From Candidatus Angelobacter sp. (GTDB taxonomy: Bacteria; Chloroflexota; Dormibacteria; Aeolococcales; Aeolococcaceae): a stretch of DNA of 64,000 nucleotides. Position 1 is the stretch's first letter, and the number at the start of each line of letters is the position of its first letter. Location: assembly GCA_035569495.1 (NCBI GenBank), contig DATMMX010000011.1, positions 265,060-329,059 of the forward strand, written 5' to 3'. The notes under the pieces are model-generated. The model saw nothing but the letters and a program-made list of their open reading frames with translations. It had not been told where the DNA came from and did not search any database. Positions 1 to 64,000 of the stretch are shown one piece after another. The translations under genes and the position numbers were made by a program.

Positions 1-1412
1 ACCCCCGCGCAGCCGCAAGCGCACCGCCCTGAAACCGCGACCTAGCGCCGAGGATGCGCATGATCCGCGCCACCCGCCGCTGCACAGAGCGGTGGTCAAT
101 GCGCACGTCATGGCAAATGGCGGTGTCCGTGGCTCCGCTTGCGAGCAGGGCAAGGATGCGCCGATCGATGGCCTCGAGCTCTCCCTCGGTCTCCCGGGTC
201 GTGACAAACGCGCTTGCGTCCGCCCACACTCGCTCGAACAGGTCGATGAGCAACTCGAGCAGCGGGGACGGGTGGACGAACAGGGCACCCTCCAGCTCGT
301 CTTGCAGGGGCAGCAAAGCCGCCTCGCCATCGACGATGACCAGCTTTGCGGGCACGCGCGCCGTCCGCGCCTCCTCACCAGCCGCGACCGCGCGGAGGGC
401 ATGGCTCAGCTGGCCCTGGCTCAGCCCCTCCATGTCGTAGACGGCCCGAACGCGAACGCCCCGCCCCAGCATCCTCTCCTCTGCAGGCGCCGCCGAGACC
501 GGGTCGGCGGCGTACGGTCCCTTGTCGAACGCCCGGATCTCCAGTCGCGCCGTGCGCTGAAGCTGCTGGTGCCGCTGGCTGATCGCCTCGCGGCCGATCA
601 CCACCTCGACGACCTCCTCAAGGGGCGGGCCATCCGCGTTTCGAGGGCGCGCCTGCCGCTGGCGATCGCCGATCTGTGCCGCCGCCAGGCGAGTCCGCTC
701 CAGCTCCTCCTGGCGCTGCAGGATGAGCACCTCAATGGCCACGGGTGCCGGTGCCGCCACGTACCGCGGCGGCCGCGTTGCGGAACGCGTCACCAACCCA
801 CGAGCGCCGAGGGAGACGGCGGTGGCCTCGATATCCTCGACGCTGATCCCGACCAGCTCAGCTAGCTCACCGTCGCTACTGACTGGATGGTCCACCAACG
901 CCAGGTAGAGCGCCTCTTCGACCGCCGAGACGCCAACGCCTTCGAGCACCCGCCCCATCCTATGGACCTCCCCGCCGCCGTTCGGCCGCTTAAGACTGTC
1001 GTAAACCCGCCAGCGTCGTCTTTACGACTATAGCTCCTCTGCGCCGTGCCGAACTCGTTCACGGGTGATGTGCAACCTGCCTCGACACCAAAGGTGGAAC
1101 TGTCGGATTGGGATAGGGGCCCGTGCCGGCCAGCTTGTACACGACAGGCGGGAGGCGGAAGGGCCTCCACGGAACCCAGGGCGGTTCACTACGCGCGTGT
1201 GTCGGGGAACGCCGCTGCGCATCTAAGCGAAGGGCTTTGGTCGCGTGGTCGTCGAGACGTCGGCGGCCTGTCAGTCGTGCGGCGAGTGGGCGGACATGCT
1301 TTCCCGGCTTGACGCCCGGCGTCGTAAAGGCGACACCGTCGTGTTTGCGACCGTGGCACTGTTTGCACGGCGCCTAACAATTGGTGCGCACCTGGGGATC
1401 AAAGGAGACTAT

Positions 1413-2441
1413 GTGAAGGTCTTGCCGCCTGCAGCAGCGTTACGCCGGCTGGCGCCCGTCTTCGTCACCTTGGCAGTTCTCGCCTGCCCGCCCGTCCGCG
1501 CTGCCGCCGCGCCGCCCGCCCCTGCACCTCCGCCCGGGACTCACATCACGGCGAGCGGACCGACACAACTCTGGCTGTCCGCCGCGGGGCAGGCGACGCT
1601 GCCCGACCCACACCAGCCGCTCTGCACCTTCATCTGGACCACCACATGGCAGAGGACGGGCTACGCGCCCGATGGCTACGACACCGACCTCCTTACTCGC
1701 TGGGGCAACACCGTCACCTGCCAGGCCGGGCTTTCGAGCCGGCTTGCGGTGCACGACGAGCTCTATGACCCCTGGCACCACCTCATGGGCGTCTCCGACA
1801 ACGCGTGCGCCGCTTGCTCGGGCCCGCTGAGCGCGTTCATTCCGGCGACCAACTGCAACCCATGCCACATCTGGGGCACCCCGTTCGACTACCAGGGTCA
1901 GCACCTTCGCAACGAGGGCTACGAGATGGACAGCTTCTACACTGTTGTCTTCACCGTCCCTCTGCTCAACACGTACGAATGGGCCACCGTCGGCGAGTCG
2001 GAAACTCACAACCAGGCGTGCTCCGGTCCGCCGTCCGCCCTGAACGGCGATCCGTACACATGGGGGCCCTGCGGCCAGGCCATCATGTGGATTCCCAAGG
2101 CGAAGAAGGGAGACGGCAACGCGAGCTTCACGACCAGCGGGAACGGGGAGAGCACCGAGTACACGCCCGTCGCTCCCCTTGGCCCTGCCGAAGCCACCCC
2201 TTTGCCGACCCGACCCCCAGCCCAGGGTTCCGCCCCCCGTCCTCTGGCCGAGGCGGCGACCGAACCCCGGCCGCTGCCGTTCACTGACGGGCTCTCCGCC
2301 GCGCCGGCCGCCCCTGCTCTTGCCCCTCTCGCCGTGCTGGTGATGGCGGGTGGACTTCGCCGCCATCGGCGCGCCGGTTTGGCAGGCCGGGCGCGTCCTC
2401 GACGTCACCCGGCCTACCCGCTTGTCAGCCGACGGGGCTAG
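1413..2441 (+). CDS. Secreted cysteine-rich protein of unknown function. GTG start at 1413 with an AAGGAG RBS at 1402-1407. N-terminal signal peptide. The C-terminus has LPFTDG followed by a hydrophobic stretch and a basic tail, which resembles a sortase sorting signal.
   Basis: In-frame GTG preceded by aaaggagact. Hydrophobic N-terminus (LAPVFVTLAVLACPPVRAAAA). Many conserved-looking Cys/Trp. C-terminal RPLPFTDG...LAVLVMAGGLRRHRR. Confidence 0.55.
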   Translation: MKVLPPAAALRRLAPVFVTLAVLACPPVRAAAAPPAPAPPPGTHITASGPTQLWLSAAGQATLPDPHQPLCTFIWTTTWQRTGYAPDGYDTDLLTRWGNTVTCQAGLSSRLAVHDELYDPWHHLMGVSDNACAACSGPLSAFIPATNCNPCHIWGTPFDYQGQHLRNEGYEMDSFYTVVFTVPLLNTYEWATVGESETHNQACSGPPSALNGDPYTWGPCGQAIMWIPKAKKGDGNASFTTSGNGESTEYTPVAPLGPAEATPLPTRPPAQGSAPRPLAEAATEPRPLPFTDGLSAAPAAPALAPLAVLVMAGGLRRHRRAGLAGRARPRRHPAYPLVSRRG

Positions 2442-3034
2442 TTGATCGCCGGGGTGGCGTCAGTACCCGCGAACGAGTCGAAGGTCGTCGCGGTCACCGA
2501 GCTGATCGTGGTGGTGCGGGTGAGCTGGCCGTTGACGAAGCCCTCCCACACCGACACGGGCTCCAAGCCCGCGCTGTAGGTGTAGGCCCGCGCGCCAGCG
2601 GCCGTGTCTACGGCGACGCCGTTGATGACGCCGGTGCTGAACTGCACCGTCGAGGGGACGGTCTCGCTGTAGACGGGGATTCCGGCAGAGTTGAAGCCGA
2701 CCACGGTCACGCTCGCGGCTGCGCTCTGCAACGTCCCGACCGCGCGGGCCGTCTGGACCGCCCACGCCACGTTGACCGTGCCGAGCGCGGTCTGCGTGAC
2801 CTGGACGGCGTAGGTCTCCGGCGCCAGCGCCGCCGTCGTGACGAGGCCCGCACCGAACCCCATGTTCTGCTGCGCGGGGATCTGCACGATCGGGGCGGCC
2901 ACGACGCCCGTGGGGGTCAGCGCCCCGAAGGTTCCTGCCGGGCTCGCGAAGCCGGCGGCCTGCATTGAAATCGCTGCGGCGGCGGCGAGGACGAGCGCAA
3001 TGGGCGCGCGTCGACCAATGGTGGAACGGAACAT
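2438..3034 (-). CDS. Secreted hypothetical protein (198 aa) with a signal peptide and a Thr/Val/Ala-rich beta-type composition.
   Basis: Six-frame ORF. N-terminus MFRSTIGRRAPIALVLAAAAAISMQAAGFA is a classic Sec signal. No recognisable domain. Confidence 0.55.
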   Translation of the reverse strand: MFRSTIGRRAPIALVLAAAAAISMQAAGFASPAGTFGALTPTGVVAAPIVQIPAQQNMGFGAGLVTTAALAPETYAVQVTQTALGTVNVAWAVQTARAVGTLQSAAASVTVVGFNSAGIPVYSETVPSTVQFSTGVINGVAVDTAAGARAYTYSAGLEPVSVWEGFVNGQLTRTTTISSVTATTFDSFAGTDATPAIN

Positions 3035-3312
3035 GTCTGTCTCCTTCCAAGCGGCTGGCCGAGTGGCCAGCCATCTGCGGAAAGAGATGATGAGACGGCG
3101 TAAGGCGAAAGTCAGTAGCTGGGACGGAAATTAATCAAAGTCGGACTCTGAGTCCACATAGTCGCTGGACCAGTCCGCATCCCTTGGAGAGCGCGGCCAT
3201 CTCCTCGGAAGTCCCTCTTCGCGCGTCCCGCGGTCCGGCGGGAGACGCTGCGGGTGTACGAGTGGGCCGCGCTGGGCCGCCGAGGGACGAGCGTCGGGCC
3301 GGCCGCGTTGAG

Positions 3313-3951
3313 CTACAAGGGTGCGGCGAAGGACCCCGTCACAATGAGCGTCGCCGGCCACTGGTCGAAGCAGCTCAGCGGGACGCCGAGCGGGTTCCAC
3401 ACGGGGATGAGCTTGCCTACGCCGTTGCCGCCAAGGAGACTCGTCTGCACGGCAGCGCCGGAACCGTCACGCAGCTTGAGCTCGGGTTGGAACAGCACAA
3501 GAGTCGTTCCGTACTGCCACCAATCCATCGTGAAAATTAGCGAGGCGCCGGTTGAGACCACCCCGTTGTCGATCAGCGTGCCACCGGTCACGGTGGGATT
3601 GACGTTGCCAGTGCCGATGAGCTCACCACTCGGATCGCCAGTACAACCCTCTGTGTTGGAGGCGGGTCCCGTCATGTTGATGCCTGTCGCGGCGAACGTG
3701 GCGGTGAACGGGCGGTTGCTGACGTCCAGTCCGCTCACGGTGCCCTCGAATGTCCCCGTGGCGAGCCCTCCGCAACTCAGCGGACAGGGAAACGCCTGAG
3801 TGGGAAAGGAGAAGTTGAACACGGCCGTCGTGGTCATTGCGTTCACCGGCGCTGCGGATGCGGCGCGTGGCTGCAACGCGAAGCTCAGCGCGAATGCAAC
3901 ACTGACGATCCAGCACGCGCGCGTGCACGAGCGCAACGAAACCACCGCCAA
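3313..3951 (-). CDS. Secreted hypothetical protein (212 aa) with a signal peptide.
   Basis: N-terminal hydrophobic segment followed by an AxA cleavage-like motif (RAASAAP). Gly/Thr-rich mature region. Same strand and context as the neighbouring secreted proteins. Confidence 0.55.
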   Translation of the reverse strand: MAVVSLRSCTRACWIVSVAFALSFALQPRAASAAPVNAMTTTAVFNFSFPTQAFPCPLSCGGLATGTFEGTVSGLDVSNRPFTATFAATGINMTGPASNTEGCTGDPSGELIGTGNVNPTVTGGTLIDNGVVSTGASLIFTMDWWQYGTTLVLFQPELKLRDGSGAAVQTSLLGGNGVGKLIPVWNPLGVPLSCFDQWPATLIVTGSFAAPL

Positions 3952-4098
3952 CCCTCCCCACGGCGCCGCTGCCCCATAGGCGCGGCGAGCCGCAGCGTTC
4001 GGACAGGAGAGAGTGTCGCTGCCTGGTGTGAGCTGAGGCTAGTGAATCAGACGCCGCGATTACGACTGTGCCGCATACACGACACAGTCAGCGGGGAA

Positions 4099-6018
4099 TC
4101 AGGTTTGGCACCGTGCGTGCCACGAGACGCCGCCGTCGACTGTGCAGCGGACTGCGACCCCGACGACGATGTCGAGAACGCGACCAGCGGAAGGTGCCAG
4201 CAGAAGACCTGGCAGACCGAGCTTCGGATCGCGGCTTGTCACGTCCACCCAGGCGCGGTCGGCGAAGTTTGCCGACAGCATGAGCGCATCCTGGCCATCG
4301 CCTCGCTCAGCTATGGCCCAGGCGCGGCTCGAGGTGATGGCCGCGCTGTGGATGTACGTTCCGGTGGGAGGCGCAGGGAGTGGGTGGAACGACCTGCCTG
4401 CGTCGAGTGAGATCGCTGCCTCGACGGTTGTGGCGACCATCACTCCGCCGTCGGAGAGAAAGCTGGGCGACAGTGCGAGGGCGACGAACGCACCCGACGG
4501 GAGGTTCTGGCCTACGCGCGCCTGGCAGGGCCCGTTGCGTGGGCAGATCAGAAGCGTCGGCCCGGGCACCGGTGTCGCAGGCGGAATCAAGGACGTGATC
4601 GCCGTCAGGACAACAACCGCGCTCGCGGTGTCGCCGAATGGTGTGGCCAAGAGCGCTGGAGCTGAGCTGCCGGCCGGTCGCTCGCCGACGACTACATCAG
4701 TCTGTCCAGTGTCGAACCGATAGCTCAGAACGCCAGCCGACGTAGCGTCGAAGACTCGGGGATCACCGTTGTCGAGGCCGGCGGAGACCGCGAGCTGACC
4801 CGGCGGCAGCGGGAGCGCGGCGAACGGCCCGCCGAAGACAGGCGCCACGTAGTCGAGCAGCCCAGGTTGGGCGGGGTTGCCGATGAAGATGCGTGGATCG
4901 GTCGGGTAGGTCGGCGGCAATGCGATGGTCGCCCCGATGAGGACTGGCGGGACGACGCCGGGCGGGGTGTGTTCCCACGTCCGGCCGCCATCCGTCGTCC
5001 GGTACAGCAGTGGGCATCCGCAGCTCGCTCCGGTGCCCAGGCCGAGGGCCGTGTGGGTCGAGTCGAAGTCGGGATCGGCCGTCGCGGCGGTGAGCTGCGT
5101 GTCGGCGATGGTGTCGGCTCCGCTCAGGTCGGTCAGGTACACCGTTCCCACGGGCTGACGACGCACCTCGAGCTGGAGCGGGCCACCGCGGCGAGGGACG
5201 GCGGGCGCGTTGACCGCGCTGACGAGAGGAACTCTGGCTGGTAGATCGGCGACGCCGTGATGTGCAGGCGCCGCGAGCGACCCGGCGGGTGTCGGTGAAG
5301 CCGCCCCGACAAGGAGGAGAAGGGCGAGAGCAGCCGGGACCAACGTCTGCGTGGTGACGTCCGAGGCGACGGCGGAGCCGACATACCGATCCAGCGCGAC
5401 ACGGAGAGCGAAGGCGCCGTTGGTCCGCCCGCCGCGGCGCCTGGCGCGCAGCCGGCGCAGCAGCGCGGCGAGGCCCGCGCCGAGACCCAGCCCCAAGGCG
5501 CGAAGGTGCTCGCGTGCCGATCGGAGGCGGCCCTTGAATGCGTTGATGCCGATGCCAAGCCGCCAGGCAGCCTCGGAGAGGCTGTACCCCGCGAACGCGA
5601 CGGCGACTGCGTCGCGCTCCGCCTTCGAGAGCTTGCGCAGCCCGTCGGCGATGGCGATGCGCAACAGCGCCGCCTCGCCCGGATCGAGTCCGTCGGGATT
5701 GGGAAGGAGCCCCGCCGGCTCGTCGCCGTGGTGTTCCTCCCACCACCGGCGGCGGTCGACCTCCTGGCGGGCCAGAGCGGCGAGGCGCTGGACCTCGTGG
5801 TGCTGCGGGCCTTCGCTCACAGCCCGCAGCACCACGTCGTGCTGGGCGTCTTCGGCCTCGGGCACATCGCCGAGCCGCTGGACGCACGCGCGGCCGATCA
5901 ACTCCTGGTGTCCGACGATGACCTGCCAGAGCTGCTTGGCGTTGCGCGGCCTGGCGTGCGGCAACGCCTTGGCGACACGGTGCCGCGTGTGCGTCATCGA
6001 CCTTCCATCGCTGGTCAT
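4099..6018 (-). CDS. ECF (sigma-70 family) sigma factor fused through one transmembrane helix to a large extracytoplasmic domain with BNR/Asp-box repeats. A single-chain membrane-anchored sigma factor.
   Basis: Region 2 LIGRACVQRLGDVPEAEDAQHDVVLRAV. Region 4 LSKAERDAVAVAFAGYSLSEAAWRLGIGINAFKGRLRSAREHLR. TM helix TLVPAALALLLLVGAAS. BNR-like motifs YRTTDGGRTW, SLDAGRSF and CTVDGGVSW. The start is either 6018 or 5997 (GGAAGG 3 nt upstream of 5997). The 5' part of the listed ORF, up to 6366, looks non-coding. Confidence 0.6.
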   Translation of the reverse strand: MTSDGRSMTHTRHRVAKALPHARPRNAKQLWQVIVGHQELIGRACVQRLGDVPEAEDAQHDVVLRAVSEGPQHHEVQRLAALARQEVDRRRWWEEHHGDEPAGLLPNPDGLDPGEAALLRIAIADGLRKLSKAERDAVAVAFAGYSLSEAAWRLGIGINAFKGRLRSAREHLRALGLGLGAGLAALLRRLRARRRGGRTNGAFALRVALDRYVGSAVASDVTTQTLVPAALALLLLVGAASPTPAGSLAAPAHHGVADLPARVPLVSAVNAPAVPRRGGPLQLEVRRQPVGTVYLTDLSGADTIADTQLTAATADPDFDSTHTALGLGTGASCGCPLLYRTTDGGRTWEHTPPGVVPPVLIGATIALPPTYPTDPRIFIGNPAQPGLLDYVAPVFGGPFAALPLPPGQLAVSAGLDNGDPRVFDATSAGVLSYRFDTGQTDVVVGERPAGSSAPALLATPFGDTASAVVVLTAITSLIPPATPVPGPTLLICPRNGPCQARVGQNLPSGAFVALALSPSFLSDGGVMVATTVEAAISLDAGRSFHPLPAPPTGTYIHSAAITSSRAWAIAERGDGQDALMLSANFADRAWVDVTSRDPKLGLPGLLLAPSAGRVLDIVVGVAVRCTVDGGVSWHARCQT

Positions 6019-6103
6019 GGCGGAGGCTGCCCGCCGATGGCTCCGCGCCCCACCGCTACTCGCGCCATCATCGACGTGCGGCCGGTCGGCCGGGGCGGGA
6101 CGG

Positions 6104-7046
6104 CTAGTGAGGTAAGCGGGGTGACCGGCTGGCGGGCGCCGGGCCACCCCGTCGATGTGACGAAACCCTTGCCGAATCTTGCGGCTCTCCGAGCGTGGGT
6201 GTGGTCGCCTGCCCGCCCGGTCGCAGCATGGCGGCGCCCACCCGTGGCAGCCGGGCTCGGCCACATGCAGCTCCGGTATCGGGGCGCCGGCCCGCCACGG
6301 CCGGGATCGTCGACGCATGTCGACCCGGAGAGCCTGTGCGCCCTGCGTGCGATGGCGACGGGGCATCGGCGCGCCGGTGGAGAAGGTCGGGGGCCGCCTC
6401 GCGGATGATGTAGCGGACCGTGGCCAGCTGCCAGCGCGCGGCGCCGTGTGCCGTGGCCACCCCCTCGCACGTCAGGCGCCGGGCGATGGCTGACCACCCG
6501 AGCCCGGCGCGACGCTCCCGGACGATGCGGTCGTGCACCGCTGCAGGCAGGACGGACGGGCGGCCGAGGGGAACGCCCTGGGCGAGGCGGCACTGCCAGC
6601 GCCTCGCGCGTCCGCTGCACGATGCGCCGCCGCTCGAACTGCGCCCACGCCATGAGCACGTACGCCATCGCTTCGCCCTCGGGCGTCGATGCGTCGAGCG
6701 CCCGGTCGCAGACGGTCACGGTCCAGCCGCCGGCCGTGGCCTGGTGGGGAAAAAGCGCGAAGTCGAGGACCGACCGACTGAGGCGGTCGAGCTTGGCCGC
6801 GACGATGCCGTCCGCCTGACCCCGCTCAATGAGCCGCGACGCTCGCCGTAGCTTGGGGCGGTCCCTGACCGTCTTGCCGCGCGCCGTCTCCTCGGGCACG
6901 GTCAAAAGCGGGCGCCCAGCCCGCGCAGCGGCGGTCTCGATGATCTGCCGCTGGGCCTCAATCGACGCGCCGCTGTCGGCCTGCTCGGCCGTGCCGACGC
7001 GGATGTAGCCGACCAGGGGAAGCCCGTCATTCGCCAGTCCCGCCAA
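6104..7046 (-). pseudogene. Serine recombinase (resolvase/invertase family) pseudogene. Catalytic domain and C-terminal HTH lie in different frames, with a frameshift near 6590-6600. The catalytic Ser is replaced by Gly.
   Basis: N-terminus LVGYIRVGTAEQ...IEAQRQ...GIVAAKLDRLSRS matches the resolvase catalytic domain but reads GGC (Gly) where the nucleophilic Ser is expected. The E-helix MAWAQFERRRIVQRTREALA is in frame 1. LGRPSVLPAAVHDRIVRERRAGLGWSAIARRL (HTH) is in frame 2. TTG start at 7046 with an AAGGAGAG RBS at 7061-7054. Confidence 0.6.
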
Positions 7047-7709
7047 CCGTACTCTCTCCTTAAAGCAACCCCCGGACCGTTCTCTACAAGTCACCAGGGG
7101 CGCCCTCTATCTGACCGCTGGTCAGTAATGGTGTGTAGCGCCCGTGACGTTGCCGAGCGTGAGCGGATTGTGCCACCGACGACGTCAACGTGGCGGCGTC
7201 GGAGCCGGAACCCTTTGAAGCAAACGGTCGTATTCTTTGTGTCCAGCCACGACGCGGCATGCCAGGCGCGCGCTGTAGGATTGCGCAACGTCGCTGAGCG
7301 CACGCATTTCACGTGGGGCTCGCGGCGAGCATCTTCACGGGCTGCTCCGATGGAAAGGGGGGTGGCCGGATTCCCATGAGGAGCGGGGTCATGCCCAGTG
7401 CGACAGCGACAGTCCATGCGTCACGCCAGCGAGCACACGGCGTCAAGCCCGTAAGGGGAGAAGCCCTTCGCCCCTCAGCTCCTCACAGCGGCACCGCAGC
7501 CGTCCGACATGCGCACGGGCCGCTGGTATCGGACAAGCAGGGAGGGCCTGCGTAGCGAGCGTTCGGTTGGGAGGACGCCGCTCATCCCTCAGACAAACCG
7601 GGCGGCAGGGGAAGGGGCGCCGCGGAGACCGCGACGCCCCCGGATTTGTTTGCAGCGCCCCGGGTGAATTTCACGGTTCGCCGGGGCACCACGGAGATCA
7701 GCTTTGCAC

Positions 7710-9473
7710 ATGCGACTCTTTGGTCGACGTCTCGCGCTCATCGCGGCGACCTCGGCCGTACTTACCACTCTCGGGGCCGCCCCAGCTCACGCAGCAGCCC
7801 CGACCGCGCCAGCGAGGACGGCAGCGCAGCAAGGATCACCCCCAGGACAGGGCAACCGCAACGCCCCCGTCCCGCCACCCGGGACCAGCGCACCCCACCT
7901 CTATCGGGAGCGCGGGGGTAACGGGAGTGCCCCCGCGGCAAGCAGCCCACCCGCATGCTGTCCGGCCCCTGGCCAGATGGTCCACGGGCCTGGCCAAGTC
8001 CTTCGGGGCTTCACGCGGGTTGCACTCATCTTCTGGGGCTCCACCTGGCAGTTCCAGCCGGACGTAACCGAAGCCAGCACCGTCAACGGTATGTGGCAGC
8101 ACGTCGGGACCAACCCGTGGACAGACTCGTTGCTGCAGTACTGGGACAACTGGTCCTCGGTCGATGACACAGGCCGACTGTACGTGGGAGCCTGGACGGA
8201 CTTGGGTTCATCTCCGGCGTCCATCTACACCCAGGCCGACGTCGCAGCGGAAGTGCAGCGCGCACTCACCGTGGGGCCGTTTCAGTACGATCCCAACACC
8301 TTGTATATGGTGTTCGCCAACCGAGGCGCGCAGAACGATCAGGGATCGACTGTCTGCGGATACCACTCCTTTACCGGCGCACCACAGGGCGGACTGGCCG
8401 CGTACGCGGTGATGGACTACGGCCATTGCTCGGATGTCCAACTGGCGGGTGCGGTTGGCGACGGCCGTGCCCAGCGCTTTGAGGTCGTCAGCCTTCACGA
8501 GTTCGCGGAGGGAGTCACCGATCCCTTCATGGACGCGTGGGGCAATGGCCAGAGCGGCTCTGAGATCGGCGATCTCTGCCAGGACAACCTGATCACAGTC
8601 AACTTCGGCGGCACCGGCTACGCTGCTCAGCAGATTTACGGCAACAACGAAGGTCGCTGCCTGAGCAGCACCACCGTGTCGTACTCGTACCGCTGGATCT
8701 CCCAGACGTACGTGAATAACAACCAGGCCTCCGCACCCGGCAACACCTATCCGGTCTCGCTGGTTGTGCAGAACACGGGCAACGTGCAGTGGCCCGTCAA
8801 CTCGGTCCTACGACTGGGAACCGACGCCCCACAGGACCACTGTAGCGCGTACTACGATCCGGGGACCTGGAGCGGCTGTATTCGCGTCGGCGGCATGGTC
8901 AACCAGATCAACTCTGCATACAGCACCATCCAGCCTGGCCAGGACGCGGTCTTCACCTTCAACTTCTTCACCAACCCGGCTCAGACGTGTACCACCGTCA
9001 ACGAGCACTTCAACTTGGTGTTCGAGGCGAGGCTGTGGATGGCGAGCGCGGGCATCTACTGGCCCGTGAACATCGGCTGCTACGACGCCTCCTTCAACTC
9101 CGAGACGCCCCCGACAGCACTGGTGGTCGGCGACAACCCCGTCACGAACATGACGAAGATCAGGTTCGTCAACACCGGCAACTTGCCGTGGAACAATGAC
9201 AGCAAGACGCAGCTCACAACCAACGGCTGCAGCATGTTCTACGACATGGTGACCTGGTCGGCGTGCAACGTCGCGACGAGCAGGGTCACCAACGTCTCGA
9301 ACACAGGGAAGACATCGGTCGATCCCGGCGAAGTCGGTGAGTTCGACGTCGTTCTCAGCGTCCCCGCCGCAACCGTACCGGGCAACTACGGCCAGCAGTG
9401 GGTGCTCGTGGAGGCCGGATTCCAGACGATGGGCTCCTCGTACCACACCTCGACGTACAACGTGGTCGCCTAG
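7710..9473 (+). CDS. Secreted (probably Tat-type RR signal) protein. It has an N-terminal domain of unknown function and three C-terminal CARDB/NBR1-like beta-sandwich repeats.
   Basis: MRLFGRRLALIAATSAVLTTLGAAPAHAAAP signal. Repeated roughly 100-aa units containing QNTGNVQWP / VNTGNLPWN / FTNPAQTC. TTG at 7704 or ATG at 7710. Confidence 0.6.
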   Translation: MRLFGRRLALIAATSAVLTTLGAAPAHAAAPTAPARTAAQQGSPPGQGNRNAPVPPPGTSAPHLYRERGGNGSAPAASSPPACCPAPGQMVHGPGQVLRGFTRVALIFWGSTWQFQPDVTEASTVNGMWQHVGTNPWTDSLLQYWDNWSSVDDTGRLYVGAWTDLGSSPASIYTQADVAAEVQRALTVGPFQYDPNTLYMVFANRGAQNDQGSTVCGYHSFTGAPQGGLAAYAVMDYGHCSDVQLAGAVGDGRAQRFEVVSLHEFAEGVTDPFMDAWGNGQSGSEIGDLCQDNLITVNFGGTGYAAQQIYGNNEGRCLSSTTVSYSYRWISQTYVNNNQASAPGNTYPVSLVVQNTGNVQWPVNSVLRLGTDAPQDHCSAYYDPGTWSGCIRVGGMVNQINSAYSTIQPGQDAVFTFNFFTNPAQTCTTVNEHFNLVFEARLWMASAGIYWPVNIGCYDASFNSETPPTALVVGDNPVTNMTKIRFVNTGNLPWNNDSKTQLTTNGCSMFYDMVTWSACNVATSRVTNVSNTGKTSVDPGEVGEFDVVLSVPAATVPGNYGQQWVLVEAGFQTMGSSYHTSTYNVVA

Positions 9474-9494
9474 CGGGCGGCCACTGAGGCTCAC

Positions 9495-9540
9495 TGAGGG
9501 CGGGGGCCGCGGGGCGTGCCCTCTCGGCTCCCGCCAACCC
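9495..9540 (+). terminator. Candidate intrinsic terminator or hairpin downstream of the secreted-protein gene. Imperfect roughly 10-bp GC stem (GGCGGGGGCC...GGCTCCCGCC).
   Basis: Inverted repeat read directly from the sequence. No clear U-tract, as expected in high-GC genomes. Confidence 0.25.
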
Positions 9541-9590
9541 AAACCTCGCCAAGATGGAACCTTTTGCCCACCAACGAGGGTCTAACTCGC

Positions 9591-10160
9591 ATGACCACCG
9601 CCGAGGCCGCCGCGAGGACGCCTGAGCCCGCCGGAGACGCCCTGCTTCTGAGCCGGGCGCAGGGCGGGGATGCCGATGCCTTCTCCGAGCTACTGCGCCC
9701 GCTGTATGAGAGTGGCCATCGTGTAGCCACGTCGATTCTCCTCAACAGCGGCGAGGCCGAGGATGCCCTACAGGAGGCCACGGTGCGAGCATGGCGTCGC
9801 CTCGGCGGTCTACGCGAGATCGAGAGTATCGAGGGGTGGTTTCTTTCGATCGTGGTGAACGAGAGTCGCCGTCGGCTCCGGGGCAGGTGGCACCGGGTCT
9901 TGCCCTGGGGGCTACCCCGCCACAGCATGGAACCGCGCGATCACCACGACGCACACGACATACGCTCTGTGGTGCAAGACGCGCTGATGCGTCTCGACGC
10001 TGAGCACCGTGTCGTCCTCGTCCTCCGTTACTACTACGACCTTCCCCTGCAACGCGTCGCGGAGCAGCTTCGACTCCCTGTGGGGACCGTGAAGTCGAGG
10101 CTCAGTCGGGCCACAGACCGACTCCGCGACGTCCTTTCGTCAACGGAGATGATGTCATGA
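9591..10160 (+). CDS. ECF RNA polymerase sigma factor (sigma-70 regions 2 and 4).
   Basis: LLLSRAQGGDADAFSELLRPLYESGHRVATSIL...ALQEATVRAWRRL (region 2). LDAEHRVVLVLRYYYDLPLQRVAEQLRLPVGTVKSRLSRA (region 4). ATG at 9591 with GAGGG upstream. Stop overlaps the next gene (ATGA). Confidence 0.8.
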   Translation: MTTAEAAARTPEPAGDALLLSRAQGGDADAFSELLRPLYESGHRVATSILLNSGEAEDALQEATVRAWRRLGGLREIESIEGWFLSIVVNESRRRLRGRWHRVLPWGLPRHSMEPRDHHDAHDIRSVVQDALMRLDAEHRVVLVLRYYYDLPLQRVAEQLRLPVGTVKSRLSRATDRLRDVLSSTEMMS

Positions 10161-10975
10161 CGGACGACGCGATCCGCAACGCGCTTCGGCGCGCAATGCG
10201 ACTAGAACCCAATCCTGGACTGGCGGATCGGATGACCGATCATGCACGGCGCGTCGGGCGAGGAGAAGTCGAGCCATCCGGGCCCCGCTTCTCCTTACTG
10301 ACAGTGGCCGGTTCTTTAGCCCTGTTCGCGGCGCTTGCAGCGGGTGGCGTCGTCGCCATGCAGCACCGTACCGCGTCCCGTCAGGCGTCGCCGCCGCCAG
10401 CGGTGGCGAGTCAGCCTGCGATCGTCCAGGGCACCGCCTCTGCCTCCGTGAGCCAGCCGACGGACGCGCCTTCGGCCAGCTCGGCGCCGACCGCTACCGC
10501 GCCTGGTGCGGCTTCGCCGAAAGCATCAGCATCGCCTGCGATCACCAACTGTCAGGCGGGGGACGTCACCGGGTCGTTCACTACGGGCGGCACCAATACC
10601 TATGCGGCTGGCGCCGACATTCGCGTATCGGCAACGGTGACCAACCGGTCGACCCATCAGTGCCGGGTGCCGTTGTCCTGCTACTGGACGTGGCGGGTCA
10701 CCGATAGCAATGGCCAGGTTGTCGGTGCCGGCCCGGCAGCGGGCGCGTGCGAGAACATCCCGGGTCCTGTTCTCCAGCCCGGCGCTAGCGACATGGAGCC
10801 GGTCGGTGACTGGTCGTCGGCAGGCCGCTCCTCGGGAAGCTACACGATCTCGGGGAGCCTCCAAGGGCTCGCGGCCGCTAGCACACGAGTCACGCTGATC
10901 GGTCCAGCCGCGACAACTACGGCGGCGCCGGCGACATCGACGCCCTACGCCACTCCCACGCCGCTGGTGCCTTGA
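10157..10975 (+). CDS. Putative anti-sigma factor, a membrane protein with a Ser/Ala/Thr-rich extracytoplasmic region, translationally coupled to the ECF sigma gene.
   Basis: ATGA overlap with the sigma gene. Single TM (FSLLTVAGSLALFAALAAGGVVAM) after a short cytoplasmic N-terminus. Low-complexity periplasmic part plus a Cys-containing C-terminal domain. Confidence 0.6.
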   Translation: MTDDAIRNALRRAMRLEPNPGLADRMTDHARRVGRGEVEPSGPRFSLLTVAGSLALFAALAAGGVVAMQHRTASRQASPPPAVASQPAIVQGTASASVSQPTDAPSASSAPTATAPGAASPKASASPAITNCQAGDVTGSFTTGGTNTYAAGADIRVSATVTNRSTHQCRVPLSCYWTWRVTDSNGQVVGAGPAAGACENIPGPVLQPGASDMEPVGDWSSAGRSSGSYTISGSLQGLAAASTRVTLIGPAATTTAAPATSTPYATPTPLVP

Positions 10976-11282
10976 GCCCTCGCCCCCCGGCGCCGATCGG
11001 TCCCGTTGCTGTTGTCGCCGGCGTCGCCTCGACCCTCCGGCCAAAGGGTGTCGGGGCTAGGGACCGCCAGCTTCGCCATCGACGAAGCCGACGACGCGAC
11101 TTGCTGTGTGGAGCGAGCGTCCTTGGGTCATGCGGCAGGCAACACAAGTCCCGACGTGACGGTTGACGAGCCGAGTCGCTCTCGCTCCGCAGCCGCAAGG
11201 CGCCGTGTCAGCGGCGCGGCCCCTTGGCAAAATGAGATTTCGGTCATGTCGGTCACGATGCCTGTAACGTCTCTCCCGAGCC

Positions 11283-11876
11283 GTGGGGCGTTTTGCGGCA
11301 CCCGCTGGAACCACGCGCCGACTCGATGTTGCAACCGAGCTGGCCGCGGCGGTGGCCGAGCTTGAGGTCCGAGAATCGTCGGGCGAGCTGGTCACCCGCC
11401 GCGCGATGCAGGATGTCGACGCGGAATGGCTGTTTGAGGCGCGTGACCACCATGCGAGCGACTGGTCACCCATGGTCGACGCCGCCGCGCGTACCTTCGG
11501 CCGCGCGTGGGCCGTCACGACGCGGTCCCGGCTCATCCGCCTCCGACTGGAGCTCCACGCCCGCGAAAATGACGGAGCGCCGTTGCCGCTGTGGGAAAGC
11601 AGGGCCCAGCGCCAGGGGCAAGCGTCCCTGGCCCGGCGAGTCGCGCTGATCCTCGACGCCTTGTATGCCTGGTGGGATATCGAGGTGCGGGTCGCTTGGC
11701 TCATGGCCGATGGGTGGGACGAGGCGGATGCACGCCGCGTCGTCGGTGCGCCCGGCAACGGCGAGCCACTGTTCGTGTGGGACGAACCGTGGCGCGAGAT
11801 TGCCTGGATGGTGCAGCACTGCGCGTGGACCTTCGCCGACGCTGCGCTCGCCGTGGCCGAGTTCGTCCCCGAATAA
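11283..11876 (+). CDS. Hypothetical protein (Trp-rich, acidic). The start is uncertain: GTG at 11283 or ATG at 11406.
   Basis: Protein-like composition (WLFEARDHHASDWSPMVDAAARTFGRAWAV...WWDIEVRVAWLMADGWDEADARRV), in contrast to the overlapping minus-strand ORF, which is Arg/Ser/Ala junk. Lower-GC promoter-like DNA upstream. Confidence 0.35.
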   Translation: MGRFAAPAGTTRRLDVATELAAAVAELEVRESSGELVTRRAMQDVDAEWLFEARDHHASDWSPMVDAAARTFGRAWAVTTRSRLIRLRLELHARENDGAPLPLWESRAQRQGQASLARRVALILDALYAWWDIEVRVAWLMADGWDEADARRVVGAPGNGEPLFVWDEPWREIAWMVQHCAWTFADAALAVAEFVPE

Positions 11877-12127
11877 GAGGATGCCGCGGGGGATGGGCGG
11901 CCAGACGGCAGCTGGGACGGCCGGCCCATACCGCCAGTCGATCGGTGATGTGCACGCCCGTGTCCTGGGTGGCACAAGAGCTGGACACGGCCTCTCCCGC
12001 TCTCACGCAGCACTCACTTGATTCTCGCGTCGGAGCTGACGATGGTCCAAGCCGGATCGCTGGCCGGCGTCACCTCAATCGACAATGTCTGTTGCAACAA
12101 AAGGGCAAGCTAGCGTATCATTGGCAC

Positions 12128-12622
12128 ATGGCCGGTGGCGATCTGAGAACCGACGCCGTGGCTCTCGCGTTGGCCGCGTTCTTCGCGCCGACGCTTGTCG
12201 CCGCCGCCCGGCACCGCGGTGCGCTCGGATCGACGCTCGCCGTCAACCTGCTTCTCGGCTGGACGGGCGTTGGCTGGCTCCTGGCGTGGGTCCTCGCCTT
12301 TCGTGATCGCCGCCCCCTCGTCTCGGTCGGCGTCGTGGTTGCTGGACACGCCGCGCCAATCAGCGCCGGCGTCCTGCTTGCCCCCGACGGACGTCACTGG
12401 TGGAATGGAGCCGAGTGGTCCGACGGATGGATCGAGGCGCCCTGGGGCGCGATGTGGTCCCCTGCCGGTACTCACTGGCTCGCGGGCGGCGACCGATGGG
12501 TCCCGGCGGGTGGTCCGCTGAACGCCGGCTGCGCCGTCGATGCCTCGGCGGCGACGACCGATCTTCCAGACGAGCCGGAGTGGTGGCGGCGCCTGCAGCT
12601 CGGCGGCGGTGGCCACTCGTGA
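12128..12622 (+). CDS. Small membrane protein with an N-terminal superinfection-immunity-like (Imm_superinfect-type GW...GW) TM region and a Trp-rich C-terminal tail.
   Basis: LAVNLLLGWTGVGWLLAWVLAF motif. ATG at 12128. The 5' part of the listed ORF (11591-12127) overlaps the previous gene and looks non-coding. Confidence 0.5.
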   Translation: MAGGDLRTDAVALALAAFFAPTLVAAARHRGALGSTLAVNLLLGWTGVGWLLAWVLAFRDRRPLVSVGVVVAGHAAPISAGVLLAPDGRHWWNGAEWSDGWIEAPWGAMWSPAGTHWLAGGDRWVPAGGPLNAGCAVDASAATTDLPDEPEWWRRLQLGGGGHS

Positions 12623-12776
12623 ACGCCGCTGTTCTCACGACGCACGACGCCTCCACGGCGCGTGACCGCGCTGGTGACCGCGGGCACGCGCTGGTCCGCC
12701 GCGGGACTTTGGCTACAACTTTGGCTACAGCGGCCCTTCCGACCACCGATCGAGGGGTCAAAGTTGAGACTGGATA

Positions 12777-12851
12777 TGGCTGGGGAGAGAGGATTCGAAC
12801 CTCTGATTGGCTGATCCAGAGTCAGCTGCCTTACCACTTGGCCACTCCCCA
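12777..12851 (-). tRNA. tRNA-Gln (anticodon CTG), 75 nt including the encoded CCA.
   Basis: Reverse complement folds as UGGGGAG/CUCCCCA acceptor, GCCAAGUGGUAAGGC D-arm, anticodon loop CUCUGGA, T-arm AGAGGUUCGAAUCCUCU and G-CCA end. Close to the canonical bacterial tRNA-Gln. Confidence 0.85.
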
Positions 12852-12904
12852 GCGGCGCGGGAGAGTTTACCCGAGGGGGTGGGGCGGCCAAGCTTGACGA
12901 GGGG

Positions 12905-13324
12905 GTGGCGGAGGAGTTTGGATTCGGCGACCCGGGCCTATACTGGCCTCCGATGGACCTTCTTGAGCTGCTCAGATCCCAGGCCCGGCGGTACCGCTGT
13001 GCGGCGTGCGGCAAGAGCATGGCCGACTGCGACATCAACATCCTCGCCCAGCAGGGGAACCGCGCCCTGGTGCGGGTGACCTGCACGTCCTGCAAGGACG
13101 AGAACCTGCTCCAGATCGTCTTCCAGGCGGAGGGCGAGGTGCTGGCGGAGGCCGACGACGGTGCGCCTGTTGTGGCGACCCGGCGGCGGCGGCCCACCAT
13201 CGACGAGGGGCTGCCCGAGATGGGCGAGCCGATCAGCTCGGACGAGCTGCTCGACCTCCACTCCCTGCTCCGCGACCACTCCGGCGACTTCCGCGAGCTC
13301 GTCGGCTCCACCACCGCCGAGTAG
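12905..13324 (+). CDS. Hypothetical zinc-ribbon protein (CxxC...CxxC).
   Basis: CAACGKSMADCD ... CTSCKDENLL paired cysteines. Acidic C-terminus. Convergent with the PBP gene. Confidence 0.5.
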   Translation: MAEEFGFGDPGLYWPPMDLLELLRSQARRYRCAACGKSMADCDINILAQQGNRALVRVTCTSCKDENLLQIVFQAEGEVLAEADDGAPVVATRRRRPTIDEGLPEMGEPISSDELLDLHSLLRDHSGDFRELVGSTTAE

Positions 13325-13337
13325 ACGCCTCGACCAA

Positions 13338-15605
13338 CTAGGTCGGCGCGGGAGGCGGAGCGGCAGCAGTCAGTTGCGGTGTGGGCGTGGGCGTCGGTGA
13401 GGACTTCGGAAGCCCGAACGTCGGCGACGGCGCCAGCGTGAAGGTCGGCAGCACGGTCGGCGCCGGGGTCGGCGAGGGGGCGGCCGAGGGCGAGGGAGTA
13501 GGCGAGGGCGACGGCGTCGGGGTCGGGCAGCCCTCCGTCAGCGACGGGTCGAGCGAGGCGGACGAGGACGCCGCGGTGCAGTCGCTCAGAGCGCCGTTCA
13601 CCACAGGGAAGTCGTGCACCGGCAGGGTCAGCGAGTTGACGAACCGCGCCGAGATGTTGGTCCCCACGTCGTTGCCGTAGACCTGGTCCATGCCGATCTC
13701 CGCCCCGGTGGCGTCGGTGTGCCCCGCCCAGGTGGCCACGACGAAGTCCGGGCTGTAGGCCATGTAGTACGCGTCGACGAAGTTGTCGGTGGTGCCCGAC
13801 TTGGCGGCGATGGGGCGGTTGAAGTGGATGCCCCACCGCGCCGGATAGCCCTTGAGGATCTTGGTCATCGCGTACGCCTGCGGCTGGGTCATCACCTGCG
13901 CGCCGGCCGGCGGCGCCGGCTCGTCGACCAGGGTGTTGCCATTGCCGTCGACCACTTTGAGGATCGACCGCGGCGTCACCTTGTGCCCGTAGTTCGAGAA
14001 GGCCGCATAGGCGGCGGCGTGCTCGATCATCTTCACCGACGAGGTGCCGATCGCCGTCGAGGCGTTGTCGGAGAGCTGCGTCGAGATCCCCAGCGACTGC
14101 GCGAAGCCGATGACCTGCGGGATGCCCGCCATGGTGATCGCCTGCTCGGCCGGGATGTTGCGCGAGTCGAGCAGCGCCTTGGCCGCGGTGATGCGCCCTT
14201 CGTACGAGCGGTCGAAGTCCTTGACACCGTTGAGCTTTGCCGACTCGGCGGCGGTGTCGTCGAGCACCGTCGAGGGCTTCAGCTTGCCGTTGATGAAGCC
14301 CTCCTCGTACACGTACGGCTTGAACGACGACCCCGGCCGCCGCTCCGCGGTGACCACGTTGTACTGCCCGGCGATGCTGTCGTTGCTGAAGTCGGCCGAG
14401 CCCACCATGGCGAGCACGTCACCGGTGTGCGAGTCGAGCATCAGCAGCGCGCCGTTGTTGGCGTTGCGCTTGATCGCCGCCACACCCTTGGCCACCGCGT
14501 CGTTCGCCTTGCCCTGCAACGAAAGGTCGAGCGTTGTCGTCACGGTGAGGTCGCCCGCGGTGACGTTGGGATCGTCGGCGAAACGCTGCTGGAGCTGGTT
14601 GCGCACGTACTGCACGAAGTGCGGCGCGCTGCCCAGGGTGGCGAGCTGCTTGCCGTGCTGCAGGTCGTCGGTCAGCGCCTTCTGGTTGGCCTGCTGCTTG
14701 GCGAGCAGATCCGGCGCCGCCGCAGAACCGCCCACCAGCGGGTCGACGTCGTTCGCCTGCTGCTGGGTGATCCTGCCCATCGCCACCAGTCCACCCAGCA
14801 CGTAGTGCTGTCGCGTGAACGCCGACGACGGGTTCTGCTTGGGGTCGTACTGCGATGGCGCCTGGGGCAGCCCGGCGAGCAGCGAGGCCTCGCGCAGGTC
14901 TAGGTCCTTGGCGTCCTTGCCGAAGAAGGTCTGCGCCGCGTTCTGGATGCCGTACGCGCCCTCACCGTAGTAGATGATGTTGAGGTACTTCTCCAGGATC
15001 TGCGCCTTGGTGTACTTGGAGTCGATCTCGCTGGCGATCATCGCCTCGCGCAGCTTGCGCAGCGGCGACTTGTCGGCGTTGGCACCGAAGAAGGCCAGCT
15101 TGGCGAGCTGCTGGGTGATCGTGCTCGCGCCCTGCGACGGGCGCCGCGCGATGACGTCGGTGAACAGCGCCTTGACCACACGCGGGAAGTCGAAGGCCCC
15201 CTCGCTGTAGAAGTTGCGGTCCTCGGCGGCGAGGGTGGCGTCCTGCTGGATGGTGGCGATCTGGGTGATGGGCACGAAGGTGCGGCTGGTCGAGTCGTTG
15301 CCCACCGAGGCGATCATCTGGCCGTGGCGGTCGAGGATCTTGATGGTCCCGGTGGCCTGGCCCAGCTTGCTGAGGTCGGGCAGGGTCGCCGCGGCGTAGG
15401 CGACCATGCCGGCGAGCAGGACCACCACCGCGGCAAACCCCAGCACGCCGATGCGGATGGCCATGCGCCAGCGCGGCGAGAGGTTGCGCCACCAGCGCGG
15501 CCCGCGCGGCTGACGCGCGCGACGGCCTCCGGCAACAGCCCCCGTGCCCACGGGGCCGAGGGACGCGCCCGACCTGCGCCCGCGGCCGCCGGACCGCCGT
15601 CTCAC
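13338..15605 (-). CDS. Class A penicillin-binding protein (bifunctional GT51 transglycosylase / transpeptidase) with a Pro/Ser/Thr-rich C-terminal tail.
   Basis: GT51 motifs (EDRNFYSEGAFD, ASTITQQLAKL, YLNIIYYGEGAYGIQNAAQTFFGK). Transpeptidase SxxK (GSSFKP) and KSGT motifs. N-terminal basic tail plus TM. Confidence 0.85.
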   Translation of the reverse strand: MRRRSGGRGRRSGASLGPVGTGAVAGGRRARQPRGPRWWRNLSPRWRMAIRIGVLGFAAVVVLLAGMVAYAAATLPDLSKLGQATGTIKILDRHGQMIASVGNDSTSRTFVPITQIATIQQDATLAAEDRNFYSEGAFDFPRVVKALFTDVIARRPSQGASTITQQLAKLAFFGANADKSPLRKLREAMIASEIDSKYTKAQILEKYLNIIYYGEGAYGIQNAAQTFFGKDAKDLDLREASLLAGLPQAPSQYDPKQNPSSAFTRQHYVLGGLVAMGRITQQQANDVDPLVGGSAAAPDLLAKQQANQKALTDDLQHGKQLATLGSAPHFVQYVRNQLQQRFADDPNVTAGDLTVTTTLDLSLQGKANDAVAKGVAAIKRNANNGALLMLDSHTGDVLAMVGSADFSNDSIAGQYNVVTAERRPGSSFKPYVYEEGFINGKLKPSTVLDDTAAESAKLNGVKDFDRSYEGRITAAKALLDSRNIPAEQAITMAGIPQVIGFAQSLGISTQLSDNASTAIGTSSVKMIEHAAAYAAFSNYGHKVTPRSILKVVDGNGNTLVDEPAPPAGAQVMTQPQAYAMTKILKGYPARWGIHFNRPIAAKSGTTDNFVDAYYMAYSPDFVVATWAGHTDATGAEIGMDQVYGNDVGTNISARFVNSLTLPVHDFPVVNGALSDCTAASSSASLDPSLTEGCPTPTPSPSPTPSPSAAPSPTPAPTVLPTFTLAPSPTFGLPKSSPTPTPTPQLTAAAPPPAPT

Positions 15606-15725
15606 GAGGGCAAGGAGGGGGTGGGGGAATGCATGTGCTCACTCGAACCGTGCCGCGTTCCCTCGCGGCGAGGGCCACGGCAGGGGGAAGCCGCGGCGCA
15701 AGAAACTTCCGGGGACGGGCCTCGG

Positions 15726-16184
15726 TCAGCCCGGGTTGGGGGTTGCGGGCTCCGCCTGTGCCCGCTGAGCGTACCGGCGCGCGACCATCGAGGCGCCTGC
15801 CGCAGCTCCGGCGGTGGCCCCTCGGACGGCCAGCTTCTGCCACAGCGGCTTGGCATCCTCCGCCGCGCCGTGCTTGCCGTGCAGCTCCTCGCGGAGCTCG
15901 CGGACCTGCCGGGCCAGCTCGTCGAAGGACGGCGTGGGCTCAGCCGAAGCAGCCTGCCCGCCGCCCGCCTTGCCGCGGCCGAACTTGGCCCGCAGCACCA
16001 CCACGCCCACGGCGACCAGCACCAGCCCGCCGGCGATGGCCACCACCTGGGGCCCGTCGCGGCGCAGCCGGGCCTTCCAGTCGAGCTCGTGGCGGATGCG
16101 CCGCTCCAGCTTGTCGAGGTCGGCTTCGAGGGCGACGCGGGTCAGGTCGCGCTCTTGTCTCGCCTGGTCAACTGCTTGACCCAC
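15726..16184 (-). CDS. DUF3618-like small membrane protein, the usual partner of the actinobacterial holin-family gene.
   Basis: GTG at 16184 preceded by AAGGAGGA with a 6-nt spacer. Coiled-coil N-terminus, one TM (VVAIAGGLVLVAVGVVVL) and an Ala-rich C-terminus. Overlaps the upstream gene's stop. Confidence 0.5.
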   Translation of the reverse strand: MGQAVDQARQERDLTRVALEADLDKLERRIRHELDWKARLRRDGPQVVAIAGGLVLVAVGVVVLRAKFGRGKAGGGQAASAEPTPSFDELARQVRELREELHGKHGAAEDAKPLWQKLAVRGATAGAAAGASMVARRYAQRAQAEPATPNPG

Positions 16185-16552
16185 GCGACGTCCTCCTTGA
16201 TGGCGGCGATGGTCTGCTGCTGGGTGCGCACCATGGCCCGGATGCGCAGGACGGCGAGCAGCCCGAGCAGCACGGCGACGAGCAGGAAGCCGGCCCCGGC
16301 CAGGGCCCACGACCACCACACGTCACCGAAGTGCTGGGGCAGCGCCGCGAAGGCCAGCGTCATGCCGACGATGATCAGCGGCAGGGCCAGGGCGACCAGG
16401 GCGATGGCCACCACTCCCCGCTTGAGGCTCTCCACCGCACCCGCCTTGGCGAGCTCGATCTCCATGCGGACCAGGCGCGCCGTGTCGTCGGCGATCTGCC
16501 TGCCGATGTCGCCCAGGCTCTCCTGGTCGCGCTGAGGCTGGGTTGCTGCCAT
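16142..16552 (-). CDS. Phage-holin-family (actinobacterial holin-X / DUF1469-type) membrane protein.
   Basis: LGDIGRQIADDTARLVRMEIELAKAGAVESLKRGVV followed by two TM segments. The pattern matches the widespread actinobacterial putative holin family. Confidence 0.55.
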   Translation of the reverse strand: MAATQPQRDQESLGDIGRQIADDTARLVRMEIELAKAGAVESLKRGVVAIALVALALPLIIVGMTLAFAALPQHFGDVWWSWALAGAGFLLVAVLLGLLAVLRIRAMVRTQQQTIAAIKEDVAWVKQLTRRDKSAT

Positions 16553-16578
16553 ATGGTCGACTATCCCCGTGGTGCTCG

Positions 16579-16971
16579 TCAGACGTCGAGCTGGGAGACG
16601 TCGATGTCGCGCAGACCGGGCGGCGACTCGACGCCGTGCTCATGGAGCAGTTTGAGCAACTGCAGCACGTAACGCACGCCGTTGAGGTTGACACCGTGAT
16701 TGCGGGTCAGGTTCTGGATGGTCTGCAACTTGTGGATGTCCCGCTGCGAGAAGCGGCGCCGGTTGGTCGAGGTGCGCTGCGGCACGACCAGCCCCATGTT
16801 CTCGTACATCATCAGCGTGCGCGGATGGGTCTCGAGGATCTCCGACGCCACGCTGATGGTGTAGATGGGCTTGTCCAGCGAGAGGTTGAGCTCCCGTGGC
16901 TGCCGGTCGTCTCGGTCGGAGTTGTCGCCGGACCCCGCCGGACCGCCGCGCCCGCCTATTCTTTCAGCCAC
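16579..16971 (-). CDS. MerR-family transcriptional regulator (HspR-like), paralog 1.
   Basis: YTISVASEILETHPRTLMMYENMGLVVPQRTSTNRRRFSQRDIHKLQTIQNLTR HTH plus dimerisation helix. GTG start. Confidence 0.75.
   Translation of the reverse strand: MAERIGGRGGPAGSGDNSDRDDRQPRELNLSLDKPIYTISVASEILETHPRTLMMYENMGLVVPQRTSTNRRRFSQRDIHKLQTIQNLTRNHGVNLNGVRYVLQLLKLLHEHGVESPPGLRDIDVSQLDV
16600..16870. repeat. Paralogous repeat copy A (MerR core), about 80% nucleotide identity with 17560-17830.
   Basis: Direct comparison of the two segments, e.g. cgccgttgaggttga...ctgatggtgtagat shared blocks. Confidence 0.6.
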
Positions 16972-17336
16972 TCGCCGATGCCCTCGGAGAGCGAGCTGGG
17001 CGTGGTCTGCGCCTTGATGAGGAACTCGTGGGCGCCGAGCTTGAGGCCGCGGTCGACCAGCTCCTTCTCCCCGTAGTTGCTCAGCATGATCACCGGGATG
17101 GCGGCCGTGTCGTCGTTCTGGCGGAGCGCCTGGAGGACCTCGAAGCCGTCCTTCTTGGGCAGGCGGATGTCCAGGAAGATGATGTCGGGCTTGAGCTCGG
17201 TGGCGCGCTCGATGCCCTCCTCGCCATCGACGGCCACGTTCACCCGGTAGCCGTCCAGCTCCAGCTTCATGCGGTACATCTCGAGCACCGCGGGATCGTC
17301 CTCGATGAGGAGGACGTCGATGACCTCGTCGTCCAC
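16956..17336 (-). CDS. Single-domain response regulator (CheY-like receiver).
   Basis: VLLIEDDPAVLEMYRMKLE...PDIIFLDIRLPKKDGFEVLQALRQ...IPVIMLSNYGEKE. GTG at 17336 with a GGAGG RBS 5 nt upstream. The listed ORF's N-terminus (to 17462) is unlikely to be coding. Confidence 0.75.
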   Translation of the reverse strand: MDDEVIDVLLIEDDPAVLEMYRMKLELDGYRVNVAVDGEEGIERATELKPDIIFLDIRLPKKDGFEVLQALRQNDDTAAIPVIMLSNYGEKELVDRGLKLGAHEFLIKAQTTPSSLSEGIGEWLKE

Positions 17337-17537
17337 AGCAGCCTCCGCGTTGGCCCGTTCGTCAATGATCAAAAGGGAGAAACCTCGCGCAGTATACCGG
17401 CGCGGTCGCACCGAACGACACAGCCCGAACTGATCGTGGCATGCCATCACCGCTTTCAGCAAAGCTGCTAGCGGAGTGTACGGCCAACGGACCCGGCACG
17501 GCTGCCGCGCGCGCCCGACGGGCGCCCCGGGCGGGCC

Positions 17538-17942
17538 TCAGAGCTTGACGTGGGTGACGTCGATGTCGGCCAGGTAGTCGGGGCGGGACACCTTGTGGGC
17601 GTCCATCAGCTGCAGGCACTGGATCACGTAGCGGGCGCCGTTGAGGTTGAGCCCGTGGTGGCGGGTCAGCCGCTGGATGGCCTGCAGGGTGAGGATGTCG
17701 CGCTGCGAGTAGCGGCGCCGGTTGGTCGCCGTCCGGTGCGGCACGACCAGCCCGAGGTGCTCGTACATCATCAGCGTGCGCGGGTGGGTCTCGAGGATCT
17801 CCGCGGCGACGCTGATGGTGTAGATCGGCTTGTCGAGGCCGACCTGGGCCGAGGTGGGGACTGCTGCAGGGGCGACGGTCACGGGATGCTCCCTGTCCAT
17901 CGCGCGGCTGCGTGGCTGTGGCGGATCAGTGGCGGTGGACAT
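17538..17942 (-). CDS. MerR-family transcriptional regulator (HspR-like), paralog 2, about 80% identical to paralog 1 over the core.
   Basis: YTISVAAEILETHPRTLMMYEHLGLVVPHRTATNRRRYSQRDILTLQAIQRLTR. Start at 17942 or 17900. About 270 nt of DNA-level similarity with 16600-16870. Confidence 0.7.
   Translation of the reverse strand: MSTATDPPQPRSRAMDREHPVTVAPAAVPTSAQVGLDKPIYTISVAAEILETHPRTLMMYEHLGLVVPHRTATNRRRYSQRDILTLQAIQRLTRHHGLNLNGARYVIQCLQLMDAHKVSRPDYLADIDVTHVKL
17560..17830. repeat. Paralogous repeat copy B (MerR core).
   Basis: See copy A. Confidence 0.6.
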
Positions 17943-18164
17943 CGGTGGGGGTAGAAAACGCTCGCTAGTATACGGCCGCATTTCTGATACAGCGCCCTGG
18001 CGTAACACTTCTTTTGCGCGCCCACCCAGGTTTTCTCAGACGGTCATCGCGGCGTAACCCAGGGGGTCGGGCCCCCGTTTGCCCCTGTGCCCCCGGCCGC
18101 AGCCGCCTGGGCCCATCCCTTCCCCCGACCTTCACCACCTCGAACCCACACCTGGAGGAGCGCG

Positions 18165-18335
18165 ATGATCCAGCCGGACGGACGCGCGTCGCTCGACGTC
18201 CGTGAGCGCTACCTGCACCGCCGCAGCCGCCGCCGCCTCGCCTTCGGCGACCGTGGCGTGGTCGCGATCTGGATCGGCCTGGCCACCCTGGTCGCCTGGC
18301 TGTTCATCGCCGGATTCGCCGGCCTCACCCACTAG
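18165..18335 (+). CDS. Small (56 aa) membrane protein of unknown function.
   Basis: ATG at 18165 with a GGAGGAG RBS 5 nt upstream. Basic N-terminus then one TM (VVAIWIGLATLVAWLFIAGFAGL). Confidence 0.4.
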   Translation: MIQPDGRASLDVRERYLHRRSRRRLAFGDRGVVAIWIGLATLVAWLFIAGFAGLTH

Positions 18336-18350
18336 GGGCCGCCCGGACCC

Positions 18351-19232
18351 TCACCGGGCCTGGAGGCGCTCGACCAGCTCGGTGAGCGTCTCGGCCCACG
18401 CCTCGGGCCCCGGGAGCTGCCACTCGGCAGCCTCCATCAGCCCCGGCGGCGCCTCCGCGGCGTCGCCCACCGCCACGCCCACGGCGTGCTCCAGCCCCGC
18501 CGCCAGGCGCAGCATGGGCAGGTCGCCGACGTCGTCGCCGGCGATGCACAGCGCGGCGTCCCTCCAGCGCCCCCGGCGCACGTCGGCCACCGCGTCGGCC
18601 TTGGTGCGCTTCAGCGGCACGCGCAGCTCGGCGACCATCTTGCCGGGCACCACCGCCAGCTCCCAGCGGGCCGCCACCTCCGCGGCCAGCTCCTGGGCGC
18701 AGGCGTTGCTCCCCGGCCGCTCCAGCCCGCGGGTGTGGATGACCACGCCGCAGCGCTTGCGCTCCAGCCGCGCCCCCGGGCAGCGCCCCTCACGCAGCGC
18801 GTGCTCCAGCTCGGCGTTGGCCGCCTCCAGCGCGGGCAGCCAGCGCTCCGCGGCCGCCACCACCGTGGAACCGCCGTCGCCGCGGCGCCGCTCCAGCCCG
18901 TAGTTGCCGGAGACGACCGCCTCGGGGCCGAGCACGATGCGCCGGTAGACGTCGTCGCTGTCGCGCGCGGTGATCAGTGCCACCCGCGTGGGGACCTGCG
19001 CGTCACGCCCGGTCGAGGCGCCGCGCCGCGACAGCCAGGCCAGCGCCCGCTCCGCCGCCGGCAGGGCGTGCACCTCGCCGGGACGGCTGCGGATCGGCGC
19101 CACCGAGCCGTCGAAGTCGGTGCAGAGCAGCAGCGCGCCGCACTGCAGCGCGGTTTGCGTGATCAGCTCGGCGAGCTGATGCGGTGTGGTCGGACGCGCC
19201 CGGGTCGACGGGAGCACTGCCTGGTCACTCAT
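18351..19232 (-). CDS. otsB: Trehalose-6-phosphate phosphatase (HAD family).
   Basis: LLLCTDFDGSVAPI (HAD motif I), VALITARD, GDDVGD motif. Directly downstream of otsA on the same strand. Confidence 0.8.
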   Translation of the reverse strand: MSDQAVLPSTRARPTTPHQLAELITQTALQCGALLLCTDFDGSVAPIRSRPGEVHALPAAERALAWLSRRGASTGRDAQVPTRVALITARDSDDVYRRIVLGPEAVVSGNYGLERRRGDGGSTVVAAAERWLPALEAANAELEHALREGRCPGARLERKRCGVVIHTRGLERPGSNACAQELAAEVAARWELAVVPGKMVAELRVPLKRTKADAVADVRRGRWRDAALCIAGDDVGDLPMLRLAAGLEHAVGVAVGDAAEAPPGLMEAAEWQLPGPEAWAETLTELVERLQAR

Positions 19233-19239
19233 CGATGCC

Positions 19240-20790
19240 TCAGTCGATCAGCTCGCGCAGGTCCTGGAGCTGCGACGTGATCCAGCGGGTGATGTCGTTG
19301 GCGCGCACCGTGTCGCGGATGCGCTCGGCGCGGGCCTTGCGCTCGGTCTCGTCCATGATCAGGCCAAGGTAGAGCGCCTCGGCGGTGGCGTCGACGTCGA
19401 AGGGGTTGATGGTCAGCGCCAGCTCGCCCAGCTCCTCGTGCGACCCCGCGTTCTCACTGAGCACCAGCACGCCGTTGCGCCGGTTGACCAGCGGGCCCTC
19501 CTTGGCGACCAGGTTCATGCCGTCGTAGATGGGGTTGACCAGCATCACGTCGAACGACTTGTAGCCGGCCACCGCCTTGTGGATGTTCTCGTCGACCTCG
19601 AGTCGAATCGGCATCCAGCCGCGCACCGAGAAGCGCCGGTTGATGCGCGCGGCGACGGTGACGATGGAGCCGAGGTAGGCGCGATAGTCGTCGATGTCCT
19701 GGCGAGTTTCTTGCAGATATGCCCAGAACTGCACGCGTCCGTGCAGCTCGTGATGGGCTTCGAGCATACGCTCGTAGGCGAGGAAGCCGCGCACGATGTT
19801 CTTCGACAGGTCGGTGCGGTCCACGCGCAGGATCAGGTACTCGGGACGCCACGAGGCGATCTGCTCTTCTTCCTTCAGCGTCTCGGGATGTCGCGCCAGG
19901 CTGTCGAACTCGGCGATGTCGACGCTGATCGGGTAGTTGCGCACCCAGATGGGACGGCCTTCGTAGAACACCGTCTGCTCGCGGTAGTCGACGGCGAGGC
20001 CCATGTTCTCCTCGCAGGTGAGCAGGAAGTTGCGCACGTCGCGACGCGTCTGGAAACCGATGATGTCGTTGCCGAGGATGCCCTGCATGATGCCGTCGCG
20101 CATCCGCTTGGGCAGGATCTTCCAGTACTGCGCGGTGGGCCAGGGGATGTGCACGAACTGCTGGATGCGCGCCGTGGGCAACTGGGCGCGGACCATCTGC
20201 GGGACGCCGTAGAGCTGGTAGTCCTGCACCATGACCAGGGTCGGTTTGTCGCTTCGCTGCGCCTCGGCGACGACGCGGTCGGCGAAGAGCTGGTTGACCC
20301 GCTGGTAGCCGTCGCGCCAGGCGCGCTCGGTGCCGGCGTCGAGCACAGGCTCGCGGCCCAGGTCCCACAGGTAGTGCTGGATGAACCAGAGCAGCGGGTT
20401 GCTGATGACGTTGTAGTAGAGGTCGTAGGCCTCGGGCTCGGGCTCGACGAAGGCGACCCGGTAGCGGGTGCCGTCGTCGGCCTGCAGCTCGGCTGCCTCG
20501 CCGGCGGCGGCGCGCCCGGCGAGGCAGCGGTCCTCGTCGTTGCGCGCCGCGGCGACCCAGACGGCATCGGTGGCGATGGCCAGCGAGCTCATCGCCGTCA
20601 CCAGGCCGCCGGCGCCGCGCACCAGCCTCTCCGGCGTGCCCCGGATGGGGTCGGCGCGCTGCAGGCTGAGGGGAGCCCGGTTGGCGACGATGATCGGCTG
20701 GACGTGCCGCAGCAGCCGGCGCGTGTACGCCTCGATTGCGAGCAGGGTTGCCTCTCCTCGACCGGTCGCGCGGCGGCGGGCGGGCATCAC
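19240..20790 (-). CDS. otsA: Alpha,alpha-trehalose-phosphate synthase (GT20).
   Basis: IIVANRAPL, GGLVTAMSSL, YNVISNPLLWFIQHYLWD, VMVQDYQLYGVPQMV, LILRVDRTDLSKNIVRGF, VNPIYDGMNLVAKE. Confidence 0.9.
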   Translation of the reverse strand: MMPARRRATGRGEATLLAIEAYTRRLLRHVQPIIVANRAPLSLQRADPIRGTPERLVRGAGGLVTAMSSLAIATDAVWVAAARNDEDRCLAGRAAAGEAAELQADDGTRYRVAFVEPEPEAYDLYYNVISNPLLWFIQHYLWDLGREPVLDAGTERAWRDGYQRVNQLFADRVVAEAQRSDKPTLVMVQDYQLYGVPQMVRAQLPTARIQQFVHIPWPTAQYWKILPKRMRDGIMQGILGNDIIGFQTRRDVRNFLLTCEENMGLAVDYREQTVFYEGRPIWVRNYPISVDIAEFDSLARHPETLKEEEQIASWRPEYLILRVDRTDLSKNIVRGFLAYERMLEAHHELHGRVQFWAYLQETRQDIDDYRAYLGSIVTVAARINRRFSVRGWMPIRLEVDENIHKAVAGYKSFDVMLVNPIYDGMNLVAKEGPLVNRRNGVLVLSENAGSHEELGELALTINPFDVDATAEALYLGLIMDETERKARAERIRDTVRANDITRWITSQLQDLRELID

Positions 20791-20975
20791 AGTGGTTCTG
20801 CCGCCGCCTAGGTCCGACGCCCATCATGCTACCAACTCGGCACGGTGCAGGTGGGGCCGAGGGTGAGCCTCGGGCAGGTGGTTGACATGTGGGTGTCTAG
20901 GGTGGAAAATCCTACAATGCTACTGTTGGATAATCACCCTTCAGTCCACTACCAGAGGCGAGGAGACCACCGGAC

Positions 20976-21314
20976 ATGCTGTGCGACGCCATCCGCGACA
21001 TCGACAAGGCCGTCCGCCTCGACCGCGAGGAGAGGGAGCGCCGCGCCGCCATGCGGGCGTCCTTCCAGCGCGCCGAGGGCTACATGTGGCAGGTCGAGGA
21101 GCTGCTCGAAGAGGGCAGCGACCAGGTGCCCGACCCGCTGGTCACAGAGATCGCCCGCTTCGTGCGGCCGTACAGCCGCCGTCTCGCCCGCATGCTCACG
21201 CGTGACCCCGAGCGCAACCCCGTCCAGGCGCTCGACGTGCTGTTCGACGTGCAGGAGCGCATCCAGCGCCAGACCATGGCGCGGCTGGGGGTGACCGAGG
21301 CGCTGGCCTCCTGA
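20976..21314 (+). CDS. Hypothetical protein (112 aa, helical, charged).
   Basis: ATG with a GAGGAG RBS. AT-richer promoter-like DNA upstream, with a TACAAT -10-like hexamer at 20914-20919. Confidence 0.5.
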   Translation: MLCDAIRDIDKAVRLDREERERRAAMRASFQRAEGYMWQVEELLEEGSDQVPDPLVTEIARFVRPYSRRLARMLTRDPERNPVQALDVLFDVQERIQRQTMARLGVTEALAS

Positions 21315-21361
21315 GGTCCGCGCTTGTGCAGAGGGGCGGGGGCCCAGGGGGTCGGGCTGGC

Positions 21362-21910
21362 ATGATTGACGCAGTGCGTCTCACAGCCAGCAGCAACGTC
21401 GACGTCTCGCCGGCCGAGCTGTTCACCATCGCCTCGGACCTGCGCAACCTGCCCGTGTGGTGGATCGAGCACCTCAGCGCCACGGTCACCTCCCCGGCGC
21501 AGCGGGCCCGGGACGCCGTCTACGAAGTCCGCTACCGGCTGCCCATCGGCCTGGTGGTGAGCGCCACCTGCACGGTGGTGGCCGTGCGGGCGCCGCGCTC
21601 GATCACCTACATCTGGGACGGCTGGGGCATCCGCATGGCGGTGGGGCAGCAGTTCGCGCCGGCGCGGTCGGGCTGCCGCACGACGCTGGTGGCCGACCTG
21701 GCGGTGAGCTCGCGGCTGCGGCCGCTCAGCGCCCTGCTGGTGCGGGTCATGGGCGCGACGCTGGGCGAGGAGATGCAGCGGGCCCTGGCGACGCTGGCGG
21801 AGGTCGCCTCGGCGCGGGCGATCGTGGCTCGGGCGCCGGCCGAGCGCGGTGAGCCGCGGCGGGGGCGCGGACGGGCGGTGGCGGCGCGGGAGGGGGAGCT
21901 GGGGGGCTGA
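21362..21910 (+). CDS. SRPBCC/START-like (polyketide_cyc2-type) protein.
   Basis: MIDAVRLTASSNVDVSPAELFTIASDLRNLPVWW... typical SRPBCC N-terminus. Confidence 0.55.
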   Translation: MIDAVRLTASSNVDVSPAELFTIASDLRNLPVWWIEHLSATVTSPAQRARDAVYEVRYRLPIGLVVSATCTVVAVRAPRSITYIWDGWGIRMAVGQQFAPARSGCRTTLVADLAVSSRLRPLSALLVRVMGATLGEEMQRALATLAEVASARAIVARAPAERGEPRRGRGRAVAAREGELGG

Positions 21911-22036
21911 GGGCTGCGGGGCGCCCGGAGGTTGCGCCTGGACGCGCAACAGCCCGGAGGCCGCGGCCGCTCGACGGGGACCGTGCGCTCCGGGCTGCTG
22001 CGTTTGCCGGGATGGACGCCTCGCGGGCGTCAGGCG

Positions 22037-22516
22037 TCAGGCGCTGCGGCGGCGGGTGCGCGGCGCGCTGCCGCGGGCGGTCCTGGTGGTGCGCCGGGCG
22101 CCGCTCGCCGCGGTGCGGGCGGTGCCGCGCGTGCTCGTCGCGGCGGCGCGCCGTCCCTTGCCGTCCACGGCCGTCTCGCGCTCCAGCCGCTGGAAGAAGC
22201 GCGCCCAGTCACTGGCCGGCCGGTGCAGGACGCCGAGCACGCCCCGGCTCACCGTGCCGACCACGTCGTCGCGGCGGGCGCGACGGCGCAGCAGGCGCAC
22301 ATAGGCGACCAGCGCGCGCTCGGGAAGGGCGCTGACCTCGTCGACCACGTCCTCGGCCACCTCGGTGATGACGTCGTTGACGTCGCTGCCGCGGCGGCGG
22401 GCGCGGCCGGCCGAGCGGCGCGGGCGGGTGACGGTGTCGAGGGCCAGCGAGGCACCCCCGACGACGGTGTCCAGAGCGGTTTCGCCGGCTTTGCCGACGA
22501 CGGTGAGGTCGGCCAT
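22037..22516 (-). CDS. Hypothetical protein with an Arg-rich C-terminal tail.
   Basis: ATG at 22516 with GGAGGT 6 nt upstream. Confidence 0.4.
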   Translation of the reverse strand: MADLTVVGKAGETALDTVVGGASLALDTVTRPRRSAGRARRRGSDVNDVITEVAEDVVDEVSALPERALVAYVRLLRRRARRDDVVGTVSRGVLGVLHRPASDWARFFQRLERETAVDGKGRRAAATSTRGTARTAASGARRTTRTARGSAPRTRRRSA

Positions 22517-22622
22517 TGGGATACCTCCATGCGCGTGCAATTTTCGTGACACGACAGCTATCAATTTAGCGCATTGCGTCAGAGCGCGTCAAGGCGTGGC
22601 GACGGGCGAGAATGCGCGGGCG

Positions 22623-23471
22623 ATGGTCGAGTACACCGTGCCGGTCGACGGGCTGACGCTGTCGGTGCGCGACCACCCCGGGGAGGCGCCGCCGGTGGTG
22701 GCACTGCACGGGTTGGCGTCGAACGCGCGGTGGTGGGACCTGGTCGCCCCGCTGCTGCAGCCGCGGCGGGTCGTCGCGGTCGACCAGCGCGGGCACGGGC
22801 GCAGCACGCGCCCGGAGTCGGGCTACGACTTCGACGCGGTGGTGGGCGACCTGCGCGGGCTGGCGGGCGCGATGGGGCTCGGGCCATGTGTGGCGATGGG
22901 GCATTCATGGGGGGCATCGGTGGCCCTGGCGTGGGCGGCCGCCGATGCTGCGGGGGTGCGGGCGGTGGTGTGTGTCGACGGTGGCGTCGGCGACCTGCGC
23001 GGGTTCTTCGGGGCGACCTGGGAGAAGGCGGCGGTGGCGATGCGTCCGCCGGAGCTGCGCGGCATCGAGGAGTCGACGCTGTCGTCGTGGGTGGCGCGCT
23101 CGGGGTTGGCGGGGGACGGCGATCCCGCCGCGGCGGTGCACGCGTTGCGCGGCAACTTCGAGGAGGCGGCGGGCGGGGGGCTGCGCCCGCGGCTGTCGGT
23201 GGAGCGGCACATGCAGATCGCGTACGCGCTGTACCACCTCGACAGTGCGGCGCTGTACGCGCAGGTGCGGGTGCCGGTGCTGTTCGTCCTGGCGACGCGC
23301 GGCGGAGTTGCCGGTGCCGACCCGCGCGCGGCTGCGGTCGACGCGGCGCTGGCGGTGCTGCCGGCGGGGAGTGGTGTGCGCTGGGTGGACGGGGGACATG
23401 ACTTGCCGGTGCAGCGGCCGCGTGAGGTTGCAGGGGCGGTGAGCTCGTTCCTGGCGGGTCTCGCGCTCTAG
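22623..23471 (+). CDS. Alpha/beta-fold hydrolase.
   Basis: VVALHGLASNARWWD...VDQRGHGRS...GHSWGASVAL nucleophile elbow GxSxG. Confidence 0.75.
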   Translation: MVEYTVPVDGLTLSVRDHPGEAPPVVALHGLASNARWWDLVAPLLQPRRVVAVDQRGHGRSTRPESGYDFDAVVGDLRGLAGAMGLGPCVAMGHSWGASVALAWAAADAAGVRAVVCVDGGVGDLRGFFGATWEKAAVAMRPPELRGIEESTLSSWVARSGLAGDGDPAAAVHALRGNFEEAAGGGLRPRLSVERHMQIAYALYHLDSAALYAQVRVPVLFVLATRGGVAGADPRAAAVDAALAVLPAGSGVRWVDGGHDLPVQRPREVAGAVSSFLAGLAL

Positions 23472-23756
23472 GCGGTTGTTCGGGGCGGTTCGGCGTGCTG
23501 ACCGGGTGGTCAGTCCATCGTGGAAAGCAACGATCGCCACGAAGTGACGCGCGGGTCGTCGCGACGTTTGTGCGACCGCAACTTGCGCAGGCATTTGCCG
23601 TTTTGCTAGCGTTGCGGCAGATAGACAAACGGGTGTACTGGGGCTGACGATGCGGTCTTGCCGCCCCAGTGGTCACGTTGGCGGCCGTGTGGTGACCGGT
23701 CCAGATTCTCTTTGGCGTGCCCGCTTTTCTCGACAAGGAAGGGAGAACCCTGCCCC

Positions 23757-25229
23757 GTGGGTCCTGTGCATTTCACCGACGGCTTCGACAGGCCGGACAC
23801 CATCGCGTTGGGGCTCGACGCACCGCGGCTGATCACCGTCGTGGTCGGCGCGCTGTCGGTGTACGCGGTCATGCAGACGCCGCTGCCGATGGCATTGCGC
23901 GTCGGTGTTGCGGTGCTGCTTGCGCTGGTGAGCGCGGTGCTCGGCTGGGCGCGCTACGCGGGGCGACCGGTGGCGACCTGGGCGTGGCTGGCGATGCGCT
24001 TTGCGTTGTCGCCGCAGTCGGGAGGCGGTGTGGTGCAGCATGTCGCTGCGCCGGTGGCCGTTCCGGTTGTGGCGGAGGCCTCGCCGGAGCCTGCGGTCGC
24101 TCCGGTTGAGGACGGCGTGCCCGTGTGGGCGCGGTGGCTGGATTTCGAGACCGAGCCGGCCGGTGTGGCGCCCGACACGGTGGAGATTGCGCGCGAGACG
24201 CCGCTCGTCGTGGTGATGGACCACGCGCCCGGTGAGCCGCCCCCAGAAGCCGACGATGCCGCGGGCCGGGTGCACGACCTCGCGCCCGAGCCCACCGCGG
24301 CGCCCGGCGCCGACGTCCTGCAGTTCCCAGGTGCGCGCCCCCACCTCGCGCCGCCGCCCGAATCTCCACCGCCGGCAGCACCCGTACCGATGGCCGACCC
24401 GCCACCGGCACCGGTTTTCGTCGGCGCCCCGCGGCGCATCACCTTCTTCTCCCTCAACGGCGGCTCCGGCCGCACCACACTTGCCACCGAGGTCGCCTGC
24501 GTCCTCGCCGCGCGCGGCCGCCACCTCGCCCCCGACGCCACCGTGCGCCCGCTCGACGTCGCGCTCCTCGACCTCGACCTGCGCAGCGCCACCGTCGCGG
24601 TGCGCCTCGGCATCCCCCAGCCGACGCTCGCAGACTACGTCACCCGCGGCGCCGACCCCGCCCGTCTCGACGACTGCATGGTCCGCCATCACAGCGGCGC
24701 GCGCGCATTGCTCGGCATGCCCAAGCCGGTCGCCTCCGGGCCGGGCGCACTGGAACCCGCGCGCGTCGCCGAGATCGTCCACCACCTGGAGCGCGACGGC
24801 GCGCACTTCGTGATCATCGACGTCGCCGCCGACCTCGGCGCCGTGACCACCTGGGTGCTCAGCGCTGTGCACGACATCTTCGTCGTGCTCACGCCCACGG
24901 CCAGCGGCGTGCAGGACGCCTACCGCACCACCGCAGCCCTGCGCCGCCTCGGTCTCGGCCACAAGCTGCGCTACGTCGTCAACCGCGCGCGCAGCAACGT
25001 CGACCTCGACGAGGTGATGGGCGACCTCGGCGGACGCATCGCCGCGGTGATCCCCGACGACCCCGCCGTCGAGGACGCCGAGAACGAGCACCGCATCACC
25101 GCCCTCGAAGGAACCGGCGGCGCGGCAGCGGCGCTGCACGACCTCGCCGCGCTGCTCTACCCGTCACTCAGCGCCGCACCCCGCCGCACGCGCATGTCGT
25201 GGCTGCCCTGGAGACGCCGTGCCGGTTGA
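23757..25229 (+). CDS. TadZ/CpaE-like pilus-assembly ParA/MinD-type ATPase homologue with an atypical Walker A (GGSGRTT, Lys to Arg). It is preceded by an N-terminal two-TM domain and a Pro/Ala-rich linker.
   Basis: GTG at 23757 with a GGAAGGGAGAA RBS. TM1 LITVVVGALSVYAVM and TM2 VGVAVLLALVSAVLGW. FFSLNGGSGRTTLATEVACVLAARG plus FVIIDVAADLG (Walker B-like). Confidence 0.65.
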   Translation: MGPVHFTDGFDRPDTIALGLDAPRLITVVVGALSVYAVMQTPLPMALRVGVAVLLALVSAVLGWARYAGRPVATWAWLAMRFALSPQSGGGVVQHVAAPVAVPVVAEASPEPAVAPVEDGVPVWARWLDFETEPAGVAPDTVEIARETPLVVVMDHAPGEPPPEADDAAGRVHDLAPEPTAAPGADVLQFPGARPHLAPPPESPPPAAPVPMADPPPAPVFVGAPRRITFFSLNGGSGRTTLATEVACVLAARGRHLAPDATVRPLDVALLDLDLRSATVAVRLGIPQPTLADYVTRGADPARLDDCMVRHHSGARALLGMPKPVASGPGALEPARVAEIVHHLERDGAHFVIIDVAADLGAVTTWVLSAVHDIFVVLTPTASGVQDAYRTTAALRRLGLGHKLRYVVNRARSNVDLDEVMGDLGGRIAAVIPDDPAVEDAENEHRITALEGTGGAAAALHDLAALLYPSLSAAPRRTRMSWLPWRRRAG

Positions 25230-26511
25230 CAGCGTCACCGCCTCCGAGGAGCTGCTGCGCAACGTCCGCGCCCGGCTGACACTGGAGCTCGACCCGTCGG
25301 TCGCCAACCCCTTCTCCACCGTGCCGGGCCGCCGCGAGCTGATCCGCGACGCCATCCGGCGCACCCTGCTCGACCTCGACGCCCCGTCGACCCACGACCA
25401 GCTCGTCGACGAGCTGTACGACGAGCTGGTCGGCCTCGGCCCGCTGCAGTCGCCGCTCGCCGACCCGCAGATCACCGACATCCTGGTCAACCGCCACGAC
25501 GAGGTCTACGTGGAGCGCAACGGCCGCCTGGAGCACACCTCGATCCGCTTCCGCGACCAGGCGCATCTCGAACAGGTCATCGCTCGCATCGTCGCGCTGG
25601 TCGGTCGCGAGATCAGCGTGGACAAGCCGCTGGTCGACGCGCGCATGGTCGACGGCAGCCGCGCCAACGCGGTCTACGCGCCGGTCGGCGGACCGACGCT
25701 CTGCATCCGCAAGTTCAACCGCCTGCGCCTGTCGCTCCTCCCCGACCGCACGCGCGACGGCGACGACTGGGTGTCGCGCGGCGGCATGAGCCGTGAGATG
25801 GCGCAGTTCCTCGACTCGATGGCGAGAGCGCGCGCCACCATCCTTGTCGCCGGGGCCACCGGCGCGGGCAAGAGCACCCTGCTGCGCTCCATCGTCGACG
25901 CCTTCCCGCTCCACGAACGGGTGGTCACCATCGAGGACACCGCCGAGCTGGAGCTCGACAACCCGCACTGGGTCCGCCTCGAATGCGTGCACCACCACGA
26001 GCTCGGCGGCAACGACACCAGCGCGCGCCGTCTCGATGTGGCCGACCTTGTCCAGAACGCGCTGCGCATGCGTCCCGACCGGCTGATCATCGGCGAGGTG
26101 CGCAACAGCCGCGAGGCCTACCACACCCTCGAAGCGCTCAACACCGGACACGACGGCAGCGCCACCACCATCCACGCCAGCAGCGCCGCCGACGCGCTGT
26201 CGCGGCTGGAGCTGCTGGTCGGCCGCAGCTTCGGGCAGCTCACCCCGCGCGAGATCCGCGGCTACATCGCGCGGGTCATCGACGTCATCGCCGTCGTCTC
26301 GCGCCTCGCCAGCGGACGCCGCTGCGTCATGGAGATCAGCGAGCTGGCCGGGGTCGACGGCGACCGCTACGACCTGCGCCACGTCTTCACCACCGACGTC
26401 GACCACGACCGTGGCGCGGCGGTCCCGGTCTTCCGTCCCGCCACGCAGTACCGGCCGGCGCAGCGCCTGACGCGCAAGCTGGAGCTGGAGGGACTGCTGT
26501 GGATCTCCTGA
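25219..26511 (+). CDS. CpaF/TadA-type secretion ATPase (VirB11 superfamily).
   Basis: ITDILVNRHDEVYVERNG, Walker A VAGATGAGKSTLL, LIIGEVRNSREAYHTLEALNTGHDGSATTIHASSAADAL. GTG start overlapping the upstream stop. Confidence 0.9.
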   Translation: MPVDSVTASEELLRNVRARLTLELDPSVANPFSTVPGRRELIRDAIRRTLLDLDAPSTHDQLVDELYDELVGLGPLQSPLADPQITDILVNRHDEVYVERNGRLEHTSIRFRDQAHLEQVIARIVALVGREISVDKPLVDARMVDGSRANAVYAPVGGPTLCIRKFNRLRLSLLPDRTRDGDDWVSRGGMSREMAQFLDSMARARATILVAGATGAGKSTLLRSIVDAFPLHERVVTIEDTAELELDNPHWVRLECVHHHELGGNDTSARRLDVADLVQNALRMRPDRLIIGEVRNSREAYHTLEALNTGHDGSATTIHASSAADALSRLELLVGRSFGQLTPREIRGYIARVIDVIAVVSRLASGRRCVMEISELAGVDGDRYDLRHVFTTDVDHDRGAAVPVFRPATQYRPAQRLTRKLELEGLLWIS

Positions 26512-27368
26512 TCGCCGTGGTCGCCGCGGCCGCGGTGCTGCTGCTCGGCGTCGCCACCGCGCCGGGCCGCCACGACGCAGCGCGGCCACCACGCGGCTCA
26601 CTGCTCGACCGCGCCGTGCAACGGCAGCGCGTGCGCCTGCGGGCGGCTCGGCTCAACGTCGACGCGCGGCGGTTCACGCTGCTCTGCCTGGCCACGCCTC
26701 CGTTGCTGGTGCTCGCGGGTCTGGTGCTCGGCTCGCCGGTGGTGGCGGTGGTGGGTGGATCCGCAGGGTTCGCCGTGCCTCGCCTGTACCTCGACGCGCT
26801 GGTGCGCGCCCAGCGGCGGCGCACCGAGGCCGAGGCGCCGCGGCTGGTCCAGGTGATCCTGGCCAGCCTCGCCTCGGGCAGCACCTACCTCGAAGCGCTG
26901 CAGGAGGCGCGCGGCCGCGCCGCCGACCGCTGGCTGCGCGACGACCTCGACCACGTCGTCGCCGAGTTTCACCTCGGCGTCCCGCTGGAGCGCTCCATCG
27001 TCGAGGTTCGCTCGGCCACCGCCGGCCGCAACCTCGCCCTGATCTGGGACAACCTGGCCATCTGCATCGCCAACCGCATCCCGGCGGCGCGCGCCAAGGG
27101 GCTGTTCGTCGAGCTGGCCTCGACGGTGCAGTTCAACGTCCAGGTGCAGCAGGAGGTGCGCGCCCGCACCTCGGGACAGCGGGCGCAGATCTGGCTGCTG
27201 GCGCTGATCGTCCCCGGTCTCTTCCTCTACCTGCGCGTGCTCGACAGCAGCCTCTTCGACGTGCTCGACGCCACCACGCTGGGCCGCTGGGTGCTGATGC
27301 CGGTCGCGGTGTTCCTCGAAGTGCTCGGCATCGTGCTGAGCTTTCGATTCGCGCGCGTGGAGCTGTAG
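26499..27368 (+). CDS. TadB-like pilus-assembly inner-membrane protein (T2SS-F domain).
   Basis: GTG at 26499 overlapping the CpaF stop. Multiple TM segments and a T2SSF-like cytoplasmic domain. The upstream part of the listed long ORF is out-of-gene. Confidence 0.75.
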   Translation: MDLLIAVVAAAAVLLLGVATAPGRHDAARPPRGSLLDRAVQRQRVRLRAARLNVDARRFTLLCLATPPLLVLAGLVLGSPVVAVVGGSAGFAVPRLYLDALVRAQRRRTEAEAPRLVQVILASLASGSTYLEALQEARGRAADRWLRDDLDHVVAEFHLGVPLERSIVEVRSATAGRNLALIWDNLAICIANRIPAARAKGLFVELASTVQFNVQVQQEVRARTSGQRAQIWLLALIVPGLFLYLRVLDSSLFDVLDATTLGRWVLMPVAVFLEVLGIVLSFRFARVEL

Positions 27369-27372
27369 GACG

Positions 27373-28275
27373 ATGCTCGCCTCGCTCTGCGCCGTCGCCG
27401 CCGTCCTCTGCCTCGCCGCCGCGCTGCCCGCGCGACGGCGGCGCGCGCTGCCCGTCGAGCTCGCCCGCGTCAGCACCATGGACGCACGCGAGGCCGCACG
27501 GCATCGCGACGCGCAGCGACCGCCGTGGGAGCGCATGCTGCAACCCGCGGTGGCCATCGTCGCCACCCGGCTGCGCCCCACCTGGGCAGGGCTCGGCGAC
27601 GACGACCTGCGCCGCGCCGGCATCGACGTCGATCGCTTCGGCGTTGCCGAGCTGCTCACCGTCAAGGTGCTCGGCGGCATGTCCGGGCTGGCTGCGGGGC
27701 TGGCCCTGGCGGCGCTCGCCCCCGGCGCGGCGATCCTGTTGCCCGGCCTCGCATTCGGCGGCTTCGTCGCGCCCAGCGTGGTGGTGACGCGGCGGCGCGC
27801 TTGGCGACAGGCGCGCATGCTGCGCGAGCTGCCCGACCTGGTCAGCCTGCTCAAGGCCTTCGTCGGTGCGGGCATCCCGCTGGAGCAGGCGCTGCACCTG
27901 ATCAGCGCGCAGCTCGCCGGTGCGTCGCAGAGCAACCTGCTCGCCGCCGAGGTGCGCCGCGCGCTCAGCGACTACGGCCTCGGCATGTCGATCGACGAGG
28001 CGCTGCACGCCATGGCAACGCGGACCGGCGTGCCCGAGCTGGAGATGCTCGCGGCCGCATTGTCACAGGCGAAGCGACAGGGCGCGGGCATGGAGCGCGT
28101 CCTCCGCGACCAGGAGACGATCGCCCGCATGCAGCAGCGCAACCGTGCGCTGGCGGCGGCGTCGCGGGTCAGCACGCGACTGGTGGGCGTGCTGGTGATG
28201 GTGTACCTGCCCGAGTTCCTGGTGCTGATCCTGGCACCGCTGTTCTACGGCATCTTCCTGCGCGCATTCGGCTAG
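27373..28275 (+). CDS. TadC-like pilus-assembly inner-membrane protein (T2SS-F domain).
   Basis: LPDLVSLLKAFVGAGIPLEQALHLIS...LEMLAAALSQAKRQGAGMERVL typical TadC. Confidence 0.8.
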   Translation: MLASLCAVAAVLCLAAALPARRRRALPVELARVSTMDAREAARHRDAQRPPWERMLQPAVAIVATRLRPTWAGLGDDDLRRAGIDVDRFGVAELLTVKVLGGMSGLAAGLALAALAPGAAILLPGLAFGGFVAPSVVVTRRRAWRQARMLRELPDLVSLLKAFVGAGIPLEQALHLISAQLAGASQSNLLAAEVRRALSDYGLGMSIDEALHAMATRTGVPELEMLAAALSQAKRQGAGMERVLRDQETIARMQQRNRALAAASRVSTRLVGVLVMVYLPEFLVLILAPLFYGIFLRAFG

Positions 28276-28296
28276 ACAACACGGAGCAAACCCGAT

Positions 28297-28449
28297 ATGG
28301 AACGCGATCCCCGGCAGACCGGACAGTCGACGCTCGAATGGGTGATCGGCGCGGCGATCATCCTCAGCACGCTGGCCGCCGCGGTGCTCGCCTGGAACCA
28401 GGGACTCGCCCACAAGATCGGCGACCTCGTCCAGCAGGTCACGCGCTGA
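28297..28449 (+). CDS. Flp/Fap-family pilin prepeptide (50 aa). It is not in the supplied ORF track because it is under 60 aa.
   Basis: MERDPRQTGQSTLEWVIGAAIILSTLAAAVLAWNQ... The G/QSTLEW processing-site-like motif is followed by a hydrophobic helix. A GGAG RBS sits about 10 nt upstream. It lies between tadC and the tadE-like gene. Confidence 0.65.
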   Translation: MERDPRQTGQSTLEWVIGAAIILSTLAAAVLAWNQGLAHKIGDLVQQVTR

Positions 28450-28454
28450 AGGCG

Positions 28455-28865
28455 ATGCGTACTTGCAGGCGCGCGCACCGCTTCAGGCAGCGGGGACAGG
28501 AGACGCTGCAGGCGATCCTCGTCGTGGCCCTGGTGCTGCTGCCCATGCTCGTCGCCATCCTCACCTTCGCCACTCTGGTGCACGCGTCGATCGCAACCCA
28601 AGCGGCGGCCGCGACCGGTGCGCGCGCCGCCGGAGTCGCGGGCGAGTTCGGCCCCGACCAGCTCGACGCCGTGATGGCCGCATTGCGTTCCAACGACGTC
28701 GACCCGACGGCGTGCGTCATCGCCAGCAGCTCGGGGACGGTGCGGCTCGACCAGCCGATCAGCGTCACCGTGCGCTGCCCTGAGCACGTCGGCATTCCCT
28801 TCCTGTTCGAACGCGACGTGCAGCTCGGCGCCACGGTGGTCGGCCGCGGCGAGGTGAACCGATGA
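28455..28865 (+). CDS. TadE-like pseudopilin.
   Basis: GQETLQAILVVALVLLPMLVAILTF TadE N-terminal motif. Confidence 0.65.
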   Translation: MRTCRRAHRFRQRGQETLQAILVVALVLLPMLVAILTFATLVHASIATQAAAATGARAAGVAGEFGPDQLDAVMAALRSNDVDPTACVIASSSGTVRLDQPISVTVRCPEHVGIPFLFERDVQLGATVVGRGEVNR

Positions 28866-29365
28866 CAGGCCGTGCGCGCCGCTCGCGCCAGCGTGGCTCG
28901 TCGGTGCTGTACGTCGTCGTGCTCAGTCCGATACTGCTGCTCAGTCTCGCCCTGGCAACGGAAGTCGGCGGCCTGCAGATGCAGAAGGAGCGGCTGCGCA
29001 GCGCGCTCGACCAGTCCACGGTGGTCGCCGCGGCGGCGGCGGCGCGCGCGGGCAGCGCAGCCGGCATCGACGAGGCCCGCGCCGTCGCGGTGATGCGCGA
29101 GGTGCTCGCCGAGAACCTGTCGCCGCTGTCGTCCGCGTTTGCGGATGCGAGCGCATTCGGCATCGCTCGCGATGCCGACGTGGCGGTGGTGACCGACGTG
29201 CCCGCACCCGACCCCTTCGACTCCTCCGCGATGGTCCGCCACCCGAGCATCGAGGTGCGCGTGCACGTTCCGCTGCACACGGGCCTGTTCGGCGTCGCCG
29301 GACTGCCATCCGTGGAAACGCTGACCCTGACCTCCAGCGCCGCCCTGCGCGAGACCGGCGCGTGA
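28862..29365 (+). CDS. TadE/TadG-like pseudopilin.
   Basis: ATGA overlap with the previous gene. N-terminal RQRGSSVLYVVVLSPILLLSLALATEVG hydrophobic segment. Confidence 0.6.
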   Translation: MTGRARRSRQRGSSVLYVVVLSPILLLSLALATEVGGLQMQKERLRSALDQSTVVAAAAAARAGSAAGIDEARAVAVMREVLAENLSPLSSAFADASAFGIARDADVAVVTDVPAPDPFDSSAMVRHPSIEVRVHVPLHTGLFGVAGLPSVETLTLTSSAALRETGA

Positions 29366-29393
29366 CCCCATCCCCGACACGGAGCCCAGCCCG

Positions 29394-30089
29394 ATGAGAC
29401 GCACCATCTACCTCAGCCTCTTCCTGCTTCTCGCCCTAGCGGCGGGGACGCTGACGCTCCGCGCACAGCGAACCGTCGCCGTTCTGGTGGCCACCCACGA
29501 CGTTCGCGCGAGCCAGCAGGTCGCCGCCGGTGACGTGGAGGTGCGGCGCGTCCACGCCGACAGCGTCCCCACGGACGCACTGGCGACAACGGACGACGCG
29601 GTCGGCAGCTACGTCGCCTGGCCGCTCACCGCGGGTGAGCCGGTGCTCTCGCGCATGGTGCGGCGCGAGCGGTCGGGCATCGCCCTGACGGCGGCGATCA
29701 CCGTCCCCGACGGCTACCGCGCCGTGGCCGTGCCGGTGCAGCCGGCCGGGGCGGTGGGCGGCATGCTGTCGCCCGGCGACCACGTCGACGTGTACGCCAC
29801 GCCACTCGCGGGCCATGGCGCTGCCAATGCCCAAGCGGGAGCAAACAGTGGCAGCCTCGACGCCGCAAGCCCGGCCGCGGCGGTGCTCGGCCGCGACCTG
29901 CTCGTCCTGCAGCTTCGCACCGACCAGGGACAGCCGCTCGACGGCAGCGCCGACCAGTCGGTGCACGGGCTCAACTTCGGCGCCGGCAAGCTGGGCAGCG
30001 TGGTCATCGCCGTTCCCGCCGACGACGTGCCGAGGTTCGCGAGCGCGGCCGCGTCGGACAGCATCTTCCTCGCCCTCAGCGTGGGCTGA
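29394..30089 (+). CDS. CpaB/RcpC-like Flp pilus assembly protein (SAF domain).
   Basis: One N-terminal TM. VAVLVATHDVRASQQVAAGDVEVRRV...GYRAVAVPV...SPGDHVDVYAT typical CpaB. Confidence 0.75.
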   Translation: MRRTIYLSLFLLLALAAGTLTLRAQRTVAVLVATHDVRASQQVAAGDVEVRRVHADSVPTDALATTDDAVGSYVAWPLTAGEPVLSRMVRRERSGIALTAAITVPDGYRAVAVPVQPAGAVGGMLSPGDHVDVYATPLAGHGAANAQAGANSGSLDAASPAAAVLGRDLLVLQLRTDQGQPLDGSADQSVHGLNFGAGKLGSVVIAVPADDVPRFASAAASDSIFLALSVG

Positions 30090-32242
30090 TGCTCGCCCGC
30101 CTGTCCTCGCCCGCGGTCGACGTCCCGCGCGTCGACGGTGCATATGTGCACCGGACGGACGGCTGCGTCGCGAGCGTCGTCGAGTCGGGCGACGTCGACG
30201 TCACCGCGCTCGACGCCGCGCGGCACGGCGTCGCGGTGGCGGCGTTCGCGCGGCTGTGCCGCACCCTCGACTGCCCGTTGCAGATCGTCGTGCAGGTGCG
30301 CCGCTGGGTCGACGGCGACGACGCTGCCGTCCCGTGCGCATCCGACGCGCCCTCACTCGCGCACACACTGCGCGGCGCGAGCGCGGCGTACCGCCGCCGC
30401 ATGCTGGAACGGCGGCCCGCGTTCCGCCGCTCCATCCTCTTCGTGCCCAGCGCCGGAAGCACCGACGACCTCGACCGCGCCATCAGGCTCGTCCTCGACG
30501 CGCTGCGCACCGCGGGCGTCGGCGGCACCGTGCTCCACGACAGCACACTGCGCGCCCGGCTTGGCGAGGCAATGTGCACTCGCCACGTAGTCCACGACGG
30601 CGATGCGCCTGCGTTGCCACCATGGTCGCGCGGACGCACTCACGCACTCGCCGGGAACGCACACCTGCGCGCGGTCGTCCTGCGCCGCCTCCCGGGCGTC
30701 GCCGTCGAGCCCGGCTGGCTGGCGCCGCTCCTCGACGTGCGCGCCGAATGCGACATCAGCCTGCACATCACACCGGTCGGCGTCGGTGACGCCATGTCCA
30801 CCTTGGGCCGGCGCCTGCGCACACTGCGCGCCGACCAGCTCGTCGAGCTCGACCGCGAGTCCTACGGCGACGCGACCCTGGAGGCGGGCGTCGGCAGCGC
30901 CCTCGACCTGCGCTCGCGACTGGCCCGCAACGAGGGACGCGCGGCGCGCATCTCGCTGGTTGCAGTCGCTCGTGGCCAGAACATCGAGGCGCTCGACGCC
31001 GCCACCGAAGCCCTGCGCACCGCCGCAGCCGCAACGCTCGCCCACTGCGAGCTCGCCCACCTGCAGCACCTCGAAGCCGCGGCCTCCGCGTGGCCCGCCG
31101 GCCGCGACCTGCTCGACGCCACCAAGCTGGTCGACACCACCGCGCTGGCCACCTGCATCCCCTGGACCAGCAGCACCTGCGACGACCCCGGCGGCTACGC
31201 GCTCGGCGCGTCCACCACCACCGGCACGCCCATCCGCGTCGCCCCCTTCGACACCACGCATCACGGCAACGCCAACATCGCGGTGATCGCCGCGTCAGGG
31301 CAGGGCAAGAGCTACGCCATCGGCGCGCTGGTGCTCGAAGCCGCGGCGCGCGGCGTGGGCAGCGTGATCATCGACCCCGAGGGCGAGTACGAGCGCGTCG
31401 TCCGCGCCCTGGGCGGCGACTACGCAACCCTCGCGCCCGGCTGCGCCACCTCGCTCAACATCTTCGACGTCGGCGGCGACCAGCGCGCGGACACCGTTGC
31501 CGCCGTGGTCGAGCTGATCGCCGTGCTCTGCGGTGGCAGCCTCGACGAGGTCGAGCGCGCCCACGTCGACGCCGCGGCCACCGCGGCCATCAGCACAGCG
31601 AGCAGCCAGAGCCGCATCCCCGTCCTCGGCGACTGCCTCGACTCGCTCACCACCACCAGCCCGCGCGCCGCGCTGGTGCTGCGTCGCTTCTGCACCGGGC
31701 CGCTCGGCGAGCTGTTCAACCGGCCCACCTCCGCGCGGCTGGACGCGCAGGTCGTCGGCGTGTCACTGCGCGACCTCGCCGCCGAGCTGGTCCCCGCCGC
31801 GACGCTGATCGTCGCCGAGTGGCTGTGGTCGCTGGTGCGTCGAGACCGCCGTGAGCGCCACGTGGTGTTCGACGAGGTCGGCCTGCTCTGTGCCCATCCG
31901 CCGCTGCGCACACTGCTGGTCCAGCTCGCGCGGCGGTGTCGCAAGTACGGCGCCTCGCTGGTCGTCGCCACCCAGAACGCGGGTGACCTGCTGGCCACGC
32001 CCGAGGGAACGGTGGTCGCCACCAACCCGGCGATCGTCCTGCTCGGCGGCCACCGCGGTGCGGAGACGGCGCGCATGGAGGAGGCGTACGCGCTGACCAC
32101 CGCGCAGCGCCGCTTCCTGGAGAGCGCGGGACGCGGCGACTTCCTGCTCCTCGCCGGAGCGAGACGGCTGCCGGTCCACGTCGAGGTGTCGCCGCTGCAC
32201 CACGCGCTGCTCACCGGCCAGCCCATGGGGCGGGCGGAATAA
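30089..32242 (+). CDS. VirB4/TrbE/CagE-family (AAA_10/DUF87-type) secretion ATPase, 717 aa, translationally coupled (ATGA) to cpaB inside the Tad operon.
   Basis: Walker A IAASGQGKSYAIGAL followed by SVIIDPEGEYE. Walker B HVVFDEVGLL followed by RRCRKYGASLVVATQNAGDLL. The roughly 390-aa N-terminal domain before the P-loop matches the VirB4 architecture. Confidence 0.65.
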   Translation: MLARLSSPAVDVPRVDGAYVHRTDGCVASVVESGDVDVTALDAARHGVAVAAFARLCRTLDCPLQIVVQVRRWVDGDDAAVPCASDAPSLAHTLRGASAAYRRRMLERRPAFRRSILFVPSAGSTDDLDRAIRLVLDALRTAGVGGTVLHDSTLRARLGEAMCTRHVVHDGDAPALPPWSRGRTHALAGNAHLRAVVLRRLPGVAVEPGWLAPLLDVRAECDISLHITPVGVGDAMSTLGRRLRTLRADQLVELDRESYGDATLEAGVGSALDLRSRLARNEGRAARISLVAVARGQNIEALDAATEALRTAAAATLAHCELAHLQHLEAAASAWPAGRDLLDATKLVDTTALATCIPWTSSTCDDPGGYALGASTTTGTPIRVAPFDTTHHGNANIAVIAASGQGKSYAIGALVLEAAARGVGSVIIDPEGEYERVVRALGGDYATLAPGCATSLNIFDVGGDQRADTVAAVVELIAVLCGGSLDEVERAHVDAAATAAISTASSQSRIPVLGDCLDSLTTTSPRAALVLRRFCTGPLGELFNRPTSARLDAQVVGVSLRDLAAELVPAATLIVAEWLWSLVRRDRRERHVVFDEVGLLCAHPPLRTLLVQLARRCRKYGASLVVATQNAGDLLATPEGTVVATNPAIVLLGGHRGAETARMEEAYALTTAQRRFLESAGRGDFLLLAGARRLPVHVEVSPLHHALLTGQPMGRAE

Positions 32243-32287
32243 GATGTGCGGCCACGCCGGACGCCCAAGGGAGGCAGCGCACCGCCG

Positions 32288-32671
32288 ATGGCCATGCAGA
32301 CCGAGTTCACGGTCATCCTCGAAGACCGTCCGGGCACCGCCGCGCTGGTCGGCGAGACGCTGGGGCGCGCGCAGGTCAACATCGACGGGCTCAGCCTCTT
32401 CACCAGCGGCGGGGTCGCCATCCTCCACGTGATGGTCGCGCCCCAGGAGGTCGAGCAGGCGCGCACCGCACTGCAGACGGCGCGGATCGACCTGCACGGC
32501 GAGCGCCCCGTCTGGGTCTCCCAGCTCGCCGACCGCCCGGGCGAGATGGGCCGCCTGCTCCACGTCCTCGCCGACGCCGACGTCAACTGCGACCTGCTCT
32601 ACCTCGACGCCCACGGCCGCCTGGTGATCGGCGCCGAGGACATGGAGTCGGTCTCGCACCTGCTGAGCTGA
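32288..32671 (+). CDS. ACT-domain protein.
   Basis: EFTVILEDRPGTAALVGETLGRAQVNIDGL ... GEMGRLLHVLADADVNCDLLY, two ACT-like halves. AAGGGAGG upstream. Confidence 0.55.
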   Translation: MAMQTEFTVILEDRPGTAALVGETLGRAQVNIDGLSLFTSGGVAILHVMVAPQEVEQARTALQTARIDLHGERPVWVSQLADRPGEMGRLLHVLADADVNCDLLYLDAHGRLVIGAEDMESVSHLLS

Positions 32672-32726
32672 TCGCACGCATTGGTGCGGGTGGCGGCGCG
32701 GGTCTACCGAGGCTTCGACGACATCC

Positions 32727-33398
32727 TCATGGCGCTGACCGGTCTGGCCGCGGGCTGGTGGCTGCACCACCGGCCTCTGCGCGACGAACCAGCTCGATCA
32801 CGTCCGCAGGGGCGGTGCGCAGCGAGCCGGCGTTGAAGGGCGGCTGCGGGTCGTACTCGATGGAGAGCTGGATCGCCTGAGCGACGCGCTCACCGGCGAG
32901 CCGGGCCGCCAGGAGCAGTGCCATGTCGATCCCCGCCGACACGCCCGCCGCGGTGATCACCCTCGCCTCCTCGACGACCACCACCCGCCGCTCGACCGGC
33001 ACCGCGCCGAGGCTGCCCAGCAGCTCCATCGCCGCCCAGTGGGTGGTCGCCTCCAGCCCGGTGAGCACGCCCGCGGCGGCGAGCACCAGCGACCCGGTGC
33101 ACACCGAGGTGGTCCACCGCGAGGTCTGATGCACGGCCCTCACCCAATCGACCAGCGGCCCACCGGCGAGCAGGGCGCGGGTGCCGAAGCCGCCGGGCAC
33201 AACGACGATCTCCGGCGCCCTCACCTCCGACAGGGCCGCGTCCGCCACCAGGGCGAGCTGGCCGTTCTCGGTGCGGTACTCGCCGGGTCGCTCGGCGACG
33301 AAGCGCACCGTCGTCCCGGGCAGGCGGCTGAGCACCTCGTAGGGCCCGACGGCGTCGAGCGCCGTGATCCGGTCGAAGATGGGGATGGCGACGTCCAT
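32727..33398 (-). CDS. DJ-1/PfpI-family protein (class I glutamine amidotransferase-like).
   Basis: VVVPGGFGTRALL...SVCTGSLVLAAAGVLTG (nucleophile elbow Cys)...THW. Confidence 0.8.
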   Translation of the reverse strand: MDVAIPIFDRITALDAVGPYEVLSRLPGTTVRFVAERPGEYRTENGQLALVADAALSEVRAPEIVVVPGGFGTRALLAGGPLVDWVRAVHQTSRWTTSVCTGSLVLAAAGVLTGLEATTHWAAMELLGSLGAVPVERRVVVVEEARVITAAGVSAGIDMALLLAARLAGERVAQAIQLSIEYDPQPPFNAGSLRTAPADVIELVRRAEAGGAATSPRPDRSAP

Positions 33399-33420
33399 GC
33401 TGCTACTCTCCCACGCCGCA

Positions 33421-34206
33421 ATGACCGCGAGCGACTGGGACGGCAGCACCTACCACCGCGTCAGCGGGCCGCAGCTCGGCTGGGGCCGCAAGGTGCTCGC
33501 CCGCCTCGACCTGCGCGGCGACGAGACGGTGATCGACGCCGGCTGCGGCTCGGGCCGGCTCACCGCCGAGCTGCTCGACCGCCTGCCCGGCGGCCGGGTG
33601 ATTGCCGTCGACGCCTCGCCGAGCATGCTGAAGGTCGCCGCCCGCGAGCTGGAGCGCTTCGGCGACCGGGTCGAGCTGGTCCACTCCGACCTGCTCGCCC
33701 TCGACATGGACCGGGTCGCCGACGTGATCGTCAGCACCGCGACCTTCCACTGGGTGCTCGACCATCCCGCTCTGTTCGCCCGCCTCCACAGCGCGCTCAG
33801 GCCGGGCGGCCGCCTGCTCGCCCAGTGCGGCGGCGACGGCAACCTCGACCGCATCCGCGGCCGCGCCCGCCGCCTCCTCGAGGCCGAGCCCTTCGCGCCG
33901 CACATGGCCGGGTTCACCCCGCCCTGGGAGTACGCCGACCCGCAGACCACCGCGCAGCGCCTCACCGCAGCGGGCTTCACCGAGGTCAGCACCGGCGCCG
34001 AGGACGCCCTCACCGTGCTCGACAGCGAGCCCGCCTACCGCGAGTTCCTGGCCACCGTGATCATGCGCCCCTACCTCGACGCGCTCCCCGACGACCGGCT
34101 GCGGACGCGCCTGCTCGACGCCATGTCCGCGGAGGCGCGGACCGACGACCCGCCCTGGTCGCTCGACTACCGCCGCCTCAACATGGACGCCCGGCGACCC
34201 GCCTGA
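33421..34206 (+). CDS. SAM-dependent methyltransferase, trans-aconitate 2-methyltransferase (Tam)-like.
   Basis: WDGSTYHRVSGPQLGWGRKVL, VIDAGCGSGRLT, VIAVDASPSML. Confidence 0.7.
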   Translation: MTASDWDGSTYHRVSGPQLGWGRKVLARLDLRGDETVIDAGCGSGRLTAELLDRLPGGRVIAVDASPSMLKVAARELERFGDRVELVHSDLLALDMDRVADVIVSTATFHWVLDHPALFARLHSALRPGGRLLAQCGGDGNLDRIRGRARRLLEAEPFAPHMAGFTPPWEYADPQTTAQRLTAAGFTEVSTGAEDALTVLDSEPAYREFLATVIMRPYLDALPDDRLRTRLLDAMSAEARTDDPPWSLDYRRLNMDARRPA

Positions 34207-34346
34207 CCCGGCAGGGGAGGCGAAGGTGATAGCGCCGCTTGGGGGTTGTCCCCAGCGTTATCCACACAATCCACTGCCCGTCCCACGTCTTTCCACTCCC
34301 CCACGGCGCGGGAAAAAAGGTGAGAACGCCGCTATCCCGTGGTCGT

Positions 34347-35006
34347 CTACTGGCCGCCGGACGAGTCGGGGGCGATGCCCTCGGACGGCGGCGAGGGCGA
34401 CGCCTCCTCCGCAGCCAGCTCGATCTCGGCCGCCTCTTCGCGGACACGGACCGGGGCGATCTTGACCACCACCTCGGACGGGTCGGCGTGCACCAGGGCG
34501 ACGTTCTTGGGCAGCTCGATCTCGCCGAGGGTGATCGACTGGTCGACCTCGGTCAGCCCGCTGACGTCGACGGTGAGCTGGGCGGGCAGGTCACCCGGCA
34601 GCGACTCGACGCGCACCGTCGAGATCACCTGCTGGATCTGGCCGATCCTGTCCCGAACCGCCGGCGACTCGCCGACCACGATCACCGGGACCTCCGAGGT
34701 GATCTTCTCGCGCAGGTTGACCGCGAAGAAGTCGACGTGGAGCATGCGCCCGCTGCGCGGGTGGATCTGCAGGTCCTTGATCAGCGCCTTGCGCGCCGAC
34801 TTCTGGCCCTCGACACGCAGGTCGACGAGGTGGGTGCGCCCGGCGTGATGCCAGGTGCGCTCCATCTCCTTGGCGTCGACGGTCAGCGCGACCGGGGCCA
34901 CCTTGTGGCCGTAGAGCACGGCGGGGACACCGCCCTCGCGGCGCAGGTGATGCACGTGGCGTCCGGTTTCGCTGCGCGGGCGCGCGCTCAGGGAGATGCT
35001 GTCCAT
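34347..35006 (-). CDS. rplY: 50S ribosomal protein L25 / general stress protein Ctc.
   Basis: RSETGRHVHHLRREGGVPAVLYGH...VKDLQIHPRSGRMLHVDFF, acidic C-terminal extension. Confidence 0.85.
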   Translation of the reverse strand: MDSISLSARPRSETGRHVHHLRREGGVPAVLYGHKVAPVALTVDAKEMERTWHHAGRTHLVDLRVEGQKSARKALIKDLQIHPRSGRMLHVDFFAVNLREKITSEVPVIVVGESPAVRDRIGQIQQVISTVRVESLPGDLPAQLTVDVSGLTEVDQSITLGEIELPKNVALVHADPSEVVVKIAPVRVREEAAEIELAAEEASPSPPSEGIAPDSSGGQ

Positions 35007-35041
35007 GGTTGTGGCCGTCCTTTAGCCGGGATGCGAAAGAG

Positions 35042-35476
35042 CTACGCGGTGGCCGTCTGGCCGAAGCGCTGGCGAACGAACTCGACCGCCTCGTCGAGGG
35101 AGGTGCCCGGCGTGAACACCTTCTCGACACCCATGTCGGTCAGAGTCTTGACGTCGTCGTCGGGGATGATGCCGCCGCCGAAGACCACGATGTCCTCGGC
35201 GCCCTTCTCCTTGAGCAGGCGCAGGATCTCGGGGAACAGGGTCATGTGCGCGCCGCTCAGGATGCTGATGCCGATGCCGTCGACGTCCTCCTGGATGGCG
35301 GTCTCGACCACCATCTCCGGGGTCTGGTGCAAACCGGTGTAGATCACCTCGACGCCCGCGTCGCGGAGGGCGCGGGAGATGACCTTGATGCCCCGGTCAT
35401 GCCCGTCGAGCCCCACCTTGGCGGTGAGGATGCGGATCTTCCTGCCGGGCCCGGCGGACGCGTCAGCGCTGGTCAT
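35042..35476 (-). CDS. Cobalamin (B12)-binding domain protein, methylmalonyl-CoA mutase small-subunit type.
   Basis: [38 protein letters not shown]...[14 protein letters not shown] (DxHxxG B12-binding motif). Confidence 0.8.
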
Positions 35477-36236
35477 GGCTGGGCGATTCTATCGCCGTCG
35501 CCTGTTCTGGCCGCGAGGGAAGCAGCTCGCGGGTGCGCCGGGCGAGGGCTCGGGCGACGTCGCGGACCGGCTCGGGCGGCGGTTCGATGCCGGCCCCGCT
35601 GCCGCTGTGTGCGCCGGCCAGGGCGGCGGCGAGGCTGAGGGCGACGCTCAGGTCCTCGCCGTAGCTCAGCAGCTCCTCGAGCACGGCGGGCACGGTGGCG
35701 TCGGTGCGGACCAGCGCGGTGATGGCGATCTGCAGCGCCGCACCTGGGTCGGCGTCGCCGCGCAGTGGGGCGTCGTCGGGGAGCGGCTGGAGGCGATGGA
35801 GCAGGCCGCTGGGGGCCTCTTCGAGCAGCGTCTGGTGGAGGCGGGTGAGGCACCAGTCCAGATCGAAGCGGAGCAGGTCGGCGGCCAGCACGGCGGCGGC
35901 GACGGCGGTCATCGCCGTGCCCTCGTCGGCCTGGGCGAGCCGGGCGACGCGGTGGGCGCTGCGGCGCAGGGTGGGGCGGTCGGCGGGGGTGAGCAGGCCG
36001 TAGGCGAGCGCGGGGAGAAGGACGCCGGCCAGGCCGCTGGGCGGACGGGCGTCGAGGCTGCGAGTGCGCAGGTCGTCAGGGTCGTAGCCGCCGGTCGCCG
36101 CGGCCGATTCGGCGGCGGCGAGGAGCAGCGCGGCGCCGGTGGGCACACCCGCCTGGCGCTCGCCCTCGACCGCGCCGGCGAGGGCGGCGAGGATCCGGGC
36201 GTCGAGGTCCTCGACGACATATCTCATGCGGAGCAA
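35463..36236 (-). CDS. Hypothetical Ala-rich protein, possibly distantly ADP-ribosylglycohydrolase-like. Overlaps the B12-binding gene start, so likely co-transcribed.
   Basis: Stop/start overlap with 35042..35476. Composition biased, so the family assignment is weak. Confidence 0.35.
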
Positions 36237-36253
36237 CGCTATCCTTTCGAGCC

Positions 36254-36694
36254 GTGTCGGTGTCCACCTCGACCGGTCAGCTGCTGGCCCGGGCCCTGCG
36301 GCGCAGCGCGCCGTCGATGACCCGGGCGGTGGTGTCGACCGTGCTCGACCCGCAGCGGCGGCGGGCGGTGGTGGAGGCGCTGGCGCGGTTCGAGCAGGGG
36401 GTGGCGCCGGTCGGGGCGGCGCGGCATCCGATGGCGCCGGCGGCGGTGCGGGTGGAGCGGACGCGCAGTCGCGGGCGGAGGTCCGAGGCGGAGCAGGTGG
36501 CGGTGACGATGTGGTTTGGGGAGGGGCCGGCGCTGCCGGCGGCGGGGGGGAGGTTTGGGCGAGGCGCCGTGCGCGTGGGGGCGGGGGTGGTCAGTGCGGC
36601 GGCGGTGGCGGCGGCGAGCACTCTGGTGACGCGGTGGGTGGAGAGGGAGCGGGTGCCGCGCGTTGTTGGCGGGGAATCCGCACGGCTTCACTGA
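36254..36694 (+). CDS. Doubtful ORF in a 500-bp gap with (GGC)n-like low complexity.
   Basis: No RBS. Ala/Gly/Arg-rich translation. Listed only because the gap is otherwise empty. Confidence 0.15.
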   Translation: MSVSTSTGQLLARALRRSAPSMTRAVVSTVLDPQRRRAVVEALARFEQGVAPVGAARHPMAPAAVRVERTRSRGRRSEAEQVAVTMWFGEGPALPAAGGRFGRGAVRVGAGVVSAAAVAAASTLVTRWVERERVPRVVGGESARLH

Positions 36695-36748
36695 TTGGGT
36701 GCGGCTGAGGTCGTCCCTAGGGAAATTTTCCTGAGGGCTTTTGCCAGT

Positions 36749-37594
36749 TCAGTCCTGTAACCAGGCCATCAGTGTGGGCCCACGCCGCTTCCTGTCCGCG
36801 CGCGGAAGGGTGCGCAGGTTGCTGCCATCCGTGACCAATACGTCGCGGCTCACCGGGGTCATCGCGTCCCGGTAGGCCTGCTGGACGCGGCGGGCGAAGC
36901 GGTCGGCGCCGGGTGACGAGGCCGGGATGGCCAGCACCAGCGCCCGGTCGGGAACCCCGATGAGCACATCGCCCCCCGCGCGGTCGGCGAAGGCGCGCAG
37001 CACGTCGGGAACCAGCAACAGGCTGCTGGCGAAGAGCGGATCGCCCGCGTACTGCCAGCCGTCCCCCGGCACCCGCTCGGCGCTGCGCACGCGCTCGGCG
37101 ACGGAGGCGAAGCGGGCGGCGGTGTTGGCGTCCGCCGCGGCGGCGACCGCGGCGCCGTCGAAGCCGCGCTGCTCCCACTCGCCCCGCGGGACGCCCCGCA
37201 TGATCGCGCCGGGCAGCGCCTCGGCCACGAAGGCGACCAGGTCACCGCCGACGTCGCGGCGCAGCAGCTCGGCGGAGCGGCTCAGCTCGTCGAGGTACGA
37301 GCGGCTGCGCACACACCAGAGCACCCGCGCCGGCGAGAACCCGGCGCCCGGCGGCGGCTGCATCCGTCCTTCGACCGCGCGCACGAAGTCGGCGATCAAC
37401 GACGAGGTGCGCTGCGGCTCGCGGACCACGGCGTTCTCCAGTGCCGCCAGCGGCAGGGTGGCGTCGACGCCGCCGCCGGTCAGCCGCAGGGCGAAGCGCG
37501 GGGCGTCGACGGTGACCGTCTGCTCGCGATAGCGCGCCTGGAGCTGCAGGCGGAGGCGCTCGGCGAAGGCGGCGCGCTCCTCGGCGGTGCTCAT
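36749..37594 (-). CDS. Hypothetical protein (281 aa).
   Basis: ATG at 37594. Protein-like sequence MSTAEERAAFAERLRLQLQARYREQTVTV.... The upstream part of the listed 490-aa ORF is junk. Confidence 0.5.
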   Translation of the reverse strand: MSTAEERAAFAERLRLQLQARYREQTVTVDAPRFALRLTGGGVDATLPLAALENAVVREPQRTSSLIADFVRAVEGRMQPPPGAGFSPARVLWCVRSRSYLDELSRSAELLRRDVGGDLVAFVAEALPGAIMRGVPRGEWEQRGFDGAAVAAAADANTAARFASVAERVRSAERVPGDGWQYAGDPLFASSLLLVPDVLRAFADRAGGDVLIGVPDRALVLAIPASSPGADRFARRVQQAYRDAMTPVSRDVLVTDGSNLRTLPRADRKRRGPTLMAWLQD

Positions 37595-37649
37595 GTCTCC
37601 CAGTGTGCCGCACCGGCTGGAGGTGCCGATCTGCGCCGCGGGCCGCACA

Positions 37650-38918
37650 ATGCGGGGCGTGGAGTCGCGCGCGGTGTCGAGACATGCCTCCAGCGAGGAC
37701 GGGCCGGGCGGACACGACGCCGCCGCCCTGCTGACCCAGGAGCTGGGACGCCTGCTGGAGCTGCAGCGCAGTGGCGCCTCCCAAGCCGTGCTGGCGCCGG
37801 AGGCCGCGACGGCAGCCCGCCGCTGTCTGCGCGCGCACCGCACCGCGGCGACCGGCTTCACCACCGAGACCTGGGTGTGCACGCCCGGCAGCGGCGCCCA
37901 ACCCGGCGAGCTGAGCTCGGCGGAGCGCCACGCCGCGGACGCCGCGCTTGCGCAGGGCCTCCCGGTGCTGGTGGGCGGGGTGCTCGCCGTCCCCTGCCTG
38001 GCGGGCGAGCGGCGGCTCGGCGCCATGCTGGCCAGCGTCTCGCCGCGCCGGGCGGAGCGTGGCATCACGGCCGAGGCGGCCGCCGTCCTGCTCGCCCTCG
38101 GCACCGTGGTCGGCGCGGCGACGGGCCTTCCGTCCAGCGCGGTGGACAGCGAGAACGAGGCCCTCCGCGCCGAGGCGCACCGGGCCGCCGAGCTGGAGCG
38201 GGCCAAGTCGAACCTGCTCAACCTGGCGGCGCACGAGCTGCGCGGCCCGGTCGCCGTCGCTCGCGGCTACGCCTCGATGCTCGCCGACAGCAGCTTCGAG
38301 AAGGCCGACCTCCAGGCCACCCGGCGGGCGGCGGAGGTGGTCGTCGCCAAGCTCGGCGAGGTCAACAACCTGATCGACCAGATGCTCGAATCGGCGCGCC
38401 TCGACGACCAGCGGCTGGAGCTGGCCGTCCGCCGCTTCGACGTGCGCGCCACCATCCGCCAGGTGGCGGCGACCATCGCCCCGCTCGCCCACCGCCACGC
38501 CATCAGGATCAACCGGCTCGACGAGCCGCTGACCGTGGACGCCGACCCCGAGCGGGTCGCCACCATCCTCACCAACCTGCTCGACAACGCCTGCAAGTAC
38601 TCACCCGGTGGCGAGGACGTCGACGTTCGCCTGCGGCGGCACGGGGAGATGGTGGAGGTGGTCGTCACCGACCACGGCTTCGGCATCTCCGCGGAGGACC
38701 TGCCGCGGGTGTTCGAGCGGTTCAGCCGGATCGTCACCGCCGAGAACAGCCACATCCAGGGCACCGGCCTCGGCCTCCACCTCTGCCGCGAGCTGGCACG
38801 GATGCACGGCGGCGACATCACGGTGCGCTCCCGGCTCGGCCACGGCAGCACCTTCACCCTGTCGCTGCCCGCCGCGCCGGAGGATCAGCCGGCCTCGGAG
38901 GCCGGCTCGGCGAGGTAG
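37650..38918 (+). CDS. Sensor histidine kinase with an N-terminal GAF-like domain.
   Basis: HisKA LAAHELRGPVAVARGYASML. HATPase_c LLDNACKYSPGG...VTDHGFGI...GTGLGLHLCRELARMHGG. Confidence 0.8.
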   Translation: MRGVESRAVSRHASSEDGPGGHDAAALLTQELGRLLELQRSGASQAVLAPEAATAARRCLRAHRTAATGFTTETWVCTPGSGAQPGELSSAERHAADAALAQGLPVLVGGVLAVPCLAGERRLGAMLASVSPRRAERGITAEAAAVLLALGTVVGAATGLPSSAVDSENEALRAEAHRAAELERAKSNLLNLAAHELRGPVAVARGYASMLADSSFEKADLQATRRAAEVVVAKLGEVNNLIDQMLESARLDDQRLELAVRRFDVRATIRQVAATIAPLAHRHAIRINRLDEPLTVDADPERVATILTNLLDNACKYSPGGEDVDVRLRRHGEMVEVVVTDHGFGISAEDLPRVFERFSRIVTAENSHIQGTGLGLHLCRELARMHGGDITVRSRLGHGSTFTLSLPAAPEDQPASEAGSAR

Positions 38919-38942
38919 CGCTCGGCGGGACGTAGCGGACGC

Positions 38943-39515
38943 TCAGACTGGTTGAGGCTGCCTCAGGATGCGCTCCAGCGCGTACATCAGCAGACGGCGG
39001 CGGTCCTCCGGGTCGCGGTTCTCCAGCACGGCGCCGTCGACGGTGGCGATGAAGGTCTCGACGGCCAGGGGCAGCTCGTCGTCGGGGATGTGCCCGGCGA
39101 GCGCGTTGGTGAGCATGCCGCGCAGCCCGCCGCTGACCTCGTTGGCGAAGCCGGCCAGCACCGGCGAGGTGCGCGCCCGCTCGGCCAGGGAGGCGCGCAG
39201 GCGGTGCAGCGACTGCAACTCCTCGGCGAACCACAGCACCTGGTCGGCCGGCCCGGTGGCCGAGGGCGGGGTGGTCGCGATGATGCGGTCGAGCATGCGG
39301 CGCAGCGCCTGGACGAAGAGGAACTCCTTGGACGGGAAATACCAGTAGACGGCGTTCTGGGCGACGCCCAGGTCGCGCGCGATCCCGGCGATGGACAGCG
39401 CCTCCCAGCCCCCCTCCCGCAGCCGCTCCTCCGCGGCGGTCAGGATCTCCTCGACCTTCTCGTCGCGGGTGTGTTCGAGTCGCTTGCGTGGCACGTCTTG
39501 GTGACCTCCCAACAT
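38943..39515 (-). CDS. TetR/AcrR-family transcriptional regulator.
   Basis: EEILTAAEERLREGGWEALSIAGIARDLGVAQNAVYWYFPSKEFL. Confidence 0.8.
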   Translation of the reverse strand: MLGGHQDVPRKRLEHTRDEKVEEILTAAEERLREGGWEALSIAGIARDLGVAQNAVYWYFPSKEFLFVQALRRMLDRIIATTPPSATGPADQVLWFAEELQSLHRLRASLAERARTSPVLAGFANEVSGGLRGMLTNALAGHIPDDELPLAVETFIATVDGAVLENRDPEDRRRLLMYALERILRQPQPV

Positions 39516-39548
39516 GGAGGGTACCAGGGCGGGCGCTCGATCAGTTGC

Positions 39549-41612
39549 TTACGCGGCTCCGGCCGTGTGCTTGCGGCGCTGCGAGACGTAGTCGACGAGG
39601 ATGTAGTCACCGAGCCGGTCGGGGCTGATGAAGAAGGCGCGTCCGCGGTTGAGGCGGGTCATCTGGTTGACGAACTGCACCAGGTGGTAGTTCGACTCGA
39701 GCATGAAGGTGTTGATGACGATGTTCTCGCGGGTGCAGCGCTGCACCTCGACCAGCGTCTTCTGGAAGGTCTCCGGCAGCGGCGGGTAGAAGAAGACCGC
39801 GCGCGACCCCTCCATGTGCGCAGTGGGCTCGCCGTCGCTGACGATGATGATCTGCTTGTTCTGCCCGTGGTAGCGGCTGAGCAGGTGGCGCGCCAGCATC
39901 AGGCCGTGCTGCATGTTGGTGCCGTACACGTATTCGTTGACGCTCAACTGTGGCAGCGCCGACGGGGTGATCTCGCGCGCGTAGTCGGAGAAGCCGATGA
40001 CGTGCAGGGTGTCGCGCGGGAACTGCGTGCGGATCAGCGAATCCAGCGCCAGCGCCACCTTCTTGGCGGCGTAGAAGTAGCCGCGCAGGGGCATGGAGCG
40101 CGACATGTCGAGCATCAGCACGGTGCACGACCGCGCCAGCGACTCGTTGCGGTGAACCTCGAAGTCGTCGGGCGACAGCTTCGGAGTGCGCCACGCGCCA
40201 CCGGCGACGCGGTGCGAGCCGACGTGCTGGTCGGCCGCCTCGCGGCGCAGCGCATTCATGATCGTCTTCTCGACGTCGAGGTCGAACGGATCGCCGAACT
40301 CATACGGCTTGGACTCGTCGCTGCGCTCGCCGCCCGCACCTTCGTGGCGCACCGCGTGATTGCCGAAGCGGTCGCGACGCAGCCGGGCGAACAGGTCGCC
40401 GAGCGCCTTCTGGCCGATGCGGCGCATGCCGCGCGCGGTGAGCTGGAAGCCGCGGCCGTCGCGCTGGATGAGCCCGGAGTCCTCGAGCTTCTTGGTGATC
40501 TGGGTGAGCTGGTCGACACTGCGCGCAGCCTCGTCGCCGAGCGCCTCGCGCAACTGCTCGCGGGTGCGCTCATCCAGCTCGCCGCCGCGATAGGCGTCGC
40601 GCAGGGAGCGCTCCAGCTCCTCCATCGACTGCAGGCGGCCCATCAGGTCCATGGCCTCGTCGAGGGGAAGCTGCTCGCCGCCGAAGAAGTTGTAGCGGTT
40701 GCCCAACCGCTGGCGCGGTGAGAGCAGTTCCAGCGCGCCCGCGAGCTGCGCCAATTCCGCCTGCAGATCGGCATCGCCGAACGCGGATTCCATCAGCTCA
40801 CCGAGCTGGCGGCGCATCTCCGGCGACAGCGACTGCATCAGCGAATCCATGCGCGCCATCTGCCGCTGCAGGTCCTCGAGGAATTCGTCGAAGGTGTCGG
40901 GCGCGTTGGGGAAGAGCTGGCCCCAGTTCTGCTTGAAGCGCTCGTACGACGACTGCAGCTGCTCGGGCGGCACGCCCTCCAGCTTCTGGCGCATCAGCTG
41001 GTTGAGGTCGCGGACCATGTCGCGCATCGCCTGCATGTCGCCCTGCGACATGTTCTGCAGGGACTGCTGCATGTCCTTGAAGTAGGTGTCGACGACGCCC
41101 TTCTTCAACTCCTCCAGCAGCTCCTGGAACTTCTGCTCGGCGCGCGGCTCCATCCACTCGTAGTCCTGGAGCTGTTTGATGGCGCCACCGGGCTCGGCGG
41201 GGAGGTTGTCCAGCGTCTCGCGGCGCTTCTTGGCGATGCGGTCCATGATCCGCTGCGCGGCTTCGTCCTTGGCCGCGTCGACGCGCTCGTCGATGCCCTG
41301 CCGCTCGGTGCGGAGGACGTTGTCGAGCTTCTCCTGGATGTCCTTGAAGACGCCGTCGAGGTTGAAGCGCTCGAGCTGCTGCTGGCGGCGGCGGCGGAGC
41401 TGCTCCATCATCTCTTCGAGGCCCTGCAGGCGGCGGCCCTGCTTGTCGCGCCAGCCCTGGGAGAGCAGGCGGCGCAATGCGGACTCGAAGTCCCAGCCGT
41501 GGAAGACGTCTTCGCTCAGCCGGCCGAAGAGCTCCTCGACATCGGGGCCTAGCGGGTCCTGGGTGCCGTCCCAGGTTTCGAAGCGATGTGGCCGGAAGTC
41601 GGGTGCGGCCAT
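39549..41612 (-). CDS. VWA-domain protein (ChlD/BchD-like C-terminus with a coiled-coil, acidic N-terminus), partner of the upstream ChlI-like ATPase.
   Basis: LMLDMSRSMPLRGYFYAAKKVALAL...IIIVSDGEPT MIDAS-containing VWA. Confidence 0.75.
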   Translation of the reverse strand: MAAPDFRPHRFETWDGTQDPLGPDVEELFGRLSEDVFHGWDFESALRRLLSQGWRDKQGRRLQGLEEMMEQLRRRRQQQLERFNLDGVFKDIQEKLDNVLRTERQGIDERVDAAKDEAAQRIMDRIAKKRRETLDNLPAEPGGAIKQLQDYEWMEPRAEQKFQELLEELKKGVVDTYFKDMQQSLQNMSQGDMQAMRDMVRDLNQLMRQKLEGVPPEQLQSSYERFKQNWGQLFPNAPDTFDEFLEDLQRQMARMDSLMQSLSPEMRRQLGELMESAFGDADLQAELAQLAGALELLSPRQRLGNRYNFFGGEQLPLDEAMDLMGRLQSMEELERSLRDAYRGGELDERTREQLREALGDEAARSVDQLTQITKKLEDSGLIQRDGRGFQLTARGMRRIGQKALGDLFARLRRDRFGNHAVRHEGAGGERSDESKPYEFGDPFDLDVEKTIMNALRREAADQHVGSHRVAGGAWRTPKLSPDDFEVHRNESLARSCTVLMLDMSRSMPLRGYFYAAKKVALALDSLIRTQFPRDTLHVIGFSDYAREITPSALPQLSVNEYVYGTNMQHGLMLARHLLSRYHGQNKQIIIVSDGEPTAHMEGSRAVFFYPPLPETFQKTLVEVQRCTRENIVINTFMLESNYHLVQFVNQMTRLNRGRAFFISPDRLGDYILVDYVSQRRKHTAGAA

Positions 41613-41627
41613 CAGCGAGGCTCCGTT

Positions 41628-43028
41628 TCAGCCGCCGTAGATGGTGCTGCCGTCGATCGGCGTCTTGTTGAGCCGCTTCGACAGGTGCAGCCCTTCGAGG
41701 ACGAACTCCAGCACCGCCGCGCGCGACGCCGCAGTGCTTGGCTCATCCAGCTTGGCCAGCGCCTTGTCAATGCCCGGCAATTCGCGCATCGGCTGCTCGT
41801 AGGTGGCGGCGGCGGCGTGATCACTGACCTCGACGGTGAAGCCCCCGCGGTCGAACCGCTGCACCAGCTCGGTGAACTCCTGCACCGTGAAGTGACGGCG
41901 GAAGACGTTGCTCGACGCGGTGCGCATGATCTTCTCCAGCACCGACTGGTCGTCGTTCTCCTCCCACGTCTCCAGCTCCAGCTTGCCGGCGCTCGACGGC
42001 ACCAGCGCAGGCAGGTCGCTGATCCGCGGCACCGCCTCGTTCTCGCCGGTGAGAATGGCGCGACGCAATGCGTTGGCGACCAGGTTCTCGTAGTTGGCGA
42101 TGCTGACGCGCACCGACACGCCGGAGCGCTGGTTCACCTGCGGGTTGCGCCGGGCGAGATGGGTGATCTCGGCGATGATCTCCTTCATGTAGCCGGGCAC
42201 GCGCACATTCGCGGGCGAATCCTCGAAGTGCATGCGCTCCTGCTCCACGATGGCGATCTCGTGGTCGAGCGTCCTGGGGTAGTGGGTGCGGATCTGCGCC
42301 CCGAAGCGGTCCTTGAGCGGGGTGATGATGCGGCCGCGGTTGGTGTAGTCCTCGGGGTTGGCGGTGGCCACGACGTACACGTCGAGGGGCAGGCGGATGC
42401 GGTAGCCGCGGATCTGCACGTCGCGCTCTTCGATGATGTTGAGCAGGCCGACCTGGATGCGCTCGGCGAGGTCGGGCAGCTCGTTGATGGCGAAGATGCC
42501 GCGGTTGGTGCGCGGCACCAGGCCGTAGTGGATGGTCAGCTCGTCGCTGAGGTAGCGGCCCTCGGCCACCTTGACCGGGTCGACCTCGCCGATCAGGTCG
42601 GCGATCGACGTGTCCGGCGTGGCCAGCTTCTCGCTGTAGCGGCTGTCGCGGTGCAGCCAGGCGATCGGCGCGTCGTCGCCCTGCTCGGCGACCAGCTCGC
42701 GGCAGCGGCGGCAGATGGGGGCGTAGGGGTCGTCGTTGATCTCGCAGCCGGCCAGCGCGGGGATGTGCTCGTCGAGCAGTGAGACCAGGGCGCGCACCAG
42801 CCGCGACTTGGCCTGCCCGCGCTCGCCGAGCAGCACGATGTCCTGGCCGGCGAGGATGGCGTTCTCCAGCTGTGGGATCACCGTCTCCTCGTAGCCGCGG
42901 ATCTCGGGGAAGAGCGGCTCGCCCGCGCTCAGCTTGCGGATCAGATTCCGGCGCAACTCCGCCTTGACGGAGTCGACCCGGTACTCGCTGCGGCGGAGCT
43001 CGCCGACGGTGGTGGGCAGTCCTGGCAT
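41628..43028 (-). CDS. Mg-chelatase ChlI/BchI-like AAA+ ATPase.
   Basis: DIVLLGERGQAKSRLVRAL (Walker A). GIFAINELPDL (Walker B-like). VVATANPEDYTNRGRIITPLKDRF. Confidence 0.8.
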   Translation of the reverse strand: MPGLPTTVGELRRSEYRVDSVKAELRRNLIRKLSAGEPLFPEIRGYEETVIPQLENAILAGQDIVLLGERGQAKSRLVRALVSLLDEHIPALAGCEINDDPYAPICRRCRELVAEQGDDAPIAWLHRDSRYSEKLATPDTSIADLIGEVDPVKVAEGRYLSDELTIHYGLVPRTNRGIFAINELPDLAERIQVGLLNIIEERDVQIRGYRIRLPLDVYVVATANPEDYTNRGRIITPLKDRFGAQIRTHYPRTLDHEIAIVEQERMHFEDSPANVRVPGYMKEIIAEITHLARRNPQVNQRSGVSVRVSIANYENLVANALRRAILTGENEAVPRISDLPALVPSSAGKLELETWEENDDQSVLEKIMRTASSNVFRRHFTVQEFTELVQRFDRGGFTVEVSDHAAAATYEQPMRELPGIDKALAKLDEPSTAASRAAVLEFVLEGLHLSKRLNKTPIDGSTIYGG

Positions 43029-43091
43029 GAGGAACGCCAGCGTACACCCGCAGGTGCAGTGCTGAGGCGCGCTCGGCGGCGCACCGCCGGG

Positions 43092-44552
43092 TCAGGCCAG
43101 GACGCGGTCCGCGGCGGCCGCCGACTCGACGCGGCGGAGGCGCCGGGCGGCGCGGAGGCGTTCGACGAGACGGGCGGCGATCTCCGGGTCCTGGCCGAAG
43201 TGGAGCTGGACGAAGGAGGCGACCAGGCGGGGGTCGGTCCAGCCCTCGCAGCCGAGCGGCTCGCCGTCGCAGTCGTGCATGGAGTAGGCGGCGCGGAAGC
43301 GGTCGGTGGCGGTGAGCAGCGTGGAGAAGTGGAACTCGTGGCCGCGCAGGCGGGTGCCGGCGGGGCCGAGCAGGCAGTCGCTCATCAGGCGGACGTCGCG
43401 GTAGCCCATGTTCGGCGCCTCGGACAGCGCCACGTCGATGGGCAGCACCCCCGACATGTCGTGCACCACGCCGTCGCCGGTGCGCAGCGAGCGCGACAGC
43501 AGCAGGGTGCCGCCGCCCTCGGCGTAGATGGGCAGCCCCTGCTGGTGGGCCCGCTTCAGAGAGTCGAGCATGGGGCGGTTGGCGGCGAGCAGCGGGGCGA
43601 AGACGTCGGAGAAGCCGCCGCCGAAGTAGAGGCCGTCGACGTCGCGCGGCACCGAGCGCTCGTCGAGCGGCGAGAAGGGCACGATCTCGCAGCCCGCGTC
43701 CTCGAGCAGCTCCAGGTTCTCGGGGTAGTAGAAGCAGAAGGCGTCGTCGAAGGCGACGCCGAGGCGGAGCGAGTCGCTGTGCACGGCGACCACCGGGCGG
43801 GGCGCGGGGGCCAGCGGCTGGGCGGCGGTCATCAGGCGCTCGATGAGGTCGAGGTCGCAGTGGCGCTCGACGGCGTCCCCGAGCAGCTCCAGGGCGGCGT
43901 CGACCTGCGGGTTCTCGGTCAGCGGCAGCAGCCCCATGCGTAGCTCGGGGATGCGCGCCGCCTCCATGCGCGGCAGCGAGCCGAGCACGGGCAGCTTGGC
44001 CAGCGACCACACGGCGTCCTCGACCAGGCGGCGGTGGTAGTCGCTGGGCACCTCGTTGAGAATCACCCCGATCAGGCGCAGGTTGGGGTCGAGCTGGCGC
44101 ACGCCCAGCGCGACGGCGGCGGCGGTCTCGCCCATGGCGGTGACGTCGAGCACCAGGACCACCGGCGAGTCGGCGAGCCGGGCGACCTCGGCGGTGCTGC
44201 CCGGGAACGGGTAGGCGCCGGAGGCGCGCGCCTCGTCGGGTGAGAGGCCGTGGCCGTCGAAGATGCCCATCACGCCCTCGATGACGGCGCGGTCGGCGCC
44301 GGTGCTGCCCTGGGCCAGGGCGCGGCGCAGGCCGTTGCCGCCGAGCATCCAGGCGTCGAGGTTGCGGCAGGGGCGGCGCGAGGCGTGGGAGAGGTAGGCG
44401 CTGTCGATGAGGTCGGGTCCGACCTTGAAGGTCTGCACGACGTGGTCGCGGCGGGACAGCGCGGTCACCAGCCCCAGCGTCACGGTCGTCTTGCCGGCAC
44501 CCGAGTGAGCGCCGGCGACCACCAGACGCGGGATGCGAACCTCGTCGAACAT
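43092..44552 (-). CDS. cbiA: Cobyrinate a,c-diamide synthase.
   Basis: LVVAGAHSGAGKTTVTLGL, GPDLIDSAYLSHASRRPCRNLD, C-terminal glutamine amidotransferase GATase domain DGLYFGGGFSDVF. Confidence 0.85.
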   Translation of the reverse strand: MFDEVRIPRLVVAGAHSGAGKTTVTLGLVTALSRRDHVVQTFKVGPDLIDSAYLSHASRRPCRNLDAWMLGGNGLRRALAQGSTGADRAVIEGVMGIFDGHGLSPDEARASGAYPFPGSTAEVARLADSPVVLVLDVTAMGETAAAVALGVRQLDPNLRLIGVILNEVPSDYHRRLVEDAVWSLAKLPVLGSLPRMEAARIPELRMGLLPLTENPQVDAALELLGDAVERHCDLDLIERLMTAAQPLAPAPRPVVAVHSDSLRLGVAFDDAFCFYYPENLELLEDAGCEIVPFSPLDERSVPRDVDGLYFGGGFSDVFAPLLAANRPMLDSLKRAHQQGLPIYAEGGGTLLLSRSLRTGDGVVHDMSGVLPIDVALSEAPNMGYRDVRLMSDCLLGPAGTRLRGHEFHFSTLLTATDRFRAAYSMHDCDGEPLGCEGWTDPRLVASFVQLHFGQDPEIAARLVERLRAARRLRRVESAAAADRVLA

Positions 44553-44725
44553 CAGCAGCTCCCGTGCCCTGCCCTTTTCCGACTCAACGCGACGCCTCCA
44601 GAGCGACGCGGCGGAAGAGGGCGACGCGGTGGGAGAGCGCGGGTCAGCCGGCGGTCTGGTCGGAAAGCGACGCTATCACCGGTTTGCGGTCGTGTAAAGC
44701 CGGTGGCGCCTGGAAAACCGCTCGG
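44553..44725 (-). promoter_or_regulatory. Long (173 nt) structured leader upstream of cbiA. Candidate cobalamin riboswitch.
   Basis: Gap between the recJ stop and the cbiA start. Minus-strand RNA contains GCCACCGG (B12-box-like GCCACUG) and GGUGAUAGCG / AAACCGG elements. Not verifiable by eye. Confidence 0.25.
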
Positions 44726-46474
44726 TCAGGCGGGGGCGCCAACCGCAACCGGAGCAGCGGAAACCACGATCGGCGCAGCCGCGGCGGACGGCCGCAGGTC
44801 GCGCAGCCGCATGCGGACGCGCTCACGTCCGTCCCACTCGTCCAGCTCCAGGGCGAAGCAGCAGTCGATGCGCCGGCCGCGGGGCAGGTGCTTCTCGACG
44901 CCCGGCTTGTTGAAGGCGATCGCCTCGGCCATGCCGCCGCCCTCGTCGCGCACCAGGACGCGCAGGTGCTGCCGCGTGGCGCCGAAGGACGACGCCGCCA
45001 TCACCGTGCAGTCGCGCATCGCCAGCAGGGCGTCGTGGTTGCCCTGGCCGCAGGGCTCCAGCGCGCTCAGCTCGCGGCACAGGTCGGGGACCAGCTCGGC
45101 GGCGGTGACCACCGCGTCGACGCGGAAGACGCGCTCGGGCGGCGCCTCCCCCATCTGCGCGGCGACGGCGGGCAGGAGCAGCGCGGCGAACTCCTCGAAG
45201 CGCGCGGCCTGCAGCGAGAAGCCGGCGGCCAGCGCGTGCCCGCCGTAGCGGAGCAGGGCGGTGGCGGCGGCGTCGAGCGCCTTGACCACGTGCACGCCGC
45301 GCACCGAGCGCGCCGAGCCCTTGGCCTCCTCGGCGTCCAGGCAGGCGACGAAGCTGGGCCGCGCGTACTTCTCGGTGATCCGCCCCGCCACCAGGCCGAC
45401 GATGCCCATGGGCCACGAGGGATCGCCGAGGATCACGGCGGGGATGTCGTCGGGCAGCAGGGCGATGCGCTCCTCGGCCTGCTCCAGGGCGCGGGCCACG
45501 GCCTCGCGGCGGACCTGGTTCTGCGCCTCGAGCTGGGCGGCGATCTCCGACGCCTCGGGCCCGTCGGCGGCGAGGCAGAGGCGGAGGGCGAGCTCGGCGT
45601 CCTCCATGCGCCCGGCGGCGTTGATCCGCGGGGCGAGGCCGAAGGCGATGTCCGAGGCGCGCAGCGGTGGGCGCAGCCCGGCGGCGGCGCAGAGGGCGCG
45701 CACGCCGGGGGAGGGATCGGCGGAGAGCTGGGCCAGGCCGCGGGCGACGATCAGGCGGTTCTCACCGCGCAGCGGCATCATGTCGGCCACCGTGCCCAGG
45801 GCGGCGAGGCCCAGGCCCTGCTCGGCGGAGCCGGTGGGGACGATGCCCTCCATCTCCAGCGCCTGGAGCAGCTTCCAGGCGACGCCCGCCCCGGCCAGGG
45901 CGTCGAACGGGTAGACGTTGCCGGGCTGCTTGGGGTTGATCAGCGCGTCGGCGGGGGCGAGCGCGGGCGGGGTGTCGCCCGGCGCCAGGGGCAGGTGGTG
46001 GTCGGTGATCACCACGCGCATCCCGGCGGGACGGTTGCGCACCACCTCGACGCTGCTGGTGCCGCAGTCGACGGTGATCACCAGGTGGACGCCGCGCCGC
46101 CCCAATTCTTCCAATGCTGCAGCGTGGAGGCCGTAGCCCTCGGTCATCCGGTTGGGGATGTAGGGCTGGACGTCGGCGCCCGCGGCGCGCAGGGCGATGG
46201 TGAGCATGGCGCAGGCGGTGACCCCGTCGGCGTCGTAGTCGCCGTAGACGGCGATGCGCTGCCGCTCACGCACCGCCACGCCCACGGCGATCACCGCCTC
46301 GGGCATGCCGGTGAGCAGGAAGGGGTCGGGGTGGCCGTGCTCGCCGGCGTCGAGGAGGTCGCGTGCAGTGGAGGCGTCGTAACCCCGGGCGGCGAGGACG
46401 CGGCCGAGCACCGGTGGAAGGCCGGGCAGGGCGGGGAGGTCGGTGATCTCCCAGCGGCGGGGGGCTGGTTTCAT
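44726..46474 (-). CDS. recJ: Single-stranded-DNA-specific exonuclease RecJ.
   Basis: DHH motifs AVYGDYDADGVTACAML, VITVDCG, ITDHH. ATG at 46474. The 5' 450 nt of the listed ORF is non-coding. Confidence 0.85.
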   Translation of the reverse strand: MKPAPRRWEITDLPALPGLPPVLGRVLAARGYDASTARDLLDAGEHGHPDPFLLTGMPEAVIAVGVAVRERQRIAVYGDYDADGVTACAMLTIALRAAGADVQPYIPNRMTEGYGLHAAALEELGRRGVHLVITVDCGTSSVEVVRNRPAGMRVVITDHHLPLAPGDTPPALAPADALINPKQPGNVYPFDALAGAGVAWKLLQALEMEGIVPTGSAEQGLGLAALGTVADMMPLRGENRLIVARGLAQLSADPSPGVRALCAAAGLRPPLRASDIAFGLAPRINAAGRMEDAELALRLCLAADGPEASEIAAQLEAQNQVRREAVARALEQAEERIALLPDDIPAVILGDPSWPMGIVGLVAGRITEKYARPSFVACLDAEEAKGSARSVRGVHVVKALDAAATALLRYGGHALAAGFSLQAARFEEFAALLLPAVAAQMGEAPPERVFRVDAVVTAAELVPDLCRELSALEPCGQGNHDALLAMRDCTVMAASSFGATRQHLRVLVRDEGGGMAEAIAFNKPGVEKHLPRGRRIDCCFALELDEWDGRERVRMRLRDLRPSAAAAPIVVSAAPVAVGAPA

Positions 46475-46558
46475 GGGGTGCTCGATACCGGAACGGATGC
46501 TCGCACGGACGTTCGTTAGTTTAAGCGCTGGAGCCGTGCAAGTGGGACACTTCCTGGC

Positions 46559-47253
46559 ATGAGGCAGGAGTCCGGCATCGGGGCCCGCGTGGGGTCGATG
46601 CAAGCACATCGCGAGGCTGTGGCCGCCTGGTTCGGCCTCGGCGCCGACCAGCTCGACGCGCTGTCTGACGAGCTGATCATGGCCATGGCCGAGCGGCTCG
46701 CCGGCGAGGGCGCGCTGCAGGGCCAGATCGCCGAGCTGCGCACCAGCGCCCAGCGCTGGGCGGTGCTGGCCCGGACCGACGCGCTCACCGGCCTGGCCAA
46801 CCGCCGCGCCGCCGAGGAACGCCTGGAGCAGGAGACCAAGCGGGCCGTCCGCTACGAGCGCCCGCTCACCGTGCTGATCGCCGATGTCGACGGGCTCAAG
46901 GCGATCAACGACGAGCACGGCCACCCCGCCGGTGACGCCGTGCTCGGCGAGCTGGCCACGCGCCTGGGCCGGGTTGTCCGGGCCAGCGATATGCTCGCCC
47001 GCTGGGGTGGCGACGAGTTCCTGATGATCTGCCCGGAGACCGACGCCGAGGCCGCCGCGCAGGTGGCCGAGCGCCTGGTCCGCGAGGCCGACGGCATCGT
47101 CGAGGCGGGCGACGCGCGCATCGCCTGCGGCCTGTCCGTGGGCTGGGCGACCGCCACCGAGAAGCCCGACGCGCGCCGCCTGGTGCGGGCGGCGGACAAG
47201 GCGCTGTACTACAGCAAGCAGTCGGGACGGGGCCGGGCGACGGGGGCCGGCGG

Positions 47254-47257
<4 letters not shown>
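46559..47257 (+). CDS. GGDEF-domain diguanylate cyclase with a short N-terminal coiled coil.
   Basis: DALTGLANRRAAEERL...LIADVDGLKAINDEHGHPAGDAVL...RWGGDEF. Confidence 0.8.
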
Positions 47258-49998
<2,741 letters not shown>

Positions 49999-50206
49999 GT
50001 GCTCGTCTCTCCTCGCCGCCGTGCGCGGGCGGCATGACATCGCGCAGTTCGATCGCGACCCCATGATCCCACTCGGGCCGGGGCACCCGCGTGGACGTCA
50101 AATGAGCGCGAGGACCACCACAAGCCTGGAGAGAACCTGCTAACCTGACTATCACTATGTTCGCCCAGCGACCCACGTCCGCCGCCCCGCAGCGCTCCGC
50201 GCGGCG

Positions 50207-52321
<2,115 letters not shown>

Positions 52322-52381
52322 GGTCACCCATCGCATAAGCTGCCGAGAAGGCATGCCAGCGATGACCACCGGCACGGCGCG

Positions 52382-54361
<1,980 letters not shown>

Positions 54362-54365
54362 TGTC

Positions 54366-56011
<1,646 letters not shown>

Positions 56012-56015
<4 letters not shown>

Positions 56016-57508
56016 GCCTCGACGTGCTGGCGGCTCATGGGCTGCCCGACACCGCCGTCCTCGGCGAGTACCTGCAGCGGCAGCGCTGGTACGCGGGGCG
56101 CAGCCGCGTGCTGCGCGACGTGCGCGTCCTCGACGCCGCCGTGCTGCAGGAGGGCAATCCCGCCCTTGTCTTCGTGCTGCTCGGCGCCTCGTACGGCGAC
56201 GGCGGCGAGGAGCGCTACCAGGTCCCCCTGGCGGTGCGCGAGGGCGACCCGCCCGCCGACCTCGGCGAGCGCCTGGTCGCCCAGGGCGAGCAGGACGGCC
56301 GCATGCTCAGCGTCTACGACGGTCTCGCCGAGCCCTCGCTGGCCTGGTGGTTCTGGCAGGCGATGGCCGAAACAAGCGCGCTGCGAACGGACGCCGGTGA
56401 GCTGCTCTTCCGCTCCGAGGGCGTGACCCTCGACGGCCCCGGTCCCGACACGGTGCGCAGCCTGGGCCGCGAGCAGAGCAACACCTCGCTGGTGCGCGGC
56501 GACGCCGAGGTGCTCAAGATCATGCGGCGCATCGAGTCCGGCCCCACGCCGGAGCTGGAGATGACGCTGGCGCTGTCGCGCGCGGGTTTCACCCACATCG
56601 CCAGGCCCCTCGGCTCCGGCGAGTACGTGTCCGGCGACGCCGAGCCCGCCCTGGCGGCGATGCTCCAGGAGTACCTGCACAACGGCACCGAGGGCTGGTC
56701 GCTGGCGCTCACCTCGCTGCGCGACCTCTACGCCAACGCCGAGGAGGCGCCGCCCCAGGACGACGCGGCGCGGCGCCTGGCGGTGCAGGAGCAGGGCTCG
56801 TCCTTCCAGCCCGAGGCGGGGCGGCTCGGCGAGGTGACCGCGGAGATGCACCTGGCGCTGGCCTCGCCGGACCTGCCCGAGGCGATGCGCGCCGAGCCGC
56901 TCACGGCGCCGATGCTCGACACCTGGGCCGGCGAGATGACCGCCGAGCTGGACCGCCTGCTCGGCAACGACTCGCCGATGCTCGCCCCGCTGCGGGCCCG
57001 CCGTCCCGCCATCGTGGCCAGGTTCGAGGCGCTGCGCTCGCTGTCCGACGCCGGCCTCGCCATCCGCATCCACGGCGACTACCACCTCGGCCAGGTGCTC
57101 CGCGTCGATGCCGGCTGGGTGATCCTCGACTTCGAGGGCGAGCCCGACCGGCCGCTGGCGGCGCGCCGGGTGCGCTCCTCGCCCCTGCGCGACGTCGCCG
57201 CCATGCTGCGCTCCTTCCACTACGCGGCGGCCGCGGCGCTGATGGAACGCTGCGCGCCGGACAGCACTGACTGGGAGCCGCTGTTCCTCCAGGGCGTGCA
57301 GTGGGCGGATGCCAGCGGCGAAGCCTTCTGGAACGCATACCTCGAGCGCGCGTCGCAGGGCGACCTGCTGCCGCCGCCGGCGGCGGTCAACGCACTGTGC
57401 GACGCCTTCACGTTGCAGAAGGCGGTGTACGAGGTGGGGTACGAATTGGGACACCGCCCCGACTGGGTGAGCATCCCCCTGCGCCAGCTGCTCTCGGAGA
57501 ACCCATGA
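56012..57508 (+). CDS. Maltokinase (Pep2/Mak).
   Basis: Overlaps the treS stop. [16 protein letters not shown]-terminal cap domain. Kinase-like C-terminus ([16 protein letters not shown]). Confidence 0.8.
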
Positions 57509-59694
57509 AGGTCGTCTCCGAGCTGCAATCCCACGTCGACCGGCTGCTCAGCGGCGAGCACCACAACCCCCATGAGGTCCTCGGCGCCCACCCGAACGGC
57601 GACGGCATCGTCATCCGCGTCTTCCACCCCGCCGCCACCGACGCAGCCGTGGTCTGGGACGGCGGCGCGCGGGACATGCAGCGCGTCGACGAGCGCGGCC
57701 TGTTCGAGACACACCTGTCTACAACTGAGGTGCCCGCCTACCGCCTGCAGATGCGCACCGGCAAGCACGCCTGGGAGATGCAGGACCCCTACCGCTTCCT
57801 GCCCACGCTGGGCGAGCTCGACCTGCACCTGATCGGCGAGGGCCGCCACATGGAGCTGTGGCGCCGTCTCGGCGCTCGGGTCATCGAGCACCAGGGCGTG
57901 CGGGGCACCGCCTTCGCGGTGTGGGCGCCCAATGCGCGCGGCATCCGCGTGGTCAGCGACGCCTCCGGCTGGGACGACCGCCTCCATCCGATGCGCTCGC
58001 TCGGCGGCAGCGGGGTGTGGGAGCTGTTCCTCCCCGGCGCCGGCGCCGGCACCACCTACAAGTACCAGGTGATCCGCGCCGACGGCCGCGCCCTCATGCA
58101 CGCCGACCCGCTGGCCAGGCGCAGCGAGCGCCCGCCGGCCAACTCGTCGATCGTCGACGAGTCGCAGCACGAATGGCAGGACGCGGCGTGGATGCAGAAG
58201 CGCGCGCAGACGGTCTACGACAGCGCCCCGCTCTCCACGTACGAGGTGCACCTGGGTTCGTGGCGCCGCCGCCCCGAGGAGAACGAGCGCCCGCTCACCT
58301 ACCTGGAAGCTGCGGACGAGCTGGCCGACTACTGCGGCACCTTGGGCTTCACCCACGTCGAGTTCATGCCGCTCGCCGAGCACCCCTTCACCGGGTCGTG
58401 GGGCTACCAGGTCACCGGCTACTACTCCCCCACCGCGCGCTACGGGACGCCCGACGAGCTGCGTGCCATGATCGACGCGCTGCACCGCCGTGGCATCGGC
58501 GTCATCCTCGACTGGGTCCCCGCGCACTTCCCGCGCGACGAGTGGGCGCTGGCCCGCTTCGACGGCACCGCGCTGTACGAGCACGCCGACCCCAAGCGCG
58601 GCGAGCACCCCGACTGGGGCACGCTGGTCTTCAACTACGGGCGCAACGAGGTGCGCAACTTCCTGGTCGCCAACGCGCGCTACTGGTTCGAGGAGTTCCA
58701 CGTCGACGGGCTGCGCGTCGACGCCGTCGCCTCGATGCTCTACCTCGACTATTCGCGCAAGGCGGGCGAGTGGATCCCCAACCCTTACGGCGGGCGCGAG
58801 AACCTCGACGCCATCGCGTTCCTGCGCGAGACCAACGACGTGGTGCAGCGCGACTTCCCCGGCGGCCTGATGATCGCCGAGGAGTCGACGGCGTGGCCGG
58901 GCGTGTCGCGGCCCACGTCGAGCGGCGGGCTGGGCTTCAGCTTCAAGTGGAACATGGGTTGGATGCACGACACCCTGGAGTACATCCGCAATGACCCGGT
59001 GTTCCGCCGCTACCACCACCACGAGCTGACCTTCGGACTGCTCTACGCGTGGTCGGAGCGCTTCGTGCTGCCGCTGTCGCACGACGAGGTGGTGCACGGC
59101 AAGGGCTCGCTGATCGGCAAGATGCCCGGCGACATCTGGCAGAAGCGGGCCAACCTGCGCGCCCTGTTCGCCTGGATGTGGGCGCACCCGGGCAAGCAGC
59201 TCGTCTTCATGGGCGGCGAGCTGGGACAGTTCGACGAGTGGTCGCACGACCGCAGCATCGACTGGCACCTGCTGCAGTACCCCGAGCACGAGGGGATCCA
59301 GCGCCTGGTGCGCGACCTCAACCTCGTCTACCGCGAGACGCCCGCGCTGTTCGAGCGCGACGTGTCGCCCGAGGGCTTCCGCTGGATCGACGCCGGCAAC
59401 GCCGACCAGAACGTGATCAGCTTCATCCGATACGACGCGCACGGCCATCCCGGCGTGGTCTGCGTGGCCAACTTCTCGCCGACGGTTTACGAGAACTTCC
59501 GCGTCGGCCTGCCGCTCGGCGGCCGCTGGCGCGAGGTGATCAACACCGACGCGAGCGTCTACGGCGGCAGCGACGTGCGCAACTGGGACGGCGTCGAGGC
59601 CGAGCCCAACACCTGGCACGGCCAGCCCTTCAGCGCCGCCATGCACCTGCCCCCGCTGGGCGTGCTCTGGCTGGAGCCTCCACCGCAGGGATGA
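57504..59694 (+). CDS. glgB: 1,4-alpha-glucan branching enzyme GlgB.
   Basis: ATGA overlap with the maltokinase stop. HNPHEVLGAHP, GVILDWVPAHFPRD, GLRVDAVASMLYLDY, and a C-terminal beta domain. Confidence 0.9.
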
Positions 59695-59707
59695 CGCCGC
59701 GCGGCCG

Positions 59708-60952
59708 ATGCGCCTGCCGCCGCCGCACGGTAGGCTCCGGCGCATGAGCGCCGCACGACCTCGCCAGCGCCTCACGCCCGGGCCGCTGCAGCCGTGGATC
59801 GACTTCGGGCTGTGCGCGGTGGTGACCCTGGCGGGCCTGGGCGCGGCGCTGAGCGTCAACATCGATCGCGGTCCCCCCGGGACGCCGCCGGTCGGCACGT
59901 CCGTCTACGCGCTCGGCATCGCCCTGGCCCTGCTCGGCGGCCTGCCCCTGGCGGTGCGGCGGCGCTGGCCGCTGGGGGTGCTGGGGCTCATCGAGACCTC
60001 GGTGCTGCTGCACCTCGCCGTCATCGCCGCCAACCCGCGGGCCACCATCCTGGGGCTGGCCGCGGCGATGTACACCGTCGGCGCCGAGGAGCCGCGCAGC
60101 CGCTCGATGCTCGCCGCGGTCGGGGTGGCGGCGGCCAACGCGGCCGTCTACCTCGGGCTGTTCGTCTCCGGGCAGACCGACGCGCCGCAGAACTTCTTCG
60201 TGGTCACCGTGCTGGTGGCGGGGGCCTGGGCGCTCGGCGACAACATCGGCACCCGACGCGCCTACCTGGCCTCGCTGGAGGAGCGGGCCAGGCGCCTGGA
60301 GCGGGAGCAGCAGGAGCAGGCCCGCAGCGCGGTGCTCGACGAGCGATCGCGCATCGCCCGCGAGCTGCACGACGTGGTCGCCCACCACGTCAGCGCCATC
60401 GCCGTGCAGGCGGGCGCCGCCGAGGAGATCGCCGAGCGCGACCCGCGCCGCGCCCGCGAGGTGCTGGGCACCATCCAGGCGGCCAGCCGCCAGGCGCTGG
60501 CGGAGATGCGCGCCCTGGTCGGGGTGCTCCGCGACGAGCCCGGCGACGAGCAGCTCACCCCCCAGCCCAGCCTGGCCCAGCTCGACCGCCTGATCGCCCA
60601 GGTCCGCGGCGCCGGGCTGCAGGTGGCGGTGCGGGTCGAGGGGACCAGCCGCGAGCTGCCCGCCGCGCTCGACCTCAGCGCCTTCCGCCTGGTGCAGGAG
60701 GCGCTGACCAACACGCTGCGCCACGCGTCGGCGACGCGCGCCGAGGTGGTGGTGCGCTACGGCGAGGACGAATTGGAGGTGACCGTCACCGACGACGGCA
60801 GCGGCGGCGCGGCGGGCTCGACGGCGTCCGGCGCGGGCCGCGGGCTGGTGGGCATGCGCGAGCGCGTCGCGCTCTTCCACGGCCACCTCGACGTGGGCCG
60901 CGGCGCCGCCGGAGGATTTCGCGTCCACGCAACCCTGCCGATCGCCACGTGA
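59708..60952 (+). CDS. Two-component sensor histidine kinase (HisKA_3 / NarX-DesK type) with an N-terminal multi-TM sensor.
   Basis: RARRLEREQQEQARSAVLDERSRIARELHDVVAHHVSAI (HisKA_3). HATPase LRHASATRAEVVVRY...GRGLVGMRERVALFHG. Confidence 0.8.
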   Translation: MRLPPPHGRLRRMSAARPRQRLTPGPLQPWIDFGLCAVVTLAGLGAALSVNIDRGPPGTPPVGTSVYALGIALALLGGLPLAVRRRWPLGVLGLIETSVLLHLAVIAANPRATILGLAAAMYTVGAEEPRSRSMLAAVGVAAANAAVYLGLFVSGQTDAPQNFFVVTVLVAGAWALGDNIGTRRAYLASLEERARRLEREQQEQARSAVLDERSRIARELHDVVAHHVSAIAVQAGAAEEIAERDPRRAREVLGTIQAASRQALAEMRALVGVLRDEPGDEQLTPQPSLAQLDRLIAQVRGAGLQVAVRVEGTSRELPAALDLSAFRLVQEALTNTLRHASATRAEVVVRYGEDELEVTVTDDGSGGAAGSTASGAGRGLVGMRERVALFHGHLDVGRGAAGGFRVHATLPIAT

Positions 60953-61605
60953 TCCGCGTCCTGATCGCCGACGACCAGACCCTGGTGCGCGCCGGCTTTC
61001 GCATGGTGGTGGAGGCGCGCGATGACCTCACCGTGGTCGGCGAGGCCGGCGACGGCGCCGAGGCGGTGGCCCTGGCCGCCGAGCTGCACCCCGACGTGGT
61101 GCTCATGGACGTGCGCATGCCCGCGATGGACGGCATCGAGGCCACCCGGCGCATCACCGCGCTCGACGCCGCGGCGCACATCCTCATCCTCACCACCTTC
61201 GACCTCGACCAGTACGTGTACGAGGCACTGCGCGCGGGCGCGGGCGGATTCCTGCTCAAGGATGCGCCGCCCGAGGAGCTGGCGGCGGCGATCCGCGCCG
61301 TGGCGGCGGGGGATTCGCTGCTGGCGCCGTCGGTGACGCGGCGGCTGATCGAGCGCTTCGTCGCCCTGCCCGCCCCGCCCACCGCCGACCCCGCGGTGCT
61401 CTCCGACCTCAGCGCGCGCGAGGCGGAGGTGCTGCGCCTCGTCGCCCGCGGGCTGAGCAACCAGCAGATCGCCGACGAGCTGGTGGTCAGCCCGGCGACG
61501 GTGAAGAGCCACGTCGCCCGGCTGCTGATGAAGCTGGGGCTGCACGACCGCACCCAGGCCGTGGTGCTCGCCTACGAGACCGGCTTCGTCACGCCGGGCG
61601 GCTGA
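60949..61605 (+). CDS. NarL/LuxR-family response regulator.
   Basis: GTGA overlap with the kinase stop. IRVLIADDQTLVRAGFRMVVE...VVLMDVRMPAMDGIE. C-terminal LSAREAEVLRLVARGLSNQQIADELVVSPATVKSHV. Confidence 0.85.
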   Translation: MIRVLIADDQTLVRAGFRMVVEARDDLTVVGEAGDGAEAVALAAELHPDVVLMDVRMPAMDGIEATRRITALDAAAHILILTTFDLDQYVYEALRAGAGGFLLKDAPPEELAAAIRAVAAGDSLLAPSVTRRLIERFVALPAPPTADPAVLSDLSAREAEVLRLVARGLSNQQIADELVVSPATVKSHVARLLMKLGLHDRTQAVVLAYETGFVTPGG

Positions 61606-61699
61606 CGGAAATTCATCGCGCCGGATTTCATCCTCCAGGCGGAGCGATTTCCCCACCGCGGCGGACGACGTCACCCCGTGCAGCGCCGACCATGGGGCC

Positions 61700-62665
61700 A
61701 TGACAACCACCACCGCACTCCCCCCGGTCTTCGAGCCACCGGCGCCGGTACCCACCGCCGTCGACGCCGCCATCCGCACCAGCGGGCTGAGCAAGGTGTA
61801 CGGCGACCGCACCGTGGTCGACGGCGTCGACCTGCTCGTCCCGCGCGGCTCGATCTGCGGCTTCGTCGGCCCCAACGGGGCCGGCAAGACCACCACGCTG
61901 CGCATGCTGCTCGGCCTGGTCCGGCCGACCCAGGGCGGCGGCGAGGTGCTCGGCAGCAGCGTCGACCATCCCGAGAAGTACCTGGCCAAGGTCGGCGCCC
62001 TGATCGAGGGGCCCGCCTTCTATCCCACCCTGAGCGGGCGCAGCAACCTGCGCGTTCTGGCCAGTCTTGGCGGATTCCCGAGGTCGCGGGTCGAGGAGGT
62101 GCTGGAGATCGTCGAGCTGCGCGACCGCGCCGGCGACCTGTTCCGCACCTACTCGCTGGGCATGAAGCAGCGCCTCGGCGTCGCCGCCGCGCTGCTGCCC
62201 GATCCCGAGCTGCTGGTGCTGGACGAGCCAACCAACGGGCTCGACCCCGGCGGCATCATCGAGACCCGCGCCCTGCTGCGCCGCTTCCGCGACCAGGGCA
62301 TGACCGTGTTCGTCAGCAGCCACCTGCTCGGCGAGCTGGAGCAGGTCGCCGACTGGCTGGTGCTCATCGACCAGGGCAGGCTCGCCTACCAGGGGCCGAT
62401 CGGCGACCTGGTCGGCAGCCGGCACGCCACCCTGCTGGTCGCCGGCGAGAGCGCCGCCGACCTCGAGGTCATCGCCGCGGTGGCCCGCCGCCTGGGCAGC
62501 ACCGCGACAGTTGTGGACAACCATGTCCGCATCGATGACGCCGGCATCGCCGCGGCGCTGAACCGCACCGCCATGAAGGCCGGCGTCACCCTCACCGAGC
62601 TGACCGTGCAGCGCGCCACCCTCGAGGACTCCTTCCTCGCCGTCACCGGAGGACACCTGTCGTGA
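61700..62665 (+). CDS. ABC transporter ATP-binding protein.
   Basis: Walker A GPNGAGKTT, signature LSLGMKQRL, Walker B LLVLDEPTNGLD. Confidence 0.85.
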   Translation: MTTTTALPPVFEPPAPVPTAVDAAIRTSGLSKVYGDRTVVDGVDLLVPRGSICGFVGPNGAGKTTTLRMLLGLVRPTQGGGEVLGSSVDHPEKYLAKVGALIEGPAFYPTLSGRSNLRVLASLGGFPRSRVEEVLEIVELRDRAGDLFRTYSLGMKQRLGVAAALLPDPELLVLDEPTNGLDPGGIIETRALLRRFRDQGMTVFVSSHLLGELEQVADWLVLIDQGRLAYQGPIGDLVGSRHATLLVAGESAADLEVIAAVARRLGSTATVVDNHVRIDDAGIAAALNRTAMKAGVTLTELTVQRATLEDSFLAVTGGHLS

Positions 62666-63432
62666 TCCGCGCCTTCCGCAGCGAATGGTTCAAGATCCGC
62701 CGCCCCGGCGTGCTCCTCGGCGGCCTGGGGGCGATGGTCGCCTTCTCCATCCTCGCCGTCGTGCTCACCGTGGCCCGCGCCGACAAGGCGCCCGACGCGG
62801 TGAACATCCTCCGCCTCTCCCAGCCCGACGGCTTCGCCTCGATCCTGCAGCGCGGCTCCGACTTCCTGGGCATCTTCGCCCTCGGCGTGCTCGCCGTGGC
62901 CACCGCCCAGGAGTACAGCAACGGGACGCTGCGGTCGCTGCTGGTCCGCGAGCCGCGGCGCCTGCGGCTGCTCGCCGGCAAGACCCTGGCCAACCTGGTC
63001 TACGTCTGCGCCTCGGTGCTGATCGGCAGCTTGGTCGCCCTGGCGGTCGCCCTGGCCATCGCGCCCAGCAAGGGCATCTCCACCTCGGCGTGGCTCGGCG
63101 CCGGGCTGGGCAACACCGTGGGTGTGATGGGCAACCTGGTCCTCGCCGCGGCCGCGTTCGGCCTGCTGGGCACGTTCCTCGCGCTTGTGGTGCGCGCCCC
63201 CGCCCCGGCCGTGATCGGCGGCGTGGTCTGGATCCTCCCCGTGGAGAACCTGCTGGCGCGGGCGTGGCCCAACGTCGGCCACTGGCTGCCCGGGCAGCAG
63301 CTCGCCGCCATCGTGGCCGGCGGCAACAACATCTCCGGCTACACCTGGGCGCTGGCCCTCGGGCTGAGCATGGCGGCGGCCGCGGCGATCGCCTCGGGCG
63401 CACTGTTCCGCCTCCGCGACGTGTCCGTCTAG
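62662..63432 (+). CDS. ABC-2-type transporter permease.
   Basis: Overlaps the ATPase stop. Six predicted TM segments. Confidence 0.7.
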   Translation: MIRAFRSEWFKIRRPGVLLGGLGAMVAFSILAVVLTVARADKAPDAVNILRLSQPDGFASILQRGSDFLGIFALGVLAVATAQEYSNGTLRSLLVREPRRLRLLAGKTLANLVYVCASVLIGSLVALAVALAIAPSKGISTSAWLGAGLGNTVGVMGNLVLAAAAFGLLGTFLALVVRAPAPAVIGGVVWILPVENLLARAWPNVGHWLPGQQLAAIVAGGNNISGYTWALALGLSMAAAAAIASGALFRLRDVSV

Positions 63433-63484
63433 GGGAGGCGGGCACGCCGGGCCGGGATGACAGGGGGGGTGCGCAACGGGTAGC

Positions 63485-63895
63485 GTGCTCAGGATGGATA
63501 CCGCCGCAGCACGAACGCGCCTGGAAGCCGAGCGGCGCCGTCTCGAGGAGACGCGCACCGCCGCCCTGGACCTGGTCTCGGGAAACACCGAGGAGGCGGT
63601 GCAGGAGCTGGCCACCTACGACCAGCACCTCGCCGACCAGGGGACCGAGACCTTCGAGCGGGAGCGCGACACCAGCGTCCTGCAGCGGGTCGAGGCCCAG
63701 CTCCGCGAGGTGGACGACGCCCTGGCCCGGCTCGACGCCGGCACCTACGGGCGCTGCGAGCTGTGCGGCAAGCCGATCGGCGACGAGCGCCTGGAGGCCA
63801 TGCCCGCCGCCCGCTACTGCCTCGAGGACCAGGCCCGCGCCGAGCGCGAGGGCCGCTTCAACACCGGCCAGCCGACCGGCGACATCACCTACTGA
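63485..63895 (+). CDS. DksA/TraR-family C4-type zinc-finger protein.
   Basis: Coiled-coil N-terminus and CELCGKPIGDERLEAMPAARYCLEDQ zinc finger. Confidence 0.75.
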   Translation: MLRMDTAAARTRLEAERRRLEETRTAALDLVSGNTEEAVQELATYDQHLADQGTETFERERDTSVLQRVEAQLREVDDALARLDAGTYGRCELCGKPIGDERLEAMPAARYCLEDQARAEREGRFNTGQPTGDITY

Positions 63896-64000
63896 GTTGC
63901 TGAGCGGCGGCCTCAGGCCCCCGCCACGGCGGGGGGAACGCTGTCGTTCGGCCGCACTCCAGCGGCGAATGATGGCGTGGGGGTGCTCCCCCCACCGGGC

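Follow-up and report, generated by a model that had tools for sequence, protein, structure and literature searches.

A divergent ECF-type sigma domain joined to a predicted transmembrane helix and a BNR beta-propeller in an uncharacterized protein family of uncultured soil bacteria

Introduction

How is an ECF sigma factor controlled when its sensor is built into the same polypeptide? With 19 groups, C-terminal extensions rank second in frequency among the modes of ECF regulation (PMC7826278), and transmembrane sigma/anti-sigma hybrids are established for IutY/ECF243, SCO4117/ECF52, ECF48 and ECF53 (PMC8999054, PMC5826349). Little is known about how ECF sigma factors with a transmembrane sensor of their own are controlled, and a 2022 review names IutY as the only one with an experimentally defined mechanism (PMC8999054). 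The question is raised again by a gene in a stretch of 64,000 nucleotides (hereafter the window), which a first-pass annotation described as a sigma factor fused to a transmembrane helix and an outer BNR/Asp-box domain. Is this fusion genuine, is its N-terminal domain a sigma factor, and how might it be activated?

Results and Discussion

An intact and conserved gene fusion

The fusion gene, encoding a 632-aa sigma-transmembrane-propeller protein, lies at 4099..5997 on the minus strand, as delineated by the ORF list with its translation, a GC3 frame plot and the public gene call P0001. Its ORF is single and intact, closes with a stop codon at 4099-4101 and is backed by third-position GC from ~4225 to ~6024. 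The first-pass annotation had started it at ATG 6018, which would add 7 residues. That start is possible, but a Shine-Dalgarno-like GGAAGG is located just 5' of ATG 5997 and none 5' of ATG 6018, and the public gene call, identical over its 632 aa, also begins at ATG 5997.

A sigma gene and a secreted BNR gene joined by a sequencing or assembly frameshift could give the same appearance, and a frameshifted recombinase pseudogene does adjoin the fusion gene, indicating a decaying neighborhood. Against such an artefact, the ORF is continuous with coherent codon-position GC, the identical protein is present on 2-3 contigs in data from JGI, ENA and Logan, and four relatives of 40-60% identity are full-length and align end to end, as do dozens of more distant ones. 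We consider the frameshift effectively refuted and reject it; the fusion is true and conserved. That all three parts belong to one protein, in the order ECF-like sigma, single transmembrane helix and BNR/Asp-box beta-propeller, is likewise confirmed by the intact ORF and the end-to-end relatives. The gene thus combines a divergent ECF-type sigma domain, a single predicted membrane span and a BNR beta-propeller facing outward.

Two alignments were used throughout, a five-member subclade alignment (A1) and a family alignment (A2). A word-indexed homologue search (60-member alignment) missed the distant family and returned other sigma-propeller proteins only, and it was an exhaustive profile search that revealed the family: 112 cluster representatives (50% identity) at E<=1e-30. 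The best matches are mostly 600-680 aa long and aligned end to end, and ~85 of the best 150 profile matches begin within the first 60 profile positions, so that sigma2 is included. All 10 clusters that were looked up (10/10) come from metagenomes or MAGs. No homologue from a cultured organism was established by an A1 scan of genome contigs, which was swamped by the generic Asp-box pattern and gave one weak Anaerolineae locus. No relatives were found in IMG/VR, hence no evidence of phage carriage, and we found no description of an ECF-BNR-propeller fusion in the literature. These proteins form a sizeable, uncharacterized family from uncultured soil bacteria. The initial statement that such fusions are rare does not hold, since C-terminal extensions are common (PMC7826278), transmembrane hybrids are established and this family alone has 112 representatives.

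A divergent sigma domain

The sigma part covers approximately residues 8-167. It consists of a divergent sigma-70 region 2 (sigma2, residues 8-90; 5728..5976, minus strand), delimited by the A1 and A2 profiles against SigL and by AlphaFold2 (AF2), and a sigma-70 region 4 helix-turn-helix (sigma4, residues 106-167, LSKAERDAVAVAFAGYSLSEAAWRLGIGINAFKGRLRSAREHLR; 5497..5682, minus strand), delimited by Sigma70_r4_2 and AF2, with a short linker (93-104) between the two. Regions 1.1 and 3 are absent, and this two-domain arrangement aligns to whole ECF sigma chains of 177-190 aa. Motifs recognizable in sigma2 are LGDVPEAEDA (regions 2.1/2.2) and the region 2.4-like LARQEVDRRR.

Taken singly, the protein falls below the cut-off for every Pfam and NCBIfam sigma model. 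Sigma70_r4_2 reaches 16 bits (E=0.0077-0.0098) for a Pfam cut-off of 25.7, TIGR02937 17 bits for an NCBIfam cut-off of 42.9, and the Pfam model Sigma70_r2 does not match. The profiles of its relatives are more telling. Positions 26-177 of the A1 profile align to residues 7-167 of Mycobacterium tuberculosis SigL (E=5.3e-7), spanning sigma2 and sigma4, and the same profile covers both domains of SigW (E=4e-6), while the A2 profile matches the solved SigL structure at E=5e-28. Within the family, Sigma70_r2 is matched by 27 of 60 members (E<=0.01; best 2e-17) and Sigma70_r4_2 by 53 of 60 (best 7.6e-16). AF2 models the helices of sigma2 with pLDDT 88-96 and sigma4 with pLDDT 84-96 (~90 overall). 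Chance similarity to sigma factors was considered and rejected, as the relatives' profiles match ECF structures across both domains.

Judged at profile level, where the significance lies, the N-terminal domain is homologous to ECF sigma factors but divergent. The first-pass annotation had spoken of clear regions 2 and 4, and had named failure against curated HMMs as grounds for giving the assignment up. All curated cut-offs are indeed missed, but the profile-level homology rescues the assignment: its sigma ancestry stands, whereas the clarity claimed for region 2 does not. The region of residues 1-170 is predicted to act as an RNA polymerase-binding, promoter-specific sigma factor.

The divergence of region 2 is concrete. 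Its 2.3/2.4 stretch has a 5-residue gap relative to SigL and the usual aromatic residues are missing, which may have changed or abolished promoter melting and recognition of the -10 element. Such features raise the rather improbable alternative that, in this subclade, the domain is a degenerate sigma-like module, serving either as a PhyR-like mimic or decoy anchored in the membrane, for instance by titrating the anti-sigma of a nearby ECF pair, or as a plain protein- or DNA-binding module. PhyR-type mimics combine a sigma-like domain with a receiver domain and play an anti-anti-sigma role. Sigma70_r2 not matching and sigma scores far under the cut-offs agree with degeneration, 3 of 60 relatives match the PhyR_sigma-like model, and a canonical ECF sigma with a single-pass putative anti-sigma is encoded in the same island (9591-10975), 4 kb away. 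However, that canonical pair is not seen beside homologues in other loci, no receiver domain (Pfam, NCBIfam) or other PhyR feature is present in the fusion protein, so that its architecture is not of the PhyR type, and many relatives keep canonical region 2 and region 4 signatures (2e-17 and 8e-16). Both sigma domains fold confidently and are strongly conserved in the subclade, where few parts of the alignment are as well conserved as the sigma region (GRAC.QRLG..PEAEDA, GYSLSEAAWRL.I...AF..RLR), which argues for purifying selection on it.

Membrane anchor and linker

Between sigma4 and the membrane lies a cytoplasmic juxtamembrane segment (residues 172-208; 5374..5484, minus strand), defined from AF2 and the family alignment. 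It comprises a glycine-rich hydrophobic helix, LGLGLGAGLAALL, the arginine-rich stretch RRLRARRRGGR and a second helix. AF2 places these helices at 172-189 and 193-208 with low confidence, as it does the transmembrane helix. The juxtamembrane segment holds no Cys/His zinc-finger motif, the 60-member family shows no conserved Cys or His column from sigma4 to the transmembrane helix, and none of its 60 members matches zf-HC2 at E<=0.01.

A single transmembrane helix is predicted, by hydropathy only, at residues 217-233 (QTLVPAALALLLLVGAA; 5299..5349, minus strand), preceded by RRLRARRRGGR. It is the one hydropathy peak following the sigma domain, with a Kyte-Doolittle 19-residue mean of 1.84, and is kept among relatives: an equivalent hydrophobic segment of at least 1.6 is found in 48 of 60, and in 48-59 of 60 depending on the threshold. 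The claim of a single helix after the sigma domain is upheld at the level of prediction. The mean number of K+R residues flanking the helix in the family is 3.9 on the N-terminal side versus 1.4 on the C-terminal side, a bias that follows the positive-inside rule and fits a predicted N-in topology with the propeller outside; this placement is further suggested by six propeller cysteines conserved in at least 59 of the 60 members. The helix is followed by a disordered extracytoplasmic linker rich in Pro, Ala, Ser, Thr and Gly (residues 234-295; 5113..5298, minus strand; AF2 pLDDT 33-45). It is 62 aa long here, and the P/A/S/T/G fraction averages 0.63 in the family.

A predicted extracytoplasmic BNR beta-propeller

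Residues 296-632 (4102..5112, minus strand) form the predicted extracytoplasmic BNR/Asp-box beta-propeller, as delimited by AF2, Foldseek and the A2 profile. With the 62-aa linker, these 337 aa give an outer part of ~400 aa rather than the ~450 aa originally estimated. At least three SxDxGxTW/F-type motifs had been claimed and three are found, all on the minus strand: TTDGGRTW (4975..4998), where the Pfam BNR match of 25.7-26.4 bits lies just under the cut-off of 27, SLDAGRSF (4387..4410) and TVDGGVSW (4120..4143), the last two conserved in the A1 alignment. Three [ST]x[DN]xGxx[WFY] motifs compare with 0.027 expected, and none of 20,000 shuffles reached three; BNR (Pfam) is matched by 41 of 60 relatives.

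The AF2 model, run as a check of the C-terminal domain, is a beta-propeller of ~26 strands with pLDDT >90, probably seven-bladed. Foldseek relates it to Ycf48 (TM-score 0.56-0.58 on target), GH74 xyloglucanases and sortilin Vps10p (E ~1e-7, probability 1.00), with BT4663 also among the matches, and the A2 profile likewise matches GH74, Ycf48 and sortilin. Fold and Asp-box motifs are shared with the Ycf48, sortilin and GH74 propellers, although sequence identity to them, as to any enzyme, lies at 10-15%. Of these, Ycf48 has a comparable size and consists of one seven-bladed propeller with a binding rather than a catalytic role. The window propeller differs from the Ycf48/HCF136, Vps10p and GH74 propellers by its six distinctive conserved cysteines, its N-terminal transmembrane anchor and its coupling to a transcription domain. 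The cysteines could form three disulfides, and the propeller is probably disulfide-bonded.

Could the propeller be mainly a catalytic glycosidase or sialidase working on the cell surface, with an incidental sigma-like part? We regard this as very improbable. Sialidases and GH74 xyloglucanases do have Asp-box propellers and rank among the top matches in both sequence and fold, and NCBIfam returns a weak match to the F510_1955 family glycosylhydrolase (E=0.0033). Yet identity to any enzyme is very low, the matches to the non-catalytic Ycf48 and sortilin Vps10p propellers are just as good, and the repeated fusion to DNA-binding outputs points to sensing. Sialidases use a catalytic apparatus of an Arg triad and a nucleophile. 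GH74 enzymes possess two tandem propellers with an active site between them and catalytic Asp residues; a GH74-type enzyme was rejected here given the single propeller domain.

A portable sensor module and its partner gene

The sigma domain is not the only output attached to this sensor. P0031, P0044 and P0052 carry PucR-type N-termini on the same juxtamembrane-TM-propeller module, with Pfam matches to GGDEF_2 and/or HTH_30, and RsbRD_N in the gene-call record of P0031. The propeller of P0031 is 33% identical to that of the window protein (E=8e-42), and an LGLGL motif occupies the equivalent place in the juxtamembrane segment of the PucR-type fusions too. As read from these alignments, the juxtamembrane-TM-propeller is a portable sensor module found on a sigma domain or on PucR-type HTH regulators.

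A second constant is the gene located downstream. In every locus examined, including those of distant members and one PucR-type fusion, a homologue of the same partner gene follows the fusion gene downstream at a distance of 60-150 bp. In the window it occupies 3313..3945 (minus strand); its product, as characterized from the comparative loci and AF2 (pLDDT 74), is secreted, all-beta and 210 aa long, and carries a signal peptide and conserved cysteines. It has no match in Pfam or PADLOC, and its fold has no significant match in the PDB, the best being outer-membrane beta-barrels (E>1e-3, TM-score <0.3). Further downstream, a second putative secreted protein of 198 aa (2438..3034, minus strand; signal-peptide-like N-terminus in the translation) has no Pfam match; its positional counterparts in loci L007, L002 and L009 share 39-53% identity with it, and it is conserved only within the close subclade.

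No canonical anti-sigma gene adjoins the fusion gene in any locus examined, in agreement with the earlier claim that a separate anti-sigma factor is lacking, and no zf-HC2, RskA or FecR domains were found.

Comparison with known systems

With ECF48/52/53 and IutY, fusions of a sigma factor to a membrane span have precedents, and the BNR-propeller family is a variant within that class; nothing is overturned, the general architecture being already catalogued, and its value is incremental. The closest layout is that of ECF52 (SCO4117 of Streptomyces coelicolor), ECF48 and ECF53, in which an ECF sigma is followed by a zinc-finger anti-sigma domain, one or more transmembrane helices, a proline-rich linker and a carbohydrate-binding domain. 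ECF52 and the fusion protein have in common an N-terminal ECF core, a membrane span, a low-complexity outer linker, an outside ligand-binding domain and no separate anti-sigma gene; the ECF52-type succession of a transmembrane helix and an extracytoplasmic extension is also predicted here (hydropathy 1.84, positive-inside). Unlike ECF52, ECF53 and ECF48, the fusion protein has neither a zf-HC2 anti-sigma domain nor conserved Cys/His residues from sigma4 to the transmembrane helix. Compared with ECF52 as described, its outer domain is a BNR beta-propeller and not a CBM, its sigma core is much more divergent and a conserved secreted partner gene is present. While the ECF52/ECF53/ECF48-type group is restricted to Actinobacteria, the organism and relatives studied here are MAG-labelled Candidatus Angelobacter (Acidobacteriota) and Candidatus Dormibacteria/Dormibacteraeota. 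The contrast in outer domains may be less sharp than it appears: according to secondary sources, some ECF52/ECF53 members have predicted glycosyl-hydrolase-type domains (PMC10766802), which may overlap with BNR-type propellers. For ECF52, proteolytic release is favored but unproven (PMC5826349, PMC8999054).

IutY of Pseudomonas putida (ECF243) is also a single polypeptide with an N-terminal ECF sigma, a transmembrane helix and a periplasmic sensor part. This cell-surface signaling hybrid was experimentally shown to undergo regulated intramembrane proteolysis via Prc and RseP (PMC8999054). It differs by its FecR-type anti-sigma portion, its TonB-dependent receptor and its Gram-negative envelope; the fusion protein has no FecR-type domain (Pfam, NCBIfam) and no receptor gene in its neighborhood.

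Other likenesses are more distant. Bacteroides hybrid two-component systems (BT4663) also use an extracytoplasmic propeller as the glycan or ligand sensor of a transmembrane transcription-control protein, and ToxR and CadC also tether a DNA-binding output covalently to a single-pass membrane sensor. These systems rely on a phosphorelay or a winged-helix activator rather than a sigma factor, and have no sequence relation to the fusion protein beyond the generic propeller fold. Propellers joined to ECF sigma factors have precedents as well, since the planctomycetal ECF01-Gob proteins bear a WD40-like beta-propeller as a C-terminal extension. Our homologue search retrieved proteins of this kind (P0153 to P0167, ~1100 aa, Sigma70_r2/r4_2 with WD40-type repeats). 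ECF57, too, has an ECF sigma covalently joined to beta-propeller repeats in a WD40-like C-terminal extension, for which action via protein-protein interaction was proposed (PMC8999054). The ECF57/WD40 type belongs to the WD40-like and not the BNR/Asp-box superfamily, is much longer and shares no homology with the fusion protein outside the sigma core.

Possible modes of activation

With slightly better than even confidence, we propose that the fusion protein is a one-polypeptide transmembrane signaling sigma factor, probably released by regulated proteolysis. In the resting state, the membrane tether would hold the sigma domain away from RNA polymerase. The propeller would bind an extracellular ligand, perhaps a glycan or a part of the envelope, as the analogy to Asp-box propellers suggests, or else the secreted partner protein. 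Upon a signal, a first cut in the exposed linker and then a second, intramembrane (site-2) cut would free a sigma domain of ~170-210 aa; the latter would then direct a small regulon, probably including the adjacent secreted-protein genes. IutY, being the only such fusion with experimentally shown activation, serves as the mechanistic template for this release, and the same processing has been proposed for SCO4117/ECF52, ECF48 and ECF53 (PMC8999054, PMC5826349).

Some observations run against the release model. No anti-sigma domain was detected that would hold the tethered sigma inactive, and the PucR-type HTH on the same module is at least equally compatible with tethered regulators such as ToxR and CadC.

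An unlikely alternative is that nothing is ever released: the sigma domain, or the PucR HTH, would work membrane-anchored like ToxR/CadC, with the propeller exerting control through conformational change or oligomerization. The occurrence of the same juxtamembrane-TM-propeller module on a conventional HTH regulator family, for which we found no precedent of proteolytic release in the literature consulted, speaks for such a tethered regulator, as does the lack of an anti-sigma domain needing destruction, and the conserved juxtamembrane helices could pass on a conformational signal. However, a sigma factor must dock on the large RNA polymerase core and travel through initiation, here with a sigma4-membrane gap of ~50 residues, and the long disordered extracytoplasmic linker would be a poor conformational transmitter and a good protease substrate. 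Moreover, IutY, the sole transmembrane sigma fusion with experimentally characterized activation in the literature consulted, requires proteolysis, and truncated SCO4117 is active (PMC8999054, PMC5826349).

A broader reading, which we put forward tentatively and hold to be doubtful, concerns the sensor rather than the output. The TM-propeller and its obligatory ~200-aa secreted partner would constitute an undescribed mobile sensing cassette of Dormibacterota/Acidobacteriota-type soil bacteria, swapped between an ECF core and a PucR-type HTH. The tether or the LGLGL/Arg-rich helix would replace the anti-sigma, and the partner would be the ligand or co-receptor of the propeller. If true, such control would add a new principle to the regulation of ECF sigma factors rather than another ZAS-type hybrid.

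The family is a minimal case, with one transmembrane helix and no zinc-finger anti-sigma domain, and it also offers a confidently modelled sensor domain and a conserved candidate ligand or partner gene. The natural swap between sigma and PucR HTH domains separates sensor from output. Together, this minimal design and domain swap make the family tractable for asking whether tethering alone silences a sigma factor and how release happens. The family also adds to the signaling repertoire of a barely studied soil lineage.

Genomic context and a conserved intergenic motif

The fusion gene is located in a low-GC3 island adjoining a tRNA-Gln gene, the tRNA being the sole Rfam match; judging from this setting, the locus is probably a sensing cassette that is accessory to the genome and moves horizontally. 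The 18.7 kb available contain no copy of the tRNA-Gln 3' end that would mark the far edge of the island, and PADLOC returned no defense-system match for the fusion gene or its neighbors.

Visual inspection of the sequences upstream of the fusion genes or operons revealed no -35/-10 motif of the ECF type common to them. The intergenic region downstream of the fusion gene contains a conserved motif, TGTCGTGTATGCGGCACAGTCGTAA (4060..4084, minus strand), which starts 15 nt after the stop codon and can be aligned across the five loci of the subclade. An imperfect inverted repeat, TGTCs-N6-sGACA, makes up its first part and GTCGTAAT its second. The pattern TGTC-N14-19-CGTAA has one match in the window, which is not significant alone (expected 0.48). 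As an RNA, the motif has a weak and unconvincing consensus fold (-7.2 kcal/mol) with an unfavorable covariation term. It could be an operator or promoter-like element for the downstream gene, and it is a candidate target site for the sigma domain; related palindromes are found in more distant loci.

The fusion gene and its family

The target gene lies on the minus strand as a single unbroken open reading frame closed by a stop codon at 4099-4101, as seen in both the ORF listing and the translation. The mechanical ORF extends to 6366, and codon-position GC backs the frame from ~4225 to ~6024 only. Either of two ATG codons could be the start: 6018 lacks a ribosome-binding motif; 5997 has GGAAGG just upstream and is the start of a public gene call (P0001, 632 aa) 100% identical to the target. 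The ORF reported in the first-pass annotation stands, and its start at 6018 is possible; based on the upstream motif and the public call, the gene was placed at 4099-5997 (-), and residues are counted from ATG 5997.

A word-indexed search returned four full-length relatives (639-681 aa, 40-60% identity) that can be aligned with the target from end to end. When 1.84 billion representatives were searched exhaustively with a profile, 2,783 matched at E<=1e-3, of which 745 reached E<=1e-10 and 112 reached E<=1e-30. By hand count, ~85 of the best 150 matches are ~560-800 aa long (mostly 600-680 aa) and include sigma2, since the match begins within the first 60 profile positions. Sixty such full-length fusion proteins were aligned (alignment A2). 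The target protein also occurs, identical in sequence, on 2-3 contigs from JGI, ENA and Logan. With end-to-end relatives and these independent records, the fusion is conserved and does not represent two frameshifted genes; a frameshift or assembly artefact is ruled out for practical purposes and must be considered extremely unlikely.

All ten family clusters looked up originate from metagenomes or MAGs. Two members, P0008 and P0012, are paralogues from one MAG, and a further pair at locus L011 probably likewise. In one MAG, GCA_037024455.1, sigma-TM-propeller genes are present as at least two, probably three, paralogues, and every one of them has a partner gene. Such paralogues, found at L011 4288-6966 and 8001-9860 and also on L013, with transposase genes nearby, suggest cassette expansion inside genomes.

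A divergent sigma domain

The N-terminal 170 residues of the target resemble an ECF sigma factor, in which regions 2 and 4 had been described as clear. Scanned alone, the target scores 16 bits with Sigma70_r4_2 (cut-off 25.7) and 17 bits with TIGR02937 (cut-off 42.9), and Pfam returns no match to Sigma70_r2. Taken literally, the protein by itself fails the ECF HMMs, an outcome named at first reading as refuting the claim; all scores are below the cut-offs, and because they are weak the word "clear" was an overstatement. The homology itself holds: the profile of the five-member close subclade (alignment A1) aligns with ECF sigma factors of known structure over sigma2 and sigma4 alike (M. tuberculosis SigL, E=5.3e-7; B. 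subtilis SigW, E=4e-6), and the A2 profile reaches E=5e-28 with SigL (positions 16-179). Scanned singly, 53 of the 60 A2 members match Sigma70_r4_2 and 27 match Sigma70_r2 (best 2e-17). On these profile comparisons, the target N-terminus is homologous to ECF sigma factors. A degenerate domain with a non-sigma role would agree with the weak region 2, but the domain is strongly conserved within the subclade and many of its relatives are canonical, which makes such a role quite improbable.

Domain anatomy and predicted topology

An AlphaFold2 model of the target, built with the A2 alignment (mean pLDDT 81), resolves sigma2 (residues 8-90) and sigma4 (residues 106-167), both at pLDDT ~85-96, followed by two juxtamembrane helices (residues 172-189 and 193-208) and a hydrophobic helix, all three of low confidence, a disordered stretch (residues 229-288) and a beta-rich C-terminal domain (residues 296-632) with pLDDT above 90. 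The single transmembrane helix noted at first reading agrees with one predicted hydrophobic segment, QTLVPAALALLLLVGAA (Kyte-Doolittle mean 1.84), preceded by RRLRARRRGGR. The corresponding segment reaches at least 1.6 in 48 and at least 1.3 in 59 of 60 relatives, in which Lys+Arg average 3.9 on its N-terminal side vs 1.4 on its C-terminal side, Pro/Ala/Ser/Thr/Gly make up 63% of the linker, and six propeller cysteines are kept in at least 59. Hydrophobic segment, charge bias, linker and cysteine pattern fit a predicted N-in, C-out topology with a disulfide-bonded ectodomain. The family has no ZAS-type anti-sigma domain: in the 60 relatives the stretch from sigma4 to the membrane holds no conserved Cys/His column, and none of the 60 matches zf-HC2.

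The target contains three Asp-boxes (TTDGGRTW, SLDAGRSF and TVDGGVSW) where 0.027 are expected, a number reached in 0 of 20,000 shuffles, which bears out the earlier count of at least three. BNR is matched by 41 of the 60 A2 members scanned singly, and the C-terminal part of the A2 profile matches GH74 xyloglucanases, Ycf48 and sortilin. Foldseek likewise groups the modelled C-terminal domain with Asp-box and other beta-propellers: Ycf48 has a TM-score of 0.56-0.58 on the target, GH74, sortilin Vps10p and LRP6 give E ~1e-7, and BT4663, a Bacteroides hybrid two-component system with a glycan-sensing propeller, is also among the matches. With ~26 strands in 337 residues, the predicted propeller is probably seven-bladed. 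That it acts as an enzyme seems very unlikely. Based on the A1 and A2 profile matches and the per-member Sigma70 and BNR matches, the target is a divergent member of a genuine ECF-sigma/TM/BNR-propeller fusion family, and the overall architecture had been correctly identified.

A portable sensor module and its partner gene

Three related proteins of 928-986 aa (P0031, P0044 and P0052) begin with a PucR-type transcription regulator where the sigma fusions have their sigma core; collectively they match GGDEF_2 and HTH_30 (Pfam), and RsbRD_N is listed in addition in the gene call of P0031. They share the juxtamembrane-TM-propeller unit with the sigma fusions. The propellers of the target and P0031 are 33% identical (E=8e-42) with their cysteines aligned, and the LGLGL juxtamembrane motif is found again in the PucR fusions. 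As judged from these alignments, the sensor module is portable, its output domain being exchanged between a sigma core and a PucR-type regulator. A stand-alone PucR-type gene lies near a sigma fusion at locus L012 (5168-6646), and an HTH_30 gene is located just beyond the window (L001 17474-18352). Together, the PucR fusions and neighbouring PucR-type genes hint at a functional link between both regulator types.

In all readable loci a partner gene begins 60-150 bp downstream of the fusion gene. It encodes a secreted, cysteine-containing, all-beta protein of ~200-225 aa; the window copy lies at 3313-3945, with a homologue at every locus read, including those of distant sigma fusions (L012, L011 and L016) and of a PucR fusion (L014 5001-7961, partner gene 8065-8658). 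Family and PADLOC searches gave no family assignment for the partner protein and its model has no PDB fold neighbour. A second secreted protein (2438-3034) is conserved in the close subclade only. The upstream gene differs by locus: P0003 and P0004 are preceded by an XRE-type HTH gene with a 4-bp overlap into the fusion start, P0008 by a divergent PucR-type gene and the target by a decayed recombinase. None of the neighbours at the loci examined is anti-sigma-like, in agreement with the first-pass view that there is no separate anti-sigma factor.

A conserved motif follows the stop codon of the fusion gene (4060-4084), consisting of an imperfect inverted repeat, TGTCs-N6-sGACA, then GTCGTAAT. 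The partner gene may have its operator or promoter in this motif, which occurs once in the window, a number that is statistically not significant, and forms no convincing RNA structure. Another inverted repeat, TGTCGTAAA-N15-TTTACGAC (994-1035, +), occupies part of the intergenic space that precedes ORF 1245-2441. The two have a GTCGTAA core in common, and the latter repeat may be a site for the same regulator or a coincidental likeness.

Proposed mechanism and relation to known systems

We regard the fusion as real and its proteolytic control as a proposal: a sensing sigma factor in one polypeptide, tethered inactive and freed by proteolysis, a composite we consider somewhat better than even. 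The ectodomain would sense an extracellular cue, either a glycan or a component of the envelope, as the analogy to other Asp-box propellers suggests, or the secreted partner, while membrane tethering would hold the sigma domain inactive. The exposed linker would be cut first, then an intramembrane cut would free the sigma domain, which would transcribe a small regulon, probably including the adjacent secreted-protein genes. The mechanistic template is IutY (Prc + RseP), according to a 2022 review the sole sigma/anti-sigma hybrid with an experimentally shown mechanism; the same proteolytic model was proposed for SCO4117/ECF52, ECF48 and ECF53 (PMC8999054, PMC5826349). The main rival, a regulator active while still membrane-tethered, gains plausibility from the PucR fusions, but sigma4 lies only a short way from the membrane and the linker is floppy, both of which speak against it, and we hold it to be rather unlikely.

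The fusion had been called rare, which overstates the case: among the ways in which ECF sigma factors are regulated, C-terminal extensions rank second in frequency and comprise 19 groups (PMC7826278), ECF48, ECF52, ECF53, ECF243 and ECF263 are catalogued as transmembrane versions, and WD40-type propeller extensions are known in ECF57 (PMC8999054). Sigma proteins with WD40-type propellers were also recovered in our homologue search, and predicted domains of the glycosyl-hydrolase type have been ascribed to ECF53 (PMC10766802). While sharing their design, the target family differs from these groups in lacking a zinc-finger anti-sigma domain, in its BNR propeller sensor with six conserved cysteines, in its obligatory secreted partner gene, in the use of the same sensor on PucR regulators and in its uncultured, non-actinobacterial hosts; it is set apart from ECF53 and the others by comparison with their published descriptions. 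Our literature search found no paper on an ECF-BNR-propeller fusion. What is new is a known ECF transmembrane-sensor design built with a BNR propeller and without a zinc finger.

Genomic setting and host

A tRNA-Gln (CTG) gene at 12777-12851 (-) stands exactly at a sharp change in codon usage. GC3 is 0.73-0.91 to its left (target 0.81) and 0.92-0.98 to its right, where PBP1A, OtsA, AcnA and GlgB have 0.92-0.95. Because GC3 drops so sharply, the region to the left, including the target, probably entered at the tRNA as a genomic island. No att-like second copy of the tRNA-Gln 3' end was found in 18.7 kb of L001, and IMG/VR holds no relatives of the target.

Directly upstream of the target is a large-serine-recombinase pseudogene (6015-7094, -; second frame 6104-6538, -) that matches Resolvase (E=1.7e-26) and reads YIRVGTAEQ, with Gly in place of the catalytic Ser. 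It has a frameshift near 6550 in the GC3 plot, a weak Recombinase-domain remnant in another frame and no C-terminal domains. The stop of its out-of-frame tail overlaps ATG 6018 by 4 bp, probably the source of an earlier idea of operon coupling. The island also contains an Imm_superinfect-domain protein and a canonical ECF sigma factor gene (9591-10160, +; Sigma70_r2 7.6e-11, r4 2e-13), preceded by a gene for a 587-aa N_BRCA1_IG-domain protein (7710-9473, +). The sigma gene overlaps by 4 bp a gene (10157-10975, +) whose 272-aa product spans the membrane once, has a linker rich in Ser, Pro and Ala and an outside domain that contains Cys, and is probably the anti-sigma factor of this sigma. The pair is not conserved beside the target's homologues; within the island it contrasts usefully with the target, whose sigma2 is degenerate.

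In the high-GC3 part, a VirB4-like conjugal-transfer ATPase (CD1110 family, E=5e-54) is encoded at 30089-32242 (+), and a T4SS coupling protein and Flp pilin adjoin a family member in L012; the ~21-33 kb segment could hold either an integrated conjugative element or type IV secretion genes resident in the chromosome. Housekeeping genes confirm that the window is chromosomal. It contains OtsA (19240-20790), RecJ and aconitase AcnA (44726-50064) and a glycogen/trehalose cluster of the GlgE-type pathway (50207-59694, +) with GlgX, a 659-aa alpha-amylase-family protein, TreS and GlgB. Proteins identical to those at 41628-56015 (HXA27732-HXA27739) are labelled Candidatus Angelobacter sp. (Acidobacteriota, Terriglobia) in a TPA MAG, whereas a magnesium chelatase in the same cluster at >=90% identity carries the label Candidatus Dormibacteraeota, and Candidatus Dormibacteria is given for the partner protein from a related locus. 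One of these conflicting MAG labels is probably wrong, and we lean towards Dormibacterota as the host phylum.
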